Shown here: piece by piece, positions 1-64,000 of the stretch
Layout of the letters: each line of letters opens with the position of its first letter
Numbering within the stretch: the first letter of the stretch is position 1
Virus record (IMG/VR): IMGVR_UViG_3300035436_000036
Source: a virus
Length of the DNA: 64,000 nucleotides
Direction: 5' to 3' (one strand)
Position numbers and translations under genes: made by a program
The notes under the pieces: model-generated
Seen by the model: the letters and a program-made list of their open reading frames with translations, nothing else
What the model was told of the DNA's origin: nothing
Databases searched by the model: none

Positions 1-1
1 T

Positions 2-97
2 TTCGGGTTTCTCAGCGAAGGCCATGATGATGATTTTACAGAGGTGTTAGAAGTATCACCGGAGACAGCATCGTTTGAGCGGCTGATGACACTGTAG
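2..97 (+). CDS. 3' end of an upstream gene (partial, C-terminus only)
   Basis: Open frame from window edge to TAG at 95-97; followed by late promoter TATAAATA at 108-115. Confidence 0.25.
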   Translation, partial: FGFLSEGHDDDFTEVLEVSPETASFERLMTL

Positions 98-107
98 TCT
101 ATTAATT

Positions 108-115
108 TATAAATA
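108..115 (+). promoter_or_regulatory. T4-type late promoter TATAAATA upstream of tail sheath gene
   Basis: Exact TATAAATA ~44 nt upstream of ATG at 159. Confidence 0.55.
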
Positions 116-158
116 TGATACGCAACTAAACTATAAGAACCTCTCAGGGGAGACTAAC

Positions 159-2708
159 ATGGCGGTACAAAATTTTGGTTCAGGCGGTGGCGGATACCAA
201 GTAAGCCCAGGCATTAATATTTCAGAAATCGATCTTACAACGGTTGTTCCACCAACATCCACAACTGTAGGCGCTATTGCTGGTGTATTTCGCTGGGGTC
301 CAATTGGCGTTCGTTCGCTTGTAACTTCAGAAAACGATCTGGTAAGAAAGTTTGGCAAGCCAAGCTCGATTAACCCAGAAACATTCTTCACAGCGGCTAG
401 CTTCCTTGGCTATTCGAATGCACTTTATGTTTCACGTGCAGCTAACACAGCTACTGTGTTCTCGGCCATTGCTAACGTATCAGCTTTCTCGGCAGCTGCT
501 TCTCACTCGGTCATGAACGCTGACGACTACGACACAAAGGTCGGTGCGTTCGATCCAGCTGTCGACTTCATTGCAAAGTATCCAGGAGCTCTTGGTAACT
601 CGCTTAAGGTTTCTGTTTGCGACTCCGTAAACGCATATTCTTCTGCAGTAGACTTTGCTGGCAACGCTACTTTCCGCAATACAGCTTTAACGCTTGCGGT
701 AGGTTCGAACACAGCTTCAGTTCTTGTATCGAACACCACTGGTGTAGGTGCTACTTCGCTTCAAGCTAATACAGAAGCAACTCGCCTTGCAGCTCTTCTG
801 ACAGCTGGGGACATTGTCGAGGTAGGTAACTCTTCGATTGGTAAACAGTCGCTCAAGATTACATCTGTTGGTTCTGTTACAGGTCAGGTTGACTTCACAG
901 CAAACACAACAACTGCATCATCTAACGCAACAGCTTTCACCTATCTTCTAGATAACTCAGGTGGTAGTGTTGTTGCTGGTGCTGACGTAACGATCACTGG
1001 CTACAGTGCAACTGGTTATAACGTATCTGCGGCCACCGTAGCTACTGCAAACGCAACGGCTTTCACTGTTGCTAACACAACAGCTACGTCAAACCTCGCT
1101 ACAACTGCTGCAGCGGCTAACACAACAGCTCTGATCTACTCTGTAACAAACACATCTAACACAGTTGTTGCTGGTGACACCATCACTGTTACAGGCTATG
1201 CGAACGCCAACTTCAACGTCACAAGTGCGACTGTAGTAACAGCTAACACCACTGCAATTTCAGTTGCGAGTGTTGCCGATCCAGACGACGAAGCGACAGC
1301 GGGTGTATTGACGTACAGAGGTCTAGTTACCGAAGTGGGCACTACTGGAACCGCTGCATTCAGCGATTCGCAAGTATCGTTCAATATTTCGTTCGATCAG
1401 CCACTTAAGATTGCATCGGCTGTCTCAGCCAATGCTGTTACACGCTACTGGGAATACTACAACCAAGTAGACTCAGCTCCTGGTACATCTTTATTCCAGT
1501 CGCAAACTACAACTGGTAATACTTCAGCAGTAGACGAAGTTCATGTTGTTGTTGTAGATGAAGACGGTGGATTCACTGGTTCGCCAGGTTCGGTTCTTGA
1601 AGTCTACAAGGGCCTATCACGTGCAGAAGATGCTAAGAGCTCAGATGGTTCAACTAACTACTACAAGAATGTTCTAAACGAACAGTCACAGTATATTTGG
1701 TGGGCTTCTCAGAACGCAAATGCTCCTGTAGCTCTTGCTTCTGCTCTAGTATCGTCAACGAACAGCAAGCCAACAACACTCTCCTTCCAGGGCGGTGTTG
1801 ATAACGATGAATCAACTATTCCTTTCGCAGACACAGCTCGTGCATATGACCTATTTGCTTCGGCAGAAGAAGTAGACATCTCTCTACTACTGACAGGTTC
1901 TACACAGGGTGGAACGAATGGTTCGCAGCAAGCTAACTATCTGATCGACAATATTGCAGAAGTTCGTAAGGACTGCGTAGTGTTCGTTTCGCCTCAGAAG
2001 GCAGATGTTGTTAATCAGACAACTGCTGCGGCTCAGAACATTGTCGACTTCCGTAACTCAGTTCGCTCTTCATCGTTTGCGGTGATGGATTCAGGTTATA
2101 AATACATGTACGATAAGTACAACGACATCAATCGTTGGGTTCCACTGAACGGTGATATCGCTGGTCTCTGTGTTGTTACAGACAACTCACGTGATCCATG
2201 GTATTCGCCAGCTGGTACGAACCGCGGTCAGATCCGTAACTCGATCAAGCTAGCTTTCAATCCTGCAAAGGCTGAAAGAGATCTTCTTTACAAGAACGGT
2301 ATCAACCCAGTAATCTCTTCACCAGGTGAAGGTACGATTCTGTTTGGTGATAAGACGCTACTTGCAAAGCCATCTGCATTCGACCGCATCAACGTTCGTC
2401 GCCTCTTCATTGTTCTTGAAAAGTCGATTGCCCGTGCTGCTAAGTCGCTGATGTTCGAATTCAACGACGAATTCACACGTACACAATTCCGTAACCTCGT
2501 TGAGCCATTCCTAAGGGATGTTCAAGGTCGCCGCGGTATTACAGACTTCAAGGTAGTTTGTGACGGTACAAACAATACAGCAGAAGTTATTGACTCGAAT
2601 CGCTTTGTTGGAGACATCTATGTCAAGCCAGCTCGTTCGATCAACTTCATCCAGCTGAACTTTGTTGCTGTGAGAAGCGGTATTGAGTTCTCCGAGATCG
2701 TTGGCTAA
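159..2708 (+). CDS. gp18: Tail sheath protein gp18 with internal Thr/Ala/Asn-rich repeat insertion
   Basis: N-terminus GVFRWGPIGVRSLVTSENDLVRKFGKP aligns with T4 gp18 GKFQWGPAFQIKQVTNEVDLVNTFGQP; conserved sheath C-terminal domain; followed by gp19 and gp20 as in T4. Confidence 0.85.
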   Translation: MAVQNFGSGGGGYQVSPGINISEIDLTTVVPPTSTTVGAIAGVFRWGPIGVRSLVTSENDLVRKFGKPSSINPETFFTAASFLGYSNALYVSRAANTATVFSAIANVSAFSAAASHSVMNADDYDTKVGAFDPAVDFIAKYPGALGNSLKVSVCDSVNAYSSAVDFAGNATFRNTALTLAVGSNTASVLVSNTTGVGATSLQANTEATRLAALLTAGDIVEVGNSSIGKQSLKITSVGSVTGQVDFTANTTTASSNATAFTYLLDNSGGSVVAGADVTITGYSATGYNVSAATVATANATAFTVANTTATSNLATTAAAANTTALIYSVTNTSNTVVAGDTITVTGYANANFNVTSATVVTANTTAISVASVADPDDEATAGVLTYRGLVTEVGTTGTAAFSDSQVSFNISFDQPLKIASAVSANAVTRYWEYYNQVDSAPGTSLFQSQTTTGNTSAVDEVHVVVVDEDGGFTGSPGSVLEVYKGLSRAEDAKSSDGSTNYYKNVLNEQSQYIWWASQNANAPVALASALVSSTNSKPTTLSFQGGVDNDESTIPFADTARAYDLFASAEEVDISLLLTGSTQGGTNGSQQANYLIDNIAEVRKDCVVFVSPQKADVVNQTTAAAQNIVDFRNSVRSSSFAVMDSGYKYMYDKYNDINRWVPLNGDIAGLCVVTDNSRDPWYSPAGTNRGQIRNSIKLAFNPAKAERDLLYKNGINPVISSPGEGTILFGDKTLLAKPSAFDRINVRRLFIVLEKSIARAAKSLMFEFNDEFTRTQFRNLVEPFLRDVQGRRGITDFKVVCDGTNNTAEVIDSNRFVGDIYVKPARSINFIQLNFVAVRSGIEFSEIVG

Positions 2709-2740
2709 GAGATAAATAAAAGATACAAGGAGATCAATAA

Positions 2741-3286
2741 ATGGCTTTTAATATCAACGAGATGAGAGCAGGTCTGGCGCTGGGTGGGGCTCGTCCCACC
2801 CTGTTCCGAGTTGAACTGACAAATCCTGTCAACAACGTATCAGACGCAATTGCCCCGTTCTTGATTCGTGCCACATCCCTTCCGGCTTCGACAATCAACG
2901 CAATCGAAATTCCTTATTTCGGTCGTAAGATTAAGATCGCTGGGGATCGTACGTTCGACACATGGGCTGTTACGGTTATGAACGACGAAGACTTCCGTAT
3001 TCGTCATACGATGGAACAGTGGCACAATCAAATCAACTCACTGCAAACCAACCTCAACCAGAACGCAGATTCTTCACCATCTAACTACAAGTCGACAGCT
3101 CTTGTCACTCAGTACGGTAAGTCGGGCGAAGAGCTACGTAGATACAAGTTCAATGGTATCTTCCCAACGGAAATCTCGACCATTGATCTCGATTGGGATT
3201 CAACCGACCAGGTTGAGACATTCTCGGTCACATTTGCATACGATTGGTACGAAGTAGATGGTGGTAATACCGGTCTAATCGGCTAA
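2741..3286 (+). CDS. gp19: Tail tube protein gp19
   Basis: Direct similarity to T4 gp19 (IAGDRTFDTWAVTVMNDEDF vs VAGDRTFDDWTVTVMNDEAHD; C-terminal LDWDSTDQVETFSVTFAYDWYE vs LDWDSNNEIQTFEVTLALDYWE). Confidence 0.9.
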   Translation: MAFNINEMRAGLALGGARPTLFRVELTNPVNNVSDAIAPFLIRATSLPASTINAIEIPYFGRKIKIAGDRTFDTWAVTVMNDEDFRIRHTMEQWHNQINSLQTNLNQNADSSPSNYKSTALVTQYGKSGEELRRYKFNGIFPTEISTIDLDWDSTDQVETFSVTFAYDWYEVDGGNTGLIG

Positions 3287-3316
3287 GCGATATATAATAT
3301 TATAAGAAAGTGAAAC

Positions 3317-4840
3317 ATGCAGTTATTTGGCTTTGAAATTAAAAAGAAGATAGAAGACCAGGCACCCGTCTCGTTTGCTCCCAAGCAATCTGATGACGGG
3401 GCCATGGTCGTCCAGAGCGGCGGAGTCTATGGGACTTACGTCGATCTCGACGGTTCCATCAGAACAGAGACAGAGCTCGTTACTAGGTATCGAGAAATGG
3501 CTATGCATCCTGAGATCGAAACCGCTATCGACGATGTGGTGAACGAGGCTATTGTTGGCAACCCTGACAAGGAGCCTGTTGAGATCAACCTTGACGATCT
3601 TCAACAGCCAGATAAGATCAAAGCTCTAATCACCGAGGAATTCAAAAACATCCTCGGCCTGCTGCATTTCAATGAATACAGCTATGAGACATTCAGAAAG
3701 TGGTATGTTGACGGTAGACTATACTATCATGTGATCATCGACAACGCTAATCCGAGAGACGGGATCCAAGAGCTTCGCTACATCGATCCTAAGCACATCC
3801 GCAAGATTCGTGAGCAGAAGAAAAAGAAGACTGAGAACGGTGTTCCTGTAATCCAAGATGGTGCAGAGTATTACATCTATAGCGATAAGGGCTTCGTAAA
3901 GGCTCCTGGAGCTACTACTTCGAATGCTCAGGGCATCAAGATTGCTAAGGATTCAATCGTCAATGTGATGAGTGGAATGACCAATCCTAACGGAGACCTC
4001 GTTCTTTCTTATCTGCATAAAGCAATTAAGCCTCTAAACCAGCTTCGTTCGCTTGAAGATTCATTGGTCATCTATCGTATATCTCGTGCCCCTGAGCGTA
4101 GAATCTTCTACATCGACGTGGGCAACCTTCCTAAGATGAAGGCAGAGCAGTACGTTCGTGACATGATGACTCGCTTCAAGAACAAAGTTGTCTACAACTC
4201 TGACACTGGTGAGATCAGAGACGATCGTAAGTTTATGACGATGCTCGAAGACTTCTGGCTTCCACGTCGTGAAGGTGGTAAAGGAACGGAAATTACTACC
4301 CTGCCAGGTGGTCAGAACCTTAGCCAGATTGATGATATTGTGTACTTCCAGAAGAAGCTATACAAGTCACTGAATGTTCCGATCGGCAGACTGGAATCAG
4401 AGGCTGTATACAGCCTTGGTCGTTCGACAGAAATCTCCAGAGACGAAATCAAGTTTTCTAAGTTCGTAGAGCGTTTGAGAATGAGGTTCTCACAGATCTT
4501 CACAAAGATCCTAGAGCGTCAACTTGTCCTTAAGGGCATCGTTACGCTAGAAGAGTGGCCTGAGTTCGAGCGCGCAATTAGATACGACTACACTGTTGAT
4601 AACTACTTTGCAGAGCTGAAAGAAACCGAGATCCTACGTGACCGCGTTTCGATGCTCAGAGACATTGATGACTATGTTGGCAAGTATTATTCGAATGAGT
4701 GGGTTCGTAAGAACGTCCTTCATCAGACAGATGAAGAGATGAAAGAAATTAACAGTCAGGTTGACGCAGAGAAGGCCGTTGGAATCATCGAACCAGATGA
4801 TGAAGAGCAGGCCGCACAGACGCAACCTAGAGGAACATAA
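3317..4840 (+). CDS. gp20: Portal vertex protein gp20
   Basis: 507 aa ORF in the gp20 position of the T4 order 18-19-20-67-68-21-22-23; size close to T4 gp20 (524 aa). Confidence 0.75.
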   Translation: MQLFGFEIKKKIEDQAPVSFAPKQSDDGAMVVQSGGVYGTYVDLDGSIRTETELVTRYREMAMHPEIETAIDDVVNEAIVGNPDKEPVEINLDDLQQPDKIKALITEEFKNILGLLHFNEYSYETFRKWYVDGRLYYHVIIDNANPRDGIQELRYIDPKHIRKIREQKKKKTENGVPVIQDGAEYYIYSDKGFVKAPGATTSNAQGIKIAKDSIVNVMSGMTNPNGDLVLSYLHKAIKPLNQLRSLEDSLVIYRISRAPERRIFYIDVGNLPKMKAEQYVRDMMTRFKNKVVYNSDTGEIRDDRKFMTMLEDFWLPRREGGKGTEITTLPGGQNLSQIDDIVYFQKKLYKSLNVPIGRLESEAVYSLGRSTEISRDEIKFSKFVERLRMRFSQIFTKILERQLVLKGIVTLEEWPEFERAIRYDYTVDNYFAELKETEILRDRVSMLRDIDDYVGKYYSNEWVRKNVLHQTDEEMKEINSQVDAEKAVGIIEPDDEEQAAQTQPRGT

Positions 4841-4860
4841 ATAGTTAGAATGGAGTTTTT

Positions 4861-5157
4861 ATGACAGACTATACAACGGCAGACATTCTTAATTTTAGCG
4901 CGGCCTCGCAACCTTTGCGAGTTGCAGACGCTTTTGATTCTGTTCTACGTGCAAAGATCGAAGCTCAGATGGACGGTGTTCGTGCCAACTTCGAGCAAAG
5001 CGTCTTTGCGAGCGCTGACGAAGAAGAATTTGATCCACAGGAAGATGATTTAGACCTGGACGATGTTGATCTCGATGATGATCTTGACTTAGACGATGAC
5101 CTAGAAGATCTCGACGACTTAGACTTAGACGGGGACGACACCGATGAAGACGCTTAA
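4861..5157 (+). CDS. Small acidic prohead core protein (gp67-like); C-terminal DLDxDD low-complexity repeats
   Basis: Position after portal; extremely acidic C-terminus DDLDLDDVDLDDDLDLDDDLEDLDDLDLDGDDTDEDA. Confidence 0.4.
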   Translation: MTDYTTADILNFSAASQPLRVADAFDSVLRAKIEAQMDGVRANFEQSVFASADEEEFDPQEDDLDLDDVDLDDDLDLDDDLEDLDDLDLDGDDTDEDA

Positions 5158-5902
5158 ACAATTTGCTGAACAGACTGGCTATCGTAAGGTGAAATCGCCT
5201 GACGAGCAGCGTTTCGTTGACAAGCACGAAGTTGAAGTTAAGCAGGACCGTGCTGGCAACAAGGACGATGTGTTCAAGGCTACCAACATCAAGACCATCG
5301 AGCGCAAGAAAGAGCGCAAGGGCTACGATGCAGGAACCGACGAAGCTGTGTATGAAGCAATGGATGCTGCTGCTCGCTTCGATCACCATCACCAGCATGC
5401 CAAGGCTCTTCTCAAGTCGATCTCTCAGCATCTAAAGACTCATGCTACAGAAGCTGCTGCTTATAAAGATCACAAGGGTCGTAAAGGTCCGAATTGGGGT
5501 CACACTGGATCCATGGAGCATGTTGCAAGCCAGCTTAGCAACCTTCACGACCAGCTTGCTCGCACTGGTGAGTATTCGATGCACGAAGAAGTAGAGCTCG
5601 ACGAAAAGACTCTAACTCCTGCAGAGATGAAGAAGCGCGAAGAAGTAGCCAAGGCTATCAAGCGCGACAATCCAAAGATGCCAATGGGTAAGAAGATGGC
5701 CATTGCAACTGCGACAGCTAAGAAGGTTGCAGAAGATCTCGAAGCCGCTATCAGCGGCCTTTCACCTCGTCTTCAAGAAACAATGAAGACAGCATTCGAT
5801 AAGTTGCATGAAGACAACCAAGTCAAGTTTGCTGCTGCATGTGCCACAGAAGAAGGCCTCGAAAAGATGGTTGCCTTCGCTATCGAAAATAGAGGTGAAT
5901 AA
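5144..5902 (+). CDS. Head-module protein (gp68-like prohead core/scaffold?), His/Lys/Glu rich
   Basis: Position between gp67-like and gp21-like genes; no recognisable motif. Confidence 0.3.
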   Translation: MKTLKQFAEQTGYRKVKSPDEQRFVDKHEVEVKQDRAGNKDDVFKATNIKTIERKKERKGYDAGTDEAVYEAMDAAARFDHHHQHAKALLKSISQHLKTHATEAAAYKDHKGRKGPNWGHTGSMEHVASQLSNLHDQLARTGEYSMHEEVELDEKTLTPAEMKKREEVAKAIKRDNPKMPMGKKMAIATATAKKVAEDLEAAISGLSPRLQETMKTAFDKLHEDNQVKFAAACATEEGLEKMVAFAIENRGE

Positions 5903-6303
5903 TGGCTGCTGTAATCACATCAAACAAAAAGAACACCTCTCTAGTTGTACACGTTGCTTCTTCTAACAGTGGCAACATTATCGTTGCTGGCAACTCTTCG
6001 ACTACAAATGTCAACGCCACTAGCGTATGCGTAGCGGTTGGCGACGAAGTATTAACAGGCGCTTACATCACCCAAGCTGTTTGGGGCTGTGATGGTAATG
6101 GGCATATTCAGATCCTTCGTGGCGCAAACGTGGTAGCGGTATACGACTCAACAGGCCAACATGAATATGCTGGCTGTGGAATGCCTATCAACTTGTATCC
6201 AGCTGCTAACGTAGTTGTGAACCTAATTGGCTCAGCAAACAGCTTTATTACATTTGAGCTGCAAAAGACTGGCAATTTCGTATCTGAATACCAGCAGAAC
6301 TAA
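5902..6303 (+). CDS. Hypothetical head-module protein (Ser/Asn/Val-rich, 133 aa)
   Basis: ORF in late head operon; start overlaps previous stop (ATGG). Confidence 0.4.
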   Translation: MAAVITSNKKNTSLVVHVASSNSGNIIVAGNSSTTNVNATSVCVAVGDEVLTGAYITQAVWGCDGNGHIQILRGANVVAVYDSTGQHEYAGCGMPINLYPAANVVVNLIGSANSFITFELQKTGNFVSEYQQN

Positions 6304-6313
6304 GGATTAACCG

Positions 6314-6967
6314 ATGAAACTGATCACTGAGCTGAACGAGTCCATCAAGTACGTTACCGAAAAGACGGAAAGCGGCAAGAAGACTATGTACATTGAAGGT
6401 GTATTCCTTCAGTCGGAAATCAAGAACCGCAACGGCCGTGTATATCCTAAGGCAGTTCTCGAAAGAGAAGTGAATAGATACAACGAGCAGTTCGTTCAGA
6501 AAGGCCGCGCGTTCGGCGAGCTAGGACATCCAGATGGTCCTCAGATCAACCTCGATCGTATCTCTCACATTATCGAATCTCTAAAGCAAGACGGATCCAA
6601 CTTTATCGGCCGCGCTAAGATTACAGACACTCCTATGGGTAACATTGCCCGTGGTATTATTGAGTCGGGTGGCCAGCTAGGCGTATCGACTCGTGGTATG
6701 GGTTCTATCAAGTTAAATAAAGAAGGTGTGAATGAAGTTCAAGACGACTTCCACCTTGCGACAGCCGCAGACATTGTTGCCGATCCTTCGGCTCCGGATG
6801 CATTTGTAAACGGTATCATGGAAGGCGTAGAGTGGATCTGGGAAAACAATATGCTCATCGCTCACCATGCTAAACTACAGGTCGAGCAGGCAGTTCGCTC
6901 ACGCGATCTGGAGACCCAAAAGTTGAAAGTCTTCGAGAATTTCATTAACTCAATATCAAAAATCTAA
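6314..6967 (+). CDS. gp21: Prohead core protease gp21-like
   Basis: 217 aa (T4 gp21 212 aa) immediately upstream of scaffold and MCP genes; GELGHPDG and STRGMGS regions resemble the prohead protease family. Confidence 0.55.
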   Translation: MKLITELNESIKYVTEKTESGKKTMYIEGVFLQSEIKNRNGRVYPKAVLEREVNRYNEQFVQKGRAFGELGHPDGPQINLDRISHIIESLKQDGSNFIGRAKITDTPMGNIARGIIESGGQLGVSTRGMGSIKLNKEGVNEVQDDFHLATAADIVADPSAPDAFVNGIMEGVEWIWENNMLIAHHAKLQVEQAVRSRDLETQKLKVFENFINSISKI

Positions 6968-7016
6968 GTACAATAAATATACAACTAGATTAAATGTATC
7001 TAAAAGGAGTCAGAGA

Positions 7017-8024
7017 ATGGCAATTAAAGAATCATCTGAAATCGAAGAGAACGTAGTTCTCGACGAAACAGCTGCAGCCGACACACTGAAGCCAGGCGCT
7101 GGCTCAGTTGCTGGTGACGTTGGCAAGACAGAGCTTATGGCATCTGTCGTTGCTGCAATGGGCGGTATGTCGAAAGAAGAAATCAATAAGTTCCAGGCTG
7201 TGCTTGCTCAATATGGCAAGAACAAAACACCTGGTGCCGAAGACAAGTCAGCTGCTAACAAGGCATCAGTTGCTGCTAAGGGTGCAATGAAGGAAGACGT
7301 TGAAGAGCTTTTTGCCAACGACGATCTTTCCGAAGAGTTCCGCGAAAAGGCATCAACGCTTTTCGAAGCTGCTGTCAATGCACGCGTAGGCCTAGAAGCT
7401 GCTCGTCTTGAAGAAGAATTCGGAGCTAAGCTGGAAGAAACAGCTGCAGCAATCGAAGAAGAGCTTTCGTCAAAGGTCGACACATATCTCGATTACGTTG
7501 CTGAGCAATGGTTTGAAGATAACCAGATCGCTATCGAATCTTCATTGAAGGTTGAAGCCGCTGATAAGTTCATCGACGGTGTAAAAGCTCTCTTTGCAGA
7601 GCACATGGTAGAAGTTCCAGAAGAAACAGTAGACATGGTCGAGTCTCTCGAAGCACGTGTAGCTGAACTCGAAGGACAGCTGAATGAGGAAATCAACGAA
7701 AAGATTGAACTCACTAAGCTAGTTGAAGAAGCAGAAAAAGAAGCTATCTTTGACGAAGTTGCAGAAGGCCTAGCCGCTACTCAGGTAGAAAAGCTTCGCA
7801 CTCTTGCAGAAGGCCTAGAATACTCTGACGCAGACGCCTACCGCAGGAAGGTCGAACTGGTCAAGGAAAACTACTTCACAGAGAAGAAAGCAACTGCTTC
7901 TTCGCTAGTAGTTGAAGAAACGGCTGTTGGTTCGCTCGAAGAGCTAACTGAACAAACAAACGTAGTTATTGAAGCTGGCATGCAACAGTATGTTTCGGCA
8001 ATCGCAAAAACTACGAAGAAATAA
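7017..8024 (+). CDS. gp22: Prohead scaffolding protein gp22 (acidic, Ala/Glu-rich coiled coil)
   Basis: Composition and position directly upstream of major capsid gene. Confidence 0.7.
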   Translation: MAIKESSEIEENVVLDETAAADTLKPGAGSVAGDVGKTELMASVVAAMGGMSKEEINKFQAVLAQYGKNKTPGAEDKSAANKASVAAKGAMKEDVEELFANDDLSEEFREKASTLFEAAVNARVGLEAARLEEEFGAKLEETAAAIEEELSSKVDTYLDYVAEQWFEDNQIAIESSLKVEAADKFIDGVKALFAEHMVEVPEETVDMVESLEARVAELEGQLNEEINEKIELTKLVEEAEKEAIFDEVAEGLAATQVEKLRTLAEGLEYSDADAYRRKVELVKENYFTEKKATASSLVVEETAVGSLEELTEQTNVVIEAGMQQYVSAIAKTTKK

Positions 8025-8029
8025 GTTTT

Positions 8030-8037
8030 TATAAATA
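8030..8037 (+). promoter_or_regulatory. T4-type late promoter TATAAATA upstream of major capsid gene
   Basis: TATAAATA ~35 nt upstream of ATG 8072; RBS GGAGGG. Confidence 0.55.
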
Positions 8038-8071
8038 ATATACTAGAATAATCCATTTAGGAGGGATAAAA

Positions 8072-9391
8072 ATGCTAGCTGAGGAAGTACAAAACAAGTG
8101 GAAGCCTGTTCTAGAACACGCTGACCTTGATCCAATTAAAGACTCACATCGCCGTGCAGTGACAGCTCAGATTCTTGAGAACACAGAAGCTGCTCTTCGC
8201 GAATCAACTCAAACGTTTGGTGCTCAGAATCTTCTTGCTGAAGCCACACCAGTTAACGCAACTGGTTCAGCAGTTGACAACTTCGATCCAGTGCTTATCT
8301 CACTTGTTCGTCGTTCGATGCCAAACCTCGTAGCTTACGACATCTGCGGCGTTCAGCCAATGACAGGTCCAACTGGTCTTATCTTCGCAATGCGTGCTCG
8401 TTACGCAACGCAGGGTGGAACAGAAGCATTCTACGGCGAAGCCAACACAGGCTTCTCGGCAAACCCAGAAGGCAACACAACTGTCAACCTTCCTGGTTAC
8501 CGTAACGTTGGTACTGTTCCTGGTACTGCAAACAACGCTGAATCAAACACATACAACTATGTTCGTGGTGTTAACACAGCATTCGCAGAAGGTTGGGGCA
8601 ACTCATCCGTATCGATCCCAGAAATGGCATTCTCAATCGAGAAGGTTACTGTTACAGCTCGCTCACGCGCTCTGAAAGCAGAATACTCACTTGAGCTTGC
8701 ACAGGATCTGAAAGCAATTCACGGTCTTGACGCTGAGACAGAACTTGCAAACATTCTTTCGGCTGAAATCCTTTCGGAAATCAACCGTGAAGTTGTTCGC
8801 ACGATCAACGTCACAGCTGAGCGTGGTGCTTCGGAAGGCACAACTACAGCAGGTATCTTCGATCTTGACACCGATTCAAACGGCCGTTGGTCAGTTGAAA
8901 AGTTCAAGGGTCTTATGTTCCAGCTCGAGCGTGAAGCTAACCAGATCGCCAAGGGCACAAGACGTGGTAAGGGTAACATCCTTATCTGTTCGTCAGACGT
9001 TGCATCTGCACTTCAGATGGCTGGCGTTCTCGATTATGCGCCTGCGCTTAACTCGAACAACCTGAACGTAGACGACACAGGCAATACTTTTGCTGGTGTT
9101 CTCAACGGTCGTATGCGCGTTTACATCGATCCATATACCACAGGTAACTACCTGACAGTTGGTTATAAGGGTTCGTCAGCGTTCGACGCCGGTCTGTTCT
9201 ACTGCCCATACGTTCCACTACAAATGGTTCGTGCAGTCGATCAAGACAACTTCCAGCCAAAGATTGGCTTCAAGACCCGCTACGGCATGGTCGCGAATCC
9301 ATTCGCAGACGGTACTTCAGAAGGTCTTGGTGCTCTTACCAAGGATTCGAACAAGTACTATCGTCGTGTGCTTGTTAACAACCTTATGTAA
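8072..9391 (+). CDS. gp23: Major capsid protein gp23
   Basis: 439 aa ORF in gp23 position after gp21/gp22; followed by strong rho-independent terminator; typical highly expressed codon/RBS context. Confidence 0.8.
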   Translation: MLAEEVQNKWKPVLEHADLDPIKDSHRRAVTAQILENTEAALRESTQTFGAQNLLAEATPVNATGSAVDNFDPVLISLVRRSMPNLVAYDICGVQPMTGPTGLIFAMRARYATQGGTEAFYGEANTGFSANPEGNTTVNLPGYRNVGTVPGTANNAESNTYNYVRGVNTAFAEGWGNSSVSIPEMAFSIEKVTVTARSRALKAEYSLELAQDLKAIHGLDAETELANILSAEILSEINREVVRTINVTAERGASEGTTTAGIFDLDTDSNGRWSVEKFKGLMFQLEREANQIAKGTRRGKGNILICSSDVASALQMAGVLDYAPALNSNNLNVDDTGNTFAGVLNGRMRVYIDPYTTGNYLTVGYKGSSAFDAGLFYCPYVPLQMVRAVDQDNFQPKIGFKTRYGMVANPFADGTSEGLGALTKDSNKYYRRVLVNNLM

Positions 9392-9421
9392 TCATAAGAG
9401 TTGGGTAACCAACCAAACTAA

Positions 9422-9455
9422 GGGAGGGGGATCGAAAGGTCCCCCTCTTTTTTTG
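9422..9455 (+). terminator. Rho-independent terminator after major capsid gene
   Basis: GAGGGGGATCGAAAGGTCCCCCTC stem-loop followed by TTTTTTT. Confidence 0.8.
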
Positions 9456-9483
9456 TTGATAAATATAGAGTAAGGAGTACAAT

Positions 9484-10011
9484 ATGTCAGTAAACAATCA
9501 ACCATCCAACCTCAACTTCTTGTCGCCAACTGGCTACAAGCTATTGCTGTCCCGTGCTCCTACTGTTGAATTCATGGTTCAGAGAGTGTCGCTTCCCACT
9601 CTTACGTTGCCTGTGACGTATCAGCCTAACCCCTTTGTAGCTATCCCAAGACCAGGTGATCACCTAGAGTTCGGACAACTAAGTGTTACGTTCAAGGTAA
9701 ACGAGAACCTCGACAACTATCTTGAGATCTATAACTGGATGATAGCTCTTGGTAAGCCAGAGAGCTACAGTCAGTACACTCTCAAAGATAGACCATACGA
9801 GGATGCTAACGAGCAAAAGCAGACTGTGGCTTCTGACATCACCCTGACCTTCCTTACAAGCGCAATGAACGGTAACATCGAGTTCACGATGCGTGATTGC
9901 TTCCCTATCTCGCTTACGGATCTTGAAGTAGATTCGACCGTATCAGATGTCGAGTACATCACAGCCTCTGCTACATTTGCTCTGAGAGACTATACAATCA
10001 ATAAAATCTAG
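9484..10011 (+). CDS. Virion structural protein (tail-tube-family / gp3-like tail completion protein?)
   Basis: 175 aa (T4 gp3 176 aa) downstream of late-type sequence GATAAATATA; no firm motif. Confidence 0.35.
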   Translation: MSVNNQPSNLNFLSPTGYKLLLSRAPTVEFMVQRVSLPTLTLPVTYQPNPFVAIPRPGDHLEFGQLSVTFKVNENLDNYLEIYNWMIALGKPESYSQYTLKDRPYEDANEQKQTVASDITLTFLTSAMNGNIEFTMRDCFPISLTDLEVDSTVSDVEYITASATFALRDYTINKI

Positions 10012-10040
10012 TTGACCTTTGTTCCAAAATCTAGTATACT
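10011..10040 (+). promoter_or_regulatory. Sigma70-like early promoter (GTTGACC -35, TATACT -10)
   Basis: TTGACC N17 TATACT 30 nt upstream of uvsY ATG. Confidence 0.6.
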
Positions 10041-10070
10041 GACTTGTAGTTTTAGGAAGATAAGGTTGTT

Positions 10071-10505
10071 ATGAAGATTGAAGATATTCAGAATCTGTGG
10101 TCGCAAGATGTTAAGATCGATCACACAGAGCTCGCAACAGAAGCTCTGCGCATCCCCTCTCTCCATAGTAAGTATTACAACATCTTTAGCCAAGAGCGTC
10201 TCCGTCTCCGTAAGTTTGAGACTGAGCTCAAGAAGCTCAAGCTAGAGAAGTATGAGTTTTTCACCCAAGGACCTACACCCGAAACACACGAGAGAGGCTG
10301 GAAGCTGCCTCCTGTCGGACGGGTCATTAAGTCTGAAGTCAACAACTACATCGATGCAGATGACGAGATCATCACCCTGACACTGAAGATTGGTATTCAG
10401 CAGGAGAAGGTTGAGATGCTTGAATCTATTATCAAGTCTTTGGTCAATAGAGGATTCCTGATCAAGTCTGCCATCGACTTTGAGAAGTTTAAGGTAGGAA
10501 TGTAA
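10071..10505 (+). CDS. uvsY: Recombination mediator UvsY
   Basis: Similarity to T4 UvsY (IEDIQNLWSQDVKIDHTEL vs LEDLQEELKKDVFIDSTKL; C-terminal NRGFLIKSAIDFEKFKVG vs SRGFAIKHIQDMRAFEAG); adjacent to uvsW as in T4. Confidence 0.8.
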   Translation: MKIEDIQNLWSQDVKIDHTELATEALRIPSLHSKYYNIFSQERLRLRKFETELKKLKLEKYEFFTQGPTPETHERGWKLPPVGRVIKSEVNNYIDADDEIITLTLKIGIQQEKVEMLESIIKSLVNRGFLIKSAIDFEKFKVGM

Positions 10506-11963
10506 TTGGAAACCGTACATCTACAGCATATCAATTCTGTTCACTGTAAAGTAGTCACAGATCCATCTATCCTGATGGAGCTAGCAGATCACTTTACCTT
10601 CTTCGCAGAGAACTATAAGTTCAGTCCGAAGTACAAGTCTCGTATGTGGGATGGTAAGATCCGTCTGTTGAATAGATTGACTGCTACGGTGTATGCAGGC
10701 CTTGCCAGACACATCAAGAAGTTCTGTGATGAGCGCGGCTACGGGTTTACTTATGATCCTGAGTTCCAGCATGATAATGTTTCAGTAAGTGAGACTATGG
10801 ATTTCATCGAATCCTTAAACCTTCCTGAACACATCCAGCCCAGAGACTATCAGATCAAGAGCGTTATCAAGTGCCTCCGCTCAAAGCGCAGAACATTGCT
10901 GTCTCCTACATCTTCCGGTAAGTCTCTGATGATCTATATGATCTCTCAGTGGTATAAGAAGAAGACTCTGATTGTGGTTCCTACCATCGGCCTGGTTACC
11001 CAAATGGCTAATGACTTCAGAGCCTACGGCTATAAGGGGACTATGCACGTCTCTACAGATGGTCTTTCGAAGTCAAATAACATCGAAGAAGACATTGTTA
11101 TCACCACCTGGCAGAGTATGGACAACGGCAAGACAAAGATGCCAAAGCAATGGTATCAACAGTTCGAAGTTGTTGTTGGAGATGAGGCGCATACGTGTAA
11201 GGCTGCAACACTGGTCAAGATCCTTACCAACCTCGACAACTGTCAGTATCGCTTCGGTACGACAGGGACGCTGGATGATCTGCCACTAAACAGAATCACT
11301 ATTGAAGGTCTATTCGGACCACAATATCAGGTTGTCACTACCAAGGATCTGATGGAGAGTGGGCATGTATCCAATCTGAAGATCAAGTGCATCGTCCTGA
11401 AATACACTCCGGAAGTCTGTAAGGACATGAAGGGTAAGACATACCAGGAAGAGATAGACTTTATCATAAACAATGATGATAGAACAAAGTTTATCAAGAA
11501 CCTGGCGCTATCATTGAAGGGGAACAAACTTGTATTCTTTAGGGTTATTAGTCACGGCCAAGCCATATCTGACTCCATACGTGATAGCGGGTCTACTAAT
11601 GTGTTCTATATTGATGGTGGGGTTTCGGGAATGGACAGAGAAGCAATTCGTATTGCTGTCGAGGATGAAGAGAACGCTATCATCGTGGCTTCGCTCGGCA
11701 CTACGTCGACAGGGGTGAGCATCAATAAGCTGCATCATATGATTGCAGCATCTCCTTCTAAGTCGAAGATCAAAGTTCTACAGTCCATTGGACGTATGTT
11801 ACGTAAACATACCACAAAGCAGGAAGCAATCCTTTATGACATTGTAGATGATCTCACACACAAGAACCAAGCAAACTTCACATACAAACACTTCATTGAT
11901 AGAACGAAGATCTATGAGAAAGAGAACTTCGACTTCAAGATATACACGGTAGGATTGAAATGA
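10506..11963 (+). CDS. uvsW: UvsW RNA-DNA/DNA-DNA helicase (SF2, DEAH)
   Basis: Near-collinear similarity to T4 UvsW (WDGKIRLLN, LLSPTSSGKSLMI Walker A, VVGDEAHTC, GKTYQEEI, VLQSIGRMLRKH); TTG start. Confidence 0.9.
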   Translation: METVHLQHINSVHCKVVTDPSILMELADHFTFFAENYKFSPKYKSRMWDGKIRLLNRLTATVYAGLARHIKKFCDERGYGFTYDPEFQHDNVSVSETMDFIESLNLPEHIQPRDYQIKSVIKCLRSKRRTLLSPTSSGKSLMIYMISQWYKKKTLIVVPTIGLVTQMANDFRAYGYKGTMHVSTDGLSKSNNIEEDIVITTWQSMDNGKTKMPKQWYQQFEVVVGDEAHTCKAATLVKILTNLDNCQYRFGTTGTLDDLPLNRITIEGLFGPQYQVVTTKDLMESGHVSNLKIKCIVLKYTPEVCKDMKGKTYQEEIDFIINNDDRTKFIKNLALSLKGNKLVFFRVISHGQAISDSIRDSGSTNVFYIDGGVSGMDREAIRIAVEDEENAIIVASLGTTSTGVSINKLHHMIAASPSKSKIKVLQSIGRMLRKHTTKQEAILYDIVDDLTHKNQANFTYKHFIDRTKIYEKENFDFKIYTVGLK

Positions 11964-12319
11964 GTATTATTACTATATTATTGGCTTCGGGAGAAGAACT
12001 TGTGGCTGACTACATCGATCATGATGATATGCAGATACGAGTACGTCAACCACTACGTATCGAGTATGCAGAAAGAGATAACGATGTCTACACAAGACTT
12101 GCTCGTTTCTTGTCTCAGGAAGATGGCAAAAGAACTATAATCTACATGCGGCATGTTGTTGCTACTGCTGAATGCCCGCAGAAAACTGTTGACTATTATA
12201 CCAAAGCAGTGGATAAGTATTATAGTGATAGTTTAAACACCCCAGAAGAAGATTCGCAGGGTGGTATCACTACCGAAGAGATTTTATCGTTGATCAGTGG
12301 AAGAATCAAACTACAATGA
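11960..12319 (+). CDS. Hypothetical protein (UvsW.1 position)
   Basis: 119 aa ORF, ATGA overlap with uvsW stop. Confidence 0.45.
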   Translation: MSIITILLASGEELVADYIDHDDMQIRVRQPLRIEYAERDNDVYTRLARFLSQEDGKRTIIYMRHVVATAECPQKTVDYYTKAVDKYYSDSLNTPEEDSQGGITTEEILSLISGRIKLQ

Positions 12320-12858
12320 TTAAGAAAAAGCAAAGAGCACATTACGTAGACAACAAGCGTCTCTACGGCGAGATGATTCACTTCATCAACAGCTGCAAAG
12401 CTGCACAACTCGAAGAAGAGCGCCGTCCTAAGATTCCTGAGTACATTGGAGAGTGTATCTTTAAGATCGCTACCAAGTTGGCTACCAAGCCCAACTTCTC
12501 GTCCTATACGTACAAGGATGAGATGATCTCTGATGGCATCGAAGTCTGCATTAGATACCTGCACAACTTTGATCCTGATAAGTCCAGCAATCCTTTTGCA
12601 TACTTCACTCAGATCATCTACTATGCTTTCCTTCAGAGGATCCAGAAAGAGAAGAAGCAGGCCTACATCAAGGCCAAGTCGTTCGAGAACTCTGCTATCA
12701 TGAATGAGCTGGTAGACGATCCGACTGGCAAGTTCTTCAGTCAGTATCACACAATCGACTCTGATAAGCTAGCAGAGCTAGAGAGTAAGATGAAGCCTAA
12801 AGCAAAGGCAAAAGCAAAGTTGGTAGGCATTGAGTCTATCCTTGGAGATGCTGATTAA
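12316..12858 (+). CDS. gp55: Late-transcription sigma factor gp55
   Basis: Similarity to T4 gp55 (HNFDPDKSSNPFAYFTQIIYYAFLQRIQKEKK vs [32 protein letters not shown]); gene order 55-47-46 as in T4. Confidence 0.9.
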   Translation: MIKKKQRAHYVDNKRLYGEMIHFINSCKAAQLEEERRPKIPEYIGECIFKIATKLATKPNFSSYTYKDEMISDGIEVCIRYLHNFDPDKSSNPFAYFTQIIYYAFLQRIQKEKKQAYIKAKSFENSAIMNELVDDPTGKFFSQYHTIDSDKLAELESKMKPKAKAKAKLVGIESILGDAD

Positions 12859-13928
12859 TGAAAGTTGCAGTACTTGGTGACACCCACTTTGGGGTTCGTA
12901 ATGACAATCAAGCTTTTCATGACTACTATGAGAAGTTCTACGCAAATGTGTTCTTTCCCTATATGGAAAAGCACAAGATCGGCACAGTGATCCAGCTAGG
13001 GGATCTGTTCGACAGACGTAAGTATGTAAACTTCTATACCTTGAAGAGGTCACGCGAGTACTTCTTCGATAAGCTGGCCCAGCACAACATCGATATGCAT
13101 ATGTTTGTCGGTAACCACGATACCTACTTCAAGAACACAAACGAGGTCAACTCACCTGAGTTGCTGCTCAAGGACTACTATGAGTCCATTAAGGTGTACT
13201 CAGAGCCTACAGATGTGGAGCTTCCTGACGGCACTCTTGTAACAATGTTGCCTTGGATCTGCTCGGATAACTACGAACGTTGCATGACTCATGTCAAGGA
13301 TACATCATCACAGATCATGTTCGGTCACCTTGAGCTATCGGGGTTCGAGATGCATCGTGGTGCTGTTAATGATCATGGTATGGATGCAAAGCTATTCGAT
13401 AAGTTCGATCTGGTTATGTCGGGTCACTACCATCACAAGTCTTTCCGTGGTAACATTCACTACCTCGGAACACCTTATGAGATGACATGGTCGGACTATA
13501 ATGATCCTCGTGGCTTCCACATCTTTGATACAGAGACACGGGAGCTGGAGTTCATACAAAATCCACATACGATGTTCCAGAAGTGGTTCTATAACGATAC
13601 CAACTGGGTGGATCAGAACGAGATGAACAATCTCGACTTTGGAGATGCCAAGGACGCCTTCGTCAAGGTGGTTGTCAAGTCGAAGACCAATCCCTACTGG
13701 TTCGATATGTATGTCGAGAAGCTCGAGAAGGCTGGTGCTCTTGACATCCAAGTAGTAGATGACAACCTTAACCTGCAGCTAGAAGATGACGAAGATATCG
13801 TCGATGAGGCAGAAGACACGTTGACTATTTTGAAGAATTATGCTAGTATGATTAATTCAACAGTAGACAATAACGAGCTCAACAAGTTTCTGTCTGAGCT
13901 CTACTCTGAGGCATTGGCGGTAGAATGA
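12858..13928 (+). CDS. gp47: gp47 Mre11-like recombination nuclease subunit
   Basis: Calcineurin-like phosphoesterase motifs (GDTHFG, GDLFD, GNHD, GHLE, GHYH); position before gp46. Confidence 0.8.
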   Translation: MKVAVLGDTHFGVRNDNQAFHDYYEKFYANVFFPYMEKHKIGTVIQLGDLFDRRKYVNFYTLKRSREYFFDKLAQHNIDMHMFVGNHDTYFKNTNEVNSPELLLKDYYESIKVYSEPTDVELPDGTLVTMLPWICSDNYERCMTHVKDTSSQIMFGHLELSGFEMHRGAVNDHGMDAKLFDKFDLVMSGHYHHKSFRGNIHYLGTPYEMTWSDYNDPRGFHIFDTETRELEFIQNPHTMFQKWFYNDTNWVDQNEMNNLDFGDAKDAFVKVVVKSKTNPYWFDMYVEKLEKAGALDIQVVDDNLNLQLEDDEDIVDEAEDTLTILKNYASMINSTVDNNELNKFLSELYSEALAVE

Positions 13929-15640
13929 TATACTTTAAAAAGATTCGCTGGCAGAACTTCCTCTCTACGGGGAACGTGATGACAGAGATACAGCTGGACC
14001 GTACGAAGTCCACGCTGATTGTTGGTGAGAACGGTGCAGGTAAGTCTACGATGCTTGACGCATTGTACTTCGCTTTGTTCGGCAGGGCATTCCGTACCAT
14101 CAACAAGCCACAGCTCGTAAACTCTATTACGGGCAAGCATGCTCTTGTGGAGATTGAGTTCTCTATTGGTAAGAAAGAGTATATGATTCGCAGAGGTATC
14201 AAGCCTGCTGTGTTTGATATCTTTATCGATGGTGAACTAGTCAATCAAAACTCAACCTCTAGAGAGTATCAAGACGTTCTTGAGAAGACTATTCTGAGAA
14301 TGAATCCGAAGTCGTTCGGCCAGATTGTAGTACTGGGATCTGCAAACTTTGTTCCTTTCATGCAGCTTCCAGCACAGCATCGCCGTGAGGTCATCGAAGA
14401 CCTCCTCGACATTCAGATCTTCTCTATCATGAATAGTCTTCTCAAGGATAAACAGATATCCAACAAGACGATTGCCACAGATGTTGACTATCGGATCGAT
14501 ATGTGCGAGCAGAAGATTGAGCTACACAAGAAGCATATCGAGACTCTTAACCGTAACAATGCTGCTATCATCAAGCAGAAGGAGAAGCGGATCAAAGAGT
14601 ACGAAGAGCTTTCAGAAGAGCTGATGAGCACCAATGGTAAGTTGACTCTCGAGACAGCGAGCCTATCAGAAAGCATGTCCGACTTTGAAAAGACAAGCGT
14701 CAAGCTGATCAAGGTCAAGGAGATGGAGAAGGCTCTTAAGGATCGGGTGACAAAGATCAGCAAGGAAGTCAAGTTCTTCCACGATCATGATAACTGTCCT
14801 ACCTGTAAGCAGGGTATCGATCATGACTTCAAACAGCAGACGATTGAGAAGCGAAACCTCAAGGTCGATGAGATTGCAGAGGCTCTGACTAAGATCGATG
14901 AAGAGTATACGAAGCTTGATGTACGCATTAAAGAGATCGATGCGATTAACACTCAGATCCATGAGCTAAACGGTAAGATCACAGACAACTTCAGAGACAT
15001 CCAGTTCAACAACAACTACATCGCCAACCTTCGTAATGAGATCGAAGAGCTTGAAAACGATCACGCTAGCGACACTAGCAATCTCGACGAGCTGCGTGAG
15101 TTGAAACAAGACTTGTCTGACCATAAACAGCGGAAGGAGACACTTGCGTTCGAGCGTCAGCTCCACGAAGTGGCTTCCTATGTCCTCAAGGATACTGGTA
15201 TCAAGACCAAGATCATTCGTCAGTATGTTCCTATCATGAATAAGTTGATCAATAAATACCTTGCAGCCATGGACTTCTTCGTCCAATTCGAATTGGATGA
15301 GACTTTCAATGAAACTATACGATCGCGCTTCCGAGATGCTTTCTCGTATGCCTCTTTCTCAGAAGGAGAAAAGATGCGTATTGATCTTAGCCTTATGTTT
15401 ACCTGGAGGGCTATTGCTAAGCTCCGCAATAGTGCTAGTACTAACCTCCTCATCATGGATGAAGTATTTGACTCGTCGCTTGACTCAGGTGGTACAGAAG
15501 AGTTCATGAAGATCCTCGATACACTTACTGCAGAGACTAATACGTTTGTGATCTCTCATAAGGGCGACCAGCTATACGATAAGTTCCACTCTGTGATCAA
15601 GTTCGAGAAGCACAGTAACTTTAGTAGGATCGCTGCATGA
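13925..15640 (+). CDS. gp46: gp46 Rad50/SbcC-like recombination ATPase
   Basis: N-terminal Walker A GENGAGKST, long coiled-coil, C-terminal signature/Walker B (LLIMDEVFDS); ATGA overlap with gp47. Confidence 0.85.
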   Translation: MIYFKKIRWQNFLSTGNVMTEIQLDRTKSTLIVGENGAGKSTMLDALYFALFGRAFRTINKPQLVNSITGKHALVEIEFSIGKKEYMIRRGIKPAVFDIFIDGELVNQNSTSREYQDVLEKTILRMNPKSFGQIVVLGSANFVPFMQLPAQHRREVIEDLLDIQIFSIMNSLLKDKQISNKTIATDVDYRIDMCEQKIELHKKHIETLNRNNAAIIKQKEKRIKEYEELSEELMSTNGKLTLETASLSESMSDFEKTSVKLIKVKEMEKALKDRVTKISKEVKFFHDHDNCPTCKQGIDHDFKQQTIEKRNLKVDEIAEALTKIDEEYTKLDVRIKEIDAINTQIHELNGKITDNFRDIQFNNNYIANLRNEIEELENDHASDTSNLDELRELKQDLSDHKQRKETLAFERQLHEVASYVLKDTGIKTKIIRQYVPIMNKLINKYLAAMDFFVQFELDETFNETIRSRFRDAFSYASFSEGEKMRIDLSLMFTWRAIAKLRNSASTNLLIMDEVFDSSLDSGGTEEFMKILDTLTAETNTFVISHKGDQLYDKFHSVIKFEKHSNFSRIAA

Positions 15641-15840
15641 ATTTACATACATCTGAACTTGGGTGGACAGAATATTGTGTACAAGGCGTCAAGCACCTGT
15701 CCAACCATCATATTGTTGATGGATTGATTAAAAAGCGAGTTACACCTGAAACGGCAACCCACGCGATTGTGGTTGAAGTCGAACGCGTTGATGACGAACT
15801 GCAGATCACATCTGTTGATACAATTGAGGTCAACAAATGA
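15637..15840 (+). CDS. Hypothetical small protein (67 aa)
   Basis: ORF with ATGA overlap to gp46. Confidence 0.4.
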   Translation: MNLHTSELGWTEYCVQGVKHLSNHHIVDGLIKKRVTPETATHAIVVEVERVDDELQITSVDTIEVNK

Positions 15841-15995
15841 ACCAATGGGTAGAGACTAGAGATGGGAAGTCGTATTGGTATCAACAATACACAGCAGATG
15901 AAGTACATCTACTTAAAAAGTATCACAAGACCTTTTCTAGGTTGACTAAAATGGATTTAAGTTGTATAGTGAAACAAGATAGGATGGGAAGATGA
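15837..15995 (+). CDS. Hypothetical small protein (52 aa, MNQWVETRDGKSYWYQQY...)
   Basis: Short ORF chained by ATGA overlaps; typical of T4-type early regions; weak. Confidence 0.2.
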   Translation: MNQWVETRDGKSYWYQQYTADEVHLLKKYHKTFSRLTKMDLSCIVKQDRMGR

Positions 15996-16106
15996 AAAGA
16001 TACAATCATTGGTTTTGGAACTCGAGAGCCATGTATTGGGTTACTCAACAGATAGCATATCTCAACTCGTGGATTTGGCATCAGCAGCATAAGGCGCGAG
16101 GCTGAC

Positions 16107-16664
16107 ATGACAGAAGAAGATCGTCATTACCTCTACAGAGACCTTGTAGATTCTAATGATCCAATTCTCAAGCAGAAGATGGGTCGGTTCGACTTCAACG
16201 ACCCTAGTGTCGACCCCCATGAGATAGCTCACATTCTTGCTCAGACCATGATCAAGAATGATGGGCTTGGACTCTCTGCCAACCAAGTTGGATTGCCTTA
16301 CAGGGTGTTCGTGGCAATGGGTAATCCTATCCTTTGCTGCTTCAACCCTGTCATCGTCGATGAATCAGAAGATGAGTTGATGATGGAAGAAGGATGCCTT
16401 TCGTATCCTAACTTGTTCGTCAAGATCAAGCGCCCACAGGTCATTCGTATTCGTTACACGAGACCAGATGGTGTTACAGTCACAGAACAGTATCAGGACC
16501 TCACTGCCAGAGTCATGCAGCATGAGATGGATCACCTCGATGGTATCTGCCACCTGAGTAGAGCCAACTCTATCCATTTGGAACAGGCGCGGACTAAAGC
16601 GAAAAAAGCGTTGAGAAATACAAAGAGTTCGATTATAATGCCTAATAGGCAACTGATCATATAA
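16107..16664 (+). CDS. def: Peptide deformylase
   Basis: All three PDF motifs: GLSANQVG, EGCLS, HEMDHL. Confidence 0.9.
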   Translation: MTEEDRHYLYRDLVDSNDPILKQKMGRFDFNDPSVDPHEIAHILAQTMIKNDGLGLSANQVGLPYRVFVAMGNPILCCFNPVIVDESEDELMMEEGCLSYPNLFVKIKRPQVIRIRYTRPDGVTVTEQYQDLTARVMQHEMDHLDGICHLSRANSIHLEQARTKAKKALRNTKSSIIMPNRQLII

Positions 16665-16715
16665 GGCAAAATGCTGTAATAGATATATACTTCAGGGATA
16701 AAGTATAACCGAGGT

Positions 16716-17276
16716 ATGTATATGAGCAGTAAATCACCTGAGTTTTTTAGTCTGTTTAGAATCACTAACTTAAAGACCGGACAAACATATGAGGCGCGTG
16801 GATACCGCAACACACTTGTGCTAGCAGGCTTAGCTGCATCTACCCCCGCAGCGCAGATGCGCAACAGCAAAAAATGGAAACTCGAAGAAGTTGCTCCGCC
16901 TGAGAAGTGGGACCAAGCAGCCTATAGGAGAGAGCTCTATAAAAAGACATCGGATCGTTATAGGCTATATGAGGCTAAAAAGCTAGCCCAAGATCCCCTG
17001 TATGAGAAGCGGAAACAGGCTAAACTTCGTGGTTGGAAAAACTATGATGGCTCCCAGTTCACTGCTGAACAACACGAGCGTATGTTAATTCAAAGCTGTG
17101 ATATTTGTGGTACAGAAAGTGATATTGTTGTTGACCATTGTCACGAAACAATGTATGTTCGGGGTAGCTTGTGTCGCAAGTGTAACCTAGCTCTCGGACA
17201 CGCTAACGATGATGTAGGAGTTTTAAAATCTATGATTAATTATATTGAAAGACACAGGAACAAGATATATGACTAA
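16716..17276 (+). CDS. HNH/Endonuclease VII-family nuclease (probable freestanding homing endonuclease)
   Basis: C-terminal motif VVDHCHETMYVRGSLCRKCNLALGH matches the EndoVII/HNH signature DHDH..G.VRGLLC..CN..LG. Confidence 0.65.
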   Translation: MYMSSKSPEFFSLFRITNLKTGQTYEARGYRNTLVLAGLAASTPAAQMRNSKKWKLEEVAPPEKWDQAAYRRELYKKTSDRYRLYEAKKLAQDPLYEKRKQAKLRGWKNYDGSQFTAEQHERMLIQSCDICGTESDIVVDHCHETMYVRGSLCRKCNLALGHANDDVGVLKSMINYIERHRNKIYD

Positions 17277-18228
17277 GAAGCATGCATTCAGCGAAATCTT
17301 CTATTCAATTCAAGGTGAGGGATTTTACTGCGGCGTGCCAACCGCGTGGTTGAGGTTCTTCCTCTGCAACCTGCAGTGCAATGGGTTTGGACAGAAGGAT
17401 CCGACAGATGAGTCGACGTACGTTCTTCCTTACAAGGATTTTGATCCTACGTCTGTTAATCGAATTGAGGATCTTCCGGTTTGGTCACATGGTTGTGACT
17501 CGTCTTACTCTTGGTCATCGAAGTTTAAGCATCTGCAGTATAAGAAGACTGCAGCAGAGATCTGTGATCAGATTCAAGCTGAACTCACGAACGAGTGGAA
17601 CCCTACAGGAACGTTCCATCACCCATTGAGCCATGTTGAACAGCATATGTGTTTCACTGGTGGTGAGCCTTTGATGAAACATGGCAAGCAAGCTGTTGTA
17701 GAGATCATCGATGAGTTCAAGATGCGCATGGGTGGCATGTTAGCTATTGACAAGCTCAAGGGCAGCAATCAACCAGAGTTCATCACATTCGAAACAAACG
17801 GCACACAGGAGCTGACAGATGACTTCGTTAATTATTTTGGCAATCGTGGTTGTTACGATGGCGAACTTTTCTTCTCGGTATCACCTAAGCTCTGGACAGT
17901 CGCCGGAGAGCGCCCAGAGAAAGCTATCCAGGCGGACGTTGTTAAGAAGTATGATTGGATCTCCAAAGGTCGAGGACAACTCAAGTTCGTCGTAGGTGAT
18001 AAGCAAGAGCAGTGGGATGAAGTAGATCATGTTGTGCAGCAGATGCGTAAAGCTGGTGTCACATACCCTGTATGGATCATGCCAGTAGGTGCCACAGAAG
18101 AAGCTCAGACTGGTGAGCTAGAAGGATATGCATCGGCTGGTAAGGTCGCTGAGATGGCGTTCAAACGAGGTTATAATGTGTCTGCCCGAGTGCATGTGTA
18201 TCTCTGGGGCAATTTGATTGGAGTATAA
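17269..18228 (+). CDS. queE: QueE-like radical-SAM 7-carboxy-7-deazaguanine synthase
   Basis: IFYSIQGEGFYCGVPTAWLRFFLCNLQC (QueE pattern F.SIQGEG..G.P..F.R..CNL.C with Cx11Cx3C cluster motif) and GGEPL motif; start moved to ATG with RBS AGGAACAAG. Confidence 0.6.
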   Translation: MTKKHAFSEIFYSIQGEGFYCGVPTAWLRFFLCNLQCNGFGQKDPTDESTYVLPYKDFDPTSVNRIEDLPVWSHGCDSSYSWSSKFKHLQYKKTAAEICDQIQAELTNEWNPTGTFHHPLSHVEQHMCFTGGEPLMKHGKQAVVEIIDEFKMRMGGMLAIDKLKGSNQPEFITFETNGTQELTDDFVNYFGNRGCYDGELFFSVSPKLWTVAGERPEKAIQADVVKKYDWISKGRGQLKFVVGDKQEQWDEVDHVVQQMRKAGVTYPVWIMPVGATEEAQTGELEGYASAGKVAEMAFKRGYNVSARVHVYLWGNLIGV

Positions 18229-18721
18229 TATGGTGAGTGAGATGCCTTCTGTTATAATTTATAGTCAAAACGACTTCCTTGAGGGGGTCGAATACATTGC
18301 TCGTCAGGTCGAGCGAGAAGAATACAAGCCTGACCTGATCGTTGGTATTGTAAGAGGTGGAAGCGTTCCTGCTGTATACCTTTCGCATCGTCTAAAGATT
18401 CCTGTCCAGATGGTTCACTGGAATACTCGTGATAGCTCGAAGTGGGGCAATGAGTCTAACTGTTGGATCCCCGAGCAGATCATAGACAACGATCTAAAGG
18501 TGCTGCTCGTCGATGATATTGTTGATGGTGGCGATACCATTAGAGAGCTTCTTGCAGACTGGCAGACATCAGTAGCTGGTAGCGGCAACTTACCTGTTGA
18601 CAATATTCGAATTTGCAGTATGATATATAACACAGCCCAGAGTGTTAGACCTCATTTCTACCACCAGACCATTGATCGTAATGAAGATCAGCGGTGGGTA
18701 ATCTTCCCTTGGGAAGCCTAA
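18218..18721 (+). CDS. Xanthine/guanine phosphoribosyltransferase-like (type I PRTase)
   Basis: IVGIVRGGSVPAVYLSHRLKIP and PRPP-binding VLLVDDIVDGGDT resemble E. coli Gpt. Confidence 0.6.
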   Translation: MEYNMVSEMPSVIIYSQNDFLEGVEYIARQVEREEYKPDLIVGIVRGGSVPAVYLSHRLKIPVQMVHWNTRDSSKWGNESNCWIPEQIIDNDLKVLLVDDIVDGGDTIRELLADWQTSVAGSGNLPVDNIRICSMIYNTAQSVRPHFYHQTIDRNEDQRWVIFPWEA

Positions 18722-18787
18722 GCGGCCTTTACAGCTCATCCCGCTATACAAACTCTGCTGCTCTATTAACCAATAGAGGAAAACACA

Positions 18788-19240
18788 ATGCCATATTTTA
18801 GTACAAAACATTACGGACATAACATCGGTCTGTCAGCTGTCTTCCGGCAGCCTAATGCCGATCACTCTCACTGCCATTTCCTGCATGGGTATAGTCTTGC
18901 ATTCACATTCAAGTTTGGATGTAATGAGCTTGACAACAAGAACTGGGCAGTCGACTTCGGTGGTCTGAAAGAGATCAAGGCGTGGCTCGAAGATAGCTTT
19001 GACCACAAGGTTGCAATCGATGTCAATGATCCTCACCTCGATAAGTTCAAAGAGCTAGCAGCTCATGACCTTGCACAGATCCGTATCTTCAATGGTGTCG
19101 GTGCAGAGAAGTTTGCCTTTCATGCATTCCAGTTTGCTGATAGGTTGATCAGAGAGAAGACAAATGGCCGCTGCTGGGTGCAGTCGGTTGAGTGTGCAGA
19201 GCACGGAGCCAATTCGGCTATCTATGAAAGAGAAGTATAA
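18788..19240 (+). CDS. queD: QueD / 6-carboxy-5,6,7,8-tetrahydropterin synthase (PTPS fold)
   Basis: HCHFLHGYS zinc motif, DFGGLKEIKAWLEDSFDHKVAID like QueD CGRLHGHS ... DFAELK ... LDHHYLN. Confidence 0.75.
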   Translation: MPYFSTKHYGHNIGLSAVFRQPNADHSHCHFLHGYSLAFTFKFGCNELDNKNWAVDFGGLKEIKAWLEDSFDHKVAIDVNDPHLDKFKELAAHDLAQIRIFNGVGAEKFAFHAFQFADRLIREKTNGRCWVQSVECAEHGANSAIYEREV

Positions 19241-19241
19241 T

Positions 19242-19418
19242 ATGAATCATCCCGATCCTAAAAAACACCAGTTGATTTCTTTTGTAAAGAGTAGTATAAG
19301 GATTGCTGCAAGCTGCGTTGCTTGCCTGATGATGAGCAATCCATCTGTTGCCGTATTCATTCTTGGATTGGGTTACGGTCTGGCAGAGATCGTTGGTGTT
19401 TATGAAGAACTAGTATAA
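19242..19418 (+). CDS. Small hydrophobic protein (58 aa)
   Basis: ATG right after queD stop; single predicted TM segment. Confidence 0.3.
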   Translation: MNHPDPKKHQLISFVKSSIRIAASCVACLMMSNPSVAVFILGLGYGLAEIVGVYEELV

Positions 19419-19427
19419 GGAATTGTA

Positions 19428-20387
19428 ATGAGAAAGCAAGGTAAAACAATCGGCTATAATGACTACTCGAGTAAGATGCCCGATCTTACGTTTGAGTATG
19501 ATGAGGACTTCTATACAGACGACCTACCTGATCCTCAGGTAGAGCCTGTTCTGGTTGGGTCACGTGTTCCAATCCGTAAGGTTGGTATCGCTCCTGTGGA
19601 TCTTCCGATTGTTGTCCAGCGTAGAGATGGTGGGACTCAGGTTCTCCAATCGGAAGCCTCTCTCTACTGTTCGCTCGATGATGTCAATGCAAAGGGTCTG
19701 AATCTCTCTCGTCTGTATCTTCTGATGCATGATAAGATTGAAAACCACCTGACCATTGATGGCATTAGTGGTGCTCTTAAGGAGCTAGCGGAGAAGCAGG
19801 GTTCGAAGAACGCATACTGCAAGCTGCGCTTTAAGTATCCTTGGCACCAGGACGCCTTGCGTTCTCGTCACGATCATACTCATGAGAAGCTTCGTGGACA
19901 CATTGCATACAAGACCGAGATCGAAGGTCAGTATCGTGATGGTGAAACTAAGTTCTTCCTTACGGTCGACTATGTGTATTCGTCAACATGCCCTTGCTCA
20001 TTCGAGCTAGCGCATGATGCTACAGAGAAGCGTAAGGCAGCTGCCAATGCTCACTCGCAGCGTTCGATCATGAAGGTCAAGGTTGAGTTCAAGCCAGAAG
20101 ACATCATCTGGATCGAAGACCTTGTAGAGCTCTGCCGCAAGCAGGTTCCTACCGAAGTTCAGATCGTTGTTAAGCGCCGTGACGAGCAAGCGTTTGCAGA
20201 GCTCAATGGTTCGAATCTCTTCTTCTCGGAAGATGTGTGTCGTCTGATGTACGAAGGTCTGGATGAGTGGTTTGCTGCTGGTCGTATCCAAGACTTCTCG
20301 ATTGCAGTGTCACATGAAGAGTCACTACATCCTTGGAATGCGATTGCTATCACCTCTAAGTTTGACGATCGCGCTCTTCTTTCTTAA
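19428..20387 (+). CDS. folE2: GTP cyclohydrolase FolE2/MptA-like (T-fold)
   Basis: N-terminal LPDPQ...IRKVGIAPVDLPIVV region and STCPCS metal-site-like motif recalled from the FolE2 family; placement with queD/queE. Confidence 0.5.
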   Translation: MRKQGKTIGYNDYSSKMPDLTFEYDEDFYTDDLPDPQVEPVLVGSRVPIRKVGIAPVDLPIVVQRRDGGTQVLQSEASLYCSLDDVNAKGLNLSRLYLLMHDKIENHLTIDGISGALKELAEKQGSKNAYCKLRFKYPWHQDALRSRHDHTHEKLRGHIAYKTEIEGQYRDGETKFFLTVDYVYSSTCPCSFELAHDATEKRKAAANAHSQRSIMKVKVEFKPEDIIWIEDLVELCRKQVPTEVQIVVKRRDEQAFAELNGSNLFFSEDVCRLMYEGLDEWFAAGRIQDFSIAVSHEESLHPWNAIAITSKFDDRALLS

Positions 20388-20395
20388 AATAAATG

Positions 20396-20430
20396 TTGCC
20401 TTTCATTCAGTTTTGTGGGATAGTGGTTCT
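20396..20430 (+). promoter_or_regulatory. Weak early-promoter-like element (TTGCCT ... GATAGT)
   Basis: AAATGTTGCCTTTCATTCAGTTTTGTGGGATAGTGG upstream of 20457 gene. Confidence 0.25.
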
Positions 20431-20456
20431 ACAGACTGAGTGGAAGGCTTTTTGTT

Positions 20457-20972
20457 ATGATCATTACAGAAGAGTTCAAGTTTAACTTTGAAATATCTTA
20501 CCTTGTATACTCAAGGGTATATGATGCGTGGGGTAGTTTATCAGACAGTGCGCGTAGTCGCTCACGTCGTCAAATTGAGGCCTCTGTCCGCGAAGGTGGT
20601 TTCAATGGTAACTCAACAGGTCTTATCAGCGAGAAGGCTTTCGAGACCATCCTTAAACAAAAGAAGGGTCTTCCGATCAGTAAGGACGAACGTCTTGCGT
20701 TGGAGCATCCGATTACTCACAAGAACATCGCGATGCATTGCGTTAACTCGCCAGTCAAACTATCATTTGAAGAGTTCTTCAATGTGTGGTTTGAGAACCT
20801 CGTTACCACATACACCACCAACGAAGAGAACCAAGGTCTTCGTAAATTCCAAAGCAACTACATATTCGGCGTTGACTGTTGGAAGAAAATGTACGAAGAT
20901 GCGGGCATCGTTCTAATGGAACGACCTAAACTGAACACCAAAGCTGCTAAACAGAAGTATGGGATTATCTAA
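20457..20972 (+). CDS. Hypothetical protein (171 aa)
   Basis: ORF; no motif. Confidence 0.5.
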   Translation: MIITEEFKFNFEISYLVYSRVYDAWGSLSDSARSRSRRQIEASVREGGFNGNSTGLISEKAFETILKQKKGLPISKDERLALEHPITHKNIAMHCVNSPVKLSFEEFFNVWFENLVTTYTTNEENQGLRKFQSNYIFGVDCWKKMYEDAGIVLMERPKLNTKAAKQKYGII

Positions 20973-21307
20973 TGGCATATGATAATGAAGTGAGAGAACG
21001 TGGTGTGTACGTTGTTCGTGACAATGTCTTTGTCATGTATATTGGATCATCGAAGTGCATGCTCTCGACCCTTGAGTACAATCACCGTAACTGGAAAGAG
21101 AAGTATGGCCTCGAGGGTCGTACTAACTTTCGTGAAGCGTTGATTGCTGATGGTCGTAAGTGGGAGTTTGAGTGGCTCGTTGAGCCTTTCATGTGCAACG
21201 CAGAAACGATTGAACATATAGAGGGCTGTCTAATTAGACAGTTGACTCCAGAACTGAATCTTGATAAGGATCCAGTAGCAAGCTCAAAAAGAAATGGGAG
21301 ATATTAA
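20972..21307 (+). CDS. GIY-YIG nuclease domain protein (111 aa, domain only)
   Basis: GVYVVRDNVFVMYIGSSKCM...R...EH...N pattern of GIY-YIG catalytic domain; TAATG overlap. Confidence 0.55.
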   Translation: MAYDNEVRERGVYVVRDNVFVMYIGSSKCMLSTLEYNHRNWKEKYGLEGRTNFREALIADGRKWEFEWLVEPFMCNAETIEHIEGCLIRQLTPELNLDKDPVASSKRNGRY

Positions 21308-21654
21308 TGAAGTACATTTGGGTTACCTTCCAGAAGGAAGGCATTCACCGTTATCCTGAGGCTCTGACTAATCCAGAGCTAGAGGATGTCAAGTTCCTTG
21401 GATATGATCATCGTCATATCTTCCACTTCCGTGTAGACCTGGAAGTCCGTCATGACAATCGTGACGTTGAGTTCATCCAGATGAAGCGCTGGCTCGAGTC
21501 GTTGTATCAGACTGAAACTCTCAAGCTAGATTATCGCTCATGTGAGATGATGTCAGACGATCTTAGCGTTTTGATTAAAGATAAATATCCTGGACGTAAA
21601 TTCAAGATCTCGGTCTCAGAAGATAATGAGAACGGAAGCTATGCAGAATACTAA
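21307..21654 (+). CDS. Hypothetical protein (115 aa)
   Basis: ORF; GYDHRHIFHFRV region, no firm family. Confidence 0.45.
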   Translation: MKYIWVTFQKEGIHRYPEALTNPELEDVKFLGYDHRHIFHFRVDLEVRHDNRDVEFIQMKRWLESLYQTETLKLDYRSCEMMSDDLSVLIKDKYPGRKFKISVSEDNENGSYAEY

Positions 21655-21667
21655 CGGGGATACAAAG

Positions 21668-21889
21668 ATGAAAACTTTCAGCGCATTCATGGCAGAATCA
21701 CAAGAGATTAACGAAGCCCATGATGTTGAACTTAAGCCACATGAGAACGGTACACACTACATCGTTCATAAGGTCCACCCTAGCTCTGGCATCGAATCTG
21801 ACCAGCTAAAGAAGGGTGAGATGATCTCGGATTCCCATGTTGACGATTTACACGACATGGGCTATAGTGTAAAGATCCACAAGAAGTAA
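21668..21889 (+). CDS. Hypothetical protein (73 aa)
   Basis: Start reassigned to ATG with RBS GGGGATACAAAG. Confidence 0.4.
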   Translation: MKTFSAFMAESQEINEAHDVELKPHENGTHYIVHKVHPSSGIESDQLKKGEMISDSHVDDLHDMGYSVKIHKK

Positions 21890-21921
21890 TTCACTTCTAC
21901 AATTTGTAATGAGGTTATATT

Positions 21922-22779
21922 ATGGTTGACTTTTGTCATATCGCACCCACGCGACATCTTTCTACGTTTGTAAACAATCAAACACATCACCTACTCCTTG
22001 CCCATCTCGTCGAAGAGGACAAGGAGTATACTAGGTTTTATCAGAGCGGTCGCAACCTAGCTGATACCTACATTCTCGATAACTCTGCCTTTGAGATGTA
22101 CAAGCAGGGTCGGGAGATGTATCCATCCGATAAGCTGATCGAGATGGGTAAGATGGTTGGCGCTGACTACATCGTGATGTCGGACTACCCTAACGAACCA
22201 GGCTCAAAGACCATCAAGGCTGCAGAGCAGCTTGCCCCTTTGTTCCGTAAAGCAGGCTTCGGAACGTTCTTCGTGCCTCAATCAGAGATTGGGGACATCG
22301 AAGACTACATCGCAACCTTTGCGTGGGCTGCTACTTCCCCTCTCGTCGACTACATTGGTGTATCGATCCTCGGTGTTCCCAATGCATATGGTGTAGAGAA
22401 GGACAACAAGCTGCAGCGCTTCATGAGTCGCTTTACGATGATGCACGAGCTCGAGCGCCGTGGGATCCTTCGTCTTGCTCGTCTGAACGGTAAGAAGATC
22501 CACTTCCTCGGAATGGTAGATGGGCCTAACGAGATTCGGCTCTGCGGTCGTTTTGATATCGATACGTGGGACTCTTCTGCAGCTATCTGGGCTGGTCTCA
22601 ACGACATCGCCTTCGACACCTCACCTACGGGATTGGTTGACGGTAAGTTCGAGAAAGAAGTTGACTTTAACTTCAATACGTTAGATAAGGTAAAGATCGA
22701 CTTGGCTAAGTCGAACATGAAGTACATTAATGATCTATGTGAGGAATATAGCAATGACAAGCCCGAAGCAGCCTGGTAA
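21922..22779 (+). CDS. Candidate DpdA-like DNA-guanine transglycosylase (TGT fold)
   Basis: ILDNSAFE (cf. TGT LTDSGGFQ) and IHFLGMVDGPNE (cf. TGT YLMGVGKPDD) at appropriate spacing; located in deazaguanine gene cluster; tentative. Confidence 0.35.
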   Translation: MVDFCHIAPTRHLSTFVNNQTHHLLLAHLVEEDKEYTRFYQSGRNLADTYILDNSAFEMYKQGREMYPSDKLIEMGKMVGADYIVMSDYPNEPGSKTIKAAEQLAPLFRKAGFGTFFVPQSEIGDIEDYIATFAWAATSPLVDYIGVSILGVPNAYGVEKDNKLQRFMSRFTMMHELERRGILRLARLNGKKIHFLGMVDGPNEIRLCGRFDIDTWDSSAAIWAGLNDIAFDTSPTGLVDGKFEKEVDFNFNTLDKVKIDLAKSNMKYINDLCEEYSNDKPEAAW

Positions 22780-23050
22780 CTCAATCGCTTATAAATACAA
22801 TGAAGGCGATATCCTGCAAGAGGTGCAGGCCTATATCGATTCAACCTACGGACAGCACTATGTTGGTAACGGCGAAATACAGACCGTAGACTTCTGGGAG
22901 TCACTTGGCTCCCTCGACACCACCGCCCGTGATACTGCAATCAAGTATCTGGCCCGCTTCGGAAAGAAGGGTGGTAGCAACCGCAAAGACCTTTTGAAAT
23001 CTATTCATTACATCGTGCTTATGATGTATGCAACGCGTGAGGATACATAA
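22754..23050 (+). CDS. DUF3310-like phage protein
   Basis: YGQHYVGNG ... AIKYLARFGKKGG ... DLLKSIHYIVLMM pattern. Confidence 0.4.
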   Translation: MTSPKQPGNSIAYKYNEGDILQEVQAYIDSTYGQHYVGNGEIQTVDFWESLGSLDTTARDTAIKYLARFGKKGGSNRKDLLKSIHYIVLMMYATREDT

Positions 23051-23646
23051 TGAAACATATCTCAGGGCCTAACTCTAGGTCATCTCTAACCAATGTACAA
23101 GATCAGGACGTTCAACCTAATGCCGTAGACCTTCGTCTCGGTAAGGTGTTCTTTATCCGTCCTGCAGCTTTCGTCATCGATGAAGAACAAAAGAAACATC
23201 GCGGCTCTGTTGAACTCACTCCTGATCCTGATGGCTACTATACGCTCAAAGAAGGTCATTATGAAGTTGTCATGGAGAACGTCATCGAAGTTGGAGAAGG
23301 CGAGGCTGGTTGGGTCATTACTCGCTCCACCCTTAACCGTAATGGCGTGTTTCTCACCTCTGGCCTTTATGATAGTGGTTATCATGGTGTTATGGCTGGG
23401 GTGATGCATGTCACTTGTGGTCCTATGAAGATCAAGCCAGGCACTCGCATCGGTCAGTATCTGTCGTTCGATTCTGAGGCTCTGTCGAAGTATGATGGCT
23501 CTTATGGCATCGGTAAAGAGCACGACAAGAAGTACGAAGACACTCAACAAGCTATCGAGGATATCCTCGAAGAGTTGAAGAATCCAGTTATCGAAATCGA
23601 AGAACCAAAACGCGGCCGAGGCCGCCCTAGAAAGGTAAGTGAATAA
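23050..23646 (+). CDS. dCTP deaminase / dUTPase-superfamily protein
   Basis: NAVDLRLG, GLYDSGYHG, TRIGQYLSF motifs of Dcd-type trimeric dUTPase fold. Confidence 0.6.
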   Translation: MKHISGPNSRSSLTNVQDQDVQPNAVDLRLGKVFFIRPAAFVIDEEQKKHRGSVELTPDPDGYYTLKEGHYEVVMENVIEVGEGEAGWVITRSTLNRNGVFLTSGLYDSGYHGVMAGVMHVTCGPMKIKPGTRIGQYLSFDSEALSKYDGSYGIGKEHDKKYEDTQQAIEDILEELKNPVIEIEEPKRGRGRPRKVSE

Positions 23647-24626
23647 TGGGTATGGAAATTAAGGTCCCAGTTGAAGAGTTGCGCAAGCGCAAGCTGTTTG
23701 TGGCTGCTCCAATGTATGGCGGTCAGTGTGCCGGTATGTTTACACGATCGATCGCAGACCTCTCTGCTCTGTGTACTCACTATGGCATTCAGGTAAGGTT
23801 CTACTTCCTGTTCAACGAGTCTCTGATCACTCGTGCTCGTAACTACTGCGCAGATGAGTTTATGCGTTCAGATGATACGCATCTGATGTTCATTGACTCT
23901 GACATCGGGTTCAACCCACATGACGTCATCGCTCTCCTTGCTCTGCAGGATCCAGATCATACCAAGGACGGCTACGACATCCTTGCTGGTCCATATCCTA
24001 AGAAGTGCATCTCATGGGAGAAGATTGCTCAGGCTGTTAACAAGGGCTTCGCTGACGAAGATCCTAACAACCTCGAGAACTTTGTGGGTGACTATGTGTT
24101 CAACCCTGCAGACGGTTCGGGTCAGATCCCTCTTGGCGAGCCTGTAGAGGTTCTCGAAGCTGGTACTGGCTTCATGATGATTCGTCGTAATACGTTCGAG
24201 AAGTTCCAAGAAGCATATCCACATCTCTTGTATAAGCCAGATCACGTTCGCACCGAACACTTCGATGGCACACGTGAGATCATGGCTTTCTTCGATGCTC
24301 TTATCGACGACAAGACTCAGAATCTGATTCCGGAAGTATCGGCCTTCTTTGATAAGAACCCGAACCCTACCAAGGAACAGATGGTCGAGTTCCTCCAAGA
24401 TAAGCGCAGCGGTCTTACCAAGGACCAATACTCAAATCGCTATCTGTCAGAAGACTACATGTTCTGTCAGTGGGTTCGTAATGCTGGACTCAAGGTATGG
24501 CTCTGCCCATGGATGAAGTTGCAGCACGTTGGTTCGTATGTGTTTGGTGGATCGCTTGTCGACCTTGCACAGATCGGGGCATCAGCAACCGCTGATGTTG
24601 ACAAACTGAAAAAGAAAAAGAAGTAA
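23646..24626 (+). CDS. GT-A fold (family 2-like) glycosyltransferase
   Basis: KLFVAAPMYGG ... ARNYCADEF ... FIDSDIGF (DxD) arrangement typical of GT-A nucleotide-sugar transferases. Confidence 0.4.
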   Translation: MGMEIKVPVEELRKRKLFVAAPMYGGQCAGMFTRSIADLSALCTHYGIQVRFYFLFNESLITRARNYCADEFMRSDDTHLMFIDSDIGFNPHDVIALLALQDPDHTKDGYDILAGPYPKKCISWEKIAQAVNKGFADEDPNNLENFVGDYVFNPADGSGQIPLGEPVEVLEAGTGFMMIRRNTFEKFQEAYPHLLYKPDHVRTEHFDGTREIMAFFDALIDDKTQNLIPEVSAFFDKNPNPTKEQMVEFLQDKRSGLTKDQYSNRYLSEDYMFCQWVRNAGLKVWLCPWMKLQHVGSYVFGGSLVDLAQIGASATADVDKLKKKKK

Positions 24627-24638
24627 GGATAATTATAT

Positions 24639-25292
24639 ATGATGCTTGACGTGAAAACTATCCAGACGCTTAAGGCGTTTTCGATGATCAACCCTTCGCT
24701 TCTGTTTAAGCCTGGCAATGTGATCAAGACGATCTCTCCTGCCAAGACTATTCTAGCCAAGGCTACTGTTCCGGCTACATTCGACAGAGAGTTTGCTATC
24801 TATGACCTCATGAGGTTCCTGGGTGCATACTCGATGTTCGATGAAGCCGAACTAGACTTCCATGAGCGATCTGTGAAGATCGGTTCTGGTAAGGAGAAGA
24901 TCAACTACCTGTATGCAGACCCTGCAGTCATCGTAGTTGCTCCTGATAAGGAGTTGGTCGTCGAGAACCCTGTAGTAGAGTTCGACCTGACCTCTGACTT
25001 GCTTCAACGTACTCTCAAAGCATTGAGTATGATTGGAGCTCCAGAGGTTGCAGTCACTGGAGAAGATGGTGTAGTCTATCTTGAAGCCATTGACTCAAAG
25101 AACAGCTCGTGCTCCACATACCGTGTGGAAGTCGGACAGACCGACAAAGCATTCCGCTTAATTATGACAGCCGACAAGTTAAAACTGTTGACTTGTGACT
25201 ATAAAGTGGCTATAACGGATAGGTTCGCTCACCTCAAGGGCCAGGACATTGAGTACTGGATTGTCCTTGAAGCGCATTCGACCGTTGGCTAA
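24639..25292 (+). CDS. gp45: Sliding clamp gp45
   Basis: Similarity to T4 gp45 (FAIYDLMRFLG vs VAIYDLNGFLG, ADPAVIVVAPDKELV vs ADPSTVVAPNKPIPF); order 45-44-62-regA as in T4. Confidence 0.8.
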   Translation: MMLDVKTIQTLKAFSMINPSLLFKPGNVIKTISPAKTILAKATVPATFDREFAIYDLMRFLGAYSMFDEAELDFHERSVKIGSGKEKINYLYADPAVIVVAPDKELVVENPVVEFDLTSDLLQRTLKALSMIGAPEVAVTGEDGVVYLEAIDSKNSSCSTYRVEVGQTDKAFRLIMTADKLKLLTCDYKVAITDRFAHLKGQDIEYWIVLEAHSTVG

Positions 25293-25311
25293 AACTCCAA
25301 TAACATAAATA

Positions 25312-25337
25312 GGCCTATACTTTTAAAACTATAGGCC
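25312..25337 (+). promoter_or_regulatory. Hairpin (GGCCTATA / TATAGGCC) sequestering the RBS of the downstream GIY-YIG gene, preceded by late-promoter-like CATAAATA (25303-25310)
   Basis: 8-bp inverted repeat ending 3 nt before ATG 25341. Confidence 0.5.
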
Positions 25338-25340
25338 AAT

Positions 25341-25880
25341 ATGATATACTTAATCACCAACAAAGTAAACGGTAAACGTTACATAGGTAAGACTTCTCAA
25401 ACTATCGAAAAGAGATGGTATCAGCACTGTAAGAACGCAGAGTATGGTCACAACACCTATCTATACCGAGCCATTAGAAAATATGGTAAGGATAGCTTCG
25501 ACGTTGCTAAGCTATGTGATGGATTGAATGAGGAAGAGATCTTAATGATTGAAACACATTCACCTGAATATAACATGACTTTGGGTGGCGATGGTGGCGA
25601 CACTTCTACAAGTCCTAACTACAAGTTGGCTTTGTTAAACAGAGATATGTCGGGAGAGAATAATCCCAACTATGGAAAGAAAGGTCCATCCAGCCCTAAC
25701 TATGGTAAACGGAGAACCGAAGACCAGAAGCAAAATCATCGCGATGGCTACAAGGGGAAGCGTGTACCGGTTAGAGTAGATGGTGTTGATTATGAATCTG
25801 TCTCAAGAGCAGCTAAACTCTTGGGACGCAGTGAAAGATATGTGAGGCTACATGACGAACTTAATGAGTGGAAATACTAA
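25341..25880 (+). mobile_element. Freestanding GIY-YIG homing endonuclease (I-TevI/Seg-like) inserted between gp45 and gp44
   Basis: MIYLITNKVNGKRYIGKT GIY-YIG motif, R and E residues, NUMOD-like GENNPNYGKKGPSSPNYGKR repeats. Confidence 0.8.
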
Positions 25881-26811
25881 CGAATTCTTATGGTGTGAGC
25901 GCTACAGACCGAAGACCATCAGTGACACTATCCTTCCTCAAGAACTGAAGGCTACGTTCCAACAGTTCGTTGATCAGAAGAACATTCCGAATCTCATCCT
26001 GGCAGGGAGTGCGGGCGTAGGTAAGACTACTGTCGCTCGTGCAATGCTCGAAGAGCTCGGCTGTGACTATCTCGTCATCAATGGATCCATGAACGGAAAC
26101 ATTGACACTCTACGTAACGAGATCCTTGAGTTTGCTTCTGCTATGTCACTTAGTGGTGGTCGCAAGTATGTTATCCTTGATGAGGCTGACTACTTGAACG
26201 CAAACTCAACACAGCCGGCTCTTCGTAACTTCATGGAAGAGTTCTCCAAGAACTGTGGGTTCATCCTTACCTGTAACTTTGTCAATCGTATCATCGAGCC
26301 TCTTCACTCTCGTTGTTCGGTTGTTGAGTTCAAGTTCTCGAAGAAGGAGCTGCCTGAGCTTGCCAAGCAGATGATGGTTCGTTCTACTACCATCCTCGAT
26401 ACCGAAGGTGTGCCTTATGATAAGGCTGCTGTGGCAGAATTGCTCAAGAAGCATCTGCCCGACTGGCGACGTCTCCTTAACGAGCTACAGCGCTACTCTG
26501 CTACTGGTAAGATCGACTCGGGTATCCTTGTCAATACGACTCAGGAGGCTATTAAGGCGCTTCTAGACGCTATGAAGGACAAGAACTTCAGTCAAGTACG
26601 TAAGTGGGTGGGAGAGCACTCAGACACCGAGACTACGATGCTATACCGTCAGTTCTATGACAATGCAGCATCATACTTCCAGCCTCAGTCTATCCCCCAA
26701 CTCGTTCTGACTCTTGCCAAGTACCAGCATCAGGCTGCGTTCGTGGCTGACCATGAGATCAACAATGCTGCGTGCATGCTCGAGATCATGATCGACTGTC
26801 AGTTCAAGTAA
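25852..26811 (+). CDS. gp44: Clamp loader large subunit gp44
   Basis: 319 aa = T4 gp44 length; Walker A GSAGVGKTT, DEAD-box VILDEAD, SRC motif PLHSRC. Confidence 0.9.
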   Translation: MTNLMSGNTNEFLWCERYRPKTISDTILPQELKATFQQFVDQKNIPNLILAGSAGVGKTTVARAMLEELGCDYLVINGSMNGNIDTLRNEILEFASAMSLSGGRKYVILDEADYLNANSTQPALRNFMEEFSKNCGFILTCNFVNRIIEPLHSRCSVVEFKFSKKELPELAKQMMVRSTTILDTEGVPYDKAAVAELLKKHLPDWRRLLNELQRYSATGKIDSGILVNTTQEAIKALLDAMKDKNFSQVRKWVGEHSDTETTMLYRQFYDNAASYFQPQSIPQLVLTLAKYQHQAAFVADHEINNAACMLEIMIDCQFK

Positions 26812-27185
26812 TGACTCCGTTCGACTTTATCAACTCAATCAACAACGGCAAAGACATCATGGTAGACGAGGCTACCGAGAATGCATATGTGCCGTTCGTT
26901 GTCAATAGAGGACTCTCGTACTTCGCCGATACTATCATGTATGCCAACGAGCTGAACAAGGTAGCTAATACTGACAAGAAGCTGCAATATCACTATCTCA
27001 TAAATACCATTATACCTCGAAAGAGGTTTAGTAAGTGGGCTAAAAAGCATGACGATAGTGACATTGAGCTTGTTATGAATAACTACAACTACAGTTACGA
27101 AAAGGCAGCACAGGTACTATCATTACTTACTAAACGTCAATTGGAAGAACTGAAAAATAAAAATAATAAAGGTGGAATACGATGA
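26811..27185 (+). CDS. gp62: Clamp loader small subunit gp62
   Basis: YHYLINTIIPRKRFSKWAKK vs T4 gp62 FNYLMAAVPRGKRYGKWAKL. Confidence 0.75.
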   Translation: MTPFDFINSINNGKDIMVDEATENAYVPFVVNRGLSYFADTIMYANELNKVANTDKKLQYHYLINTIIPRKRFSKWAKKHDDSDIELVMNNYNYSYEKAAQVLSLLTKRQLEELKNKNNKGGIR

Positions 27186-27580
27186 GTTTAGTAGATAGTT
27201 TAGTTGAGGTTCGCCTAGGCGAACAGGATGACTTCCTGAAAGTGAAAGAGACGCTGACTAGAATCGGTGTTGCATCACGCAAAGAGCAAGCTCTCTATCA
27301 ATCGTGCCACATTCTTCACAAGCAAGGTAAGTACTACATCGTACACTTTAAAGAGCTGTTCATGCTCGATGGCAAGCCTGCCAACTTCTCAGATGACGAC
27401 AAAGGTAGACGCAATACAATCGCTGCACTCCTAGAAGAGTGGGGACTGATTAAGGTTGTCGACTCCGAGCGTGTCAATGAGATCAAACTTCCTCTGAACC
27501 AGATCAAGATCCTCCCCTTCAAAGAGAAGAACGAGTGGCGTCTTGTAACAAAGTACAACATAGGCAGGAAGCCTCAATAA
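27182..27580 (+). CDS. regA: Translational repressor RegA
   Basis: DDFLKVKETLTRIGVAS...ALYQSCHILHKQGKYYIVHFKELF nearly identical pattern to T4 RegA. Confidence 0.9.
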   Translation: MSLVDSLVEVRLGEQDDFLKVKETLTRIGVASRKEQALYQSCHILHKQGKYYIVHFKELFMLDGKPANFSDDDKGRRNTIAALLEEWGLIKVVDSERVNEIKLPLNQIKILPFKEKNEWRLVTKYNIGRKPQ

Positions 27581-27584
27581 CTGT

Positions 27585-27612
27585 TGACTTTATTCCAATA
27601 ACAGTCTATATC
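27585..27612 (+). promoter_or_regulatory. Early promoter (TTGACT N16 TATATC)
   Basis: Member of repeated promoter family. Confidence 0.5.
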
Positions 27613-27618
27613 TAAGAT

Positions 27619-27843
27619 ATGTTGGAATGGATAAGAATCAGAGATGAAGTCACCTGCGAGGTGTATTACGATCTGTATGATCATGTTGTACAGAATACCG
27701 TAGTCACCATTCGCGAGGTATCAAAGCGGTATCAAGTCAGGATACTTGATCACGTACCATTCCATACAAAGACAGTAAGAGTTGCTAAAGAGGCAGGTCA
27801 GCACATTTATGAGCAGACCTGCGTCAAGCAATTGGCGTGTTGA
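27619..27843 (+). CDS. Hypothetical protein (74 aa)
   Basis: ORF after early promoter. Confidence 0.45.
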   Translation: MLEWIRIRDEVTCEVYYDLYDHVVQNTVVTIREVSKRYQVRILDHVPFHTKTVRVAKEAGQHIYEQTCVKQLAC

Positions 27844-27939
27844 TGCTACCTGCCAGTACTCAACATGGGTTAGATCATTTGATCGGTGATAGAGCGGGTG
27901 GGGGCTGCTATCACGCATAAAAGAGATATATAGTTAAAT

Positions 27940-28016
27940 GCGCCGTTAGCTCATCTGGATAGAGCGCGAAACTTCTAATTTTGAGGCAGCAGGTTCGAGT
28001 CCTGCACGGCGCACCA
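27940..28016 (+). tRNA. tRNA-Arg (anticodon TCT)
   Basis: Cloverleaf folded by eye; T-loop TTCGAGT, CCA encoded. Confidence 0.7.
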
Positions 28017-28021
28017 TATAC

Positions 28022-28096
28022 ACTCCCGTAGCTCAACGGTAGAGCTGACCGCTCATAACGGTTAGGTTAGGGGTTCGAATCCCTTCGGGAGTACCA
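28022..28096 (+). tRNA. tRNA-Met/Ile2 (anticodon CAT)
   Basis: Cloverleaf, T-loop TTCGAAT, CCA encoded. Confidence 0.7.
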
Positions 28097-28097
28097 T

Positions 28098-28175
28098 GTC
28101 ACGGTGGCAGAGTGGTCCAATGCACAGGTCTGCAAAACCTGAAAGCCGCGGGTTCGAATCCCGCCCGTGACTCCA
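28098..28175 (+). tRNA. tRNA-Cys (anticodon GCA)
   Basis: Cloverleaf, T-loop TTCGAAT, CCA encoded. Confidence 0.6.
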
Positions 28176-28181
28176 TATTGA

Positions 28182-28628
28182 GTGAGTACAATGATTGAAG
28201 AAGCGAAGCAAGCGATTATAGCATCAAGTCAGCAGTCCTCTGTCTACATTGGCTGTGACTCGATTCGTTTCAGAAAGAACAAGCAGTGGTACGCCAAGTA
28301 CTCTACTGTCGTAATCGTTCACATGGATACCAATAAGGGTGGAAGAATATTCCACTCTTCTGTAGACATGCCTGACTATGGTAACTTGAAGCAACGCCTG
28401 CTGATGGAAGTACAGCTTGCTGTTACAACTGCAACAGAGATTGTAGATGTAATCGGTGACCGTCACTTCGAGATCCATTTGGACATCAATCCGAATCCAA
28501 ACCATAAGTCTTCGGTTGCGGTCAAAGAAGCTCTTGGCTGGGTCAAGGGTTCACTCGGTATGGATGCTAAGATCAAGCCTCACAGCTTTGCCGCTACTCA
28601 TGCTGCGGATCACGTAGTCCGACATTAA
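28182..28628 (+). CDS. Hypothetical protein (148 aa) immediately after tRNA cluster
   Basis: ORF; no motif recognised. Confidence 0.5.
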   Translation: MSTMIEEAKQAIIASSQQSSVYIGCDSIRFRKNKQWYAKYSTVVIVHMDTNKGGRIFHSSVDMPDYGNLKQRLLMEVQLAVTTATEIVDVIGDRHFEIHLDINPNPNHKSSVAVKEALGWVKGSLGMDAKIKPHSFAATHAADHVVRH

Positions 28629-28629
28629 C

Positions 28630-28670
28630 TGTTGACCTTTTCGTGAAAATGTCCGATAAGGTATTATATA
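28630..28670 (+). promoter_or_regulatory. Early promoter cassette copy (GTTGACCTTTTCGTGAAAATGTCCGATAAGGTATTATATAAT)
   Basis: Repeat family member. Confidence 0.6.
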
Positions 28671-28687
28671 ATGAAAAGGCTTGAAAC

Positions 28688-29836
28688 ATGAACTACGAAT
28701 TTCCTACCATCCGAAACATCTCTGATGTACTGCCTGCTATCGAAGGTCGCGACGAATTCGTTGTGGCTGTCAAGGAAGGTTACACTGTCATCAATTACAA
28801 TGTGATGATGGCTGATACGTTCGACTGTGACATTCGTCGCGAGTGTCGTGGTATCATCTTCGATACTGAGTCGGGTGAGATCCTTCGTCGTCCGTACCAC
28901 AAGTTCTTCAACGTCAACGAGCGTGAAGAGACTCAGGACAATGTAGTCGATCTGTCGCAGTCACATGCTATCCTCGAGAAGCTTGATGGCTCGATGATCG
29001 CTCCGTTCATTGTGAATGGTCAAATGATCTGGGGTACGAAGATGGGTGCTACTGAGGTGGCAGAGCCTGTCGAGGACTTCGTCGAGCTCAACGAAGAGTA
29101 TCGTATATTTGCGCGGTTTACAATCCGCCGTGGATATACTCCTATCTTCGAATGGTGTTCGCGCAAGCAGCGCATCGTTCTTGATTATAAAGAAGATCAG
29201 CTTATTCTGACTGGTATTCGTGATCTTACGACTGGTCGATATATGTCCCACGATCTTATGGTAGCGCATGCCGAAGCATATCGTATTCCTACGGTTCGTA
29301 CGTTTGAACCTGAAACTGATATGAAGGCTTTCGTTGAAACTGTTCGTGATCTAGAAGATCGCGAAGGCTTTGTTGTTCGTTTCTCTGATGGTCATATGTT
29401 GAAGCTCAAGTGCGATTGGTATGTTCAGATCCACAAGGCCAAGGAAAAGATCCTTCAAGATCGTAACATCGTTGAGTTGATTCTTGATGATAAGCTCGAT
29501 GACGTGAAGGCTCACTTGCCTCAGGAAGATCGTGATCGGTTAACTGTGTTTGAGGATGACTTCAATTGGTCGCTTGCTGATACGGTTTTCATGTTAGATA
29601 ATGATCTTAGCTGGATACGCGAACAAGATATTGATCGTAAGACGTTTGCTCTCGAGCATGCTGGAAGGTACGATCAGTATATGCGAGCACTGATCTTCAA
29701 GAACTTTGAAGAACTTGGCCACCCAAAGCTTTGGACTGATGTTCGTAACACGATTCGTAACAACCTGACCAAGACTGTAAAGTACGAAGCAATTCGTGAT
29801 GCTTGGTTTCCTGGAGTGATTTACAATGAAGTCTAA
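28688..29836 (+). CDS. rnlA: RNA ligase 1 (T4 RnlA-like)
   Basis: Nucleotidyltransferase motif I EKLDGSMIAPF (T4 Rnl1 KEDGSLVST); 382 aa vs 374 aa for T4 RnlA. Confidence 0.7.
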   Translation: MNYEFPTIRNISDVLPAIEGRDEFVVAVKEGYTVINYNVMMADTFDCDIRRECRGIIFDTESGEILRRPYHKFFNVNEREETQDNVVDLSQSHAILEKLDGSMIAPFIVNGQMIWGTKMGATEVAEPVEDFVELNEEYRIFARFTIRRGYTPIFEWCSRKQRIVLDYKEDQLILTGIRDLTTGRYMSHDLMVAHAEAYRIPTVRTFEPETDMKAFVETVRDLEDREGFVVRFSDGHMLKLKCDWYVQIHKAKEKILQDRNIVELILDDKLDDVKAHLPQEDRDRLTVFEDDFNWSLADTVFMLDNDLSWIREQDIDRKTFALEHAGRYDQYMRALIFKNFEELGHPKLWTDVRNTIRNNLTKTVKYEAIRDAWFPGVIYNEV

Positions 29837-30044
29837 GTTTATTGCTCAAGAGATCGAACAATTAGTCACCACCTATATGACAGAGATTGGTCTTCAGACT
29901 TATTTCCGTAAGCCGCATGAAATGTTGCAAACTGACCAACGGTGGAAGATTCAAAAGATTGAAGCTCTTTGTCGGGAACTTCAAAAAAAGGTTCAGTCGC
30001 TCAGTGCAGACCTTATAAAGGAATTGGATAAAAAAGATGCCTAA
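29826..30044 (+). CDS. Hypothetical protein (72 aa)
   Basis: ORF. Confidence 0.4.
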   Translation: MKSKFIAQEIEQLVTTYMTEIGLQTYFRKPHEMLQTDQRWKIQKIEALCRELQKKVQSLSADLIKELDKKDA

Positions 30045-30519
30045 GTGTATTATTCTCGTTGGTGTTCCTGCATCTGGTAAGTCTACTTGGCACCGCAACA
30101 AGTTTGGTGAGTATCCGCCGGCTGTGGCGTCAACAGATAAAATAATCGAAGCAGTAGCTAGCAGCTACGGTATGACATATGATGAAGGATTCAAGGGACT
30201 GATTCAGTTTGCCGAACAGATAATGTGGAGGCAAATTACTACATGTCTGATGCGTGGATCTGACTTTATTATTGATCGCACTAACCTGTCGGTGAAGTCT
30301 CGTAAGAAGTTTATCGATAAGCTCAAGCTGCATCGCTACGAGATCGAGTGTGTAGTCTTCCCGATGCCTGGTAGTGACGAGCTGTCATCAGATGAGTGGA
30401 ATCGTCGCCTGAACTCGCGTCGAGGTAAGACTATCCCAGGCTACATCCTCTCGTCGATGATTGAGCATTATGAGCCACCTACGCTTGCAGAAGGTTTTTC
30501 GAAGATCACGATCATTTAG
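30037..30519 (+). CDS. Polynucleotide 5'-kinase (T4 Pnk kinase domain only)
   Basis: [21 protein letters not shown] vs T4 Pnk [29 protein letters not shown] vs ISDTNLN; ends with RRG like T4 SKRG; no fused phosphatase domain. Confidence 0.75.
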   Translation: [160 protein letters not shown]

Positions 30520-30522
30520 TTG

Positions 30523-30560
30523 TTGACCTTTTTGTGAAAATGTCCGATAAGGATATATCA
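30523..30560 (+). promoter_or_regulatory. Early promoter cassette copy
   Basis: GTTGACCTTTTTGTGAAAATGTCCGATAAGGATATATC + conserved leader CAAGAGTGAAAAGGAAG. Confidence 0.6.
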
Positions 30561-30582
30561 AGAGTGAAAAGGAAGATTGGTT

Positions 30583-30801
30583 ATGAAATACGATTTTGAA
30601 CAAGTTGCTGACGCTTTCGCGTTTCTCGACACTCTTCGTGAGTTTGGTAGCGTCAATATGTTTGGTGCTGCAACCTACGTAGCAGAAGAACTGGGTCACG
30701 ATAAAGCGACCTCACGTGAACTCGTCTCAATGTGGATGAAGTCGTTTGATGGTGAAGTGACCGCCGAAGATCGCGCGCGGTCGTTTGGAGAAATGGTGTG
30801 A
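30583..30801 (+). CDS. Hypothetical protein (73 aa)
   Basis: ATG after conserved leader. Confidence 0.4.
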   Translation: MKYDFEQVADAFAFLDTLREFGSVNMFGAATYVAEELGHDKATSRELVSMWMKSFDGEVTAEDRARSFGEMV

Positions 30802-31421
30802 CTAGATTCGTAAACAGGTTCGTTATCTCTGACCATCACCTTGGTCATACGAACTCGTGGGAAAAGTTCAAGCTAGAGGATGGTAGTCCTCTCCGTCCGT
30901 TCTCCTCTAACGAGGAAATGAACGAGACTATGATCGAGCGTCACAACGCTAAGGTCAAGGAGCAGGACACTGTCTACTTCCTGGGGGATGTTGTCATCAA
31001 CAAGAAGTATCTCGAGCTGGTGAAGCGGATGAACGGTCGTAAGATCCTCGTTCGTGGCAACCACGACATCTTCGGAGACGAGCTCTACTACGATGCAGGG
31101 TTCGAGCAGATCCATGGTGTTCGTGTGTTCGTGGATAAGTTCATCCTGAGCCATATCCCTCTACATCCTGATTGTGTGACAGAACGGTTCCGTGTCAACG
31201 TACACGGCCATCTTCATGCGAACCAGGTTATGAGCTGGCAGATCATTGATGAAGATCCGGTGTACAAGCCTGATCCTCGTTACCTTTGTGTATGTGTCGA
31301 GCAGACTAACTTTACGCCTTTGCATTTTGATGAGGTCGAGAAATTGATTCAACAGCGTTGGAAAGATTCAGAATACGAAGGGCCGGTGAAGGCCTGGGGA
31401 AATGGAAGTGGACCTAACTAA
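30798..31421 (+). CDS. Calcineurin-like metallophosphoesterase (candidate RNA 2',3'-phosphatase, Pnkp-type)
   Basis: Motifs SDHHLGH, GDVV, RGNHD, SHIP, GHLH. Confidence 0.7.
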   Translation: MTRFVNRFVISDHHLGHTNSWEKFKLEDGSPLRPFSSNEEMNETMIERHNAKVKEQDTVYFLGDVVINKKYLELVKRMNGRKILVRGNHDIFGDELYYDAGFEQIHGVRVFVDKFILSHIPLHPDCVTERFRVNVHGHLHANQVMSWQIIDEDPVYKPDPRYLCVCVEQTNFTPLHFDEVEKLIQQRWKDSEYEGPVKAWGNGSGPN

Positions 31422-31597
31422 TGAGTAAAATGATTTTAAGTTTTCTTATACTGTTTGCATTGGCGTTCGTCGGTGTGAAATTCTTTGTTGCTGCAACTGG
31501 TAGAGAAAAAATTCAGTTGATTAAATCACTGGGTTATAGTATGGTAATAACAGTAGTGGTGATGTCCATCATTGCTGGTATCGTTATCTTGTTTTAA
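31421..31597 (+). CDS. Small membrane protein (58 aa, two TM segments)
   Basis: ORF not in track; ATGA overlap with previous gene; hydrophobic. Confidence 0.3.
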   Translation: MSKMILSFLILFALAFVGVKFFVAATGREKIQLIKSLGYSMVITVVVMSIIAGIVILF

Positions 31598-31609
31598 AGG
31601 AAGTATATT

Positions 31610-32407
31610 ATGAATCGTATTGCAAAAGCTGCCGTCCTCGTTGGTCTGATGGCCACTGCTTCGGCTTGTACTCGTATCGAAACTGGTGAAGTTGGTGTTC
31701 GTCGTTCGTTCGACAAGACCATTGAAACTACAGAGCTGATGCCTGGATCTGTTAACCAGACTATGTTTGGTGATGTTATGACCTTCCCAACGAAGGACGT
31801 TCAGGTTGACGTATCGGACTTGACCCCTTTGGCGTCAGACAATTCGACAGTCGCTGACTTCGATATGGCTGTCATCTACTCGATCAATCCTGGTTCGGTT
31901 GCCGAACTGTATATCGAGAAGAACCGTGGCTTCCATGCCGAGACCGAAGAAGGTGATACTCTGTTGATGTATAACTACATTCGTCAGCTTGGTCGTAACG
32001 CTGCCTACAAGGTTGCACGTAAGTACGAGTCGTTGAAGATGGCTGACAACCGTGCAGAGATCGAACAGCTCGTTCGTCAAGAGATTGTCAACCAACTTGC
32101 TTCTGAGAAGCTTGATGGATCGATTGCAATCTCGCAGGTTCTGGTTCGTCAGATCAAGCCTGCAGCGAACATTGTAGCCTCGGCCAACCAGCTGGTGCAA
32201 GCGCAGAATGCTGAAAAGCAGAAGCAAGTAGAAGTTCGTACAGCGAAGTTGGAAGCAGAACGTATTGCTGCTCTTAACGCCAACGCTGGTGCAACGAAGT
32301 ACATGGAAGCAACTGCTCTCGTGACTATCGCAGAAGCTGTTAAGGAAGGCAAGGTCTCGACGATCATCGTTCCTTACGACTTCAAGGGAATTGTCAACGT
32401 AAAATAA
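31610..32407 (+). CDS. SPFH/band-7 (prohibitin/HflK-like) lipoprotein
   Basis: Lipobox ...TASAC; IETGEVGVRRSF SPFH start; Ala/Glu/Gln coiled-coil tail. Confidence 0.65.
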   Translation: MNRIAKAAVLVGLMATASACTRIETGEVGVRRSFDKTIETTELMPGSVNQTMFGDVMTFPTKDVQVDVSDLTPLASDNSTVADFDMAVIYSINPGSVAELYIEKNRGFHAETEEGDTLLMYNYIRQLGRNAAYKVARKYESLKMADNRAEIEQLVRQEIVNQLASEKLDGSIAISQVLVRQIKPAANIVASANQLVQAQNAEKQKQVEVRTAKLEAERIAALNANAGATKYMEATALVTIAEAVKEGKVSTIIVPYDFKGIVNVK

Positions 32408-32409
32408 AT

Positions 32410-32438
32410 GTTGACTTAAATTGGAAAAAGAGTATAAA
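32410..32438 (+). promoter_or_regulatory. Promoter for tRNA cluster 2 (TTGACT N17 TATAAA)
   Basis: ~10 nt upstream of tRNA-Asp 5' end. Confidence 0.6.
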
Positions 32439-32447
32439 TAAAACTCT

Positions 32448-32523
32448 GGACTCGTAGCTCAATTGGGAGAGCACCGCACTGTCACTGCGGAGGTAGTGGG
32501 ATCGAAACCCATCGAGTTCGCCA
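32448..32523 (+). tRNA. tRNA-Asp (GTC)
   Basis: Cloverleaf by eye. Confidence 0.7.
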
Positions 32524-32529
32524 GTTTGT

Positions 32530-32604
32530 GTCGGTGTGATGTTAATGGTAGCATGACGGTCTCCAAAACCGTTCGTCAAGGTTCGAATCCTTGCACCGAT
32601 GCCA
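32530..32604 (+). tRNA. tRNA-Trp (CCA)
   Basis: Cloverleaf by eye. Confidence 0.65.
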
Positions 32605-32629
32605 GACTTGTTCTTTCTCATTGTTGTTC

Positions 32630-32705
32630 GCGTCTGTAGCTCAGTTGGCAGAGCACTCCCCTGATAAGGGAGAGGTCGCAGGGTCAGGACCTGCCAGACG
32701 CACCA
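32630..32705 (+). tRNA. tRNA-Ile (GAT)
   Basis: Cloverleaf by eye; atypical T-loop GTCAGGA. Confidence 0.6.
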
Positions 32706-32761
32706 TTATGGGGTTGCTACCTAATAAGCACGCGAGGGGCCACGGTTAGCTCCTCAACATT

Positions 32762-32851
32762 GGAAGCGTGTCAGAGTGGTCGATTGATCTGGTCTTGAAA
32801 ACCAGCGTAGGCGCGAGTCTACCGTGGGTTCGAATCCCACCGCTTCCTCCA
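32762..32851 (+). tRNA. tRNA-Ser (TGA), type II
   Basis: Long variable arm, T-loop TTCGAAT. Confidence 0.7.
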
Positions 32852-32852
32852 T

Positions 32853-32927
32853 GCGGACGTAGCTCAGTGGTAGAGCTTCTCGTTGCCAACGAGAAGGTCG
32901 TGGGTTCGAATCCCATCGTCCGCTCCA
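32853..32927 (+). tRNA. tRNA-Gly (GCC)
   Basis: Cloverleaf by eye. Confidence 0.7.
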
Positions 32928-32929
32928 AT

Positions 32930-33004
32930 GGCCCGGTCGTCTAATGGCTAGGACACCGCTCTTTCACAGCGGAGAAGAGGGATCGAAACCCTTTCGGGCT
33001 ACCA
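32930..33004 (+). tRNA. tRNA-Glu (TTC)
   Basis: Cloverleaf by eye. Confidence 0.65.
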
Positions 33005-33010
33005 GATTTA

Positions 33011-33098
33011 GGAACGTGGGCAGGACGGTAATGCAACGCACTGCTAATGCGTACAACCTGTAATGGGTTGACAGGGTTCGACTCCCTGACGTTCCGCC
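33011..33098 (+). tRNA. tRNA-Ser (GCT), type II
   Basis: Long variable arm, T-loop TTCGACT. Confidence 0.7.
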
Positions 33099-33269
33099 AA
33101 GTTTATGGAGTCGTGAACACGGTAATGGTCGATCGCAGCGTACAGGGGTGTTCGGGGGCGATTGGCAACTCCGCCAAGATGAGGGAAACGCTAGGGCAAT
33201 GTCAGACGGTGCCTGCGTAGCGGGTGTCGTGAGGTGCTGGGTAACCGGCGGGGTCTGACACGAGTTTAT
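33099..33269 (+). ncRNA. Unassigned structured RNA segment inside tRNA operon (possible stable small RNA like T4 species 1/2 RNAs, or degenerate tRNAs)
   Basis: ~170 nt between tRNA-Ser and tRNA-His; GTCAGAC...GTCTGAC inverted repeat; both halves start with AGTTTATGG like tRNA leaders; no convincing cloverleaf. Confidence 0.3.
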
Positions 33270-33345
33270 GGTGGTCGAGGTGTTAATGGATACATGCTGG
33301 ATTGTGAATCCGGAGTTGCGGGCTCGATACCCGTCGATCACCCCA
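33270..33345 (+). tRNA. tRNA-His (GTG) with G-1
   Basis: Extra 5' G paired to discriminator C; T-loop CTCGATA. Confidence 0.65.
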
Positions 33346-33346
33346 T

Positions 33347-33422
33347 GGGGATATAGTCCAACGGCAGAGACAGGGCACTTAAAATGCCTCCAGCGTGAGT
33401 TCGAATCTCACTATCCCTACCA
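33347..33422 (+). tRNA. tRNA-like, anticodon TAA, with short (type I) variable arm
   Basis: Good acceptor/T arms (GTGAG TTCGAAT CTCAC), anticodon loop CTTAAAA; UAA normally belongs to type II tRNA-Leu. Confidence 0.5.
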
Positions 33423-33531
33423 GAATTTAGTAGACAGTGGGGCCTTCAGAAATGATTGCTACTAATAGCTCACCTTAATGGTCGGTACACCACGGTAAGG
33501 AGCAACCCACCAAACTTTTTTAAAATAACTG

Positions 33532-33570
33532 TTGCCTTTTTCGAAAATATGTCCTATAAGGATATATAAG
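33532..33570 (+). promoter_or_regulatory. Early promoter cassette copy (TTGCCT variant)
   Basis: ACTGTTGCCTTTTTCGAAAATATGTCCTATAAGGATATATAAG. Confidence 0.5.
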
Positions 33571-33591
33571 ATGAAGAAAAAGGAATTGGTT

Positions 33592-33795
33592 ATGGAAGTT
33601 TTTGTTTTGATGGGTGCGATGGATCACGATGCACATTACGTTCTTGGTGTTTATGCTTCTGAACAAGAAGCTGTAGATGCCTTGGGTGTTTACCTTCGTG
33701 ACCTTGATGAATCTTGGCATGATCGTTATTATGTTGATCGCCGTGTGCTCGGTGCACATGCGGAATACGATTCCGATCCTTTTCGACATCTGTAA
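33592..33795 (+). CDS. Hypothetical protein (67 aa) between tRNA clusters
   Basis: ATG after AAAAAGGAATTGGTT leader (same pattern as 30583 gene). Confidence 0.4.
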   Translation: MEVFVLMGAMDHDAHYVLGVYASEQEAVDALGVYLRDLDESWHDRYYVDRRVLGAHAEYDSDPFRHL

Positions 33796-33802
33796 GTTTA
33801 AT

Positions 33803-33878
33803 GGACGATTAGCTCAGTCGGTAGAGCGCGGGACTCTTAATCCTTAGGTCATAGGTTCGAATCCTATATCGTCTACCA
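33803..33878 (+). tRNA. tRNA-Lys (CTT)
   Basis: Cloverleaf by eye. Confidence 0.65.
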
Positions 33879-34093
33879 AGTTCTATGTTGGGTATCACAT
33901 AGGTGTGTCCTGAGGGAGTCATGACCCAAGGGAGAATGGAGAAAATCTCATATAGGATGCATAATGCATAACCATCTTATGATTATGAGAGGATGCGATA
34001 ATCCCCGCCCGACGCCAAATTATCCGTACCATTTTATAGGAGGTTGTATATGTCACTGCGGGAAGCAAGAAGCTAGGTAAAAATTTTAAAAAG

Positions 34094-34357
34094 ATGATTA
34101 CTCTGTATGAGTATTTCGGTAAAGAGTGTGGTGGTCTAGATTGGAGCGATAGTGCTCTCTATGATCTATACGTATTCGAGTCTACTGGTAAAGGTAGCAT
34201 AAAGCCGAATAACGGATATGCATATGGCAAACACACTATAGATATAACAATCTCTATGTGGAAAGAGGACTTAGATAAGACCCTCTGGCTACATGAATTA
34301 TATCAAGATCCTAACCTACCAGATTGGTGGTTGGATAAAGTTTTTAAGGGTCGGTAA
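34094..34357 (+). CDS. Hypothetical protein (87 aa)
   Basis: ORF between tRNAs; W-rich C-terminus. Confidence 0.4.
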   Translation: MITLYEYFGKECGGLDWSDSALYDLYVFESTGKGSIKPNNGYAYGKHTIDITISMWKEDLDKTLWLHELYQDPNLPDWWLDKVFKGR

Positions 34358-34432
34358 AGCCGGTGGCTCCGGCAGTCAGACTGTAAATCTGATCCGTTCG
34401 CGGGGGAGGATCGATACCTCACTGACCCACCA
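34348..34432 (+). tRNA. tRNA-Tyr (GTA), type II
   Basis: Anticodon stem TCAGA/TCTGA, loop CTGTAAA, long variable arm; 5' end overlaps stop of upstream ORF. Confidence 0.6.
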
Positions 34433-34440
34433 AGTTTTAA

Positions 34441-34516
34441 TGCCCTTTGGTGTAATTGGCAACACGTCTGATTTTGATTCAGAAGAGTCCAGGTTCGAGC
34501 CCTGGGAGGGCATCCA
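34441..34516 (+). tRNA. tRNA-Gln (TTG)
   Basis: Cloverleaf by eye. Confidence 0.7.
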
Positions 34517-34525
34517 AAAATAAAT

Positions 34526-34558
34526 GTTGACTTATATCTAAAAATGAGATATATAATA
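34526..34558 (+). promoter_or_regulatory. Promoter internal to tRNA cluster 3 (TTGACT ... TATATAAT)
   Basis: Upstream of tRNA-Pro. Confidence 0.5.
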
Positions 34559-34567
34559 TACTAGTAA

Positions 34568-34643
34568 CGGGAAGTAGCTCAGGTGGGAGAGCGCGTGGTT
34601 TGGGACCACGAGGTCGCAGGTTCGAGCCCTGTCTTCCCGACCA
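34568..34643 (+). tRNA. tRNA-Pro (TGG)
   Basis: Cloverleaf by eye. Confidence 0.7.
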
Positions 34644-34647
34644 TTTT

Positions 34648-34723
<76 letters not shown>

Positions 34724-34730
34724 GAATAAA

Positions 34731-34804
34731 GCGGGCTTGGCGTAGAGATAACGTACCTGGCTTCCACCCAGGGGTCAAGGGTTTGATTCCCTTAGTCCGC
34801 ACCA
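34731..34804 (+). tRNA. tRNA-Gly (TCC)
   Basis: Cloverleaf by eye. Confidence 0.7.
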
Positions 34805-34810
34805 GAATAC

Positions 34811-34885
34811 GGCACAGTAGCTCAGTGGTAGAGCGACGGTCTCATACGCCGTCAGCCGGTGGTTCGAATCCATCCTGTGTCACCA
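34811..34885 (+). tRNA. tRNA-Met/Ile2 (CAT), second copy
   Basis: Cloverleaf by eye. Confidence 0.7.
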
Positions 34886-35033
34886 TTTAGGAATGTGAAT
34901 ATGAGAAGCGAGTCTGCAGAATGTGTGATGTATGTACCCGACACTCCTTTAAACAGGGCTGCGTTTACAGACGAAACGGTTTTGGCAGAGATATATAAAG
35001 TTTCGAATATTAAAATTGTGTTTAAAGATAATG

Positions 35034-35108
35034 GGGGATTAGCTCAGTTGGGAGAGCGATTGCTTTGCAAGCAATAGGTCAACGGTTCGATCCCGTTATC
35101 CTCCACCA
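35034..35108 (+). tRNA. tRNA-Ala (TGC)
   Basis: Cloverleaf by eye; G3-U70 present (GGGGGAT...ATCCTCC). Confidence 0.7.
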
Positions 35109-35397
35109 AGTTTTGTAGCGCCTAAGGCATAGCCCGAAGGATAACCAAAGGTTCACCGTATTGGGGGCTCGCTACAAAAAAATATAGACCACCTCGGCTG
35201 AACCCGTGAAGTGATAAAGACATTGTTGCAACATTGTTTTTATCTGGGAAGATTGCAACGTCCGGAAGTAAGCAATCAAGGCACACTGTAGGTGGTCACT
35301 CACATTGACTCCGACCTCTGGTTTTAAGTCCCGACCTGAAATGACAGGCGGTAACATATGTGTCCTAGGAAACGCATTTGTTTGGGAGTTTTTATTT

Positions 35398-35473
35398 GCC
35401 TTTGTAGCTCAGTTGGTAGAGCAGTGGATTGAAGATCCACGTGTCGGGGGTTCGACTCCCTCCAAAGGCACCA
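35398..35473 (+). tRNA. tRNA-Phe (GAA)
   Basis: Cloverleaf by eye. Confidence 0.7.
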
Positions 35474-35592
35474 CAAGTTTGGGACTAAGCGGTGTGAATA
35501 GGGAACCCGCTGAATATGGACTGCTAGTAAAACTGTTAAAACTCACCTATGAGAAGCAAGGCATAAGATCCCAAAACATTATGCTCCAATGG

Positions 35593-35675
35593 TGGAATGG
35601 TAGACACGCTAGTCTTAGGAACTAGTGCCTAGTGCGTGGGGGTTCGAGTCCCTCTTGGAGTACCAAGTTTAATGC
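35593..35675 (+). tRNA. tRNA-Leu (TAG), type II
   Basis: Long variable arm, discriminator A. Confidence 0.7.
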
Positions 35676-35683
35676 CGGATTAG

Positions 35684-35758
35684 CTCAGTGGTAGAGCGCC
35701 TCGTTTACACCGAGGATGTCGGGAGTTCGACCCTCTCATCCGGTACCACGCCCTCGTA
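35684..35758 (+). tRNA. tRNA-Val (TAC)
   Basis: Cloverleaf by eye. Confidence 0.7.
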
Positions 35759-35759
35759 G

Positions 35760-35836
35760 CTCAACTGGATAGAGCTCTTGATTACGAATCAAAAGGTTGC
35801 AGGCTCGAATCCTGCCGAGGGCACCAATTAACTGTT
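35760..35836 (+). tRNA. tRNA-Arg (ACG)
   Basis: Cloverleaf by eye. Confidence 0.65.
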
Positions 35837-35844
35837 GACATTAA

Positions 35845-35873
35845 CAGCTATAAGTACTATAAAGAATTATGAA
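35845..35873 (+). promoter_or_regulatory. Promoter (TTGACA N17 TATAAA) upstream of tRNA-Asn
   Basis: sigma70-like spacing. Confidence 0.5.
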
Positions 35874-35879
35874 GTTTAT

Positions 35880-35954
35880 TCCCCAGTAGCTCAGTGGTAG
35901 AGCAGGTGACTGTTAATCACCTGGCCGGTGGTTCGAACCCATCCTGGGGAGCCA
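35880..35954 (+). tRNA. tRNA-Asn (GTT)
   Basis: Cloverleaf by eye. Confidence 0.7.
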
Positions 35955-36381
35955 ATTTCAGTTAAGCAGTACCGTCTGCTGAACCAACGTATATACCCTA
36001 ACAGATTATACGTTGTAAACAAAACGGATGAAGGAAGTTCCTGTGGCGACCAAGCGATTGGGGGAAGATAGGAACGTAAAGAGCGAAATTACCGACTGTA
36101 GCGAGTCGACACCTCAGTAGCCTTCTTATTACTAACACCGCCGCCCGTATGGTGTATAACAATCCCGGGCCTAGTTTCGATATCGGCCTCGACGGAGGCT
36201 GTAAGAAGTGTGACTGAATAATCCCCTTGTCAGTGGGGATAAAGTAGACTCGGGGATTGGTCTCCCGCTCAACCGGCAAACGAGTCGTAGGCTGAGATTA
36301 CAGACTGTAATTGACTGGGCCTTGGAGGTATAACTGAATCCTCCCACTTCGCTTTTATAGATATTATGTTAGGAGATTATT
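35955..36381 (+). ncRNA. ~425-nt non-coding, comparatively GC-rich region downstream of tRNA array (candidate structured RNA)
   Basis: No credible ORF on either strand (only a 93-aa antisense ORF of poor composition); multiple local inverted repeats (e.g. CAGTGGGGATAAAG...GGGATTGGTCTCCC, CACCGCCGCCCGTATGGTG). Confidence 0.25.
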
Positions 36382-36972
36382 ATGGTAGAAACTGTTTCAA
36401 TTAAACGTCATTGGGATAAGTACGATGACAATACTCACGAACTGCCTGAGGTTGTTCCTAGTGTAGTATTCAAGACTCGTGTCCGCGATGACTCAATCGA
36501 AGGCCCCAATCCTTACCGCTGGGAAGACAAGACTAGCTTTGACTACTTCGGTGGCAAGCGTGTCATCCTCTTCTCACTCCCTGGCGCATTCACCCCCACA
36601 TGTTCCACATACCAGCTTCCGGATTTCGAGAATAGCTACGAAGCATTCAAGAGCTTTGGTATCGATGAGATCTATTGTGTCTCTGTCAACGATGCCTTTG
36701 TGATGAACTGCTGGGCTCAACAGCAAGGTGTAGAGAACGTCAAGATGATTCCAGATGGTTCTGGCAAATTCACTCGCAAGATGCAGATGAATGTCTACAA
36801 AGACAACCTTGGGTTCGGTGAGCGCTCATGGCGTTATGCATGCCTTATCGAGAATGGTAAGATCCTCAAGTGGTTCATTGAACCAGGTATGGAAGACAAT
36901 TGCGAAGAGGATCCATACGGCCGTACGGATCCAGCAAAGATCCTCGAGTATGTCGAGGCGTTCTATGGCTGA
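36382..36972 (+). CDS. Peroxiredoxin (Prx5-like, 1-Cys/atypical 2-Cys)
   Basis: PGAFTPTCS peroxidatic-Cys motif. Confidence 0.85.
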   Translation: MVETVSIKRHWDKYDDNTHELPEVVPSVVFKTRVRDDSIEGPNPYRWEDKTSFDYFGGKRVILFSLPGAFTPTCSTYQLPDFENSYEAFKSFGIDEIYCVSVNDAFVMNCWAQQQGVENVKMIPDGSGKFTRKMQMNVYKDNLGFGERSWRYACLIENGKILKWFIEPGMEDNCEEDPYGRTDPAKILEYVEAFYG

Positions 36973-37153
36973 TAAGAAGGTTGTAGCTGGTGTCGCTGCC
37001 GTTGCTGTTGTAGGAGCTCTCTCCTACCTCGGCTACAAGGTGTACAAAGAGATCTCGAATATCAACTTCGATGATCTCGACTGGCTAGAGACGGATGGTA
37101 TCCCCGAAGGATACAATGAATGGTTAAAGGAGACAGAAGTTGCCACTCGGTGA
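36965..37153 (+). CDS. Small membrane protein (62 aa; TM VVAGVAAVAVVGALSYLGY)
   Basis: ATG overlapping peroxiredoxin stop (ATGGCTGA). Confidence 0.4.
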   Translation: MADKKVVAGVAAVAVVGALSYLGYKVYKEISNINFDDLDWLETDGIPEGYNEWLKETEVATR

Positions 37154-37166
37154 AACTCTTATTTTT

Positions 37167-37346
37167 ATGGTGATTGCCTATGTTGTAGGTTCTGTCGTTA
37201 CCTTCTTCATTGGAAGGCAGATGGGTATCAAGATTGGTGCTGTGTTAACTTTTGATTTATTTGCGAGGTTAGGTTATGTTAAATATTATGTCGATGAACG
37301 AGGTGAAGTCGTTCTTCAAAAAGTCGGTGAGTCTCAAGAAGACTGA
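37167..37346 (+). CDS. Small membrane protein (59 aa)
   Basis: Hydrophobic ORF; alternative TTG start at 37140. Confidence 0.35.
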   Translation: MVIAYVVGSVVTFFIGRQMGIKIGAVLTFDLFARLGYVKYYVDERGEVVLQKVGESQED

Positions 37347-37458
37347 TCTGCTATCATACAATGTTCCCAGTAGCAACATTACTGTAACATATGGGCCTAC
37401 AACGAGTAGGCAAGGGTATACGATCCCAACTGACTTCAGTTTCGATCAGTATTAATTA

Positions 37459-37490
37459 GAGGGGGTGGCTTCGGTCACCCCCTTTTTTTA
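37459..37490 (+). terminator. Rho-independent terminator
   Basis: GGGGGTGGCTTCGGTCACCCCC + TTTTTTT. Confidence 0.8.
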
Positions 37491-37496
37491 TAAATA
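37489..37496 (+). promoter_or_regulatory. T4-type late promoter TATAAATA driving the 37.5-43.1 kb module
   Basis: Exact TATAAATA 6 nt upstream of ATG 37502, immediately after terminator. Confidence 0.5.
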
Positions 37497-37501
37497 CTAT
37501 C

Positions 37502-37789
37502 ATGAACTATGACGTTGTTTTCAAACTAATTGCTGATGTCGGGTTCCCCATCGCAGCTGCACTGCTCGCAGGAGTATTCGTATACTTCGTCATCAATTAC
37601 ATACTTGAAAGTGTCGTGAAAGCCATTAAAGGCATGCAGGGTATTATTATGGGACTCGATAACAGAGTCAAGACAATGAACCATGATATCATCCGTGTTG
37701 ATGCCGTAGTAAGTTCCGCTCTAGGTCTTAAACCAGATCTAGATCGCATCGCTCGAGCTGACGGGAAGAACGATGCGAGAAAAGACTAA
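37502..37789 (+). CDS. Small N-terminal-TM protein, paralog A (holin-like?)
   Basis: Tandem paralog pair (VFKLIADVGFPIAAALLAGVFVYFV vs IAELIKQYGFPIVAAVGMGYFVWFI). Confidence 0.5.
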   Translation: MNYDVVFKLIADVGFPIAAALLAGVFVYFVINYILESVVKAIKGMQGIIMGLDNRVKTMNHDIIRVDAVVSSALGLKPDLDRIARADGKNDARKD

Positions 37790-38052
37790 TGGATGTAAAT
37801 GTAATTGCTGAACTTATAAAGCAATATGGGTTTCCGATCGTCGCCGCTGTGGGGATGGGATACTTCGTATGGTTTATCTACAAGTTTGTTACTGATAAGT
37901 TAATGCCGCTGATAGGTGAGACCAATGTCATTCTGATTGCTCTCATTGATCGCGTTCGCATGCTGGATAACGATCTAATAAGATTGAACCAGAAGGTGAA
38001 TGTCGTACTGCAGATAAAGGAGGATCACAGTGACCATAAATCTAAAGATTGA
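37789..38052 (+). CDS. Small N-terminal-TM protein, paralog B
   Basis: Tandem duplicate of previous gene; TAATG overlap. Confidence 0.5.
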   Translation: MDVNVIAELIKQYGFPIVAAVGMGYFVWFIYKFVTDKLMPLIGETNVILIALIDRVRMLDNDLIRLNQKVNVVLQIKEDHSDHKSKD

Positions 38053-38126
38053 GATCCTCAAAGTATTCTCGCTTGAACTTAGCCTTTCTTCTGATAAAGA
38101 AATCAAACTAAAGAAAGACAAACAAG

Positions 38127-38564
38127 ATGAGAAAGAGTCTGCTCCTGCTACTCCTAGTAAGCAGCCCGCTCCAAGCAAGTGAGATAGTATTTGGATTTAA
38201 GAACCCTTCGTTCTCTGGCAACAATGCCGGAGCGCAATGGCTGACTATTGAGAATCAAGAGACTACTCGTAAAAAGGCTATAGCGGATAAGATCGAGGCC
38301 GAACTCAAGGCTCAGGCTCTTGAAGAGAAGAACTCGATCCTCAATCGCTTTATGAACAACCTACAGTCTCGTATCTACTCGCAGCTTGCTCAACAGCTGA
38401 CAAACAATCTGTTTGGTGAGATGGGTGGCGAAGAGGGTGAGTTCGGTCTTGAAGGCAACTCTATCAAGTACAAGAAGACTGACACAGAGATCACACTATC
38501 AATTACTGATGCGGCTGGTAACACTACCGAGATTATAATTCCGACGAGTGGCTTCAAATGGTAA
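38127..38564 (+). CDS. csgF: CsgF-like curli assembly protein
   Basis: Signal peptide then FGFKNPSFSGNNAGAQWL (E. coli CsgF FQFRNPNFGGNPNNGAFLL) and ITLSITDAAGNTTEIII (LQLNVTDRKTGQTSTIQV). Confidence 0.75.
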   Translation: MRKSLLLLLLVSSPLQASEIVFGFKNPSFSGNNAGAQWLTIENQETTRKKAIADKIEAELKAQALEEKNSILNRFMNNLQSRIYSQLAQQLTNNLFGEMGGEEGEFGLEGNSIKYKKTDTEITLSITDAAGNTTEIIIPTSGFKW

Positions 38565-39349
38565 GGAATTGGTTTCTCTTACTAATACCGCTGTTGCTGG
38601 GCGGGTGCATGTCAATGGGTTCTGGTGTGCTTGACATGCAGGATCGACCTGAACTTAGCCGCACACTGACAAAGGAATTGTATACTCTGAGCCCACCTAA
38701 GCAACAGGCTGTAGTTGCGGTGTATGACTTTCCGGACCTTACAGGTCAAAGAAGAGATAAGGATGGCATTGCCAGCATCTCGACTGCAGTGACTCAGGGT
38801 GGCACAGCGCTTCTAATCTCTGCACTGACAGATGCAGGTGGTGGTTCGTGGTTCAGAGTTGTTGAACGCAATCGCGTTGACGATCTTGCAAAGGAACGTC
38901 AGATTGTTAGACAGACTCGTGAAGAGTATATTGGAGAAGGAGCAAATAAGCTAGAGCCAATGCTCTTTGCTGGTTTGATTATCCAGGGTGGAATCATTGG
39001 CTATGATAGCAACATCCAGACTGGCGGGGCAGGCGCAAGGTATCTGGGCATTGGTGGAACAACAGTGTATCGTAAGGACCAAGTGGTAATTGCGTTGCGT
39101 GGTGTCAATACAAACACAGGGGAAGTGATCCTCAACGTACAGGTTTCCAAGACCGTGCTTTCGGTTGGCAGAGACCTTTCGGTTTTTAAGTTTGTTGATG
39201 TAGGAACAAAGCTGGTAGAAGCGGAAGCCGGCATGACTGAGAATGAAGCTAACACAATGGCAGTTAAGATGGCCATAGAGGAAGCAGTATTACAGTTAAT
39301 CAAACAAGGTATCGATAAGGGATACTTTAGCTATAGGGAAGAAGGATGA
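38558..39349 (+). CDS. csgG: CsgG-like curli secretion channel lipoprotein
   Basis: Lipobox LLGGC; AVVAVYDFPDLTGQ; IIGYDSNIQTGGAGARYLGIGGTTVYRKDQVVIALRGVNTNTGEVIL strongly similar to E. coli CsgG IIGYESNVKSGGVGARYFGIGADTQYQLDQIAVNLRVVNVSTGEIL. Confidence 0.9.
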   Translation: MVRNWFLLLIPLLLGGCMSMGSGVLDMQDRPELSRTLTKELYTLSPPKQQAVVAVYDFPDLTGQRRDKDGIASISTAVTQGGTALLISALTDAGGGSWFRVVERNRVDDLAKERQIVRQTREEYIGEGANKLEPMLFAGLIIQGGIIGYDSNIQTGGAGARYLGIGGTTVYRKDQVVIALRGVNTNTGEVILNVQVSKTVLSVGRDLSVFKFVDVGTKLVEAEAGMTENEANTMAVKMAIEEAVLQLIKQGIDKGYFSYREEG

Positions 39350-40044
39350 TGAAAAAGGCACTAGCACTTTTCATTATGTCTCTGATGACGAGTTCGTTAG
39401 CTTATGCACAGTCGACGACTAACTCGATTTTTATCGACCAAGTTGGTAACGGTAGTACAATTACAGTTACCCAGAAGGGTCAGAACAATAGAATTGGTTC
39501 TGAACAAAACCGTGTTGTGATTGAAGGCAACAACCAGACAATCACTTCTACGCAAGAAGGTAATAATAACCTTATTCAGGGTTCTATTACACAGGGCGAT
39601 AACGTCAGCATCGATTCGACCGTGACAGGTGACAACAATACAGTTACCTATGACATGGGTGATGCAGCAAGCGTTGCAGGTTCAACTAAGACACTCGCGG
39701 TGACAGGCGATTCGAACAACCTGACATTCAACCAGGGCACAGCAGCTTCGGCTACAGGGGCTACACAGAACATCACGTTCACCGGTGATACCAATACCTA
39801 TACCTCGACAATCAATACGGATGACGTAGTCAATGATATGACTATTGCTGGTGATGGTAACACGATCACAATGGTGCAAGATGGCACAGCTGGTAAGAAT
39901 GTTGAAATGGTGCTTACAGGCAGCACAAACAATGTTACTGTAAATCAAAAGAGCACAAACAATGTTGATACGATCAAGATCAATAGCACAAGCACTGGTA
40001 GCACTCTTGTTATTAATCAGTGCAACGCCGGCGGCCCTTGCTAA
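39346..40044 (+). CDS. Secreted curlin-repeat (CsgA/CsgB-like) protein candidate
   Basis: Signal peptide; ~20-residue imperfect repeats with Q-x-G-x-N-N / N-x-[VI]-T-x-x-Q cores, Gln/Asn/Thr/Gly-rich; encoded directly after csgF-csgG. Confidence 0.5.
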   Translation: MMKKALALFIMSLMTSSLAYAQSTTNSIFIDQVGNGSTITVTQKGQNNRIGSEQNRVVIEGNNQTITSTQEGNNNLIQGSITQGDNVSIDSTVTGDNNTVTYDMGDAASVAGSTKTLAVTGDSNNLTFNQGTAASATGATQNITFTGDTNTYTSTINTDDVVNDMTIAGDGNTITMVQDGTAGKNVEMVLTGSTNNVTVNQKSTNNVDTIKINSTSTGSTLVINQCNAGGPC

Positions 40045-41053
40045 TATTGGCAACGTAACGCAGGCGCGTGGTAATAGCGAAGTCGTGAAGAAAGCCACTA
40101 AGGTTCCTACACGACTTCAGCTACCTATTGCTAAGTTAGATAGAGTACAGACTGGAAACGGTAGAGTCGAGATCAAGTTTATCGACGACTCTACCGTCAG
40201 GGTAACAGAACATTCGAAGCTCGTGATCGACGACTTCGTCTATAGTGGTAAGCCATCCACTTCAAGAATGGCTCTCAAGTTTGCCTCTGGCACTGCTAGA
40301 TTCGCTACCGGTCAGTCTGGTAAGATGAACAAAAGCAACATCAATCTCAGAACACCCACTGCTACAATTGGTGTTCGTGGAACAGACTTCGCAGCAACCG
40401 TAGACGACTTTGGCAAAAGCCTTATCATTCTCCTACCCGAGCCAGATGGATCCGTGGGAGAAATCACTGTGTCTAATGCTGCGGGGTTCGTTATTCTCAC
40501 GAAAGCCTTCCAGGCCACCATCGTGTCGACAGCAGATAGTAGACCATCTCGTCCCGTGATCCTCAACCTGACACTGGATCAGATTGATAACATGCTGATT
40601 GTATCCCCAGCAGAAGAGGTTGATATGGGCGAAGATGCTGGCGAGACAAGATCAAATATCTTGGACTTATCAGAGCTCGATGTAGACTTCCTGGCTAAAG
40701 ATGATCTGAAAGAAGATCAGCTGGCGAGTTCGGATCTAGACATCAATGCAATCGATACCAACTTCCTTGGAGAAGACTTTCTCGATGATAGTCTTGCTGG
40801 AGGTGATTGTATCACACGTGAAGGTACGAAGCTATGCGGCACAATATTCGGTCTTGATAGCGTAACACAAATCACAACGATTCTATCTGGAGATTCAATC
40901 CGTCTCGTAAGAACTCTCGGCACTACTGTAGATGTCAGGTTCAAGAAGGACGAAAACAAAACTTTATACATAGATAGTAGTGGCAAGTCATTTTTGATCG
41001 AAATAAACGATCCAGCTGGGGGTACAATAATCAATGTCAAACAAAGTGACTAA
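39962..41053 (+). CDS. Secreted FecR-domain protein with acidic C-terminal region
   Basis: Clear signal peptide ALVALLLLISATPAALA; FecR-type core (TVRVTEHSKLVID ... TPTATIGVRGTDF); start overlaps previous gene by 83 nt. Confidence 0.6.
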   Translation: MLIRSRSIAQALVALLLLISATPAALANIGNVTQARGNSEVVKKATKVPTRLQLPIAKLDRVQTGNGRVEIKFIDDSTVRVTEHSKLVIDDFVYSGKPSTSRMALKFASGTARFATGQSGKMNKSNINLRTPTATIGVRGTDFAATVDDFGKSLIILLPEPDGSVGEITVSNAAGFVILTKAFQATIVSTADSRPSRPVILNLTLDQIDNMLIVSPAEEVDMGEDAGETRSNILDLSELDVDFLAKDDLKEDQLASSDLDINAIDTNFLGEDFLDDSLAGGDCITREGTKLCGTIFGLDSVTQITTILSGDSIRLVRTLGTTVDVRFKKDENKTLYIDSSGKSFLIEINDPAGGTIINVKQSD

Positions 41054-43091
41054 GGTCTTATTGTCCCCATGGCTGGCTCTCCTGACATTTGCTTTGCTAT
41101 TCGCAGTCAAGGTTCAGGATCCGTTCCTAGTAGAATCTGCTAGGCTTAAGTTCTATGATTACATTATGATCGACAAACCAGTCGAATCAAAAGACATAGT
41201 CGTTGTAAACATAGGGGAGAAAGCAATTGAAAAATATGGCCAGTGGCCTTTCCCGAGGGAAGTACATGCTAAGATTATTAGCGACCTTTATAGGGCAAAC
41301 GCTGGTCTCGTTGGTAGCACTATACTTATGCCTGAGCCTGATCGTATGGGGACTGATAGAGTTCTTGTCGATGTCCTGAAACAGGCTCCGGTTGTTCTCA
41401 GTCAGACTGTGAGCGACTCTTGTTCACGGGCAGGTGCGACAATTCGGAAGACAGGCGTTGCCGTAATCGGCGATGGAGAACCAACTGAATTTCTTCCTCA
41501 ATATCCGTGCGTTCTAAGTAATATCGCACCTCTTCAAGAAGCCGCAGCCGGTGTTGGGATAACATCAACCCTACCTGAGGCTGATGGGGTCGTGAGGCGA
41601 GTTCCTCTTCTAGCTCAATCTGAAAACGAATACTACCCCGCATTTGCTCTAGAGCTTCTACGTGTAGCTGCTGGAGATCCTTCGTATCAAGCGAAGATAA
41701 ATCAGACTGGTGTTGAAGCATTACGGATTCCTCAATTCGATACTATTAAGACGGATGAATATGGTCGCATATTTATTAACCCAAATTATAAGTTCAAAGA
41801 GATTGAACTGGGTGTTCCTACAACTGTAGACTTGAATCAAAAGATTGTAGTTTTAGGTGTAACTGCTGCCGGCATTCAGAATCCACTAGCAACTCCTCAA
41901 GGAGCTCAGTATCCTCAGAATGTACAAGCAAGCATCCTTCAGACACTACTAGACGGTGACTCTGTATCGATTCCACTTTGGGCTTCTTCTTTGGATTTGG
42001 CACTGCTATTATTCCTTACTATTGGTATCGTTGTCCTATCAAAGGTGAGATACTCTGTTGTATGGATCATGATATTGATCGGTGGGTATGTTTACCTACC
42101 TGTCTATTTATTCGCCAGTCAAAAGCTGCTACTTGACATTTCTTTCAATGTCTTCGCTGTTCTTATAATTTACCTACACATCTATACAGTAAAGTTCATC
42201 TCTGAATTCCTACAGAAGCAGCAGATCAAGAAGCAGTTCGGAACGTATCTCTCACCTGACCTGGTCGCAAAGCTCCAACGCAATCCTGAGCTTCTGGCTC
42301 TCGGTGGCGAAGAGCAAGAGCTGTCAATCATGTTCACAGACGTTCGTGGATTCACAACGATCTCAGAGCACTATGGTAAGGACGTTCAAGGTCTGACAAA
42401 GATCATGAACCGCTACATGACGGCTATGACAAAGGCGATCCTCGAGAACAACGGAACGCTGGACAAGTACATTGGTGACGCTCAGATGGCATTCTGGAAC
42501 GCACCTGTCGCAAACGAAAAACATGCTCTGGATGCTGTAAGAACATCCTTTGAGATGATGAAAGCCCTGGAGACATTTAATGCAGAAATTAAAGAAGAAG
42601 GCGTTCCAGCTTTCGGTATGGGTCTTGGTATTAACACTGCCACTGTGGTGGTTGGCAATATGGGTAGCGATCAGCGCTTTGATTATACTTGCCTGGGTGA
42701 CGGGGTTAATCTGGCTGCTCGTCTCGAAGGTCAGTCCAAGCCTTATGGCGTCAAACTCGTCCTCGGGTCTCGCACAGCGGACCTGGTTAGGGATGTATAC
42801 CAAGTAGTCGAGCTTGATCTAATAGCTGTTAAAGGTAAGACCGAACCGGCACGCATCTATACCGTGGTGGAGAACTTCGACACATACTCGCAGGTGATGC
42901 ATGATACGTTCCTGGATCTGTATCGCAAGGGCGATTGGGCCAGAGCGATAAAGCAGGCTCAAGAACGCAAGGCACAGGCCTGGGGCGGTGAGCTTGAGGC
43001 ATACTATGATATGATGATCGAGCGCAGCGCAGATATGAAGGCTGCTGGTGTAAAGAATTTTGATGGAATCTACAGAGCGACTTCCAAATAA
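41034..43091 (+). CDS. CHASE2-sensor class III adenylate/guanylate cyclase
   Basis: N-terminal TM + periplasmic CHASE2 region (DIVVVNIGEKAIEKYGQWPFPREVHAKII), three TM helices, cyclase domain with FTDVRGFTTISE ... KYIGDAQMAFWNAP ... GDGVNLAARLE. Confidence 0.85.
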   Translation: MSNKVTKVLLSPWLALLTFALLFAVKVQDPFLVESARLKFYDYIMIDKPVESKDIVVVNIGEKAIEKYGQWPFPREVHAKIISDLYRANAGLVGSTILMPEPDRMGTDRVLVDVLKQAPVVLSQTVSDSCSRAGATIRKTGVAVIGDGEPTEFLPQYPCVLSNIAPLQEAAAGVGITSTLPEADGVVRRVPLLAQSENEYYPAFALELLRVAAGDPSYQAKINQTGVEALRIPQFDTIKTDEYGRIFINPNYKFKEIELGVPTTVDLNQKIVVLGVTAAGIQNPLATPQGAQYPQNVQASILQTLLDGDSVSIPLWASSLDLALLLFLTIGIVVLSKVRYSVVWIMILIGGYVYLPVYLFASQKLLLDISFNVFAVLIIYLHIYTVKFISEFLQKQQIKKQFGTYLSPDLVAKLQRNPELLALGGEEQELSIMFTDVRGFTTISEHYGKDVQGLTKIMNRYMTAMTKAILENNGTLDKYIGDAQMAFWNAPVANEKHALDAVRTSFEMMKALETFNAEIKEEGVPAFGMGLGINTATVVVGNMGSDQRFDYTCLGDGVNLAARLEGQSKPYGVKLVLGSRTADLVRDVYQVVELDLIAVKGKTEPARIYTVVENFDTYSQVMHDTFLDLYRKGDWARAIKQAQERKAQAWGGELEAYYDMMIERSADMKAAGVKNFDGIYRATSK

Positions 43092-43095
43092 GCTG

Positions 43096-43132
43096 TTGAC
43101 CTTTTCGTGAAAATAACGGATAAGGGTATATC
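43096..43132 (+). promoter_or_regulatory. Early promoter cassette copy
   Basis: GCTGTTGACCTTTTCGTGAAAATAACGGATAAGGGTATATC + CAAGAGTGAAAAGGAA leader. Confidence 0.6.
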
Positions 43133-43153
43133 AAGAGTGAAAAGGAATACAGC

Positions 43154-43504
43154 ATGATTAAGGTTTATCAAATTCAACTTACCGATGCAGAGATCGATCT
43201 TGTCAACTCTGGTGGGGATTATACTCCTCGCATCAAAGCCTACTTCGACCGTTCGTTTGAATCGTCATTCAAAGCGGAGAACTTCCAATACTACACTCAT
43301 GTTGCTAACGTCGATGTAGATGGCTTCGAGCAGGCTTTCGAAGCTACGAACCTCTGGGAAGAGAGCTCGTTGTTTGATCGTGTTGAGAAGCTCGGTCGTT
43401 GCTCGTCGATGTCGGTTGGTGACATCGTTGCAGATCATGATGGTAAGCTCTATCGTTGCGCTTCCTTTGGCTTCACGCAGCTTGAAAATTATCAAAAAGA
43501 TTAA
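43154..43504 (+). CDS. Hypothetical protein (116 aa)
   Basis: ORF after early promoter. Confidence 0.5.
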   Translation: MIKVYQIQLTDAEIDLVNSGGDYTPRIKAYFDRSFESSFKAENFQYYTHVANVDVDGFEQAFEATNLWEESSLFDRVEKLGRCSSMSVGDIVADHDGKLYRCASFGFTQLENYQKD

Positions 43505-43507
43505 CTG

Positions 43508-43723
43508 ATGCCAGTCTTCCATATTATTGAAACTGCCTGCCCAACCGTTGCGGTCCGCACGACTCGCAACCGTAGGTCTGCGGAGATGCTGCTCTCTTAC
43601 TTCGGCGAAGGCTTTGAAATCACAGAAGATGTTTGTGGTGAGATCAGAGAGAAAACTGTTGACATATTAGCCGAACTCCGGGATACTGTATATACAGACT
43701 TAAGGAGCTCTTATGATTGTTAA
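43508..43723 (+). CDS. Hypothetical protein (71 aa)
   Basis: ORF. Confidence 0.4.
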   Translation: MPVFHIIETACPTVAVRTTRNRRSAEMLLSYFGEGFEITEDVCGEIREKTVDILAELRDTVYTDLRSSYDC

Positions 43724-44180
43724 TGTATTCGGTGCCGGCAAACAGCGTCAAAAAGACCTCGAAGAGGCAGCTCGGTTCTTCGCATGCGCGTTGATGGATC
43801 CTCGCATGGTTCGTAACCTAGAGCTCGATATCGAAGTTGAGCGTGGCCTCGACATCATGGGTGAGTGCATCAACGAAGACGATACGAAGAACTCTCGTTA
43901 CTTCACGATCCGGTTGGAACGCAACCATACAGAAGATATCATCAAGACTCTGGCACATGAGATGGTTCATGTCAAGCAGTATGCAAAGAATGAGCTCGGA
44001 AAGCAGCTTCGCGTTTCGCGTGGTGGTGGATTGAAGATCACCACTGAGTGGCAAGGCAAGACCTGGAACCCGAAGCGGAAAGAAGATGCGTACTTCGACG
44101 CTCCCTGGGAGATCGAAGCGTATGGCCGTGAAGTCGGTCTTTATGCAAAGTGGATTCAATACAAGAAGGAAGTGAAATGA
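43713..44180 (+). CDS. SprT-like zinc metallopeptidase-domain protein
   Basis: HExxH motif in LAHEMVHVKQ context resembling SprT TLLHEMCHA. Confidence 0.4.
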   Translation: MIVNVFGAGKQRQKDLEEAARFFACALMDPRMVRNLELDIEVERGLDIMGECINEDDTKNSRYFTIRLERNHTEDIIKTLAHEMVHVKQYAKNELGKQLRVSRGGGLKITTEWQGKTWNPKRKEDAYFDAPWEIEAYGREVGLYAKWIQYKKEVK

Positions 44181-44416
44181 AAGATATTATGAAAACAGTT
44201 TTTGATGCAATCTTTAGCATTAACGCACTTATTGCATTCATTATTTTGGGTTTTGGATATGCGGTGGGTGCAGTCCTCATTAATGATAATAAAGAACAAG
44301 CGCTGGTTAAAGCCACAACTAAGCTTTGCTATGATAACGGCCTGGTTAAGGTCGATACTGATGCAGGTTTCTACTGCGTTGCTCCCGCAAACCTTGTAAA
44401 AGTAGAGGCGAAGTAA
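44177..44416 (+). CDS. Small membrane protein (79 aa)
   Basis: ATGA overlap; TM LIAFIILGFGYAVGAVLI. Confidence 0.45.
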   Translation: MKDIMKTVFDAIFSINALIAFIILGFGYAVGAVLINDNKEQALVKATTKLCYDNGLVKVDTDAGFYCVAPANLVKVEAK

Positions 44417-44417
44417 T

Positions 44418-44630
44418 ATGAGTTTCTGGTTAATCGTATATCTGTTCACCGCCGATGGTGAGTACTTTGCAAAAGATATCTATGAGACTGCAAGCAAAGA
44501 GCAGTGCGTAGAGTTTGCTGGTCGAGTGACAAAGACTATCGTCAATACCAGTCTGCAGGCACAGTTCCATTGCGTAAGTGATGACCACTACATGGGTCGC
44601 AAGCAGGATGATGGCATCGAGTATGACTAA
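44418..44630 (+). CDS. Hypothetical protein (70 aa)
   Basis: ORF. Confidence 0.4.
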   Translation: MSFWLIVYLFTADGEYFAKDIYETASKEQCVEFAGRVTKTIVNTSLQAQFHCVSDDHYMGRKQDDGIEYD

Positions 44631-44805
44631 TACATTAGGATATAATTATTCTCTTGAGGATCTTAGAAAAGAATGGAATGCATATTCATCGTTTGTATTT
44701 CAACAAATGGTTAATGACAATAGTAGCACAGAAGAGAAAAAGTTTCTTAAAACGTGGCATTCTTTTATTATGGAAGATTTAAATGGTATCAGAGGAAAGC
44801 TATGA
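44623..44805 (+). CDS. Hypothetical protein (60 aa)
   Basis: Start reassigned to ATG overlapping previous stop. Confidence 0.35.
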   Translation: MTNTLGYNYSLEDLRKEWNAYSSFVFQQMVNDNSSTEEKKFLKTWHSFIMEDLNGIRGKL

Positions 44806-44911
44806 CTAATCATCCTCGTCAACGTGAGATGTGGGATGGCCTGACTAAATCAGGCTGCCTCTCTATTATATTAATAATTGTGATTACAACCATTATACAG
44901 GCGATTTTATA
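44801..44911 (+). CDS. Tiny hydrophobic ORF (36 aa)
   Basis: ATGA-chained ORF, C-terminal hydrophobic stretch; weak. Confidence 0.2.
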
Positions 44912-45325
44912 ATGAGCGAAGAACGCGTAGGTATTGTAGCAAGTTGTTTTGATCTGTTTCATGCAGGCCATATCCTTATGCTAATGGAAGCAAAGAAGGA
45001 ATGCGATCGATTGATCGTAGCCCTCCAGTCAGATCCTACAATCGATCGGCCCGAGAAGAATAAGCCGATTCAAGGTATGTATGAGCGATACATTCAGGTG
45101 GATTCGTGCGAGTATGTTGATCATGTAGTTCCATATGATACAGAAGCAGATCTTTATAATCTACTCGCAAGTTTCGACTGGAGTGTTCGATTCCTCGGCG
45201 AAGATTACATCGATCGTCGCGACTTCACAGGATCTGACCTAGACATTCCAATTCATTACTGTAGTCGCAAGCACGATTACAGCTCATCTAATCTGCGTCA
45301 GAAGATCACAGGTAAAGGCAAGTGA
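44912..45325 (+). CDS. Cytidylyltransferase-family nucleotidyltransferase (TagD/RfaE-II-like, HxGH)
   Basis: VASCFDLFHAGHILMLMEAKK vs B. subtilis TagD GTFDLLHWGHIKLLERAK. Confidence 0.6.
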   Translation: MSEERVGIVASCFDLFHAGHILMLMEAKKECDRLIVALQSDPTIDRPEKNKPIQGMYERYIQVDSCEYVDHVVPYDTEADLYNLLASFDWSVRFLGEDYIDRRDFTGSDLDIPIHYCSRKHDYSSSNLRQKITGKGK

Positions 45326-45744
45326 GCAAGTGGTCTGATCGCTTCCTAGCACTCGCAGAGCACGTTGCAGAATGGTCTCAGGATCCTTCAACGAAGGTTG
45401 GAGCTGTGATTGTGGATGATAAGAAGCGCGTGGTCTCTATGGGCTATAACGGCTTTCCACGTGGGATCAAAGACCTACCTGAGCGTTATAACAACAGCGA
45501 TACTAAGCATTTGTTTGTCTGTCACGCAGAGCGCAATGCTATCGACAACACTCCCATCTCAGTAGAGGGATGTACGATGTATGCTCTTCTAATGCCTTGC
45601 AATGAGTGTGCTAAGTCGATCATTCAGAGTGGTATCAAGAAGGTGATCACTTACAAACCTACCCGAGAGGATAAGTTTAATTGGGACATCACAAGAATTA
45701 TGTTCCAAGAAGCTGGAGTGATTCTGTACGAGATTGATAAATAA
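45322..45744 (+). CDS. cd: dCMP deaminase
   Basis: Zinc motifs CHAERNAI and PCNECAKSI. Confidence 0.8.
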   Translation: MSKWSDRFLALAEHVAEWSQDPSTKVGAVIVDDKKRVVSMGYNGFPRGIKDLPERYNNSDTKHLFVCHAERNAIDNTPISVEGCTMYALLMPCNECAKSIIQSGIKKVITYKPTREDKFNWDITRIMFQEAGVILYEIDK

Positions 45745-45798
45745 CCCCGTCACGCCTAATGGGTGACACAACTAAACTCGCTTAATAGGAGAATATAC

Positions 45799-46320
45799 AT
45801 GAAAAGTTTTTATGACGCACGCGCATTTAAGAATCTCGATGGTTTCTTTGTCGGATTCGATGACATTGCTAAAAAGCTAACCGAAGCTCAAAAGGCAGCG
45901 ACAGATGCAGTCAAATATCCCCCATACAATCTGAAGAAGATCGACGAGAATCGATACACTATCGAACTCGCGGTAGCCGGCTTTGCTAAGCAAGATCTTG
46001 AAATCGAGATTGCGGATGATAAGCTAATCATCAAGGGCAACACCACATCTGGTGAACCCTCAGAACAAGATTCTGCTGGCGAATGGACTTGGCCGCAAGT
46101 TCTTCATCACGGGCTTGCAATGCGCCCATTCACTCGCACCTTTACTCTTTCGGATAACGTAGAGATTCGTGGTGCTTCACTTCTGAACGGCATTCTAAAG
46201 ATTGCTCTGGAAGCTATTATTCCTGAGCATAAGAAGCCTAAGAAAGTTGAGATTCAAGATGCCGAGGAGGAGTATCCTTCCCAGGCTGCTGAATTCTTGG
46301 CAGAAGGTAAAACCAAGTAA
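45799..46320 (+). CDS. Small heat-shock protein (Hsp20/IbpA-like)
   Basis: PPYNLKKIDENRYTIELAVAGFAKQDLEIEIADDKLIIKG vs E. coli IbpA [40 protein letters not shown]; start set at ATG with RBS TAGGAGAA. Confidence 0.8.
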   Translation: MKSFYDARAFKNLDGFFVGFDDIAKKLTEAQKAATDAVKYPPYNLKKIDENRYTIELAVAGFAKQDLEIEIADDKLIIKGNTTSGEPSEQDSAGEWTWPQVLHHGLAMRPFTRTFTLSDNVEIRGASLLNGILKIALEAIIPEHKKPKKVEIQDAEEEYPSQAAEFLAEGKTK

Positions 46321-46322
46321 AA

Positions 46323-46356
46323 AGAAGGGGGCCTTTTGAGCCCCCTTCCCATTTTA
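46323..46356. terminator. Bidirectional rho-independent terminator between convergent sHSP and endolysin genes
   Basis: GAAGGGGGCCTTTTGAGCCCCCTTC with T-runs on both strands. Confidence 0.75.
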
Positions 46357-47538
46357 TCCCCAGTTGGCGTACTGTTTGGTCTTCTTAAGCCTGTCATCCA
46401 GGCCGTGAGTTCCACCATTAACACGCTTTGTGATCTGAGTGATGATTGCATCCGTTACACCCTTGTCTGCAATCGCTAGCAGACCATTCTTACGGAAGAA
46501 CCACAATGCAGACTCGAAAGCCAACTCCCCAACCACAAGATCAGGATTCGTTAAAACGTCAGGGCGTCCAATGTCAGCGGCAAAGGCTGTATAGTTCGCT
46601 TTCCCGGTCAGTTGGATCGGGCCTCGACCACGATACTTCCAGCCATCTCCAGAGGCTTCTGGTCCGTTCCCCATCCGATTAGCATACACTTTGTTTGCAA
46701 TCTTCTCTGGCTTGCGAGCATAACCTGCTGTCGAAGCAATCGTTGGGAAGTACTTCTTGAAGATCCCATTGAGACCCTTGTCCGAGTAGTTAAGGTTTTC
46801 TGAAAAGACTTTGAAGCCACCCGACTCGTGAGCACACTGACCAAAGAAGTGAGCTGCTTGAGTGTTTGATAGCTTGAAGAAGTCACGAGCTGCCTTATAA
46901 GTACCAGGACCCCACTTACCATCGGCAGTGATGCCACACTTAGTTTGGAGAGCCGCTAATGGACCAAGACCCGCTGCAACTGGAGCTGCCTTTGGAGCAG
47001 CCGCTGACGGCTTCGGAGCAGCTTGACCAGCTACTTGAGGAGCTCCTGCTTCGCGAGTCGTTGATGGATCGAAATCCTTCACAGTAGTGTATACAGTGCC
47101 ACCAGCCTTCGACTTAGAAGCGATCATGCGAACCTTACGGTTGCCACCTTCCTTCTTGATCGAAGCGTGAACCCAACCAGAGTTCTTATCACCAGCAGTG
47201 TAGAACTCGAGGATGACTTGGTCGAACTCTAGATTGTCACCAATCCAGTCTGCAACTGTCTTGTTATCAACACCCTTGACTTCGAAGTCAATTGCCTGAC
47301 CATTAACGTGCTGTGAGGTCTTTGAACCACCAACAGCTCTGTTAACAGCAGGAGCGCGGTAAGAAGAGTTGATCGTTACCGGACCAAACTTTGCACGGAC
47401 TGGCTCGAGGATCTTCTCGCAGCAGTAGCGCATGTTCTCAATGTGCTCTGGGGTTGGAGTGTTCGAAAGTCCCAGTTTCTTGGCAGTAGGAGATACGGTC
47501 ATCTCGCTAAGTTTAAAGTGTTCTGTTAGTTGTGTCAT
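46354..47538 (-). CDS. Multidomain endolysin: M15 peptidase + peptidoglycan-binding domain + GH19 muramidase/chitinase-like domain
   Basis: N-term FKLSEMTVSPTAKKLGLSN...SQHVNGQAIDF (M15); middle CGITADGKWGPGTYKA; C-term GQCAHESGGF...YRGRGPIQLTGKANY (GH19). Confidence 0.85.
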   Translation of the reverse strand: MTQLTEHFKLSEMTVSPTAKKLGLSNTPTPEHIENMRYCCEKILEPVRAKFGPVTINSSYRAPAVNRAVGGSKTSQHVNGQAIDFEVKGVDNKTVADWIGDNLEFDQVILEFYTAGDKNSGWVHASIKKEGGNRKVRMIASKSKAGGTVYTTVKDFDPSTTREAGAPQVAGQAAPKPSAAAPKAAPVAAGLGPLAALQTKCGITADGKWGPGTYKAARDFFKLSNTQAAHFFGQCAHESGGFKVFSENLNYSDKGLNGIFKKYFPTIASTAGYARKPEKIANKVYANRMGNGPEASGDGWKYRGRGPIQLTGKANYTAFAADIGRPDVLTNPDLVVGELAFESALWFFRKNGLLAIADKGVTDAIITQITKRVNGGTHGLDDRLKKTKQYANWG

Positions 47539-47548
47539 GATTTAATCC

Positions 47549-47998
47549 TTAGAATGGTCCATGGTCTTCGTCTGAGTCAAGATACTTGTCGACAGCTGCC
47601 ATCATTTTGATTTCGTTGTCTGTTTCGATTGACTCGGCTTGTGCGTTGATTACGTGAGCTTCTGCAAGAGCCTTATGATCGGTCTTGCCGAGCTCTTGAG
47701 TCTTTACGTTTGGATCAAGCTCAGAAACTTTCATTCCCATCATCGTAGCGAAGGCTCCGACAAAGGCACCGATGATCATTGAGAACGCTGGGCCGATGAT
47801 CTTGAAGATTTCGTTATTATCGATTAGCTCGTTTGGCATAAACATACCAATGAGGAAGATGAATACAACTGCTAGCATGATAGACGACAGCACAAGTGTG
47901 ACCATCTTCATGATAGAGAGTTGGATCTTACCCTTCTCGAGTTCGAGTTGCTCCATCGATGTGATTGGTGGGGTAGATAAAAAAGATAGTAAGGACAT
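47549..47998 (-). CDS. Putative holin / lysis membrane protein
   Basis: Immediately upstream of endolysin on same strand; 2-3 TM segments; RBS GAGGT. Confidence 0.4.
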   Translation of the reverse strand: MSLLSFLSTPPITSMEQLELEKGKIQLSIMKMVTLVLSSIMLAVVFIFLIGMFMPNELIDNNEIFKIIGPAFSMIIGAFVGAFATMMGMKVSELDPNVKTQELGKTDHKALAEAHVINAQAESIETDNEIKMMAAVDKYLDSDEDHGPF

Positions 47999-48017
47999 AC
48001 AATACCTCAATTAGTGG

Positions 48018-48045
48018 TTGACATAATTCGAAAAGTATTTATAAT
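48018..48045 (+). promoter_or_regulatory. Early promoter (TTGACA N16 TATAAT) for DNA polymerase
   Basis: Canonical sigma70 elements 22 nt upstream of ATG 48067, RBS GGAG. Confidence 0.65.
48036..48043 (-). promoter_or_regulatory. Late promoter TATAAATA on minus strand for holin-endolysin, embedded in divergent early promoter of gp43
   Basis: Reverse complement of TATTTATA at 48036-48043. Confidence 0.45.
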
Positions 48046-48066
48046 AGGGAGTCAATTGGAGATCAT

Positions 48067-50622
48067 ATGAGCACATTCTACACTCGCGTCGACCCCCTAG
48101 GCAACGACCTTCTCGTCCGAGGCTTCGAAGATGGTAAGCCTATCATGAAGAGGGTTCCCTACAAGCCGTACATGTTCGTACCGTGTCGTACGGATACAAA
48201 GTACAAGACGATCGATGGTAAGCCTGTCGACAAGCTGCACTTCGACTCGATACGCGATTGCCGAGACTACATCCGTCAGTACAAAGACGTTGCTGGCATG
48301 CCGATGTACGGCTTCGATAAGTTTCACTTCATGTACATCTACGACACCTACAAGGGAGAGATCAACTACGATCCCTCTCTGACGTCCGTTGTCTCACTCG
48401 ACATCGAAGTCGACATTGCGAATAGCAGAGGCTTTCCTAAGCCAGAGCTGGCGGAGAATGAGGTCACTCTGATCACGATCTCTCGCAAGGGTAAGAAGGC
48501 TGTGTTCGGATGTCAGCCATTCGATAACAAGGATCCTGAGAACGTCACATACTACAAGTGCGTCGATGAGACTGCACTCTTGCGTTCGTTCCTTGATGTG
48601 TGGAACTCGGTCGAGTACTCACCTCACATTGTCACTGGCTGGAACATTGACTTCTTCGATATTCCCTACATCATTAACCGCATTGCTCGTGTCCTTGGAG
48701 AGAGTGCTGTAAAAAAGCTCTCTCCTTGGGGCATCGTCAAGTCTCGTTCGATCAAGCAGTTTGGTCAAGAGGACATGCAGACTGTCTGGGACATCTACGG
48801 TGTCACTAACCTCGACTACATCCAACTCTACAAGAAGTTTGCATACACTCCTCAAGAGTCTTACTCTCTGGATCACGTAGCTTATGAAGAGCTGGGCGAG
48901 AAGAAGACTGACTACTCTGACCTCGGAACGTTGGCTGACCTTCAAGTCAAGGACTGGCAGCGCTACACAGAGTATAACATCCGAGACGTCGAGCTCGTTG
49001 ATAAGCTAGATGATAAGTTGAAGCTGATCGAACTGGTGATGGCTATGGCATATGACGCTAAGGTCAACTACCACGACACCTTCACTACGGTGGGGATCTG
49101 GGACGTCATTATCCACAACTACCTGCTCGATAGATGCTATGTCATCCCTCCTGTGAAGGTCGGAGACGCACGGGACACCATCCTGGGTGGTTATGTGAAG
49201 GATCCTCAGGTTGGTGAGCACAAGTGGGTTGTGTCGCTCGACTTGAACTCTCTATACCCTCACATCATCATGCAGTATAACATCTCTCCCGATACGTACA
49301 AGGGTGTGTTCCCCGATGCTCCCATCCACCTCAGCGAAGGTCCGGACAAGGCTGAACCCCTTGTTATGATGATGCAGGATGGATATCTTAACGCCGATCG
49401 ACGTAAGTATCTACAGGATAACGACCTGACTTGTACTGCCAACATGCGTATGTTCTCGCGATCAAAGCAAGGGTTCCTTCCTGCTCTGATGGAGAAGATG
49501 TACAACGACCGTGTGGTCTACAAGAACCAGATGATCGAGTCTAAGAAGCTACTCGAACAAGAGAAGAGTGTCCAGCTCGAAAAGGACGTTGCTCGGTATA
49601 ACAACCTTCAGATGGCAAAGAAGATTCAGTTGAACTCAGGATATGGTGCTCTTGCTAACATCTACAACCGTTGGTATCGTGCAGAGTTCGCTGAGGCGAT
49701 TACATCTTGTGGTCAGCTGACCACTCGTTGGATCGAAGGTAAGCTGAACGAACTTCTCAACAAGACGTTCAAGACCGAAGGCTTTGACTATGTGATTGCT
49801 TGTGATACTGACTCTGTGTACATGAAGGCTGACAAGTTCATTGAGCTTGCTGGTAAGGAGATGACTACCGAGCAGTGTGTTGCATATCTCGATAAGGTAT
49901 CGCTCCAGCTCCTCGAGCCGTTCATCGACAAGAAGTATGACGAGCTGTGTCAGTATGTGAACGGCTATGCTCAGAAGATGAAGATGAAGCGTGAGTGTAT
50001 TGCTGAGAAGGGTATCTGGACAGCCAAGAAGCGCTACATCCTCAACGTATGGAACCAAGAAGGTGTTGCGTATAGTGAACCTAAGCTCAAGATGGCTGGT
50101 ATCGAAGCGATCCGTACATCTACTCCTATGGTCTGTCGTAAGGCTATTAAGGATACGCTTAGCCTTATCATGAACTCTACAGAGGACGACATGCAGAAGT
50201 TCATCGCCGACTTCCGTAGAGAGTATGACGAGCTTGCGTTTGAGGTGGTAGCTTCCCCTCGTTCAGTGTCGGACTTGAATAAATATAGAGATGGTGGTTC
50301 TGTCTTCAAGAAGGGCACACCCATCAACGTGAAGGGTGCGCTGATGTATAACCATCTTCTTCGTGAGCATAAGCTAGAGAAGAAGTATGAAGCGATTGGG
50401 GACGGACAGAAGATCAAGTACTCCTATCTCAAGACACCTAACCCTATCCAATGTAATGTGATTGCTTCGCCTGGAGGGCTTCCTCCTGAGTTTGGTTTGG
50501 ATCGATACATCGATCGCACTATGCAGTTCGATAAGTCGTATCTCGAACCAATCAAGACGATCTGTGATAGCATCAACTGGAAGACAGAGAAGACATACAC
50601 GCTAGAGGACCTTTGGGCTTGA
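48067..50622 (+). CDS. gp43: DNA polymerase gp43 (family B) with 3'-5' exonuclease domain
   Basis: Exo motifs (LDIEV..., YNIRDV), polymerase motifs (LDLNSLYPHI, KIQLNSGYGAL, IACDTDSVYM). Confidence 0.95.
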   Translation: MSTFYTRVDPLGNDLLVRGFEDGKPIMKRVPYKPYMFVPCRTDTKYKTIDGKPVDKLHFDSIRDCRDYIRQYKDVAGMPMYGFDKFHFMYIYDTYKGEINYDPSLTSVVSLDIEVDIANSRGFPKPELAENEVTLITISRKGKKAVFGCQPFDNKDPENVTYYKCVDETALLRSFLDVWNSVEYSPHIVTGWNIDFFDIPYIINRIARVLGESAVKKLSPWGIVKSRSIKQFGQEDMQTVWDIYGVTNLDYIQLYKKFAYTPQESYSLDHVAYEELGEKKTDYSDLGTLADLQVKDWQRYTEYNIRDVELVDKLDDKLKLIELVMAMAYDAKVNYHDTFTTVGIWDVIIHNYLLDRCYVIPPVKVGDARDTILGGYVKDPQVGEHKWVVSLDLNSLYPHIIMQYNISPDTYKGVFPDAPIHLSEGPDKAEPLVMMMQDGYLNADRRKYLQDNDLTCTANMRMFSRSKQGFLPALMEKMYNDRVVYKNQMIESKKLLEQEKSVQLEKDVARYNNLQMAKKIQLNSGYGALANIYNRWYRAEFAEAITSCGQLTTRWIEGKLNELLNKTFKTEGFDYVIACDTDSVYMKADKFIELAGKEMTTEQCVAYLDKVSLQLLEPFIDKKYDELCQYVNGYAQKMKMKRECIAEKGIWTAKKRYILNVWNQEGVAYSEPKLKMAGIEAIRTSTPMVCRKAIKDTLSLIMNSTEDDMQKFIADFRREYDELAFEVVASPRSVSDLNKYRDGGSVFKKGTPINVKGALMYNHLLREHKLEKKYEAIGDGQKIKYSYLKTPNPIQCNVIASPGGLPPEFGLDRYIDRTMQFDKSYLEPIKTICDSINWKTEKTYTLEDLWA

Positions 50623-50623
50623 G

Positions 50624-50935
50624 ATGACTAAAGATAAGGTTGCACTGCTCCATGCTTATGTGACCAAGGCTGCAAAGGCTTTGGATGGTAAGCTGCCGGA
50701 TCATCCAGCGCACCCTTATGGAAGAATACCTATAGCACACATCTATGATGTGATCAAGAGGGTGATGGGTTGCCCTGCCAAAGATTGTAGAAACGAACGC
50801 TACGATGACCTTATCAAGATTGTCGACTTCTGTAGAGACTTTCCTGATGAGCCCCACTGCGCTTCTGCTCTCAGAGTGTCGATCCAACCCGAACCAGTAT
50901 ATAAACAAGTAACACTAGAGGACCTTTGGAACTAA
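50624..50935 (+). CDS. Hypothetical protein (103 aa) sharing the C-terminal TLEDLW peptide of gp43
   Basis: C-terminus QVTLEDLWN vs gp43 KTYTLEDLWA; ~20-nt near-identical DNA. Confidence 0.45.
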   Translation: MTKDKVALLHAYVTKAAKALDGKLPDHPAHPYGRIPIAHIYDVIKRVMGCPAKDCRNERYDDLIKIVDFCRDFPDEPHCASALRVSIQPEPVYKQVTLEDLWN

Positions 50936-51213
50936 TGGCTAACATCAAACTAGACGAATCATTCGACTTCGGCTTCTCCATCGTGGATGAAGGAGAGCTG
51001 GAAGTACTACAAGAGGCACAAGATACCATCACGACTGTATCTGCAGAAGCAGCTACACTCGAGGACAGGCTGAACAAGCTGTACAATATGATGATGCCAC
51101 TACTCAACAACCTTGCAAAGAACCCAGACAAGAACTATATCTTCTGGCCCAATAGACTTGCAAAGATCGAACAATTCCGCGATCAGTTGGACAAGGTCTA
51201 TCTTAACAGTTGA
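50935..51213 (+). CDS. Hypothetical protein (92 aa)
   Basis: TAATG-overlap ORF. Confidence 0.4.
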   Translation: MANIKLDESFDFGFSIVDEGELEVLQEAQDTITTVSAEAATLEDRLNKLYNMMMPLLNNLAKNPDKNYIFWPNRLAKIEQFRDQLDKVYLNS

Positions 51214-51238
51214 CCTTTATAGTAAAACATCGTATAAG
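51210..51238 (+). promoter_or_regulatory. Early promoter cassette copy upstream of uvsX
   Basis: CAGTTGACCTTTATAGTAAAACATCGTATAAGGT. Confidence 0.55.
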
Positions 51239-51269
51239 GTAACTACAGTTAGAGCTACAAGGAGTCATT

Positions 51270-52340
51270 ATGTCGCTTATTGATAAACTAAAGAAGAATT
51301 CTACATCGAAGTACACCGCCGTTCTATCTGAGTCCAAGTTCTTCTCGGACAAGGATATGATCCAGACCAAGGTGCCTATCGTAAACGTTGCTCTGTCGGG
51401 CAAGCTCGATGGTGGCTTTACTCCTGGTCTGACGATGTTCGCAGGACCATCGAAGCACTTTAAGACTGCGTTCTCGCTTCTGATGGCTAAGTCGTATCTC
51501 GACAAGTATGCAGACGCTGTGCTGTTGTTCTATGACTCAGAGTTTGGTACGCCGCAGGCCTACTTCAACTCATTTGGTATCGACACGTCACGTGTTCTCC
51601 ATACTCCTATCACAGACGTCGAGCAGTTGAAGTTCGATATCATGAGTCAGCTTGATAACATCGAGCGTGGTGATCATATCATCATCGTAGTCGACTCGAT
51701 CGGTAACCTTGCTTCCAAGAAGGAAGTAGAGGATAGTCTGAACGAGAAGTCGGTTGCAGATATGTCTCGGGCGAAGCAGCTCAAGTCATTGTTCCGTATG
51801 GTAACACCTCACCTTACACTCAAGGATATCCCGATGTGTGTTGTGAACCATACGTACATGGAAATCGGTATGTTCCCTAAAGCAATCGTAGGTGGTGGTA
51901 CGGGTTCGTACTACTCCGCAGATAACATCTTCATTATTGGTCGCCAGCAAGAGAAGGATGGAAGTGAGGTTTCTGGCTACAACTTTATCATCAACGTAGA
52001 GAAGTCACGCCATGTCAGAGAAAAAGCAAAGATCCCGGTTACGGTTCTTCATGAGGGAGGCATTTCGCGATGGTCGGGGCTTATTGACCTGGCCACTAGT
52101 AGTGGTCATGTTATCAAGCCTTCCAATGGTTGGTATCAACGAGTGGACATGTCTACAGGAGAGATTGAAGACAAGAAGTGGCGATTCAAAGACACTGAGT
52201 CAAAAGACTTCTGGCTGCCAGTACTCTCCTGCAGCAAATTTAGCGAGTTTGTGGAAAAGAAATACCGAGTAGCATACGGTGATATTCTTCAAGACGAAGA
52301 CTCGGTTCAAGACGTATATGATGCGATGGGTGAAGAATGA
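51270..52340 (+). CDS. uvsX: UvsX recombinase (RecA family)
   Basis: Near-collinear identity with T4 UvsX (LFYDSEFG, VDSIGNLASKKE, NHTY, GGGTG, NVEKSR, NGWY). Confidence 0.95.
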   Translation: MSLIDKLKKNSTSKYTAVLSESKFFSDKDMIQTKVPIVNVALSGKLDGGFTPGLTMFAGPSKHFKTAFSLLMAKSYLDKYADAVLLFYDSEFGTPQAYFNSFGIDTSRVLHTPITDVEQLKFDIMSQLDNIERGDHIIIVVDSIGNLASKKEVEDSLNEKSVADMSRAKQLKSLFRMVTPHLTLKDIPMCVVNHTYMEIGMFPKAIVGGGTGSYYSADNIFIIGRQQEKDGSEVSGYNFIINVEKSRHVREKAKIPVTVLHEGGISRWSGLIDLATSSGHVIKPSNGWYQRVDMSTGEIEDKKWRFKDTESKDFWLPVLSCSKFSEFVEKKYRVAYGDILQDEDSVQDVYDAMGEE

Positions 52341-53725
52341 ACACTGAGAAAGTAATCCTTTCTAGTCTAGTTACGAATGATGAGTATGCGAGGAAGGTTA
52401 TCCCCTTCCTCGATACCACCTACTTCCACACGAAGTCTGAGCAGATTGTCTTCAAGCTGATTGAGGACTATGTGGCCAAATACAATGCCTTCCCTACAAA
52501 GGAAGCATTGCAGGTGGACCTCAGTGATAAGTCGATCCAGCAAGAGCTGTTTGATCAAGCGAAGCAGGTGATCGATGAGGTCACCCAGCCTAATACCCTT
52601 GAGCGTTCTGTAGACTGGCTTGTCGATACTACAGAGAAGTTCTGCCAAGACAAAGCCATCTACAATGCTATCATGGAATCGATCTCGATCCTAGATAACA
52701 AGGGTGAGAAGAAGCAGACGAAGGGAGCTATCCCTAAGATCCTACAAGACGCTCTTGCTGTATCGTTTGACTCATCTATCGGACACGACTTCATTGAGGA
52801 TGCAGAGGCTCGTTACGAGTTCTATCATCGCAAGGAGCAACGTCTCAAGTTCGATCTGGACTACTTCAACAAGATCACTGGTGGAGGTCTTCCTAACAAG
52901 ACTCTCAACATTGCTCTGGCTGGTACTGGCGTTGGTAAGTCGATGTTCATGTGTAGCTGTGCTGCAGCTAACCTCAAGGACCACAAGAACGTCCTCTACA
53001 TCACTCTCGAGCTTGCAGAAGAACGAGTAGCAGAACGTATCGATGCTAACTTGCTAGACTGTCCTATTGGAGAGCTTGCTGACCTGCCTAGGAACGTGTA
53101 TGAGAAGCGAATGGCCAAGCTCAGGGAGACTTCGAAGGGTAAGCTGATCATCAAGGAGTATCCGACTGCATCTGCCGGCTCTGCTAACTTCCGTCACCTC
53201 ATACAAGAGTTGAAGCTCAAGAAGAACTTCATTCCTGACGTCATCTATATCGACTATCTGAACATCTGTACATCTAGCCGTATCAAGGCAGGTGCCAATG
53301 TCAACTCATATACGGTGATCAAGGCAATCGCAGAAGAGCTTCGTGGTCTGGCTGTGGAGTTCAATGTTCCGATCATCTCGGCTACTCAGACTACTCGTTC
53401 AGGCTTCTCTAACTCTGATGTTGGTCTTGAGGATACCTCGGAGTCATTCGGTCTGCCTGCAACGGCTGACTTCATGTTCGCTCTGATCACATCCGAAGAG
53501 CTCGCTGCTCTGAATCAGATCATGGTCAAGCAACTCAAGAATCGCTACAACGATCCTGATAGGTTCAAGAGGTTTGTGGTGAGTGTGGATAAGTCGAAGA
53601 TGCGTCTGATGGATGCAGAAGACGCCACAGATGATCTAGTAGACGATACGCCGGTGATGGATAAGACTCAGATCGGTCAACGTATGCAGGATGAACGTAA
53701 GCAACTGTTTGAAGGATTTAAGTGA
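52337..53725 (+). CDS. gp41: Replicative helicase gp41 (DnaB family)
   Basis: Walker A AGTGVGKSM, DnaB-like motifs; position after uvsX as in T4. Confidence 0.9.
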   Translation: MNTEKVILSSLVTNDEYARKVIPFLDTTYFHTKSEQIVFKLIEDYVAKYNAFPTKEALQVDLSDKSIQQELFDQAKQVIDEVTQPNTLERSVDWLVDTTEKFCQDKAIYNAIMESISILDNKGEKKQTKGAIPKILQDALAVSFDSSIGHDFIEDAEARYEFYHRKEQRLKFDLDYFNKITGGGLPNKTLNIALAGTGVGKSMFMCSCAAANLKDHKNVLYITLELAEERVAERIDANLLDCPIGELADLPRNVYEKRMAKLRETSKGKLIIKEYPTASAGSANFRHLIQELKLKKNFIPDVIYIDYLNICTSSRIKAGANVNSYTVIKAIAEELRGLAVEFNVPIISATQTTRSGFSNSDVGLEDTSESFGLPATADFMFALITSEELAALNQIMVKQLKNRYNDPDRFKRFVVSVDKSKMRLMDAEDATDDLVDDTPVMDKTQIGQRMQDERKQLFEGFK

Positions 53726-53952
53726 TGGTGGATACTGATGATGGCAGCTGGTATGCAAAGGAGATGCCCGACAACCTGGTTATCAAACTACCAGAGAGGT
53801 CTGAATGGAAGGTGTGGCTGATGGGAGATCATGATAGTGGTCAACACGGTGCTATCGTTTATCACCCTATTAAGGGAAGGGAACCTAACTGGTTTCACCG
53901 TAAGATGCAAGAGCTTTGTTTTGGATTTCAATGGAGGAAGATCGATGGTTAA
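53722..53952 (+). CDS. Hypothetical protein (76 aa)
   Basis: ATGA-overlap ORF. Confidence 0.4.
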   Translation: MMVDTDDGSWYAKEMPDNLVIKLPERSEWKVWLMGDHDSGQHGAIVYHPIKGREPNWFHRKMQELCFGFQWRKIDG

Positions 53953-54181
53953 GTATAAGATTGTGAACACTGGACAACTTGTCGAAGTAGGTGGAGGTTA
54001 TGCTGAACACGGTGGCGATATCCTAGAGACCAAGACCAATCAGATTGTCAAGTCTGGCATCCGTATGTCTATAGCCAAGGGGATCCTCAATCATTTGAAC
54101 CTCGGCGGTGGATTTAATGGCGAAACTCCTTCGTTTTTTTTAAAAAACATTCCGTGTGAAGCAAGTGCTTCTTATAAATAA
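53945..54181 (+). CDS. Hypothetical protein (78 aa)
   Basis: Start reassigned to ATGG overlapping previous stop. Confidence 0.35.
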   Translation: MVKYKIVNTGQLVEVGGGYAEHGGDILETKTNQIVKSGIRMSIAKGILNHLNLGGGFNGETPSFFLKNIPCEASASYK

Positions 54182-54292
54182 AACACTGTAATGCGTGTAA
54201 GTGTGACATGTTCATGCTAGTGGCAAGTGCTTCGGCGACTGGAATTGACGGGGAAGCTGCAAGGCAGGTGGGGTTCCTCCCGTCCACGCATC

Positions 54293-54324
54293 GGGCAGGC
54301 TCGAAAGGGCCTGCCCTTTTTTTA
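54293..54324 (+). terminator. Rho-independent terminator (preceded by a second GC hairpin at ~54246-54283)
   Basis: GGGCAGGCTCGAAAGGGCCTGCCC + TTTTTTT. Confidence 0.8.
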
Positions 54325-54335
54325 TGGAGAAAGTG

Positions 54336-54794
54336 ATGGCTAATTGGTCAAAAAGAACGTCCAGTAAATCAGGGACATATTCAAGAACAACGAGAACAAC
54401 AAACAGTAAGGGTGGATCGACCCGCTCTATAAGTACGCGTGTAGGCTCGGGGCCGCGGACTACAGAATCTATTAAGCAACAGAATGGTAAGGTCACCATT
54501 CGTAGATACACAACCGAGTACAATCCTTCTTTGGGCACAAAGCGGACTCAGCAGACTGTGTATAACACCAAGGCGACAAAAACACCCAAGCCTAAGAAAC
54601 CAAGGAAGCCGAGAAAGGCAAGAGTATCCCGCTCTCGTAACAGCGCGATATCATTCACCTCAGCGCCTATACCGAGAGATTGGGAAAAGCATCCTCATGG
54701 TTCAAGGTGGGAAGATACTCACGTTTTCCCCGAGTGGTGTCACTGGATGTTCTGGGGACTCCTCGGTTACTTTGTCGTAAGCCTTGTAATATAG
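54336..54794 (+). CDS. Highly basic Ser/Thr/Arg/Lys-rich protein with C-terminal TM anchor
   Basis: Composition (TKTPKPKKPRKPRKARVSRSR), hydrophobic tail WMFWGLLGYFVVSLVI. Confidence 0.5.
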   Translation: MANWSKRTSSKSGTYSRTTRTTNSKGGSTRSISTRVGSGPRTTESIKQQNGKVTIRRYTTEYNPSLGTKRTQQTVYNTKATKTPKPKKPRKPRKARVSRSRNSAISFTSAPIPRDWEKHPHGSRWEDTHVFPEWCHWMFWGLLGYFVVSLVI

Positions 54795-54797
54795 TTG

Positions 54798-54837
54798 TTG
54801 ACCTTTTTATGAAAATAAGGGATAAGGGGGTATCAAT
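54798..54837 (+). promoter_or_regulatory. Early promoter cassette copy
   Basis: GTTGACCTTTTTATGAAAATAAGGGATAAGGGGGTATCAAT. Confidence 0.6.
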
Positions 54838-54850
54838 TACGGAGAAAATC

Positions 54851-55093
54851 ATGATAAAGCAAGTGACGACCGAAGAACTGGCTGGGGCTCTCAAGGGAAT
54901 CAGCATGGGACTGATTGAAAAAGAGAATCAGACCACAGATGAGATCTGCCTGGGCATTGAATTCTTCGAGCTGTGGGGCCTCGATGAGGGTGCCAATATT
55001 ATGTGGGACAAGCTCGGGGGTCGTGATGGGGCCAACAAGATTTACAAGAAGTGGCAGAAGGATGAAGCGAGACGGCGAACAAATAGTCGTTGA
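54851..55093 (+). CDS. Hypothetical early protein (80 aa)
   Basis: ATG 14 nt after promoter with GGAGAAAATC RBS. Confidence 0.45.
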   Translation: MIKQVTTEELAGALKGISMGLIEKENQTTDEICLGIEFFELWGLDEGANIMWDKLGGRDGANKIYKKWQKDEARRRTNSR

Positions 55094-55127
55094 CCTTTTT
55101 GTGAAAATAAGGGATAAGGGTATATAA
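55089..55127 (+). promoter_or_regulatory. Early promoter cassette copy (consensus form)
   Basis: CGTTGACCTTTTTGTGAAAATAAGGGATAAGGGTATATAATG. Confidence 0.65.
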
Positions 55128-55144
55128 TGAAAAAGGAAACAAAC

Positions 55145-55447
55145 ATGACAGCTTTCACGAAACAGAATTTGGTAATCAGTGGCGACTACGTCTTCTATCA
55201 GCCTCACGCTGACAACTACTGGGAAGATCGTCAGTTCGTTGCTCGCTTCAAGCATCGTGGTCCAGTCACGAAAGCTAAGTTCATTAAGACTCTCATCAAT
55301 CACTACTCACCCGAAACTTACTTCGCTCGTCTGGCTGGTGCTTTTAACCCTAAGGGCGAAGCTCCGCTGCAGATCCTCATGAACGATGACATTCTTGTCT
55401 TCGACAACGAAAACCGTAAGTTCATCCTCGACGGAAAGGTATTATAA
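55145..55447 (+). CDS. Hypothetical early protein (100 aa)
   Basis: Start placed after AAAGGAA RBS rather than ATG inside -10 box. Confidence 0.45.
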   Translation: MTAFTKQNLVISGDYVFYQPHADNYWEDRQFVARFKHRGPVTKAKFIKTLINHYSPETYFARLAGAFNPKGEAPLQILMNDDILVFDNENRKFILDGKVL

Positions 55448-55448
55448 T

Positions 55449-55664
55449 ATGGCTATTGATGTTAAAGAAGTTGGCTCGGTTTGGAGCCTCACGGATATGG
55501 AGTTCACCTCGTACGACGAAGGCGAAGAGCTGGTCTACACAGGCGTTTATGGATTGTTCACGACACGTGAAGGTGCAGAGCGCGCTAGTCGTTTGCTCTC
55601 CGAATCAGACTCCAATCTGCCACGTGGTAACTGGGTTATCGCAGAAGAGTATCTGTACGAATGA
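55449..55664 (+). CDS. Hypothetical early protein (71 aa)
   Basis: ORF. Confidence 0.4.
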   Translation: MAIDVKEVGSVWSLTDMEFTSYDEGEELVYTGVYGLFTTREGAERASRLLSESDSNLPRGNWVIAEEYLYE

Positions 55665-55668
55665 TCTG

Positions 55669-55705
55669 TTGACCTTTTTATGAAAATAAGGGATAAGGGT
55701 ATATC
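55669..55705 (+). promoter_or_regulatory. Early promoter cassette copy
   Basis: TGTTGACCTTTTTATGAAAATAAGGGATAAGGGTATATC. Confidence 0.65.
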
Positions 55706-55728
55706 AAAAGCAAACAAAGGAATTCAAA

Positions 55729-55911
55729 ATGAATCTTCGTAACCCAACCTACACATACAATTTTCAAACTTCACAGCCCCTTACAGAAGCTCAAATTGAA
55801 TGGCTTAATAACCAACTTTGGGACAACCTTCCTACCGAAAACGATCTCGAAGATATCCCAGAATGGACCACAGAAATCAAACTCGATAGCGTCGAAGAAG
55901 AAATCGATTAA
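55729..55911 (+). CDS. Hypothetical early protein (60 aa)
   Basis: ORF. Confidence 0.4.
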   Translation: MNLRNPTYTYNFQTSQPLTEAQIEWLNNQLWDNLPTENDLEDIPEWTTEIKLDSVEEEID

Positions 55912-55922
55912 TTGGAGTAATT

Positions 55923-56165
55923 ATGAATCTGTACTCAACTACTGCGCTGACTCCATTTCTTACCCAGGAGGCAATAGAATACCATAGACGTATGGAAGAA
56001 CTGTATGAAGAGATCAGTAATCGTGCCCGGAGAATGCGCCGTATGACATGGTCAGATCATGATTGGGATAATTGGGATCCAGCTGCGGAAGAGGCACGGA
56101 TCCGTGCTGAAGTACGGGCGCGGATGAAATGGGAAAGATGTAATCAGTCGTTGACCTTTTTGTGA
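55923..56165 (+). CDS. Hypothetical early protein (80 aa; Arg/Glu-rich)
   Basis: ORF. Confidence 0.4.
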   Translation: MNLYSTTALTPFLTQEAIEYHRRMEELYEEISNRARRMRRMTWSDHDWDNWDPAAEEARIRAEVRARMKWERCNQSLTFL

Positions 56166-56188
56166 AAAAGAGGGATAAGGGTATATAA
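56151..56188 (+). promoter_or_regulatory. Early promoter cassette copy (overlaps 3' end of upstream ORF)
   Basis: CGTTGACCTTTTTGTGAAAAAGAGGGATAAGGGTATATAATG. Confidence 0.65.
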
Positions 56189-56205
56189 TGAAAAAGGAAT
56201 TGAAA

Positions 56206-56439
56206 ATGACTGATGGTGAAATGACCCAATATCTTTTGGACACGGCTGATGTTCCCAAGGCAGCTCGGACCTCCTATGCTGCAGGATACTTTGAATCGAC
56301 TCTCCTGACTCTGATGGCTCAGTTTCCCGAGGTCCGCAAGGAGATCGAGTGGCGGGTCAATTACCGCCAGAATGAGATTGAAGTCAAAGAGTACAACGAG
56401 CGTGCCGATGCTCGGCGTGCAACGATGGAGATTGCATAA
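56206..56439 (+). CDS. Hypothetical early protein (77 aa)
   Basis: ORF after AAAGGAATTGAAA leader. Confidence 0.45.
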   Translation: MTDGEMTQYLLDTADVPKAARTSYAAGYFESTLLTLMAQFPEVRKEIEWRVNYRQNEIEVKEYNERADARRATMEIA

Positions 56440-56603
56440 TGTATAAGGCTGTATTGTTGAACGTAGGGGAAACGATCTACGAAGGTATGGATCAGCTCCA
56501 GGCTATCCTCAAGGCTCAGTTCGCTGGTTCGGAAGCGATCGTATACTCGCCGGACGGTGGTTCGATGATCTATGATCCTGCTTCTGGCTGGCGGCAGTTA
56601 TAA
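56439..56603 (+). CDS. Hypothetical small protein (54 aa)
   Basis: TAATG-coupled ORF not in track. Confidence 0.3.
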   Translation: MYKAVLLNVGETIYEGMDQLQAILKAQFAGSEAIVYSPDGGSMIYDPASGWRQL

Positions 56604-56615
56604 TTAAAATAACTG

Positions 56616-56652
56616 TTGACCTTTTCGTGAAAATATCGGATAAGGGTATATC
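56616..56652 (+). promoter_or_regulatory. Early promoter cassette copy
   Basis: CTGTTGACCTTTTCGTGAAAATATCGGATAAGGGTATATC + CAAGAGTGAAAAGGAAG leader. Confidence 0.65.
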
Positions 56653-56675
56653 AAGAGTGAAAAGGAAGATTTAAA

Positions 56676-56951
56676 ATGGCTTATCCTACAAATGTTCTAG
56701 TTGGTGACCGCGTTCGTTGGCAGTCGTGCGAAGGCACGAAGCGTGGTGAAGTGATGCAGATCTTTACTGCGATGGATTCGTATGGTGATGACATCGAATT
56801 CTATCACATCGCATACAGCGATGGTTTCAATGGAACTGCGATGGCTATGATCTCGGAAGATCGTCTCCATGAGATCGAATTCAAGGTCATCTTCCGTGAC
56901 TGGGAGCTTCAAGCTGCTCAGAACGACTATGAGCGTATGGTGGAGATGTGA
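56676..56951 (+). CDS. Hypothetical early protein (91 aa)
   Basis: ORF. Confidence 0.45.
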   Translation: MAYPTNVLVGDRVRWQSCEGTKRGEVMQIFTAMDSYGDDIEFYHIAYSDGFNGTAMAMISEDRLHEIEFKVIFRDWELQAAQNDYERMVEM

Positions 56952-57011
56952 GATAGAAATACCTAGTTGCCTTTATTCCTCAGCTAGGGTATAACTAGAA
57001 TATGGACAGGG

Positions 57012-57082
57012 TCACGAGTGACTTTTCGTAAATTGCTGAATTGCTATGTGAGTCGGCCCTGTCCATATTCCTTTTTTGGAGA
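57012..57082 (+). terminator. Long imperfect hairpin (ATATGGACAGGG ... CCCTGTCCATAT) followed by T-run; preceded by a second hairpin CCTAGTTG...CAGCTAGG (56964-56990)
   Basis: 12-bp inverted repeat separated by ~45 nt, then CCTTTTTTGG. Confidence 0.5.
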
Positions 57083-57087
57083 TTGTT

Positions 57088-57303
57088 ATGTATCAACGTG
57101 GTGGTAAAGTTTCGAAGCCGATTGGCGATGAGCGGATTAATCCGATGACTCTGATGCAGTTCGCGCGCGAATGCGCAGCGCAGCTTAATGGAGCTGGCGA
57201 AGAAGATGCAGCTCATTACTTCGAGCAGATTGTGGATCATCTGCGTTCTGGTAAGGGTCTGACTGCGGATCCTCGTAAAGTTTCCTCTATTCTAGGATTG
57301 TAA
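57088..57303 (+). CDS. Hypothetical protein (71 aa)
   Basis: ORF. Confidence 0.4.
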   Translation: MYQRGGKVSKPIGDERINPMTLMQFARECAAQLNGAGEEDAAHYFEQIVDHLRSGKGLTADPRKVSSILGL

Positions 57304-57304
57304 T

Positions 57305-57472
57305 ATGGATATTGCACAACAACTGGGACGCATTCATGATGCTCGAATGGCTATGATTCGAGCTCAGAATCCTAAGTTCCGAGAGCTATGGTTTAATGTG
57401 GCCAATAAGTTAGTCGACAGCCTGGGACCGGGTCAACCTTGGCTCCGTACATATGATGGGAAATTGAAATGA
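57305..57472 (+). CDS. Hypothetical protein (55 aa)
   Basis: ORF not in track; ATGA overlap with next gene. Confidence 0.3.
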   Translation: MDIAQQLGRIHDARMAMIRAQNPKFRELWFNVANKLVDSLGPGQPWLRTYDGKLK

Positions 57473-57873
57473 TTATTCAGAACGCAGTGACGTGTTTAGG
57501 ATGTGGAGACTTCATCGTCTCTAAGCATCGTCACGATTTTGTAACTTGCACCTGTGGCTCTATCTCGGTAGATGGTGGTCAGGCATACCTTCGTCGGGTC
57601 GGGGACTTTACAAACGCTGTCGATCATTCGTGGGAACTTCCTGACGAATTGTATCGGCAATGTGCCGATGCGGTAGAAGAGGCTATCGATACCAATCGTA
57701 ATAAGTTTGGTATTGCTAATGCTGTATTGCGGAGGCTTCGAGCAGTTGCGCGTATTGTGGCTGACGGTGAACAGCGTATTATAGCATGTAATACCGAGCA
57801 TGATGAGATCATGATCGAAGAAGCAGACGGCACGTTTAATCGTTATAGGAAGGTGACTGATGTCGTGGAATGA
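57469..57873 (+). CDS. Zinc-ribbon (CxxC...CxC) protein
   Basis: CLGCGD...CTCGS cysteine cluster. Confidence 0.45.
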   Translation: MIIQNAVTCLGCGDFIVSKHRHDFVTCTCGSISVDGGQAYLRRVGDFTNAVDHSWELPDELYRQCADAVEEAIDTNRNKFGIANAVLRRLRAVARIVADGEQRIIACNTEHDEIMIEEADGTFNRYRKVTDVVE

Positions 57874-58147
57874 TATCATCCCCGCTAGCATTTTAAGAGA
57901 AGGTACGAATATGAACCTCGAAGTCGAAGCCTACGAAGGTGAGCTTGAAATGCTCCGCCGCTGCTTTCAGCTTGTTAAGCATACGGGCCTGGCAGAGAAG
58001 ATGGGTGGCATCTACTTCATCTCTGGTGAGGGTGGCGAGAAGGATAAGAACAACCTTCCTGAACGAATCCATATCTGCCCTGCCTATGGTGTTGACTGGT
58101 TCCAGATCTACGAACGCACCGATAAAACTTTCGGTCCGGAGTGGTAA
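57860..58147 (+). CDS. Hypothetical protein (95 aa; alt start 57911)
   Basis: ORF. Confidence 0.4.
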   Translation: MSWNDIIPASILREGTNMNLEVEAYEGELEMLRRCFQLVKHTGLAEKMGGIYFISGEGGEKDKNNLPERIHICPAYGVDWFQIYERTDKTFGPEW

Positions 58148-58154
58148 AATAATT

Positions 58155-58184
58155 GTTGACTTTTTCGTGAGAATGATATAAATT
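58155..58184 (+). promoter_or_regulatory. Early promoter (TTGACT ... GATATAAAT)
   Basis: Diverged copy of cassette. Confidence 0.5.
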
Positions 58185-58209
58185 GTATTATAGATTGAAA
58201 GGAAGTCAA

Positions 58210-58374
58210 ATGAAGAAGCATATCGAACTTGAGAAGATCGCAGTCGCTAACGTACTTAGCGAGTTCACTGTGTCGAGCATTGCTCGTAACCCCGTTGAGG
58301 TTCACATACTGATTGCTCGTGCAAGTCAGTTGCTGCTTCAATCAGCAAAGACCCCTCGCAAGGTTGCTGCATAA
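58210..58374 (+). CDS. Hypothetical protein (54 aa)
   Basis: ATG after AAAGGAAGTCAA RBS. Confidence 0.35.
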   Translation: MKKHIELEKIAVANVLSEFTVSSIARNPVEVHILIARASQLLLQSAKTPRKVAA

Positions 58375-58397
58375 AATTTGTTTGTGAAAGATATATT

Positions 58398-59462
58398 ATG
58401 ACCTATTTTCTACGTTCTGGCAATACCTATCGTGTGACTGACGAGGCCGCTCTTGATCTCCATCAGCTGCTTCCTGCCGGTAACTACATTATCAAGCAGG
58501 ATCCTTTCGGGAATCTCTTCCTCGAGGAAACCGATAAGTTCAAGCCACTCTCAAAGTACTACGGGGATTGCTTGAAGCACTCTGAGCGAATCCATCGTAC
58601 TTTTGATGAACGCCCCTCGTCTACTGGTGTCATGCTGACTGGCGAGAAGGGTTCTGGTAAGACTCTGCTGGCTAAGCAGCTCTCGATCCTTGGCTATGAG
58701 CTTGGTATTCCTACCATTGTGATCAATCACGATTGGACAGGGGATGCTTTCAATAAGTTTCTTGCCGACATCGACCAGCCCTGCATCATTCTCTTTGACG
58801 AGTTTGAGAAGGTCTACGACAGCCACAAGCAGGAAGCTATCCTGACTCTGCTCGATGGTGTGTTTCCTTCGAAGAAGCTGTTTGTCCTGACTTGCAATGA
58901 CAAGTGGCGTATCGACCAGCATATGCGTAACCGTCCTGGTCGCATCTTCTACATGATCGACTTCAAAGGTCTTACCTCGGAGTTCATTATCGAATACTGT
59001 AACGATAATCTTGAGGATAAGTCGTACACCGATCAGATCACAAAGATCGCTACTCTGTTCACCGAGTTCAACTTCGATATGCTCAAGGCAATGGTTGAGG
59101 ATATGAATCGTTACGGCGAGAGTCCGCAGGAAGTTATGCAGCTGCTGAACGCCAAGCCCGAATATGATAATCGTGATCAGGCAAAGTTCAAGGTCGAGTT
59201 GGTTGATGAAACAGGTCAGCGCGTAGAAGAGAAGTATCTCTATACGAAGACGTGGAATCGCAATCCTCTGGCTAGCAACACCATCATGATTGAACTCGTC
59301 GATGATGATGAGAATGATGGCGCGATCTATAATTTCGATCAGTCCGAGCTGTTCAACGTCAACGGACAGACAGGCACGTTCGAATACCGAGCCAAGGACG
59401 GCTCGCGTCTCAAGCTGACTCGTGAGAAGCAGCAAACCTTTAACTACTTTGGAGCACTTTGA
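58398..59462 (+). CDS. AAA+/P-loop ATPase
   Basis: Walker A GEKGSGKT, Walker B IILFDEFEK. Confidence 0.55.
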   Translation: MTYFLRSGNTYRVTDEAALDLHQLLPAGNYIIKQDPFGNLFLEETDKFKPLSKYYGDCLKHSERIHRTFDERPSSTGVMLTGEKGSGKTLLAKQLSILGYELGIPTIVINHDWTGDAFNKFLADIDQPCIILFDEFEKVYDSHKQEAILTLLDGVFPSKKLFVLTCNDKWRIDQHMRNRPGRIFYMIDFKGLTSEFIIEYCNDNLEDKSYTDQITKIATLFTEFNFDMLKAMVEDMNRYGESPQEVMQLLNAKPEYDNRDQAKFKVELVDETGQRVEEKYLYTKTWNRNPLASNTIMIELVDDDENDGAIYNFDQSELFNVNGQTGTFEYRAKDGSRLKLTREKQQTFNYFGAL

Positions 59463-59463
59463 T

Positions 59464-59703
59464 ATGACTAAGATTTCTATTGATTTGGATTATGAAGTTA
59501 TCGATGAGATTGTTCAGGGTCAGCTAGTACGTAGTTGGGAAGCTCTCAAGGATGACCTTGGAGCTGGTCGTAACATCTTCGTCTGGGGCGTCTTCCTCGC
59601 GGATGATGTAGAGATCCAGAAACATCTAGATGCATTTGAGCTTTTGATCAAATGGTATTCAACTCCTGATCAGCTTCGTGAGCTGGGTCTCAAGGTCGAC
59701 TAA
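59464..59703 (+). CDS. Hypothetical protein (79 aa)
   Basis: ORF. Confidence 0.4.
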   Translation: MTKISIDLDYEVIDEIVQGQLVRSWEALKDDLGAGRNIFVWGVFLADDVEIQKHLDAFELLIKWYSTPDQLRELGLKVD

Positions 59704-59704
59704 A

Positions 59705-60256
59705 ATGAACATCTTCTACCTTGACGAAGATCCCAGGCAGTGTGCTGAGTGGATGGTCGACAAGCATGTAGTCAAGATGATTCTCGAAACGGCTCAACTA
59801 CTATCTACTGCTCATCGTCTGATTGATGGGGAAGAGGTGGTAGTTGAGCTGCGGCACAAAGATACAGGAAAGGTGAAGAAGAAAAGTGTGTGGATCCTGC
59901 CCGACGACCGCAATGACGTTATTTACGCTTGCACACACCGCAACCACCCCAGTGCTATATGGTGTCGAGAGTCAGTTGAAAACTACAACTGGTTGGTCGA
60001 CCATCTCCACGCTCTGGGACAAGAGTATACCTGCAGATATGGAAAGAAACATGCAACGATTGAGAAATGCTTTTATCAACTCCAATCCCCTCCTTTTGGG
60101 CTCCGTACTTGGGATTGGAGCAGCCCTCCTTCTGCAATGGATGGGTCTTATATAATCTCGGATGATCCGATTGTGAACTATCGTAACTATTACACTAAAG
60201 CTAAGGCCTATCTTAAGAGCTATAAGAATCGCCAGCCGCCGCCGTGGTGGCAGTAA
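59705..60256 (+). CDS. Hypothetical protein (183 aa)
   Basis: ORF; YLDEDPRQCAEWMVDKH N-terminus, no family assigned. Confidence 0.45.
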   Translation: MNIFYLDEDPRQCAEWMVDKHVVKMILETAQLLSTAHRLIDGEEVVVELRHKDTGKVKKKSVWILPDDRNDVIYACTHRNHPSAIWCRESVENYNWLVDHLHALGQEYTCRYGKKHATIEKCFYQLQSPPFGLRTWDWSSPPSAMDGSYIISDDPIVNYRNYYTKAKAYLKSYKNRQPPPWWQ

Positions 60257-60881
60257 TGGTTTTAATGTTATAATTTGACAACGGGGTAACACCCTTAATT
60301 ATATTAAGAGCTGTTGTTCTCGTAACTCCCAAATAACGTCCCAATTGGGACTTGCTCTTGAAGAGCATCGTCACACCATTTGTGAATGTGACAGCTATAG
60401 CTTCGCCCCTTCCTTCGCTAATCTTATCCTTAGTTTCCTCGGTATGGCGGTGGCGCCCACCTTTGATACGTGAATCAATACGTTTGGTAACGTGGTCAGG
60501 AGTCTGCTTTCTACCCTTCAGATAATTGAGTCCCATATGAGACTCTGATATTCTTCGCTTGGTTTCATCTGACAACGACTTGCCCAACCGGTGCTTATTT
60601 CCTATACCCCACCCCATCAAGCCGTCTTCGTCCTTAAGGTTGGCCCACTCCTTTGACTCTATAATATTATTAGATTTGGAGTAGCTGAGGGCGAACTCTG
60701 TGCACTCTTCTTGATTGTCGAACACCCATACTTCTAGAGTTTCTACAAACTCTTTGCCGTGTCTTTTAATATGACGAAGCCATTTGAGTCCTGACCCATT
60801 ATAGCTATACGGATCTCTAACAGTTTTACCGAAATATTTGAGTTTCGTGATTGAATGTTGTTTAACGTATAAGTAGATCAT
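60213..60881 (-). mobile_element. Freestanding GIY-YIG homing endonuclease on opposite strand, driven by late promoter TATAAATA (minus strand, + coords 60899-60906)
   Basis: MIYLYVKQHSITKLKYFGKT...YSYNGSG GIY-YIG motif; NUMOD-like ETKRRISESHMG / EETKDKISEG; start re-set to internal ATG with RBS AAGGAAAG. Confidence 0.8.
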
Positions 60882-60948
60882 GATCTTTCCTTGCTGCTTA
60901 TTTATAATTTTAACTACTACAAGCACGGTAAGAAAACACATAGGCTTT

Positions 60949-60980
60949 ATTTGAAACCGGCTTCGGCCGGTTTTCCTTTG
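60949..60980 (+). terminator. Stem-loop AAACCGGCTTCGGCCGGTTT + T-rich
   Basis: Perfect 7-bp GC stem with TTCG tetraloop. Confidence 0.45.
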
Positions 60981-61011
60981 TCTGATAAATAGACCATTAA
61001 CGTTAAACCGA

Positions 61012-62322
61012 GTGGGTACAATGGCTGTTTTAAGAACTACAGGAGCTGGGAGACTGAGTAAGTATACCTCGAGTCTACTTGGGGTAGTGACTAGCTCTAT
61101 GGAAAGCGGCGCGAAGCTCAGTTTTACAACCAGCAATAAGACCACTTCCTATGCTATTAAAAAGACTGCAGCTAACAAAAAAGCTCTAGAAGAGTACACC
61201 AAGCTAGCAGCCACAGCTTCAACTGAACCTAAAGCAAAATCAACTACTCTTGAAACAACAACAGGTGTTGACGTTCCGATAGGTAACCTTGAAAAGAAGC
61301 ATGTGAAGCCTGACGCCTTCAATAGAGGGGACGTATCGGAAGGACTACTCGCTGCAGCAATTACTGCGCGTTTCATAAACAAGAACAAAACTATAACAAA
61401 GCAAGATGCTATCAACGTTCTTAAAGCTCTCCGCCCCTCTGGTGGAACGAAGGTAGACCAGATATTTACATCTGAGAACCAGAACCCTGCAATTAAGGAT
61501 CGAGTACGAGTCGTGATATCTCTAGCCGAGATAAACATGAAGGCTTTGTTAAATCCTGCTAACCTTAACAGCCTTGGAGATCTGATTGTAGCCAGCGTCA
61601 AGTATGCGAACGGTCCATATATTACAGCGTGGTCAAAACTACTTTATGAAAATAACGTCCGTAATGACATCGATGTTGTATCTGACGGGTTGCTGGATCA
61701 AAGCGGAACCAAAGTTGACCTAAGAGTCAAGGTGGATGGCAATCAAACTAACGTGAACGTATCTTTGAAGGCTGGTGACGTCAAGCAGTTCGGCCAGGTG
61801 TCAGGATCCAAGTTAGAGAATATGGCCGCATTGTTCAATCCTCTCGGCTTAAGAGTCGAGACTCAGGAATCGAAATTCAATCAGTTTCTAATGAAGAAGG
61901 ATACGGTCGGGGCCACATCGTTGATCTACAACTACGTCTCGAAGACACTAGCGGCAGAAGCATCGAACAATAAAAACAGCTTTCTTAAACACCTGAGCGC
62001 ATTCATCAAGTTCCACGCTACGCGCGACGAAGAGAATGTTACGCTAGTCCAGCTTAATAGAAACGAAGCAAAGATTTACGATTTCGACAACCTACAGAAG
62101 ACGATGACAGACGTTGAGCCAACTGTGTTCATCAAGAATGGATACTCTGATGTAGCGAAGGCTCAGGTGCCAACCATCGTGATTGCTGACAAATCAAGAA
62201 CAGGTAAGAATGAGCTTCTCACTATCAGAATGAAAATTGATACCAGGCCCGATGGATTCTATCATAGAAACTACATCGAGAAGGGCGCTCTGCTGGGTGA
62301 TCTAATTGCCGAATATGCATAA
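61012..62322 (+). CDS. Hypothetical protein (436 aa)
   Basis: ORF; region SDGLLDQSGTKVDLRVK loosely resembles a PD-(D/E)xK nuclease core, unconfirmed. Confidence 0.5.
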   Translation: MGTMAVLRTTGAGRLSKYTSSLLGVVTSSMESGAKLSFTTSNKTTSYAIKKTAANKKALEEYTKLAATASTEPKAKSTTLETTTGVDVPIGNLEKKHVKPDAFNRGDVSEGLLAAAITARFINKNKTITKQDAINVLKALRPSGGTKVDQIFTSENQNPAIKDRVRVVISLAEINMKALLNPANLNSLGDLIVASVKYANGPYITAWSKLLYENNVRNDIDVVSDGLLDQSGTKVDLRVKVDGNQTNVNVSLKAGDVKQFGQVSGSKLENMAALFNPLGLRVETQESKFNQFLMKKDTVGATSLIYNYVSKTLAAEASNNKNSFLKHLSAFIKFHATRDEENVTLVQLNRNEAKIYDFDNLQKTMTDVEPTVFIKNGYSDVAKAQVPTIVIADKSRTGKNELLTIRMKIDTRPDGFYHRNYIEKGALLGDLIAEYA

Positions 62323-62328
62323 TAGCTG

Positions 62329-62358
62329 TTGACTTTTTATGAAAATGAGTCTATAAGG
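62329..62358 (+). promoter_or_regulatory. Early promoter (TTGACT ... TATAAG)
   Basis: GCTGTTGACTTTTTATGAAAATGAGTCTATAAGGGTAATATG. Confidence 0.55.
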
Positions 62359-62363
62359 GTAAT

Positions 62364-62966
62364 ATGATAAAGAAACGTTTTAAAGAATTCATCGGTTCAG
62401 GCACCCTCACGATATTCGATATCGATGAGACCCTGTTCCATACCAAAGCCAAAGTAGCTGTCGTCAAGGACGGAAAGGTTGTTCGCATGTTGGACAATCA
62501 GGAGTTCAATACGTACAAGCGCAAAGCTGGCGAAGAGTACGACTTCAAAGAGTTTCGTTCTGCTGAGGTGTTCCGTAAGACATCTACTCCTATCGCAAAC
62601 ATGATTGCAAAGGCTAAGGCAATCGTCAAAGCGAAAAAGAATCCTGCTAGTCGTGCTATCATCGTTACGGCTCGTGCAGACTTCGATGACAAGGAAATGT
62701 TCCTACAGACGTTCCGTGATCATGGTCTTCCTATTGATCAGATGCACGTTGAGCGCTCAGGCAGCCTCGGTATTGATTCTCCTGCAGAAGCCAAGAAGGT
62801 TGTCTTCCGGAAGTATCTAAATACAAAGAACTACACAAAGACTCGCCTTTATGATGACGCAATGTCGAACATTAAAGCGTTTCTGGAACTCCAAGCAGAG
62901 TATCCCAATATCGAATTCGAAGCTCAGTTTGTCAAGGCTGATGGCTCAATCAAGAGGATCAAATAA
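62364..62966 (+). CDS. HAD-family phosphatase (candidate detached polynucleotide 3'-phosphatase or dNMP phosphatase)
   Basis: DxDxT motif FDIDETL; IIVTARAD motif II; K; LYDDAMS motif IV resembling T4 Pnk phosphatase domain (FDVDGTL, VVVSGRE, IDDRT). Confidence 0.6.
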   Translation: MIKKRFKEFIGSGTLTIFDIDETLFHTKAKVAVVKDGKVVRMLDNQEFNTYKRKAGEEYDFKEFRSAEVFRKTSTPIANMIAKAKAIVKAKKNPASRAIIVTARADFDDKEMFLQTFRDHGLPIDQMHVERSGSLGIDSPAEAKKVVFRKYLNTKNYTKTRLYDDAMSNIKAFLELQAEYPNIEFEAQFVKADGSIKRIK

Positions 62967-64000
62967 TGAGCTTTAAGCGCTATCTCGAAGAACAGAAGAA
63001 CACTCACATGGAACACGCAGAGGACCTTGTCCTCAATGCAGGCGTTCAGGGTGCTCGTATGGCTATCAACTACTTCCAGGGTGTCCGTGACATGCTGGCA
63101 GGTCACTCTAAGCGTGCAATGAACATCACAGTAAAGTGGGACGGTGCTCCTGCTGTGTTCGCTGGTGTGGATCCATCCGATGGAAAGTTCTTTGTAGCCA
63201 AGAAGGGTATCTTCAACAAGAACCCTAAGGTGTATAAGACTCCTGCAGAGATCGATGCAGACACTTCTGGCGACCTCGCAACGAAGCTCAAGATGGCTCT
63301 CAATCACTTCAAGGGTCTTGGTATCAAGGGTGTTGTGCAGGGTGACCTGTTGTACACACATGACACTATCGACCACACAGAGATTGATGGTGAGGCTTAC
63401 ATCACGTTCCAGCCTAACACAATCGTATATGCTGTGCCTGCAGACTCTAAGCTAGCCAAGCAGATCCTTCGTTCGAAGATTGGCGTTGTGTGGCACACTC
63501 TTTACACTGGTGACTCATTTGAGACGATGAAGGCATCGTTCGGACAAGCGATTTCAACTAAGCTGAACAACTCTGCGAGCGTCTGGCATACTGATGCTAC
63601 GTTCAAGGACGTATCGGGTGCAGCAACGTTCACAGACGCTGAGACAAAGGCTCTGACGGGCATTCTATCGAAGGCAGGCCTACTGTTCAAGTCGATTCCT
63701 GCAAGCACTCTGAACGACATCTCAGACAACGATGAGTTCCTGATGCGTGTCAAGACGTTCAACAACTCTAAGGTTCGTGCTGGCGAGAAGATCACTAACA
63801 CCTCTGCTCACGTTACTGGTCTGATGAACTTCATTCATGGTTATTATCAGAAAGAAGCTGAAAAGAAGAAGACAGAGGCCGGGAAGAAGGTTCAGCTGGA
63901 CAAGCAGAAAGAGATGCTTCGCTACTTCACCAACCACAGCAAGTCTGACATCGTCAAGGTGTTCGATCTGATGAACCTTATGGTCGACTGTAAGGACATG
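62966..64000 (+). CDS. KxDG nucleotidyltransferase (ATP-dependent DNA/RNA ligase-like), 3'-truncated by window end
   Basis: Motif I NITVKWDGAP near N-terminus; ORF continues past position 64000. Confidence 0.4.
   Translation, partial: MSFKRYLEEQKNTHMEHAEDLVLNAGVQGARMAINYFQGVRDMLAGHSKRAMNITVKWDGAPAVFAGVDPSDGKFFVAKKGIFNKNPKVYKTPAEIDADTSGDLATKLKMALNHFKGLGIKGVVQGDLLYTHDTIDHTEIDGEAYITFQPNTIVYAVPADSKLAKQILRSKIGVVWHTLYTGDSFETMKASFGQAISTKLNNSASVWHTDATFKDVSGAATFTDAETKALTGILSKAGLLFKSIPASTLNDISDNDEFLMRVKTFNNSKVRAGEKITNTSAHVTGLMNFIHGYYQKEAEKKKTEAGKKVQLDKQKEMLRYFTNHSKSDIVKVFDLMNLMVDCKDM

Follow-up and report, generated by a model that had tools for sequence, protein, structure and literature searches.

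The gene block at positions 28,688 to 31,421 of the window (the 64,000-nucleotide stretch of viral DNA analysed here, IMG/VR record IMGVR_UViG_3300035436_000036) raises the question of whether RNA-healing and RNA-sealing enzymes encoded in separate genes can make up one repair pathway. Four enzymes are concerned: an Rnl1-type ligase, a stand-alone polynucleotide kinase, a metallophosphoesterase (MPE), and, ~31 kb from this cassette, a HAD phosphatase. All four show homology and intact catalytic motifs, the matches of PF09511, AAA_33, and phrog_547 are far above chance, and the four ORFs were confirmed on the plus strand where an earlier sequence-only reading had placed them (Table 1). We consider it reasonably probable that the window specifies a modular pathway that heals and seals RNA (tRNA) breaks, of the T4 Pnkp and Rnl1 kind but spread over separate genes. 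In such a pathway, the stand-alone kinase would act on the 5'-OH ends that metal-independent ribotoxins or anticodon nucleases leave behind, turning them into 5'-phosphates. A phosphoesterase would convert the 2',3'-cyclic or 3'-phosphate to a 3'-OH; the adjoining aq_1665-type binuclear MPE is the likeliest candidate, with the distant HAD phosphatase possibly helping. The nick would then be sealed by the Rnl1-type ligase through the lysyl-AMP/AppRNA route. The substrates of these steps are presumably RNA ends.

Table 1. Coordinates of the repair block, its surroundings, and the distant HAD gene in the window.
Feature	Position	Strand	Details
Three tRNA genes (Arg-TCT, Met, Cys)	27940-28175	+	Upstream of block; ARAGORN, Rfam
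Promoter-like 30-nt repeat TTGACCTTTTCGTGAAAATGTCCGATAAGG	28632-28661	+	27 nt upstream of Rnl1 start codon
Rnl1-type ATP-dependent RNA ligase, 382 aa	28688-29836	+	PF09511 8.8e-35; phrog_562 2.5e-75
Small ORF o72, 72 aa	29826-30044	+	Overlaps Rnl1 stop and kinase start
Stand-alone P-loop kinase of the polynucleotide 5'-kinase clade, 160 aa	30037-30519	+	AAA_33 1.6e-16
Second copy of promoter-like 30-nt repeat	30523-30552	+	Just past kinase stop codon
Small ORF o74, 74 aa from TTG (72 aa from ATG at 30583)	30577-30801	+	Stop overlaps MPE start (GTGA)
Binuclear MPE, aq_1665/phrog_547 clade, 207 aa	30798-31421	+	Metallophos 1.8e-5; phrog_547 1e-48
Small predicted membrane protein o58, 58 aa	31421-31597	+	Hydrophobic; start overlaps MPE stop
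SPFH/Band 7 lipoprotein-like protein, 265 aa	31610-32407	+	Band_7 9.2e-14; phrog_200 2.2e-31
21-gene tRNA array	32448-35954	+	Downstream of block; ARAGORN, Rfam
Stand-alone HAD (DxDxT) phosphatase, 200 aa	62364-62966	+	IFDIDETLF motif

The ligase scores 121 bits with PF09511 against a cut-off of 28.3 bits, and the T4 Rnl1 structure (2c5u) matches its residues 28–326 at 4.5e-32. In the phmmer alignment to 2c5u, the lysine of the EKLDGS motif falls on K99 of T4 Rnl1 (TKEDGS), so that the Rnl1 assignment of the sequence-only reading is upheld. Furthermore, R54, K75, F77, K99, D101, G102, K119, E159, E227, K240, and K242 of T4 Rnl1, which we take to be its essential residues according to published mutagenesis, are all matched, and the stretches ECRGI, HKFFN, KLDGS, GTKMG, FEW, EGF, and LKLKCDWY align with their T4 counterparts. 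TIGR02308 is covered from model position 24 to 368 of 373 at 161 bits, below its equivalog cut-off of 242 bits. PF20819 (T4_Rnl1_C) gave no report for the window ligase and a weak one in the relative L042. Its putative activity, as for the Rnl1 family, would be the ATP-dependent sealing of 3'-OH/5'-PO4 RNA ends in the anticodon loop of tRNAs.

The kinase possesses the P-loop GVPASGKST and the general-base residue D34. Its best PHROG matches are phrog_6931 (4.2e-17), an HD-kinase fusion of which it matches the kinase half, and phrog_505 (Pnk, 3.5e-13). BLASTP of the kinase against an approximate T4 Pnk sequence gives 4e-8 and aligns K15, S16, D34 (D35 in T4), and R128 (R126 in T4). Across an alignment of seven phages, G14, K15, and D34 are invariant and S16 is not; R128, in SRRGK, is conserved. 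The IIDRTN stretch resembles the IDNTN of mammalian PNKP (D-x-T-N motif) and is closer to it than to the ISDTN of T4. An equivalent of T4 R38, the phosphoacceptor contact, is absent: Ile37 takes the aligned position, and across the family the D-x-x-[IVL]-E stretch lacks Arg. When the family profile was searched against the PDB, the top 16 matches (E 6e-13 to 3.5e-10) were all polynucleotide or tRNA kinases, namely PNKP, PSTK, T4 Pnk, the Mucorales kinase, the CthPnkp kinase domain, and Pnkp1, and the next class (PFK2, shikimate kinase) followed at about 5e-4 or worse. NCBIfam TIGR04075 (bacter_Pnkp) matches the kinase ORF and not the MPE. A T4-type kinase-HAD fusion was ruled out, as the ORF stops at 30519 and has the EGF... 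C-terminus typical of its family, and so was a frameshift product, the kinase being a separate ORF in every relative and at all loci examined. The best 120 homologues are all stand-alone proteins of 148–217 aa, and the family comprises more than 2000 stand-alone members, usually adjoining Rnl1. Judged by sequence, the protein is a true stand-alone kinase of the polynucleotide/tRNA-kinase clade, in agreement with the earlier description of a separate Pnk kinase domain.

The MPE is a full-length member of the clade of Aquifex aeolicus aq_1665 (PDB 1xm7) and phrog_547. The phrog_547 match spans protein positions 5–194, and the 1xm7 match of the family profile (5.7e-25) covers profile positions 4–168. 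All metal-binding motifs are present: the metal-binding and catalytic residues D12, H14, G63-D64, G87-N88-H89-D90, H119, and H136-G-H138-x-H140 do not vary among 15 diverse homologues, and neither does H17. Such binuclear motifs (DxH, GD, GNH[D/E], H, GHxH) are a feature of the superfamily only. In the PDB search with the MPE profile, aq_1665 was followed by GpdQ (a glycerophosphodiesterase) and Nuclease MPE (an ssDNA endonuclease), and no CthPnkp phosphatase or lambda-phosphatase chain appeared at E ≤ 1; the view that this is the phosphatase type of bacterial Pnkp holds at the superfamily level but not for the clade. The Pseudomonas putida MPE structure 6nvo matches the profile at E 0.5 only, and the AF2 model of the MPE is of low confidence (pLDDT 41). 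PdeM (TIGR04123), an endonuclease of the ligase-associated DNA-damage response, was ruled out as its identity, with 36.3 bits against a cut-off of 150 bits. It is the gene linkage that suggests the MPE as the candidate enzyme for healing 2',3'-cyclic-phosphate/3'-phosphate ends.

This linkage extends over a block of five genes: Rnl1, kinase, MPE, o58, and the SPFH protein. The block divides into two groups that resemble transcription units, Rnl1-o72-kinase and o74-MPE-o58-SPFH, and a copy of one 30-nt repeat precedes each of them. Exact or near-exact copies of the repeat lie at 28632, 30523, 43096, and 56616 (chance expectation 0). In L010, L021, and L029, copies also stand at matching positions upstream of both Rnl1 and the MPE, and the short contig L030 has one upstream of its MPE; the repeat may serve as a promoter. 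The ligase and kinase genes are adjacent and probably co-transcribed, and the overlapping separate ORFs of the cassette are probably translationally coupled. Two small ORFs between the enzymes, o72 and o74, had been left out of the sequence-only reading, and neither matches a Pfam, PHROG, or NCBIfam family. The former is a variable insert, found in the window and in L012, L013, and L019, with a 72-aa ORF at the same position in L029, and absent in L010, L011, L014, L015, and L021, where Rnl1 directly abuts the kinase. The latter is restricted to the window, L010, L029, and L030; elsewhere among the relatives, ~47 nt separate the kinase from the MPE downstream. Meanwhile, o58 keeps its place in the block in L010, L012, L014, L015, L021, L029, and L043. 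Among close relatives, Rnl1-kinase-MPE-o58-SPFH is intact at two different genome positions, the SPFH gene moving with the three enzymes.

Similar gene sets were observed in other phages. The set recurs at 29–50% identity in Synechococcus phage BUCT-ZZ01 (SPFH ... Rnl1 - kinase - three small ORFs - MPE), Ochrobactrum phage vB_OspM_OC (HAD - Rec-like - Rnl1 - kinase - hypothetical - phrog_547 MPE; hereafter OC), and Sinorhizobium phage phiN3 (kinase - x - MPE ... SPFH), the SPFH gene lying near the cluster in BUCT-ZZ01 and phiN3. Rnl1 and the kinase are adjacent, often with overlapping stop and start codons, in Cr30, RcXuper, RHph_I1_18, RpAliso, MD18, OC, BUCT-ZZ01, L041, L042, and L043, and lie within ~2 kb of each other in L040 and L044. 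Caulobacter phage Cr30 resembles the window in its split Rnl1 and stand-alone kinase. In Rhodobacter phage RcXuper, Ruegeria phage RpAliso, and Phaeobacter phage MD18, a stand-alone Pnk-type HAD is situated 1.2–1.8 kb upstream of the Rnl1-kinase pair. No MPE adjoins this pair in Cr30, RcXuper, RpAliso, MD18, or RHph_I1_18. Compared with the split phages, the window shows just the above identity, contains the inserted o72 and o74, and carries its HAD far from the cassette and of another subfamily. No biochemical study of these split phage systems was found in the literature searched. The arrangement had been taken as unusual; however, Rnl1 and a stand-alone kinase, accompanied nearby by a stand-alone HAD and/or an MPE, are already present in Cr30, RcXuper, RpAliso, MD18, RHph_I1_18, OC, phiN3, and BUCT-ZZ01, and the modular principle is published (PMC7824862).

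Three other explanations bear on the function of the cassette. The PHROG family of the ligase is annotated 'RNA ligase and tail fiber protein attachment catalyst'. T4 Rnl1 (gp63) also promotes tail-fibre attachment, and with this dual role established, the window ligase could by analogy have a second role beyond RNA ligation. That it is mainly a tail-fibre attachment factor, with the kinase acting on another substrate and no RNA repair taking place, is highly improbable: its nucleotidyl-transfer residues are all conserved, and pure morphogenesis offers no rationale for the tight and widespread coupling with a gene of the polynucleotide-kinase clade. A weightier explanation, still an unlikely one in our judgement, restricts the repair pair to Rnl1 and the kinase and regards the MPE as a general early-gene phosphoesterase or nuclease sharing a plastic region, with DNA, cyclic nucleotides, or another compound as its substrate. 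Phage records contain 1448 phrog_547 MPEs versus 41 kinases, so most of these MPE genes work without a window-type kinase, and phrog_547 phage members, unlike the window MPE, mostly do not stand beside RNA-repair genes and are often located amid genes of DNA metabolism. The gene sits between a helicase and exonucleases in Bacillus phage Riley, adjoins nrdG, helicase, and primase in Vibrio phage nt-1, and adjoins another Ser/Thr-phosphatase-like gene in T5-like phages. Distant relatives include PdeM and the P. putida Nuclease MPE, an ssDNA endonuclease (PMC7826289), and a mycobacteriophage MPE, which belongs to a different subfamily, causes damage to host DNA (PMC12287305). In L018, which counts against a healing role, kinase and MPE lie 4.4 kb apart without a nearby Rnl1. 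However, the MPE gene lies close to the kinase and/or Rnl1 in at least eight lineages, at 29–50% identity and in several gene orders. A phrog_547-type MPE is found no more than about 4.5 kb from the kinase in the window clade, L043, L041, L042, BUCT-ZZ01, OC, phiN3, L018, and L020, and near the kinase and/or Rnl1 in BUCT-ZZ01, OC, phiN3, L041, L042, and L043, with orders such as Rnl1-Kin-MPE (L043), MPE-Rnl-Kin (L041), and Rnl1-Kin-GT-...-MPE (L042). In L040, a Pfam Metallophos ORF lies near Rnl1, and tblastn did not confirm it as a member of the phrog_547 clade. By estimate, a 0.6-kb gene in a ~160-kb genome has a chance of ~6% of lying within 5 kb of a given gene, and the block also moves as one unit. 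In the complete BUCT-ZZ01 genome, the cluster contains a single kinase and a single MPE, and neither type of HAD was detected at E ≤ 1, leaving the MPE as the sole linked phosphoesterase candidate there. The closest isolate homologues of the MPE (Caulobacter CcrPW, Brevundimonas Gurke) are located 0.7–1.9 kb from an RtcB RNA ligase gene. According to PMC7824862, ATP-grasp RNA ligases are accompanied by phage polynucleotide kinases and phosphoesterases, some of them calcineurin-like.

In the case of the HAD phosphatase, membership of the repair system is uncertain. Motifs I–IV (DxDxT, S/T-x-R, K, DD) are present; among 42 family members, D19, D21, R104, K144, and D165 are invariant, and T23, T102, and D164 are nearly so. 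In hhalign, the motifs align with D165, D167, the SGR (R213) motif, and D277-D278 of T4 Pnk, and the structural model finds its best matches in the T4 Pnk phosphatase domain (top) and Pnkp1 phosphatases. The earlier noted resemblance to the T4 domain is seen in this model but not in pairwise BLASTP (E 1.6 against T4 Pnk) or in Pfam: neither PNK3P nor HAD_SAK matched the HAD, a Pfam scan at E ≤ 10 returned just NIF, DUF4372, and Vault with non-significant scores, and the family profile found no relative in the PDB. 'Swiss-army-knife' RNA-repair HADs (HAD_SAK families) have been named (PMC7824862), and one such SAK-HAD protein, from a Pandoravirus, shows a distant similarity in fold (E 5.8e-6, TM 0.59). 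T5-type deoxynucleoside-5'-monophosphatases are also among the viral fold neighbours. We lean slightly towards a place outside RNA repair, as a nucleotide-metabolism phosphatase, e.g., a (d)NMP or NMN-type nucleotidase, of the replication/nucleotide-metabolism module. Replication genes surround the HAD gene, with DNA polymerase, UvsX, and gp41 helicase upstream, and the same setting occurs in relatives with no repair block seen near it. Furthermore, family members are fused elsewhere to dCMP deaminase (P0139, BFVD A0A6J5KPZ7) or cytidylyltransferase-like domains (BFVD A0A6J5MBE6, A0A218MMM0), which makes a metabolic role at least as likely; the window encodes both partner domain types side by side at 44912-45744. 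This HAD is absent from all isolate phages with Rnl1-kinase(-MPE).

A modular pathway with the MPE as its probable phosphoesterase shares the logic of T4 Pnkp (PseT) and Rnl1 (gp63), i.e., a 5'-kinase, a 3'-end phosphoesterase, and an Rnl1-family ligase, of which the window ligase is a full-length homologue. In T4, kinase and phosphatase are fused, whereas in the window they are separate genes and the neighbour of the kinase is an MPE, not a HAD. The T4 genes pseT and 63 lie at separate loci. In the bacterial Pnkp (Clostridium thermocellum Pnkp/Hen1) and Pnkp1-Rnl-Hen1 systems, a kinase, a binuclear MPE, and a ligase, which can be a separate polypeptide in the latter, heal and seal 2',3'-cyclic-phosphate/5'-OH breaks (PMC3675462, PMC4411300). 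The PDB matches of the window kinase include the CthPnkp kinase domain and Pnkp1, but the window MPE has no detectable match to the CthPnkp phosphatase, the bacterial ligase is of the Rnl4 type rather than the Rnl1 type, and no Hen1 methyltransferase was seen in the window block. Among HD-Pnk-type enzymes, the kinase matches the kinase half of the 343-aa phrog_6931 family and also gp055 of Campylobacter phage CP220, which shows the HD-kinase layout; the window block has no HD domain, its phosphoesterase being the separate MPE gene. Since homologues of the kinase occur in Campylobacter phages as fusions with an HD phosphoesterase, the healing phosphoesterase modules appear interchangeable. Mucorales fungi possess a stand-alone RNA 5'-OH kinase separate from the ligase (PMC11571804, PMC10946426), and the Rhizopus kinase 9d8a is among the PDB matches, providing a precedent for a stand-alone RNA-repair/splicing kinase; that system serves eukaryotic tRNA splicing with a Trl1-type ligase needing a 2'-PO4 end, and its similarity to the window is distant.

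The tRNA genes flanking the block number 24 (3 + 21) by both ARAGORN and Rfam, not 25 as first counted. Their adjacency to the cassette is seen in the window but is not conserved: in the relatives L012, L014, and L015, the block lies within the replication region without tRNA genes nearby. Split or modular systems for healing and sealing have already been annotated in phage records of GenBank and reported from comparative genomics, and the window is a fairly ordinary new example of a layout present in other sequenced phages. The biological role of the cassette would be to counter tRNA-cleaving host defences, and the T4-like environmental phage that carries it probably mends tRNAs cut by such defences.

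The window belongs to a T4-like phage, carrying homologues of the gp44/gp62 clamp loader, RegA (PF01818, 9.1e-45), a B-family DNA polymerase, UvsX, and a gp41-type helicase. No near-identical DNA was found among 50,697 GenBank phage genomes, the sole match being a 51-nt tRNA-Trp; metagenomes are rich in close relatives, some on contigs of approximately 158–160 kb that share the gene order. An Rnl1-type RNA ligase, a stand-alone polynucleotide kinase domain, and a metallophosphoesterase (MPE) are encoded close together, and a HAD phosphatase is encoded separately; all four ORFs described by the sequence-only reading were found. Two small ORFs (o72 and o74), without recognisable domains, lie between the three enzymes. 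The same reading counted 25 tRNA genes; both ARAGORN and Rfam give 24.

Coordinates of the repair genes and neighbouring features in the window and in related or comparison loci
Feature	Sequence	Coordinates	Strand	Remarks
RNaseH-like protein	window	28182–28628	+	PF04308, 3.1e-25
Rnl1 ligase	window	28688–29836	+	382 aa
o72	window	29826–30044	+	
Kinase	window	30037–30519	+	160 aa
o74	window	30577–30801	+	
MPE	window	30798–31421	+	207 aa
Membrane ORF o58 and SPFH/Band 7 gene	window	31421–32407	+	o58: 58 aa
SPFH site	L039	3–692		
SPFH site	L004	5809–6958		
manA RNA motif	window	36185–36354	+	RF01745
FecR-domain ORF	window	39962–41053	+	
CHASE2-cyclase ORF	window	41034–43091	+	685 aa
Cytidylyltransferase-like ORF adjoining dCMP deaminase ORF	window	44912–45744	+	PF01467
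DenV-like pyrimidine-dimer glycosylase ORF	window	59678–60256		
NUMOD3-motif ORF	window	60213–61145	-	homing-endonuclease-like
ORF	window	61012–62322		
HAD phosphatase	window	62364–62966	+	200 aa, IFDIDETLF
30-nt repeat copies	window	28632; 30523; 43096; 56616	+	
More diverged repeat copies	window	54798; 55090; 55669; 56151	+	
Kinase–methyltransferase–metallophosphoesterase	L005 (XacN1)	3492–6566		
'Response regulator' ORF	L006 (OC)	2023–2367		114 aa
tmRNA-like gene	L021	8268–8929	+	tag ANDNNAYEGLALAA

The ligase matches Pfam RNA_lig_T4_1 (8.8e-35), phrog_562 (2.5e-75), and the crystal structures of T4 Rnl1 (4.5e-32). In the alignment to 2c5u, EKLDGS, the motif named by the sequence-only reading, lines up with TKEDGS of T4 at the motif I lysine. 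Furthermore, R54, K75, F77, D101, G102, K119, E159, E227, K240, and K242 (T4 numbering), which published mutagenesis identified as essential in T4 Rnl1, are all matched. The NCBIfam equivalog model covers the protein nearly end to end (positions 24–368 of 373), yet the score of 161 bits is below the strict cut-off of 242 bits; hence, by its sequence, the ligase is a divergent full-length member of the Rnl1 family.

The kinase matches AAA_33 (1.6e-16), phrog_6931, phrog_505 (polynucleotide kinase), and the kinase end of phrog_8238. The match to phrog_6931 is confined to the kinase half, and gp055 of Campylobacter phage CP220, which is also matched, is an HD-kinase fusion. A profile built from seven phage kinases retrieves only nucleic-acid kinases from the PDB at E-values of 6e-13 to 3.5e-10 (mammalian PNKP, PSTK, T4 Pnk, Mucorales kinase chains, the CthPnkp kinase domain, and Pnkp1), with no other class until approximately 5e-4. 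Residues 1–141 align with the T4 Pnk sequence by BLASTP at 4e-8, placing K15, S16, D34 (T4 D35), and R128 (T4 R126) in register; T4 R38 has no counterpart in this alignment. A truncated, frameshifted, or fused Pnkp is ruled out by the kinase having its own ORF, with stop codons conserved in the relatives. All 13 IMG/VR relatives have the gene as a separate ORF, as do six additional lineages from metagenomes and the isolate phages; the stand-alone kinase of the earlier reading is thus borne out, no fusion through a frameshift being seen in any of them. The C-terminus is the family-typical ...EGF..., and all of the 120 best among 2375 homologues are 148–217 aa long. In Xanthomonas phage XacN1, a kinase homologue, a 429-aa methyltransferase, and a 404-aa metallophosphoesterase stand in series, reminiscent of bacterial Pnkp/Hen1.

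Every binuclear metallophosphoesterase motif is present in the MPE, and an alignment of 15 diverse homologues shows no variation at D12, H14, H17, G63-D64, G87-N88-H89-D90, H119, and H136-G-H138-x-H140. The protein belongs to phrog_547 (1e-48), and its family profile matches Aquifex aq_1665 (1xm7) over the full length at 5.7e-25, followed in the PDB by GpdQ (7e-6) and a P. putida Nuclease MPE (0.5). The same search returned no CthPnkp phosphatase and no lambda-phosphatase chain, so the proposed likeness to the phosphatase of bacterial Pnkp holds at the superfamily level and does not extend to the family. The PdeM model gives 36 bits, far under its cut-off of 150 bits, and an AlphaFold2 model from a shallow alignment (80–99% identity) reached a pLDDT of only 41. 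The mycobacteriophage gp48 MPE (PMC12287305) was set aside as a direct functional analogue; it probably represents a different subfamily, since the ten leading organism names across the 1448 records from tblastn include no Mycobacterium phage.

In addition to their homology and intact motifs, the three enzymes are physically linked. The block Rnl1–(o72)–kinase–(o74)–MPE–o58–SPFH is kept in close relatives at two distinct genome positions. In the window and in the relatives L010, L021, L029, and L043, the genes ahead of it are RegA, three tRNA genes, and the RNaseH-like gene, and the tRNA array comes after it; the block of L012, L014, and L015 has the gp41-helicase region on one side and the equivalents of window 57–62 kb on the other, with no tRNA genes near it. 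Therefore, the block moves as a unit. The SPFH/Band 7 gene and the membrane ORF shift with the three enzyme genes between these positions. Because several relatives carry the cassette away from tRNA genes, its connection with the tRNA array is circumstantial. Six proteins scanned with PADLOC gave no defence-system match.

The cassette genes are found again in distant phages at 29–50% identity and in differing orders: SPFH ... Rnl1–kinase–three small ORFs–MPE in Synechococcus phage BUCT-ZZ01, HAD–Rec-like–Rnl1–kinase–hypothetical–MPE in Ochrobactrum phage OC, kinase–x–MPE ... SPFH in Sinorhizobium phage phiN3, and MPE–Rnl–kinase and Rnl1–kinase–glycosyltransferase–...–MPE in the comparison loci L041 and L042; the clusters of BUCT-ZZ01 and phiN3 likewise have an SPFH gene close by. 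A further locus, L040, holds a Pfam Metallophos ORF near Rnl1, which tblastn did not confirm as belonging to the phrog_547/aq_1665 clade. OC also has, flanked by its stand-alone HAD and Rnl1, a 'response regulator' ORF that may correspond to the cRec domain connected with RNA ligases in PMC7824862. The complete 156-kb genome of BUCT-ZZ01 encodes one kinase and one MPE, and at E ≤ 1 neither a window-type nor a Pnk-type HAD is found anywhere in it, leaving the MPE as its sole linked candidate for 3'-end healing. The closest isolate homologues of the MPE (48–51% identity), in Caulobacter phage CcrPW and Brevundimonas phage Gurke, have an RtcB RNA ligase gene 0.7–1.9 kb away. The MPE is tied to the kinase and ligase by this linkage, yet a strict functional tie is opposed by the occurrence of phrog_547 in 1448 phage records vs 41 for the kinase, by the DNA-metabolism genes amid which the MPE lies in many phages, and by Cr30, RcXuper, RpAliso, MD18, and RHph_I1_18, in which no MPE adjoins the Rnl1–kinase pair.

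The HAD phosphatase had been likened to the phosphatase domain of T4 Pnk, a comparison on which the evidence points both ways. The four HAD motifs are present; across 42 family members, D19, D21, R104, K144, and D165 are invariant and T23, T102, and D164 almost so. Comparison by hhalign with three phosphatases of the Pnk type yields a probability of 92%, and in L014 and L015 only approximately 3.7 kb separates the gene from the repair block upstream of it. However, the sequence gives this likeness weak support: phrog_415 is matched (7e-8), but phrog_505, PNK3P, and HAD_SAK are not; phmmer and profile hmmsearch find nothing significant among PDB sequences, and BLASTP against T4 Pnk gives an E-value of 1.6. 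A tblastn search of 50,697 phage records gave no hit at 1e-3, the gene being absent from every isolate phage. Its position in the window is the replication module, and fusions with dCMP deaminase and with cytidylyltransferase-like domains occur in its family. Among 20 long representatives scanned, the partners are heterogeneous and mostly unannotated (ParB_N, HD_4, LysM/chitinase, and dCMP deaminase), and only the links to dCMP deaminase and cytidylyltransferase recur. The adjoining cytidylyltransferase-like and dCMP deaminase ORFs of the window, together with these fusions in other uncultured phages, suggest a shared nucleotide-metabolism pathway. Given the weak similarity to Pnk, the absence from isolates, the replication-module site, and the fusion partners, a role in nucleotide metabolism is rated no less likely than the healing of RNA 3' ends.

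Rnl1 and o72 overlap, as do o72 and the kinase, and the stop codons of o74 and the MPE overlap the starts of the MPE and o58, respectively, which suggests translational coupling. A promoter-like 30-nt repeat, TTGACCTTTTYGTGAAAATGTCCGATAAGG, stands ahead of Rnl1 and of o74/MPE, with further copies elsewhere in the window against a chance expectation of 0. Including more diverged copies at 54.8–56.2 kb, the family follows the pattern TTGACCTTTTYGTGAAAAT-N5-GATAAGG at eight sites, both cassette halves among them; the others stand upstream of small early-type ORFs, and copies occupy corresponding positions in L010, L021, L029, and L030. With the same repeat before both halves, the cassette looks, from its sequence, like two similarly regulated units. 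In L012, L014, and L015, the RNaseH-like gene, which in the window separates Rnl1 from the three upstream tRNA genes, does not move along with the cassette. Rhizobium phage RHph_I1_18 has a weak tblastn match to the C-terminal end of the RNaseH-like protein (3.5e-6, 38 residues) within a tRNA-processing cluster that comprises a CCA-adding enzyme, a Thg1-like protein, Rnl1, Pnk, and tRNAs.

Directly past the tRNA array lies an Rfam manA RNA motif (64.8 bits vs a gathering score of 55.2). Cyanobacteria and cyanophages are known to carry this motif, which fits the Synechococcus phages that are the closest isolate relatives of several window genes. No tmRNA was called in the window, unlike the close relative L021, which carries a tmRNA-like gene (ARAGORN) downstream of its tRNA genes. 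A FecR-domain ORF precedes a protein that combines a CHASE2 sensor with an adenylate/guanylate cyclase catalytic domain, an unusual phage-borne membrane sensor-cyclase; relative L029 has CsgF/CsgG-like genes in the matching region. On the opposite strand, the NUMOD3-motif ORF, flanked by the DenV-like ORF and the ORF at 61012–62322, is probably a mobile insertion.

By analogy with the T4 Pnkp/Rnl1 paradigm and with interchangeable HAD, HD, and calcineurin-like healing modules (PMC3592404, PMC3675462, PMC7824862), the substrates and biological role of the cassette would be those of RNA repair. The kinase would make the 5'-phosphate, the MPE would clear the 3' end, possibly helped by the HAD acting on the resulting monoester, and Rnl1 would seal the nick. 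Where T4 has a fused Pnkp, the window would rely on a three-gene cassette. Tentatively, and with rather more doubt than confidence, the phrog_547 MPE (>1400 phage genomes and Aquifex) is proposed to be an RNA 2',3'-cyclic-phosphodiesterase/3'-phosphatase of a new end-healing class, replacing the T4 Pnkp HAD domain in a horizontally mobile cassette of Rnl1, stand-alone Pnk, and MPE with an SPFH membrane protein.

The arrangement, first judged unusual, proves to have precedents: GenBank phages already carry a stand-alone kinase adjacent to Rnl1, with a stand-alone HAD and/or MPE nearby, the kinases often being annotated 'polynucleotide kinase'. Iyer et al. (2021) described phage polynucleotide kinases and phosphoesterases accompanying ATP-grasp RNA ligases, with the HAD fused to the kinase or stand-alone and the phosphatase sometimes supplied by calcineurin-like or HD domains (PMC7824862), and a stand-alone RNA 5'-OH kinase has been biochemically proven in Mucorales fungi (PMC11571804). 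Phage heal-and-seal RNA repair with interchangeable phosphoesterases was already established by T4 genetics and comparative genomics (PMC7824862); hence, the gain is incremental. The window contributes one more documented member, a well-supported cassette, a clear candidate for biochemistry, and evidence of movement as a unit. If true, the proposal would give a testable function to the large uncharacterised phosphoesterase family phrog_547/aq_1665, and abundant environmental cyanophage-like T4-type phages would mend ribotoxin-cut tRNA by a three-gene cassette.

What the first reader, a model, noticed from the sequence alone, without database searches (positions are those of the whole stretch)
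35955..36381. 425-nt gene-free, GC-elevated segment immediately after the tRNA array
In a genome where genes otherwise overlap or abut, this is the longest non-coding stretch. It has visibly higher GC than its surroundings and multiple local inverted repeats (CACCGCCGCCCGTATGGTG; CAGTGGGGATAAAG...CCCCTTGTCAGTGGGG). Large ornate phage ncRNAs such as GOLLD, ROOL and HEARO are frequently found adjacent to tRNA genes. A novel structured RNA, or a leader/riboswitch for the peroxiredoxin gene, is plausible.
Basis: inference. Interest (0 to 1): 0.55.

Follow-up and report, generated by a model that had tools for sequence, protein, structure and literature searches.

The report
Structured RNAs ending a phage tRNA array
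The "empty" 427 bases after the last tRNA of this T4-like phage encode three folded RNAs, one a known family (manA, recently reported to self-assemble into RNA cages) and two uncatalogued, and all of them sit among tRNA genes like extra beads rather than acting as a switch for the next gene.

Summary
The stretch 35955-36381 has no protein gene. It is not GC-elevated overall (0.466 against 0.459 for the window).

It is a mosaic of conserved RNA modules on the + strand:
- **manA, 36185-36354.** A full-length match to Rfam RF01745 (64.8 bits, gathering 55.2). The Rfam structure is supported by compensatory changes in 19 related contigs.
- **"Module A", 36030-36125.** A three-way-junction RNA with no Rfam match. 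About 100 lake or viral metagenome hits give 60 distinct sequences, with 98% of pairs kept and 13 pairs showing double changes.
- **"Module Z", 35964-36027.** A small pseudoknot, plus a conserved hairpin at 36136-36154.

In relatives these modules lie on the tRNA strand, 6-16 nt from tRNAs or from each other. One example is tRNA-Met-7-A-14-manA-9-tRNA-Ala. manA is followed by a tRNA, not an ORF, in 13 of 36 complete contexts. tRNAs also flank two of the first three published marine manA seed sequences.

My best reading is that these are stand-alone RNAs, co-transcribed with the tRNA array and cut out by tRNA processing. This resembles T4 rnaC/rnaD and GOLLD. A riboswitch for the peroxiredoxin gene is less likely. 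The function of module A is unknown.

The parts
35880..35954 (+). tRNA-Asn(GUU), the last tRNA called in the array and the upstream neighbour of the region
   Evidence: ARAGORN. Rfam tRNA, 69.2 bits.
35964..36027 (+). Module Z, a small pseudoknotted RNA element. H1 is 35966-35969/35976-35979, and its loop CCGU (35972-35975) pairs with ACGG (36024-36027). H2 is 35985-35993/36007-36015.
   Evidence: Found in 14 distinct versions in related tRNA arrays, usually 3-9 nt after one tRNA and 9 nt before the next. One pseudoknot pair switches U-A to G-C in 4 sequences, and H2 covaries. Overall 96.6% of cells are paired, against 19-48% when partners are slid. MFE z = -3.0. No Rfam match.
36030..36125 (+). 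Module A, an uncatalogued three-way-junction RNA. P1 is 36030-36034/36121-36125. P2 is 36037-36044/36068-36075, with an internal CCAA-GCGA-UUGG hairpin. P3 is 36093-36097/36104-36108, with loop GUAGCG. The junction strands GUAAAGAGCGAAAUUAC and ACACCUCAGUAGCC are nearly invariant.
   Evidence: Alignments A2 and A5. Among 60 distinct sequences, 98.3% of cells are paired and 13 of 25 pairs show changes on both sides; slid controls give 31-46% paired. The covariance model R1 finds exactly one copy per contig at 97-138 bits. There is no Rfam match even at E<=10 on a 117-nt query. The 30-aa ORF over it is broken in homologues.
36136..36154 (+). Conserved hairpin CACC-GCCGCCCGUAU-GGUG within the linker 36126-36184
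   Evidence: In L070 the same loop sits in a different stem (CAAGC/GCUUG). There it directly follows module Z with no module A between them. The linker is 96% identical in L061 and L087. On its own it is not more stable than shuffles.
36185..36354 (+). manA RNA (Rfam RF01745). The whole model is matched, but the central multi-hairpin domain is reduced.
   Evidence: cmscan gives 64.8 bits against a gathering score of 55.2, E = 3e-14, model positions 1-192. The same family is called at the same place in 16 related contigs. When the Rfam structure is projected on 19 sequences, 22 of 47 pairs change on both sides and 87% of cells are paired, against 38-50% when slid.
36371..36972 (+). Shine-Dalgarno AGGAG (36371-36375) and the peroxiredoxin-type gene (ATG at 36382), the downstream neighbour
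   Evidence: ORF list. Pfam Redoxin 5.9e-24 and AhpC-TSA 8.3e-12.
32433..32440 (+). TATAAATA, the T4 late-promoter consensus, 7 nt upstream of the first tRNA of the large array. Inferred start of the transcription unit.
   Evidence: Pattern search. Assigning it as a promoter is an inference from knowledge of T4-type phages.
37458..37485 (+). The only strong intrinsic-terminator-like hairpin downstream of the array (12-bp stem followed by a T run). Inferred end of the unit.
   Evidence: No terminator-like site lies between the array, the RNA modules and the peroxiredoxin gene. A second TATAAATA follows at 37489.

Best explanation
The stretch is the RNA-gene tail of the phage's tRNA operon. It encodes three separate structured RNAs in series: module Z (a small pseudoknot), module A (a ~96-nt three-way junction) and a manA RNA (170 nt).

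I infer that all three are transcribed with the 21 upstream tRNAs of the array that starts at 32448 as one long late transcript, which then runs on into the peroxiredoxin gene. I also infer that they are released as stand-alone RNAs by the enzymes that trim the flanking tRNAs (RNase P, RNase E/Z). T4's stable RNAs rnaD and rnaC occupy the same position, at the end of that phage's tRNA cluster.

manA would then act as a free RNA particle. A 2026 preprint reports that manA RNAs self-assemble in vitro into decamers and 60-mer cages. On this reading it is not a ligand-sensing leader of the peroxiredoxin gene.

Module A has no known function. Its nearly invariant junction strands suggest a specific ligand, protein or RNA partner, and manA may be that partner: in most contexts that hold both, module A lies upstream of manA, often only 14 nt away.

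**What is shown:** the identities of the modules, their structures, their conservation, and their bead-like placement among tRNAs.

**What is inferred:** co-transcription, processing into separate RNAs, action as free RNAs, and cage formation by this particular variant.
For: **Identity and structure**
- manA matches the full Rfam model above the gathering score, and its helices covary in relatives.
- Module A has strong covariation in all three helices across 60 distinct sequences.
- Module Z has a covarying pseudoknot pair.

**Placement**
- Of 75 distinct module A contexts, 71 have a same-strand tRNA within 1.5 kb and none has an opposite-strand tRNA. 53 have a tRNA or manA within 40 nt.
- Of 40 manA contexts, 38 have a same-strand tRNA within 1.5 kb. 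13 of the 36 that are not cut by a contig end are followed by a tRNA at 9-15 nt. 22 are preceded by module A or a tRNA at 8-16 nt.
- Examples:
  - L069: tRNA-Asn-8-Z-9-tRNA-Met-7-A-14-manA-9-tRNA-Ala.
  - L107: tRNA-Met-8-manA-10-tRNA-Ala.
  - L011: manA-13-tRNA-Gly-16-peroxiredoxin.

**Modularity**
- The modules are shuffled between contigs, and genes can be inserted between them, for example a 158-aa ORF in L004 and L008.

**Transcription unit**
- No terminator-like site lies between the array and the peroxiredoxin gene. TATAAATA lies just before the array at 32433, and a strong terminator lies at 37458.

**Precedents**
- T4 has tRNA-Arg-1-rnaD(119 nt)-6-rnaC(139 nt) at the end of its tRNA cluster.
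- GOLLD sits inside the tRNA arrays of relatives L011 and L070.
- GOLLD and ROOL are cage-forming RNAs found near phage tRNA islands (PMC12286853).
- manA RNAs form decamers and a 60-mer cage through kissing loops (bioRxiv 10.64898/2026.07.01.735769).

**Generality**
- tRNAs flank manA in two of the first three seed sequences of the original marine alignment.
- That alignment file holds 14 tRNA T-arm 11-mers, while most of the other motif files hold none.
Against: - There are no expression data, so co-transcription, processing and stability are all inferred.
- In the window itself manA ends only 27 nt before the peroxiredoxin start codon. The Shine-Dalgarno sequence lies 16 nt after the closing helix. 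About ten related contigs have the same order, so a cis effect on that gene is not excluded.
- Where module A directly precedes manA there is no tRNA between them to direct cleavage. The two could therefore remain on one RNA.
- This clade's manA lacks two of the three central hairpins of the Rfam consensus. Whether it can still oligomerise is unknown.
- The contigs found through the module A pattern are a biased sample, and many are closely related. The counts therefore overstate the number of independent observations.
- The promoter assignment rests on an 8-mer.
Confidence: 0.6

Rival explanations
1. manA, alone or together with the upstream modules, is a cis-acting leader or riboswitch. It would control translation or read-through into the peroxiredoxin gene, as the Rfam 'Cis-reg' label and the first reader suggest.
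For: - manA was described as a riboswitch candidate in 5' UTRs (PMC2864571).
- In the window it ends 27 nt before the ATG. The 3' arm of its last hairpin (AAUCCUCC) is partly complementary to the Shine-Dalgarno region (GGAGAUU) (read directly from the sequence).
- A peroxiredoxin ORF is the next gene after manA in about ten related contigs.
Against: - The downstream neighbour is a tRNA at 9-15 nt in 13 of 36 complete contexts.
- In L011 a tRNA lies between manA and the peroxiredoxin gene.
- The distance from manA to the gene ranges from 15 to 177 nt with no conserved expression platform. In L063 and L110 a different ORF follows, and in L106 an ORF and then a tRNA-Gly.
- The peroxiredoxin gene occurs in 48 other viral contigs (L012-L059) with no manA. 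Its link to manA is therefore explained by its position next to the end of the array.
Confidence: 0.2
2. Module A, and possibly module Z, is a processing element rather than a functional product. It could be a self-cleaving ribozyme or a nuclease recognition structure that helps cut the polycistronic tRNA transcript. The HDV-like theta ribozymes that follow tRNAs in gut phages would be the precedent (from my own knowledge of the literature).
For: - It lies 6-7 nt after tRNAs, or 6-18 nt before them, in many contigs.
- Its junction strands are nearly invariant, as in catalytic cores.
Against: - No Rfam ribozyme family matches, even at E<=10.
- I could not thread the sequence by eye onto a hammerhead core (no CUGAUGA...GAAA) or onto the nested double pseudoknot of HDV-like ribozymes.
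- The closing stem P1 covaries as a normal helix. This suits a stable product better than a cleaved site.
Confidence: 0.08
3. The conservation acts at the DNA level. The modules would be cassette boundaries, recombination or homing sites, or promoters, and would explain why they are shuffled between arrays.
For: - The modules move as units and are far more conserved than the neighbouring gene. Identity is 94-97% at the DNA level, against 73-76% amino-acid identity for the peroxiredoxin protein in the same contigs.
- Module A looks as if it was inserted into module Z when the window is compared with L070.
Against: - Compensatory base-pair changes, strand-specific G-U pairs (an invariant G-U in P2 of module A) and a constant orientation relative to the tRNAs are signatures of an RNA, not of a DNA site.
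- The promoter scan is at chance level.
Confidence: 0.05
4. The stretch encodes a small protein, for example the 30-aa ORF at 36028-36120 or the 93-aa minus-strand ORF at 35998-36279.
For: The ORFs exist. The 30-aa reading frame stays open in many homologues because the sequence is so conserved.
Against: - Homologues carry 1-nt indels, in-frame stops, and a 27-nt insert that contains a stop. The start codon is lost in many of them.
- The variable positions follow base-pairing rules, not codon positions.
- The 93-aa ORF spans two modules whose spacing varies from 14 to more than 600 nt between contigs.
Confidence: 0.01

Closest known systems
manA RNA motif (Rfam RF01745; Weinberg et al. 2010, PMC2864571)
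   Same: Window 36185-36354 matches the whole model above the gathering score. It has the 5' hairpin with the GACG loop, the closing helix, the GUGACUGAAUAA and UAAAGU strands, and the terminal GGAGG...AAUCCUCC hairpin. The helices covary in relatives. The setting is a T4-like phage.
   Different: - Two of the three central hairpins of the consensus are reduced to a short strand.
- The phage is not of the cyanophage type. Its capsid protein is closest to phages of Stenotrophomonas, Methylophilales and Pelagibacter. The related contigs come from viral and environmental metagenome collections.
- Here the RNA sits in a tRNA array, often with tRNAs on both sides, which does not fit the 'cis-regulatory 5' UTR' label.
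T4 stable RNAs rnaC and rnaD (species 1 and 2)
   Same: They are two small non-tRNA RNAs (139 and 119 nt) placed 1-6 nt after the last tRNA of a T4-type tRNA cluster, on the tRNA strand, with unknown function. Z, module A and manA have the same architecture here.
   Different: No sequence or structure similarity was detected. Model R1 gives only chance-level scores on the T4 region, and rnaC/rnaD match no Rfam family. The resemblance is one of position, not of descent.
GOLLD and ROOL RNAs
   Same: These are phage-borne structured RNAs of unknown function found near or inside tRNA islands. They form RNA-only cages (PMC12286853). GOLLD occurs inside the tRNA arrays of relatives L011 and L070.
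   Different: They are much larger (over 400-800 nt) and unrelated in sequence. Neither is present in this window.
Riboswitch aptamers with three-way junctions
   Same: Module A is a ~96-nt three-way junction. Its helices covary and its junction strands are nearly invariant, which is the usual look of a ligand- or protein-binding RNA core.
   Different: It matches no Rfam family. It is not consistently upstream of any gene, and its neighbours are tRNAs or manA. No expression platform is evident.

Membership tests
manA RNA (RF01745) | Full-length match to the curated covariance model at or above its gathering score | tested here: met
   64.8 bits against 55.2, E = 3.3e-14, model positions 1-192 of 192, not truncated.
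manA RNA (RF01745) | Consensus helices supported by compensatory changes among homologues | tested here: met
   With the Rfam structure projected on 19 related sequences, 22 of 47 pairs change on both sides and 87.3% of cells are paired, against 38-50% when partners are slid. No shuffle in 500 reaches the observed values.
manA RNA (RF01745) | Central domain of three small hairpins, with loops GUGGUG and ACCA in the consensus | tested here: inconclusive
   Only the first hairpin is kept (GGA-UUGGUC-UCC). The other two are deleted in the model alignment, although an AACCGG/AACCAG strand remains. The preprint 10.64898/2026.07.01.735769 says that peripheral helices differ among manA variants.
manA RNA (RF01745) | Located in the 5' UTR of a protein-coding gene (the cis-regulatory label) | tested here: inconclusive
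   Met by position in the window, 27 nt before the peroxiredoxin ATG. In 13 of 36 complete related contexts, however, the next feature is a tRNA at 9-15 nt.
manA RNA (RF01745) | Homo-oligomeric closed assemblies (decamer or 60-mer) formed through kissing loops | not testable with these tools
   Reported for other manA variants in vitro. Testing it here needs SEC or cryo-EM of this sequence.
   No such match in the window at gathering thresholds, nor at E<=10 in 35800-36500. GOLLD is found only in relatives L011 and L070.
Riboswitch (generic) | Consistent position upstream of functionally related genes, with an expression platform | tested here: not met
   For both manA and module A the neighbours are tRNAs, each other, or varied ORFs. 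No terminator-like site follows either.
Riboswitch (generic) | Specific ligand binding | not testable with these tools
   Needs in-line probing or ITC.
T4-type stable RNAs of tRNA clusters (rnaC/rnaD) | Non-tRNA RNA gene on the tRNA strand, a few nt from the tRNAs of a T4-like phage's tRNA cluster | tested here: met
   for the window and its relatives. for the T4 layout. One search shows that the window is from a T4-like phage.
T4-type stable RNAs of tRNA clusters (rnaC/rnaD) | Sequence or structure homology to rnaC or rnaD | tested here: not met
   Model R1 scores at most 7.9 bits on the T4 region with filters off. Only module A was tested; Z and manA were not.
Any Rfam 15 family (for module A and module Z) | Any covariance-model match | tested here: not met
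   No match at E<=10 on the 117-nt module A query. Nothing but tRNA, manA and chance-level hits in 35800-36500.

The most novel reading that the evidence does not exclude
Module A is a new class of structured RNA that works together with manA. In the likely ancestral layout (tRNA-7-A-14-manA-9-tRNA) no tRNA separates the two, so they would stay on one ~290-nt RNA. Module A would then be a tethered partner or cargo of a self-assembling manA particle, much as tRNAs are covalently linked to GOLLD cages. More broadly, manA would need relabelling from 'cis-regulatory riboswitch candidate' to a tRNA-operon-borne, particle-forming phage RNA. It would then form one functional group with GOLLD and ROOL.
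Probability: 0.15. Interest if true: 0.75.

Novelty: new variant of a known kind. Interest (0 to 1): 0.5.

Why it matters
manA has been an orphan "riboswitch candidate" since 2010. A 2026 preprint reports that it builds RNA-only cages in vitro but says nothing about its biology.

The data here show that in a whole clade of T4-like phages manA is a resident of tRNA arrays, often with a tRNA on each side. Some of the original marine seed sequences show the same thing. GOLLD and ROOL, the other cage-forming RNAs, share this genomic habitat, and GOLLD occurs in the arrays of relatives.

This gives a concrete and testable biological frame. These would be phage RNAs made with the tRNAs, cut out by tRNA processing, and acting as particles.

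The analysis also delivers two conserved RNA motifs that are absent from Rfam. Module A has the kind of covariation support that normally justifies a new family. Its fixed position upstream of manA makes it a candidate partner.

If the modules turn out to be mere spacers or a leader, the finding reduces to one more manA instance.

Tried and rejected
- **Coding potential.** All four ORFs in the stretch are broken in homologues. Rejected.
- **A disrupted gene.** The 158-aa ORF that lies between the modules in L004 and L008 leaves no trace in the window. It is an insertion there, not a loss here.
- **GOLLD, ROOL, HEARO and every other Rfam family, for the 5' half.** No match.
- **Homology of module A to T4 rnaC/rnaD.** None.
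- **GenBank phages.**
  - The 427-nt stretch has no blastn match in 50,697 records.
  - The 12-kb surroundings match only through tRNAs.
  - A marine manA seed sequence also has no match, so I could not inspect manA neighbourhoods in cultured cyanophages.
- **More divergent module A copies.**
  - Two further degenerate patterns added only three viral contigs.
  - Model R1 found nothing in the 48 other peroxiredoxin-bearing contigs.
  - The family as sampled is therefore narrow and highly conserved. Part of the junction conservation is built in by the search pattern. However, contigs found independently through the peroxiredoxin gene carry the same 17-mer.
- **Ribozyme cores.** Threading module A by eye onto hammerhead and HDV-like cores gave no fit.
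- **Kissing-loop covariation.** I looked within manA and between manA and module A. There is too little variation to decide.
- **GC elevation.** Not supported.
- **Promoter and terminator scan.** At chance level, apart from the hairpin at 37458.

Full report
**What is at the coordinates**

ARAGORN and Rfam place 24 tRNAs in the window, all on the + strand. The last is tRNA-Asn at 35880-35954. The next convincing gene is a 196-aa Redoxin/AhpC-TSA protein starting at 36382, so the gap is 427 nt.

The window comes from a T4-like myovirus. It encodes a tail sheath, portal, gp23-type capsid protein, gp46-like nuclease subunit, RnlA-type RNA ligase, gp43-type polymerase and gp41-type helicase. The capsid protein is closest to phages of Stenotrophomonas (72%), Methylophilales (68%) and Pelagibacter (66%), not to cyanophages. 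No GenBank phage matches the stretch or its 12-kb surroundings, except through tRNAs.

**Checking the observation**

- The stretch is non-coding. Its four mechanical ORFs carry stops, frameshifts or insertions in homologues, or span modules whose spacing varies.
- It is not GC-elevated as a whole. GC is 0.466 against 0.459 for the window, the 57th percentile. Only the two structured cores reach 0.51-0.52.
- Both quoted inverted repeats are real and belong to conserved elements.
- The whole stretch folds better than shuffles, with z = -2.77.

**The 3' part is a known RNA**

Rfam calls manA (RF01745) at 36185-36354, with 64.8 bits against a gathering score of 55.2, over the full model. I fetched relatives through the peroxiredoxin gene and later through DNA patterns. 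manA is called above threshold at the equivalent place in 16 related contigs.

I projected the Rfam structure on 19 of these sequences. 22 of 47 pairs change on both sides. 87% of cells are paired, against 38-50% when the partners are slid. The clade's version lacks two of the three small central hairpins of the consensus.

**The 5' part holds uncatalogued RNAs**

blastn against the relatives showed that the stretch is a mosaic of separately conserved blocks. In L008, for example, a 158-aa ORF lies between two of them.

*Module A (36030-36125).*
- An exact 17-mer from it finds 42 true viral contigs. Other patterns add 3 more. A 21-mer finds 56 metagenome stretches and one contig of a 'Bacteroidetes' MAG.
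- RNAalifold and pair counts give a three-way junction. P1 has 9 pairs, 8 of them with double changes. P2 has 2 covarying pairs and an invariant G-U. P3 has 3 covarying pairs.
- On 60 distinct sequences, 98.3% of cells are paired, 13 pairs show double changes and 188 cells are compensatory. Slid controls give 31-46% paired.
- Some members carry an extra hairpin inside P2.
- A covariance model finds exactly one copy per contig at 97-138 bits and nothing else.
- Rfam has no match, even at E<=10 on a 117-nt query.

*Module Z (35964-36027).*
- It has two hairpins. The loop of the first pairs with an ACGG tail.
- One pseudoknot pair switches U-A to G-C in four sequences, and the second hairpin covaries and varies in length.
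- In L070, module Z is directly followed by the conserved hairpin found in the window at 36136-36154. The loop is the same and the stem differs. In the window, module A lies between the two, as if inserted.

**Context**

I mapped tRNAs, module A, manA, Z and ORFs in all contigs. The modules always lie on the tRNA strand and at tRNA-like spacing. Examples:
- L069: tRNA-Asn-8-Z-9-tRNA-Met-7-A-14-manA-9-tRNA-Ala.
- L090: tRNA-Asn-7-A-12-tRNA-Met-8-manA-9-tRNA-Ala.
- L107: tRNA-Met-8-manA-10-tRNA-Ala.
- L011: manA-13-tRNA-Gly-16-peroxiredoxin.

The counts are as follows.
- Of 75 distinct module A contexts, 71 have a same-strand tRNA within 1.5 kb and none has an opposite-strand one.
- Of 40 manA contexts, 38 have a same-strand tRNA within 1.5 kb.
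- Of the 36 manA contexts not cut by a contig end, 13 are followed by a tRNA at 9-15 nt.
- 22 manA contexts are preceded by module A or a tRNA at 8-16 nt.

The peroxiredoxin gene is the next gene only where manA happens to be the last element of the array. In those cases the distance is 15-177 nt.

In the window there is no terminator-like site between the array and the peroxiredoxin gene. A T4 late-promoter consensus (TATAAATA) lies 7 nt before the first tRNA of the array, at 32433. A strong terminator lies at 37458-37485, followed by another TATAAATA.

**Comparison with what is known**

- manA was described in 2010 as a riboswitch candidate in 5' UTRs of marine bacteria and cyanophages (PMC2864571).
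[quoted passage not shown] It does not mention tRNAs (10.64898/2026.07.01.735769).
- GOLLD and ROOL also form cages and lie near phage tRNA islands (PMC12286853). GOLLD sits inside the arrays of relatives L011 and L070.
- T4 itself has two stable RNAs of unknown function, rnaD and rnaC, 1 and 6 nt after the last tRNA of its cluster. They are positional analogues, not homologues, of module A.
- The tRNA link is not peculiar to this clade. In the original manA seed alignment, two of the first three sequences have tRNAs in their flanks. That file holds 14 tRNA T-arm 11-mers, while most other motif files hold none.

**Interpretation**

The best-supported reading is that the stretch is the RNA-gene tail of the tRNA operon. 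It holds three stand-alone structured RNAs, made with the tRNAs and released by tRNA processing, and manA acts as a free and possibly self-assembling RNA.

The riboswitch or leader reading for the peroxiredoxin gene is not excluded for the window's own arrangement, but it does not explain the family-wide context.

Module A's function is unknown. Its nearly invariant junction strands point to a specific partner. It lies upstream of manA in most contexts that hold both, often with only a 14-nt spacer and no tRNA between, which makes manA a candidate partner.

Expression, processing and assembly are all inferred, and nothing here measures them.

**Verdict**

The largest piece belongs to a known family. 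The new elements are two uncatalogued motifs and a context that argues for reclassifying manA. Interest is moderate.

Noticed in passing
window 34348-34432 (+): Probable 25th tRNA, missed by both ARAGORN and the Rfam tRNA model. It is a tRNA-Tyr(GUA) with a long variable arm, an encoded CCA and an unusual T-loop (GGAUCGAUACC). It folds as a cloverleaf (z = -2.4). Its anticodon arm is identical to that of the tRNA-Tyr genes called in relatives L110, L085 and L106. Tyr is otherwise missing from the window's tRNA set.
   Followed up: partly
L011:2568-3039 and L070:1962-2428 (minus strand): GOLLD RNA (RF02032; 179 and 184 bits, gathering 150) sits inside the tRNA arrays of two relatives, next to tRNA-Ala, and each contains an embedded tRNA. 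At the corresponding place (35109-35397) the window has a 289-nt spacer with conserved blocks but no GOLLD match.
   Followed up: partly
window 32433-32440 and 37489-37496 (+); terminator 37458-37485: The T4 late-promoter consensus TATAAATA occurs 7 nt before the first tRNA of the large array, and again right after the only strong terminator. This suggests one late transcription unit covering the array, the RNA modules, the peroxiredoxin gene and two or three small ORFs.
   Followed up: partly
window 35241-35300, 34886-35032, 33100-33270: Further non-tRNA spacers of the array are conserved in relatives at 87-98% identity, and one has a GC of 0.585. None has an Rfam match. They may be more passenger RNAs of the array.
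   Followed up: partly
L011:3593-3667 and L079:4739-4812: Relatives carry a tRNA with anticodon CUA, which ARAGORN labels 'Pyl'. It is an amber-suppressor-type tRNA within the array. The window has none.
   Followed up: no
L001:4609-4687, L065:11000-11078, L085:1010-1088, L090:274-352, L076:9385-9463: A 79-nt 'tRNA-Met(CAU)' with the anticodon at position 37 recurs next to module A or manA in relatives. ARAGORN calls it, but it does not appear among the higher-scoring Rfam tRNA hits. It may be an atypical tRNA or a tRNA-like element.
   Followed up: no
L008:4067-4543 and L004 (158-aa ORF between module A and manA): A gene for a signal-peptide-bearing, glycine-rich, beta-barrel-like protein is inserted between the two RNA modules in some relatives. 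This shows that genes can be dropped into the RNA array.
   Followed up: no
Supplement manA.sto of PMC2864571 (first sequences): In the published seed alignment the flanking tRNAs of marine manA RNAs are marked as AUG...STP coding stretches. This may be why the tRNA association was not discussed.
   Followed up: partly

Follow-up and report, generated by a model that had tools for sequence, protein, structure and literature searches.

Curli genes in phages have been discussed previously (PMC7029224, PMC9004378), and a full pelagiphage cluster of small proteins, CsgF, CsgG, CsgA/B, FecR and adenylate cyclase was described in 2022, together with its global distribution and metatranscriptome expression (PMC9599517). 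The cultured phages HTVC008M (GenBank KC465899) and Melnitz (MZ577097) are annotated with CsgF, CsgG, curlin, FecR and cyclase genes in the same order. The original prediction for the locus studied here held that such genes were unreported in T4-like phages and that the curli and sensor halves had never been combined; neither claim survives, as these publications and both cultured phages already have curli genes, and the two halves stand together in both annotations and in the full cluster of PMC9599517. Each half also has bacterial counterparts. Alphaproteobacterial curli loci (Aureimonas pAU20a, Azospirillum, Sulfitobacter) share the order of csgF, csgG and downstream subunits, and FecR genes adjoin cyclases of the same architecture in Campylobacterota AC-PDE-FecR-TPR clusters (PMC9239204), in the S. 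meliloti CyaD1/CyaD2/CyaK clusters (PMC5498481) and in Ensifer, Paracoccus and Ruegeria replicons.

The window analysed, a 64,000-nt stretch of IMG/VR virus record IMGVR_UViG_3300035436_000036, encodes a T4-like myophage backbone (sheath, portal, MCP, gp43 polymerase and gp41 helicase) and, at 37489-43091, a module of seven tightly packed + strand genes following a late-promoter motif (Table 1). Every predicted module ORF lies on this strand where it had been placed, the peptides quoted are all present, and each gene identification holds in profile and sequence searches, with matches to the Pfam CsgG, CsgF, FecR, CHASE2 and Guanylate_cyc models. The original count of six genes disagreed with its own list of seven, which is the number found, and the two halves, described as fused, consist of genes that adjoin or overlap. 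The cassette is probably a divergent member of the ‘T8SS-FecR-adenylate cyclase’ cluster known from SAR11/OM43 phages, in which two bacterial modules have been joined in phages behind a T4-type late promoter; the identity of its parts is well supported, while its biological pay-off is not established.

Table 1 Features of the module and of its upstream boundary.
Feature	Position	Strand	Evidence
Intrinsic-terminator-like GC-rich hairpin and T-run	37458..37485	+	12-bp stem, 7 GC pairs, 4-nt loop, then TTTTATAAAT
T4-type late-promoter motif TATAAATA	37489..37496	+	Exact; 5 nt 5′ of sm1 ATG
sm1, 95-aa bitopic membrane protein	37502..37789	+	phrog_18771, E=1.5e-30
sm2, 87-aa sm1 paralogue	37789..38052	+	phrog_18771, E=9.3e-31
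CsgF homologue, signal peptide	38127..38564	+	Pfam CsgF E=5.6e-23, full length
CsgG homologue, outer-membrane lipoprotein channel	38558..39349	+	Pfam CsgG E=8.4e-49
Secreted curlin-repeat (CsgA/B-type) beta-solenoid subunit	39346..40044	+	Repeat composition, strand spacing
Secreted FecR-domain protein	39962..41053	+	Pfam FecR E=7.3e-12
CHASE2-sensor class IIIb adenylate cyclase, membrane	41034..43091	+	Pfam CHASE2 E=9.8e-40; Guanylate_cyc E=2.4e-18

Gene content and order match those of the pelagiphage/OM43 cluster, which is likewise carried by T4-like phages (HTVC008M, Melnitz and the pelagimyophage MAGs of PMC7029224; PMC9599517). The module proteins nevertheless share only 25-49% identity with those of HTVC008M, and the backbone differs: the polymerase is ≤48% identical to that of any cultured phage, and gp32, gp33 and thyX are all missing upstream of the module in the window, which has 24 genes for tRNAs and one for a peroxiredoxin instead. 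The locus has the short architecture, without a second curlin-repeat gene between FecR and cyclase. A search of phage databases for this neighbourhood recovered it in IMG/VR as well as in cultured phages. The cyclase is encoded by at least 464 IMG/VR loci; the order sm1-sm2-CsgF-CsgG-curlin-FecR-cyclase is kept in all of the best 80 of these with enough flank, and it is seen again in >60 viral contigs that are independent of one another and in cultured phages of two lineages. Two features are added by the present analysis: the genes from CsgF to FecR are exchanged together as one cassette, and the module is passed among phages whose backbones are very distant.

Mis-assembly of bacterial curli and cyclase genes onto phage DNA, or contamination, would fit the clear bacterial homologues of the module genes and the fact that the nearest ‘genome’ matches are MAG contigs, but the bins of these contigs are taxonomically inconsistent, and wherever such a contig is long enough it holds the complete module of the phage type, together with the phage-specific sm1 and sm2. 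GC content does not shift within the region or at its junctions, the module stands behind a phage late promoter, complete genomes of cultured phages contain it, and independent contigs carry the same flanking phage genes (u1/u2 and d1-d3 in relative L003; d1-d3 at 90-97% in L050). We regard a chimera as next to impossible and the module as phage-borne, as originally assumed.

The motif TATAAATA occurs nine times in the window against 1.27 expected (0/100 shuffles reach nine), with seven of the nine copies intergenic and 5′ of genes, those for tail sheath and major capsid among them. Among relatives, 42 distinct upstream regions were compared; 26 hold an exact copy, with a spacing to the first ATG of exactly 5 nt in 16 cases and 4-8 nt in 23, and the motif is likewise upstream of the module in Melnitz. 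The predicted late promoter at 37489 is thus backed by an exact match, by enrichment and by position, and its conserved placement 4-8 nt from the first ATG is a further addition to earlier descriptions. The 5-nt spacing to the sm1 ATG implies that the first cistron is leaderless or nearly so. Judging from the motifs, a phage sigma factor would transcribe the operon from TATAAATA late in infection, and the terminator-like hairpin with its T-run, which has analogues at the same position in relatives L003 and L065, probably closes the preceding transcription unit just before the module. The exact motif is present in only 26/42 of the distinct upstream regions, which speaks against the late-promoter reading.

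The operon is headed by two module-specific small inner-membrane paralogues. sm1, which is present only in module-carrying phages, has a conserved GFPI motif, a conserved LDNRVKxMNHDxIRxD helix and one TM segment, its single hydrophobic stretch (residues 13-31); sm2 is 33% identical to it (alignment A4) and always adjoins it in relatives. The designation of sm1 as ‘HK’ dates from PMC9599517. No kinase domain was found in sm1, and all 150 of its best matches are 48-154 aa long; the published ‘histidine kinase’ label of the small proteins lacks support, a point newly raised here.

A different role for these proteins is implied by the lysis-timing device of Buchholz et al. 2022 (PMC9004378), in which CsgG, with or without CsgF, serves as a secretin, a pinholin analogue or a gated pore; once open, it would depolarise the envelope or make it permeable and so bring about lysis, with sm1/sm2 holin/antiholin-like and the cyclase as timer. 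The late promoter before the module, the bitopic and module-specific nature of sm1 and sm2, the changed constriction residues of CsgG and a weak match of sm2 to a holin PHROG (E=3.3e-4, N-terminal 20 residues only) are compatible with this published hypothesis. However, the holin similarity is not significant at the family level, and CsgG is an outer-membrane lipoprotein, which makes depolarisation of the inner membrane impossible. CsgF retains its plug motif, which binds within the CsgG channel, contrary to any drift of this protein, a dedicated secreted CsgA-type substrate, needless for a pure lysis pore, is always there, and a separate endolysin-like gene with its own late promoter lies apart from the module (46354-47538). 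We consider lysis timing unlikely.

By sequence, the curli half is an alphaproteobacterial-style curli system with a CsgG lipoprotein channel, CsgF and a CsgA/B-type beta-solenoid subunit. CsgG matches E. coli CsgG over its full length (E=3e-46) and is 44-53% identical to alphaproteobacterial CsgG, as near as to pelagiphage CsgG; its lipobox is LLGGC, and G15 and C17 are invariant among phage homologues. In the constriction loop it has K/S/I where E. coli CsgG has Y51/N55/F56, and its gating and the passage of substrates may be different as a result. CsgF is alignable with E. coli CsgF, FQFRNPNFGGNPNN included, and has the conserved N-terminal CsgG-plug motif FGFKNPSFSGNN. The mature curlin-repeat protein consists to 59% of N/Q/T/S/G; its ~16 strands recur about every 11-12 residues, and a Cys pair stands at its C-terminal end. 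The module encodes none of CsgE, CsgC/H and CsgD, as in the pelagiphage cluster. CsgE and CsgD are also missing from the alphaproteobacterial loci, but these carry csgH, which the phage module lacks, show neither FecR nor a CHASE2 cyclase nor sm1/sm2 up to 8 kb away and, unlike the phage copy, are not placed behind a phage late promoter. In E. coli, CsgE is required for efficient curli secretion, and its lack in the module counts against an export reading.

The signal peptides suggest that CsgF, the curlin subunit and the FecR protein would cross the inner membrane via Sec, and the lipobox and conserved plug motif that CsgG would be lipidated, reach the outer membrane and form a secretion channel with CsgF. 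The exported curlin subunit might then form amyloid-like fibres on the infected cell, and a cell made sticky or coated in this way could aid host capture or bar superinfection. Long-type relatives have a second secreted curlin-repeat protein, fused in HTVC008M to a PA14 adhesin-type domain, which we count in favour of adhesive fibres; no clumping was seen in Melnitz-infected cells (Buchholz et al., PMC9004378).

The sensor half is a standard bacterial envelope-sensor pair of a periplasmic FecR-domain protein and a CHASE2 class IIIb adenylate cyclase, in line with the original prediction and with the adjoining genes of the bacterial clusters, whose cyclases are 28-33% identical over the full length. 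In those clusters the pair is accompanied by genes for TPR, phosphodiesterase or cNMP-binding proteins and not by curli genes; the phage version is without such companions. The FecR protein comprises a signal peptide (hydrophobic segment at residues 1-19), a FecR domain (60-149) and, joined to it by an acidic linker, a C-terminal domain that is variable, with region-wise conservation as part of the evidence, and has NCBIfam similarity to Leptospira Lsa33/LipL45. In the cyclase, a TM segment (residues 7-25) precedes the periplasmic CHASE2 domain, a TM cluster (317-335, 365-383) and the cytoplasmic catalytic domain.

An import channel or iron sensing has also been proposed, with an ungated CsgG admitting nutrients, cofactors or siderophores and FecR as a ferric-citrate-type regulator (PMC7029224, PMC9599517). 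The FecR domain and the lack of an encoded CsgE gate agree with this, but where FecR proper has a cytoplasmic anti-sigma domain and a TM segment this protein has a signal peptide, FecI and FecA were not found among the scanned module and neighbouring ORFs, and bacterial FecR-domain proteins of this kind adjoin CHASE2 cyclases. Moreover, late expression gives nutrient import little time to pay, and the conserved curlin subunits and CsgF are left unexplained. We judge this reading improbable, and the assignment to a standard sensor pair rather than an iron regulator is also new here.

The best PDB matches of the cyclase are the adenylate cyclases CyaB (3r5g) and CyaC (1wc0). Among 84 homologues, D436, K478, D482 and R563 are conserved in all, N559 in 81 and T552 in 78, and from this conservation the enzyme is predicted to be catalytically competent. 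The Lys/Thr specificity pair makes cAMP its most likely product; with the structure matches, the cyclic-nucleotide signal originally predicted is thereby narrowed to one probable nucleotide. A PycC-like enzyme making a cyclic pyrimidine or decoy nucleotide against Pycsar/CBASS-type defence, with the curli genes as unrelated neighbours, would draw on the shared class III cyclase fold and on matches to PADLOC PycC models (best 85 bits). These models are matched by any class III cyclase, though, and the scores against true adenylate cyclases are higher (116 bits for CyaB). The phage enzyme is nearer to CyaB and CyaC than to PycC, with a conserved adenine-specifying Lys/Thr pair and a periplasmic CHASE2 sensor atypical of Pycsar, and it is strictly linked to T8SS genes in all loci examined; no cAMP receptor or cNMP-binding effector gene was found in the window, a weak test. 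Immune interference is therefore very improbable.

As an envelope sensor, the FecR-domain protein may modulate the periplasmic CHASE2 domain, and the resulting cytoplasmic cAMP could reprogramme host or phage physiology late in infection. In S. meliloti, CyaD1 without its CHASE2 domain produces cAMP constitutively (PMC5498481). The original idea of an outer-membrane channel and cyclic-nucleotide signal installed late is reasonable, its gene identities and promoter motif having been confirmed. The first 83 nt of the FecR ORF also belong to the curlin gene, and a start ~15 codons further downstream is chosen by some gene callers (alternative 348-aa call).

Seven genes are packed tightly on the plus strand behind a late-promoter motif, in the order sm1 and sm2 (two paralogous small membrane proteins), CsgF, CsgG, curlin, FecR and cyclase, with overlaps of 1, 7, 4, 83 and 20 nt and a single 74-nt gap in the ORF listing. 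The original prediction described this packing but spoke of six genes while itself naming seven. Its annotation is correct, with Pfam recovering CsgF (E=5.6e-23), CsgG (8.4e-49), FecR (7.3e-12), CHASE2 (9.8e-40) and Guanylate_cyc (2.4e-18), while the curlin-like protein falls slightly short of the Curlin_rpt threshold (20.1 bits, threshold 20.7). The CsgF and CsgG genes are adjacent on the phage genome, a curlin-repeat (CsgA/B) gene lies directly 3' of CsgG, a FecR-domain gene follows it and an adenylate cyclase forms the 3' end. The second curlin-repeat gene that separates FecR from the cyclase in long-type loci (n=41) is absent from the window, where these two genes overlap by 20 nt, as befits a short-type locus (n=29). 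Support for what each part is, is strong; secretion, fibre formation, cAMP synthesis and a benefit to the phage are inferred.

Coordinates of features in the window and in comparison loci (L-numbers denote individual module or comparison loci)
Sequence	Feature	Coordinates	Strand
Window	tRNA genes, three clusters	27940-35954	
Window	TATAAATA 5' of tRNA-Asp	32433	
Window	Peroxiredoxin gene	36382-36972	
Window	Terminator-like hairpin	37458-37485	
Window	TATAAATA of the module	37489	+
Window	Seven module genes	37502-43091	+
Window	sm1	37502-37789	+
Window	sm2	37789-38052	+
Window	Overlap of curlin and FecR genes	39962-40044	+
Window	Endolysin-like gene	46354-47538	-
Window	Small ORF upstream of endolysin-like gene	47549-48010	-
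Window	TATAAATA of the endolysin-like gene	48036-48043	-
L001 (HTVC008M)	Long-type extra gene	8495-9820	
L009	Long-type extra gene	6231-7685	
L016	Long-type extra gene	6800-7987	
L097 (bacterial)	Cyclic-nucleotide-binding protein	1-292	
L098 (bacterial)	Cyclic-nucleotide-binding protein	1212-3038	
L100 (GCA_902725375.1)	Module	8177-13734	
L100 (GCA_902725375.1)	Family-B polymerase	17715-20423	

The claim that such genes were unreported in T4-like phages, and never combined, was wrong, as the module is published and annotated in cultured phages. A tblastn search of deposited phages located CsgG and cyclase together in the Pelagibacter phage HTVC008M and in four Melnitz methylophages, and the GenBank records of HTVC008M and Melnitz annotate the same module gene order. 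In pelagimyophages a 'curli operon' was described by Zaragoza-Solas et al. 2020 (PMC7029224), who suggested that it serves as an uptake pore or for 'sibling capture', whereas Buchholz et al. 2022 (PMC9004378) put forward a pore that times lysis. A further study (PMC9599517, mSystems 2022) reported the complete cluster in podo- and myo-pelagiphages as one or two small 'HK' genes, CsgF, CsgG, CsgA/B and FecR, with an adenylate cyclase (AC) at the end and in some cases another CsgA/B before it. PMC9599517 noted that FecR, HK and AC are not part of bacterial curli secretion (T8SS) operons, inferred an alphaproteobacterial origin with cross-family transfer, and detected phage curli genes at every one of the 65 GOV2 stations, where they make up about 0.1% of viral proteins, and their expression in metatranscriptomes; it makes no mention of promoters or CHASE2. 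Phage-encoded curli systems are abundant in the ocean, and the window module is a divergent member of this known group. Its proteins are 25–49% identical to those of HTVC008M, megablast with the module DNA returned no close relative among deposited phages, and gp33, gp59, thyX and gp32, which lie upstream of the module in Melnitz and HTVC008M, are missing from the window (no gp33 homologue was found within its 64 kb). The window lineage broadens the known range of the module, which now takes in, besides SAR11 and OM43 phages, a T4-like lineage that is very divergent and a 347-kb phage contig.

The assignment to a T4-like myophage was upheld, with the window encoding tail sheath, portal, major head protein, gp43-type polymerase, gp41-type helicase and RNA ligase; no deposited phage has a polymerase more than 48% identical to that of the window, the top matches being Kyanoviridae. 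A chimeric assembly joining phage and bacterial DNA, a possibility named at the outset, was not borne out: GC content is flat over the region and the module recurs in independent viral contigs, with at least 464 viral loci confirmed to carry the cyclase (IMG/VR scan, cyclase alignment). Among the best 80 of these at least 464 loci compared by tblastn, the gene order of the window is found wherever the flank suffices. The window's own flanking genes are common to several contigs, for example those downstream of the module in L003 and L050 (identity up to 97%). A cyclase-alignment scan of a bacterial-genome collection gave 13 matches, all on short MAG contigs in bins of inconsistent taxonomy, and none in an isolate genome, the pattern-based scan reaching close relatives only. 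Those MAG contigs that are long enough carry the full phage-type module, which, given the inconsistent bins, makes them look like phage DNA that was probably mis-binned. These matches (L083, L086, L088 and others, in GTDB species-representative genomes) were binned as Bacteroidetes, Rhodobacteraceae, Flavobacteriaceae and Pirellulales.

The late promoter of the original prediction is supported by the distribution of its T4-type motif, TATAAATA, which occurs nine times in the window against 1.27 expected and lies just 5' of the module. Seven of the nine copies are intergenic and precede genes, including those of the tail sheath (43 nt) and the major capsid protein (34 nt). The module copy sits after a strong terminator-like hairpin and ends 5 nt from the first ATG, as against spacings of 25–250 nt at other late genes in the window. 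Of 42 distinct upstream regions compared in relatives (L003–L091), 26 have the motif 5' of sm1, at a distance of exactly 5 nt in 16 and of 4–8 nt in 23 of these 26, and one-mismatch variants occur at 5–6 nt in three further regions. As T4 late promoters have this box at about −13 to −6, the 5-nt spacing suggests that the first cistron is leaderless or nearly leaderless, without a Shine-Dalgarno sequence. The sub-lineage of L072, L074, L075 and L079 encodes sm1/sm2 3' of the cyclase on the other strand, behind a TATAAATA that serves them alone, so that they stay linked to the module even when not co-transcribed with it.

The two small proteins (87–95 aa, one TM segment each) are paralogues within one PHROG (phrog_18771, E about 1e-30), share homology with the pair of hypothetical proteins that precedes CsgF in HTVC008M and Melnitz, and are found only in module-bearing phages. 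The label 'HK' (sensor histidine kinase) used for them in PMC9599517 was rejected, as HisKA/DHp and HATPase_c domains are absent: no kinase domain matched in Pfam even at E<=10, and a PDB profile search returned no kinase, the matches being non-significant coiled coils. The best 150 of their 281 homologues among 1.84 billion representatives are all 48–154 aa long. A holin reading was also set aside, the N-terminal resemblance to holin or YvrJ being marginal.

The window CsgG matches E. coli CsgG from end to end (E=3e-46) and has the lipobox LLGGC, with Gly15 and Cys17 invariant among phage homologues; by homology and lipobox it is predicted to form a nonameric lipoprotein channel. Its constriction differs from that of E. 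coli, with Y51/N55/F56 replaced by K/S/I and the loop one residue longer. CsgF keeps the N-terminal CsgG-binding (barrel-plug) motif, FGFKNPSFSGNN aligning with FQFRNPNFGGNPNN of E. coli, which speaks against the proposal that CsgF of phages has lost its pairing with CsgG. Compared with canonical E. coli curli (csgBAC-csgDEFG), the module is missing the CsgE gate, the CsgC/H chaperone and the CsgD regulator, none of which was matched by any of the seven module proteins in Pfam or NCBIfam. In long-type loci the extra gene codes for another secreted curlin-repeat protein, whose N-terminal domain is globular; in HTVC008M this domain is PA14 (27.7 bits), joined to Curlin_rpt (33.1 bits). The protein looks like an adhesin-tipped curlin, which favours an adhesive-fibre function. 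The long-type proteins also show a Pro-rich linker after the globular domain, C-terminal curlin-like repeats and a conserved Cys motif at the end.

The cyclase has the canonical CHASE2 topology (CHASE2 at residues 21–330, TM segments at 7–25 and 317–383), and among solved structures it comes closest to the class IIIb adenylate cyclases CyaB and CyaC. The metal-binding D436 and D482, together with K478 and R563, are invariant in 84 of 84 full-length homologues, while the transition-state Asn N559 is kept in 81 and the specificity Thr T552 in 78 of the 84. The conserved catalytic residues and the Lys/Thr adenine-specifying pair predict an active, cAMP-forming enzyme. Interference with Pycsar defence is suggested by PADLOC matches to PycC, but these were judged generic to class III cyclases; in contrast to Pycsar (PycC plus effector), the module contains no effector and the cyclase has the Lys/Thr purine signature instead of pyrimidine specificity.

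The FecR domain invites a reading as iron regulation or import, with CsgG serving as the uptake pore proposed for pelagimyophages. However, the periplasmic FecR domain (residues 60–149) is the only part of the protein that matches, the N-terminus is signal-peptide-like (residues 1–19), and the cytoplasmic anti-sigma domain and TM segment of the FecR anti-sigma factor (FecIRA) are lacking. The scanned ORFs of the module and its neighbourhood include no sigma factor (FecI) or TonB receptor (FecA). The protein resembles Leptospira LipL45/Lsa33, and its AlphaFold model has a pLDDT of 31.9 on a shallow alignment. For many homologues in databases the gene call begins about 15 codons later than the FecR ORF, whose start overlaps the curlin gene end, and the complete signal peptide (MLIRSRS...AALA/N) is present only in the long form.

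Bacterial context, taken from an annotated plasmid collection because curlin and FecR homologue searches were saturated by phage-type homologues, offers a different partner for FecR. Bacterial CHASE2 cyclases are alike in architecture (28–33% identity), with a FecR-domain gene adjoining in Ensifer, Paracoccus and Ruegeria (three of three replicons inspected). Campylobacterota conserve a cluster in which FecR and TPR genes accompany those of a CHASE2 adenylate cyclase and a phosphodiesterase (PMC9239204), and S. meliloti CyaD1 without CHASE2 makes cAMP constitutively (PMC5498481). Since FecR stands beside CHASE2 cyclases in bacteria, the window FecR is most simply explained as a cognate partner of the cyclase in the periplasm rather than as an iron regulator. 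This ready-made bacterial sensor pair and the unfounded 'HK' label change the working hypothesis: envelope sensing coupled to cAMP, testable in two cultured systems, replaces iron regulation as the question to ask. Alphaproteobacterial curli loci share the csgF-csgG-subunits order but contain neither FecR nor cyclase within 8 kb, and CsgG and CsgF are absent from the inspected bacterial cyclase loci (both DNA-checked). The joining of the curli and FecR-cyclase modules is therefore phage-specific as far as tested, in agreement with PMC9599517. In two of the three bacterial loci (L097, L098) a cyclic-nucleotide-binding protein, in one case fused to a patatin-like phospholipase, is encoded a few kb from the FecR-CHASE2-cyclase pair, of which it could be a downstream effector. 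No counterpart was seen in the phage window, where a weak tblastn test for a cAMP receptor (E. coli CRP and two bacterial cNMP-binding queries) gave no match below E=1 within 64 kb.

Identity to the window is unevenly distributed along many long-type loci, at about 90% for sm1/sm2 and about 72–75% for the cyclase but just 22–44% for CsgF, CsgG, curlin and FecR. This middle block may have been swapped or may be evolving much faster. At L009, L016, L045, L059 and other long-type loci, sm1/sm2 and cyclase are 63–94% identical to those of the window. Identity of the FecR protein is 48–56% in its FecR domain but drops to 12–32% in the C-terminal half, and CHASE2 of the cyclase is near 79%; conserved FecR domain and CHASE2 together with a variable C-terminal half fit an adaptor role, which the FecR protein may play. 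In L100, a 346,700-bp phage contig, the module has 70–83% protein identity to the window but the family-B polymerase is only 26–31% identical, which points to whole-module transfer between very distant phage backbones. The module appears to be under late-promoter control and to be exchanged between unrelated phage backbones. In L100 the next gene after the cyclase encodes OMP_b-brl.

The evidence best supports reading the module as a self-contained late operon that would install a CsgG-CsgF channel and export a CsgA-type subunit forming surface fibres, while in parallel a FecR-modulated CHASE2 cyclase would produce cAMP. The original interpretation is partly supported, its gene identities and late-promoter motif having stood and its novelty not. 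A pore that times lysis would likewise suit a late-expressed channel, but the endolysin-like gene and the small ORF upstream of it lie behind their own minus-strand TATAAATA, so that lysis functions appear to be encoded apart from the curli module; this alternative, like import or iron regulation, Pycsar interference and a chimeric assembly, conflicts with specific observations. Building on the late-operon reading, the T8SS and cAMP halves could form one phage-specific signalling circuit with the FecR protein as periplasmic adaptor. The conserved FecR domain would dock on the conserved CHASE2 sensor, and its fast-evolving C-terminal half would sense either the CsgG/CsgF/curlin machinery swapped along with it or some cue that this machinery lets in. 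Late fibre secretion or envelope status would then trigger a cAMP pulse acting on lysis timing or host physiology, and the leaderless sm1/sm2 pair would belong to the control. With docking, readout, pulse and sm1/sm2 control all included, we offer this circuit tentatively and consider it rather unlikely. Coupling of T8SS to cAMP was not found at the bacterial loci examined and is not proposed in the publications found on the phage module. The function of the module is testable, and the window adds a divergent lineage to the phages that carry it.

Immediately upstream of the module region the window carries 24 tRNA genes, and a TATAAATA copy 8 nt 5' of tRNA-Asp suggests that tRNA expression is driven by a late promoter. 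The module is closely preceded by a peroxiredoxin gene (Redoxin/AhpC-TSA; phrog_2281 'peroxyredoxin antioxidant'), which several relatives also have near theirs.
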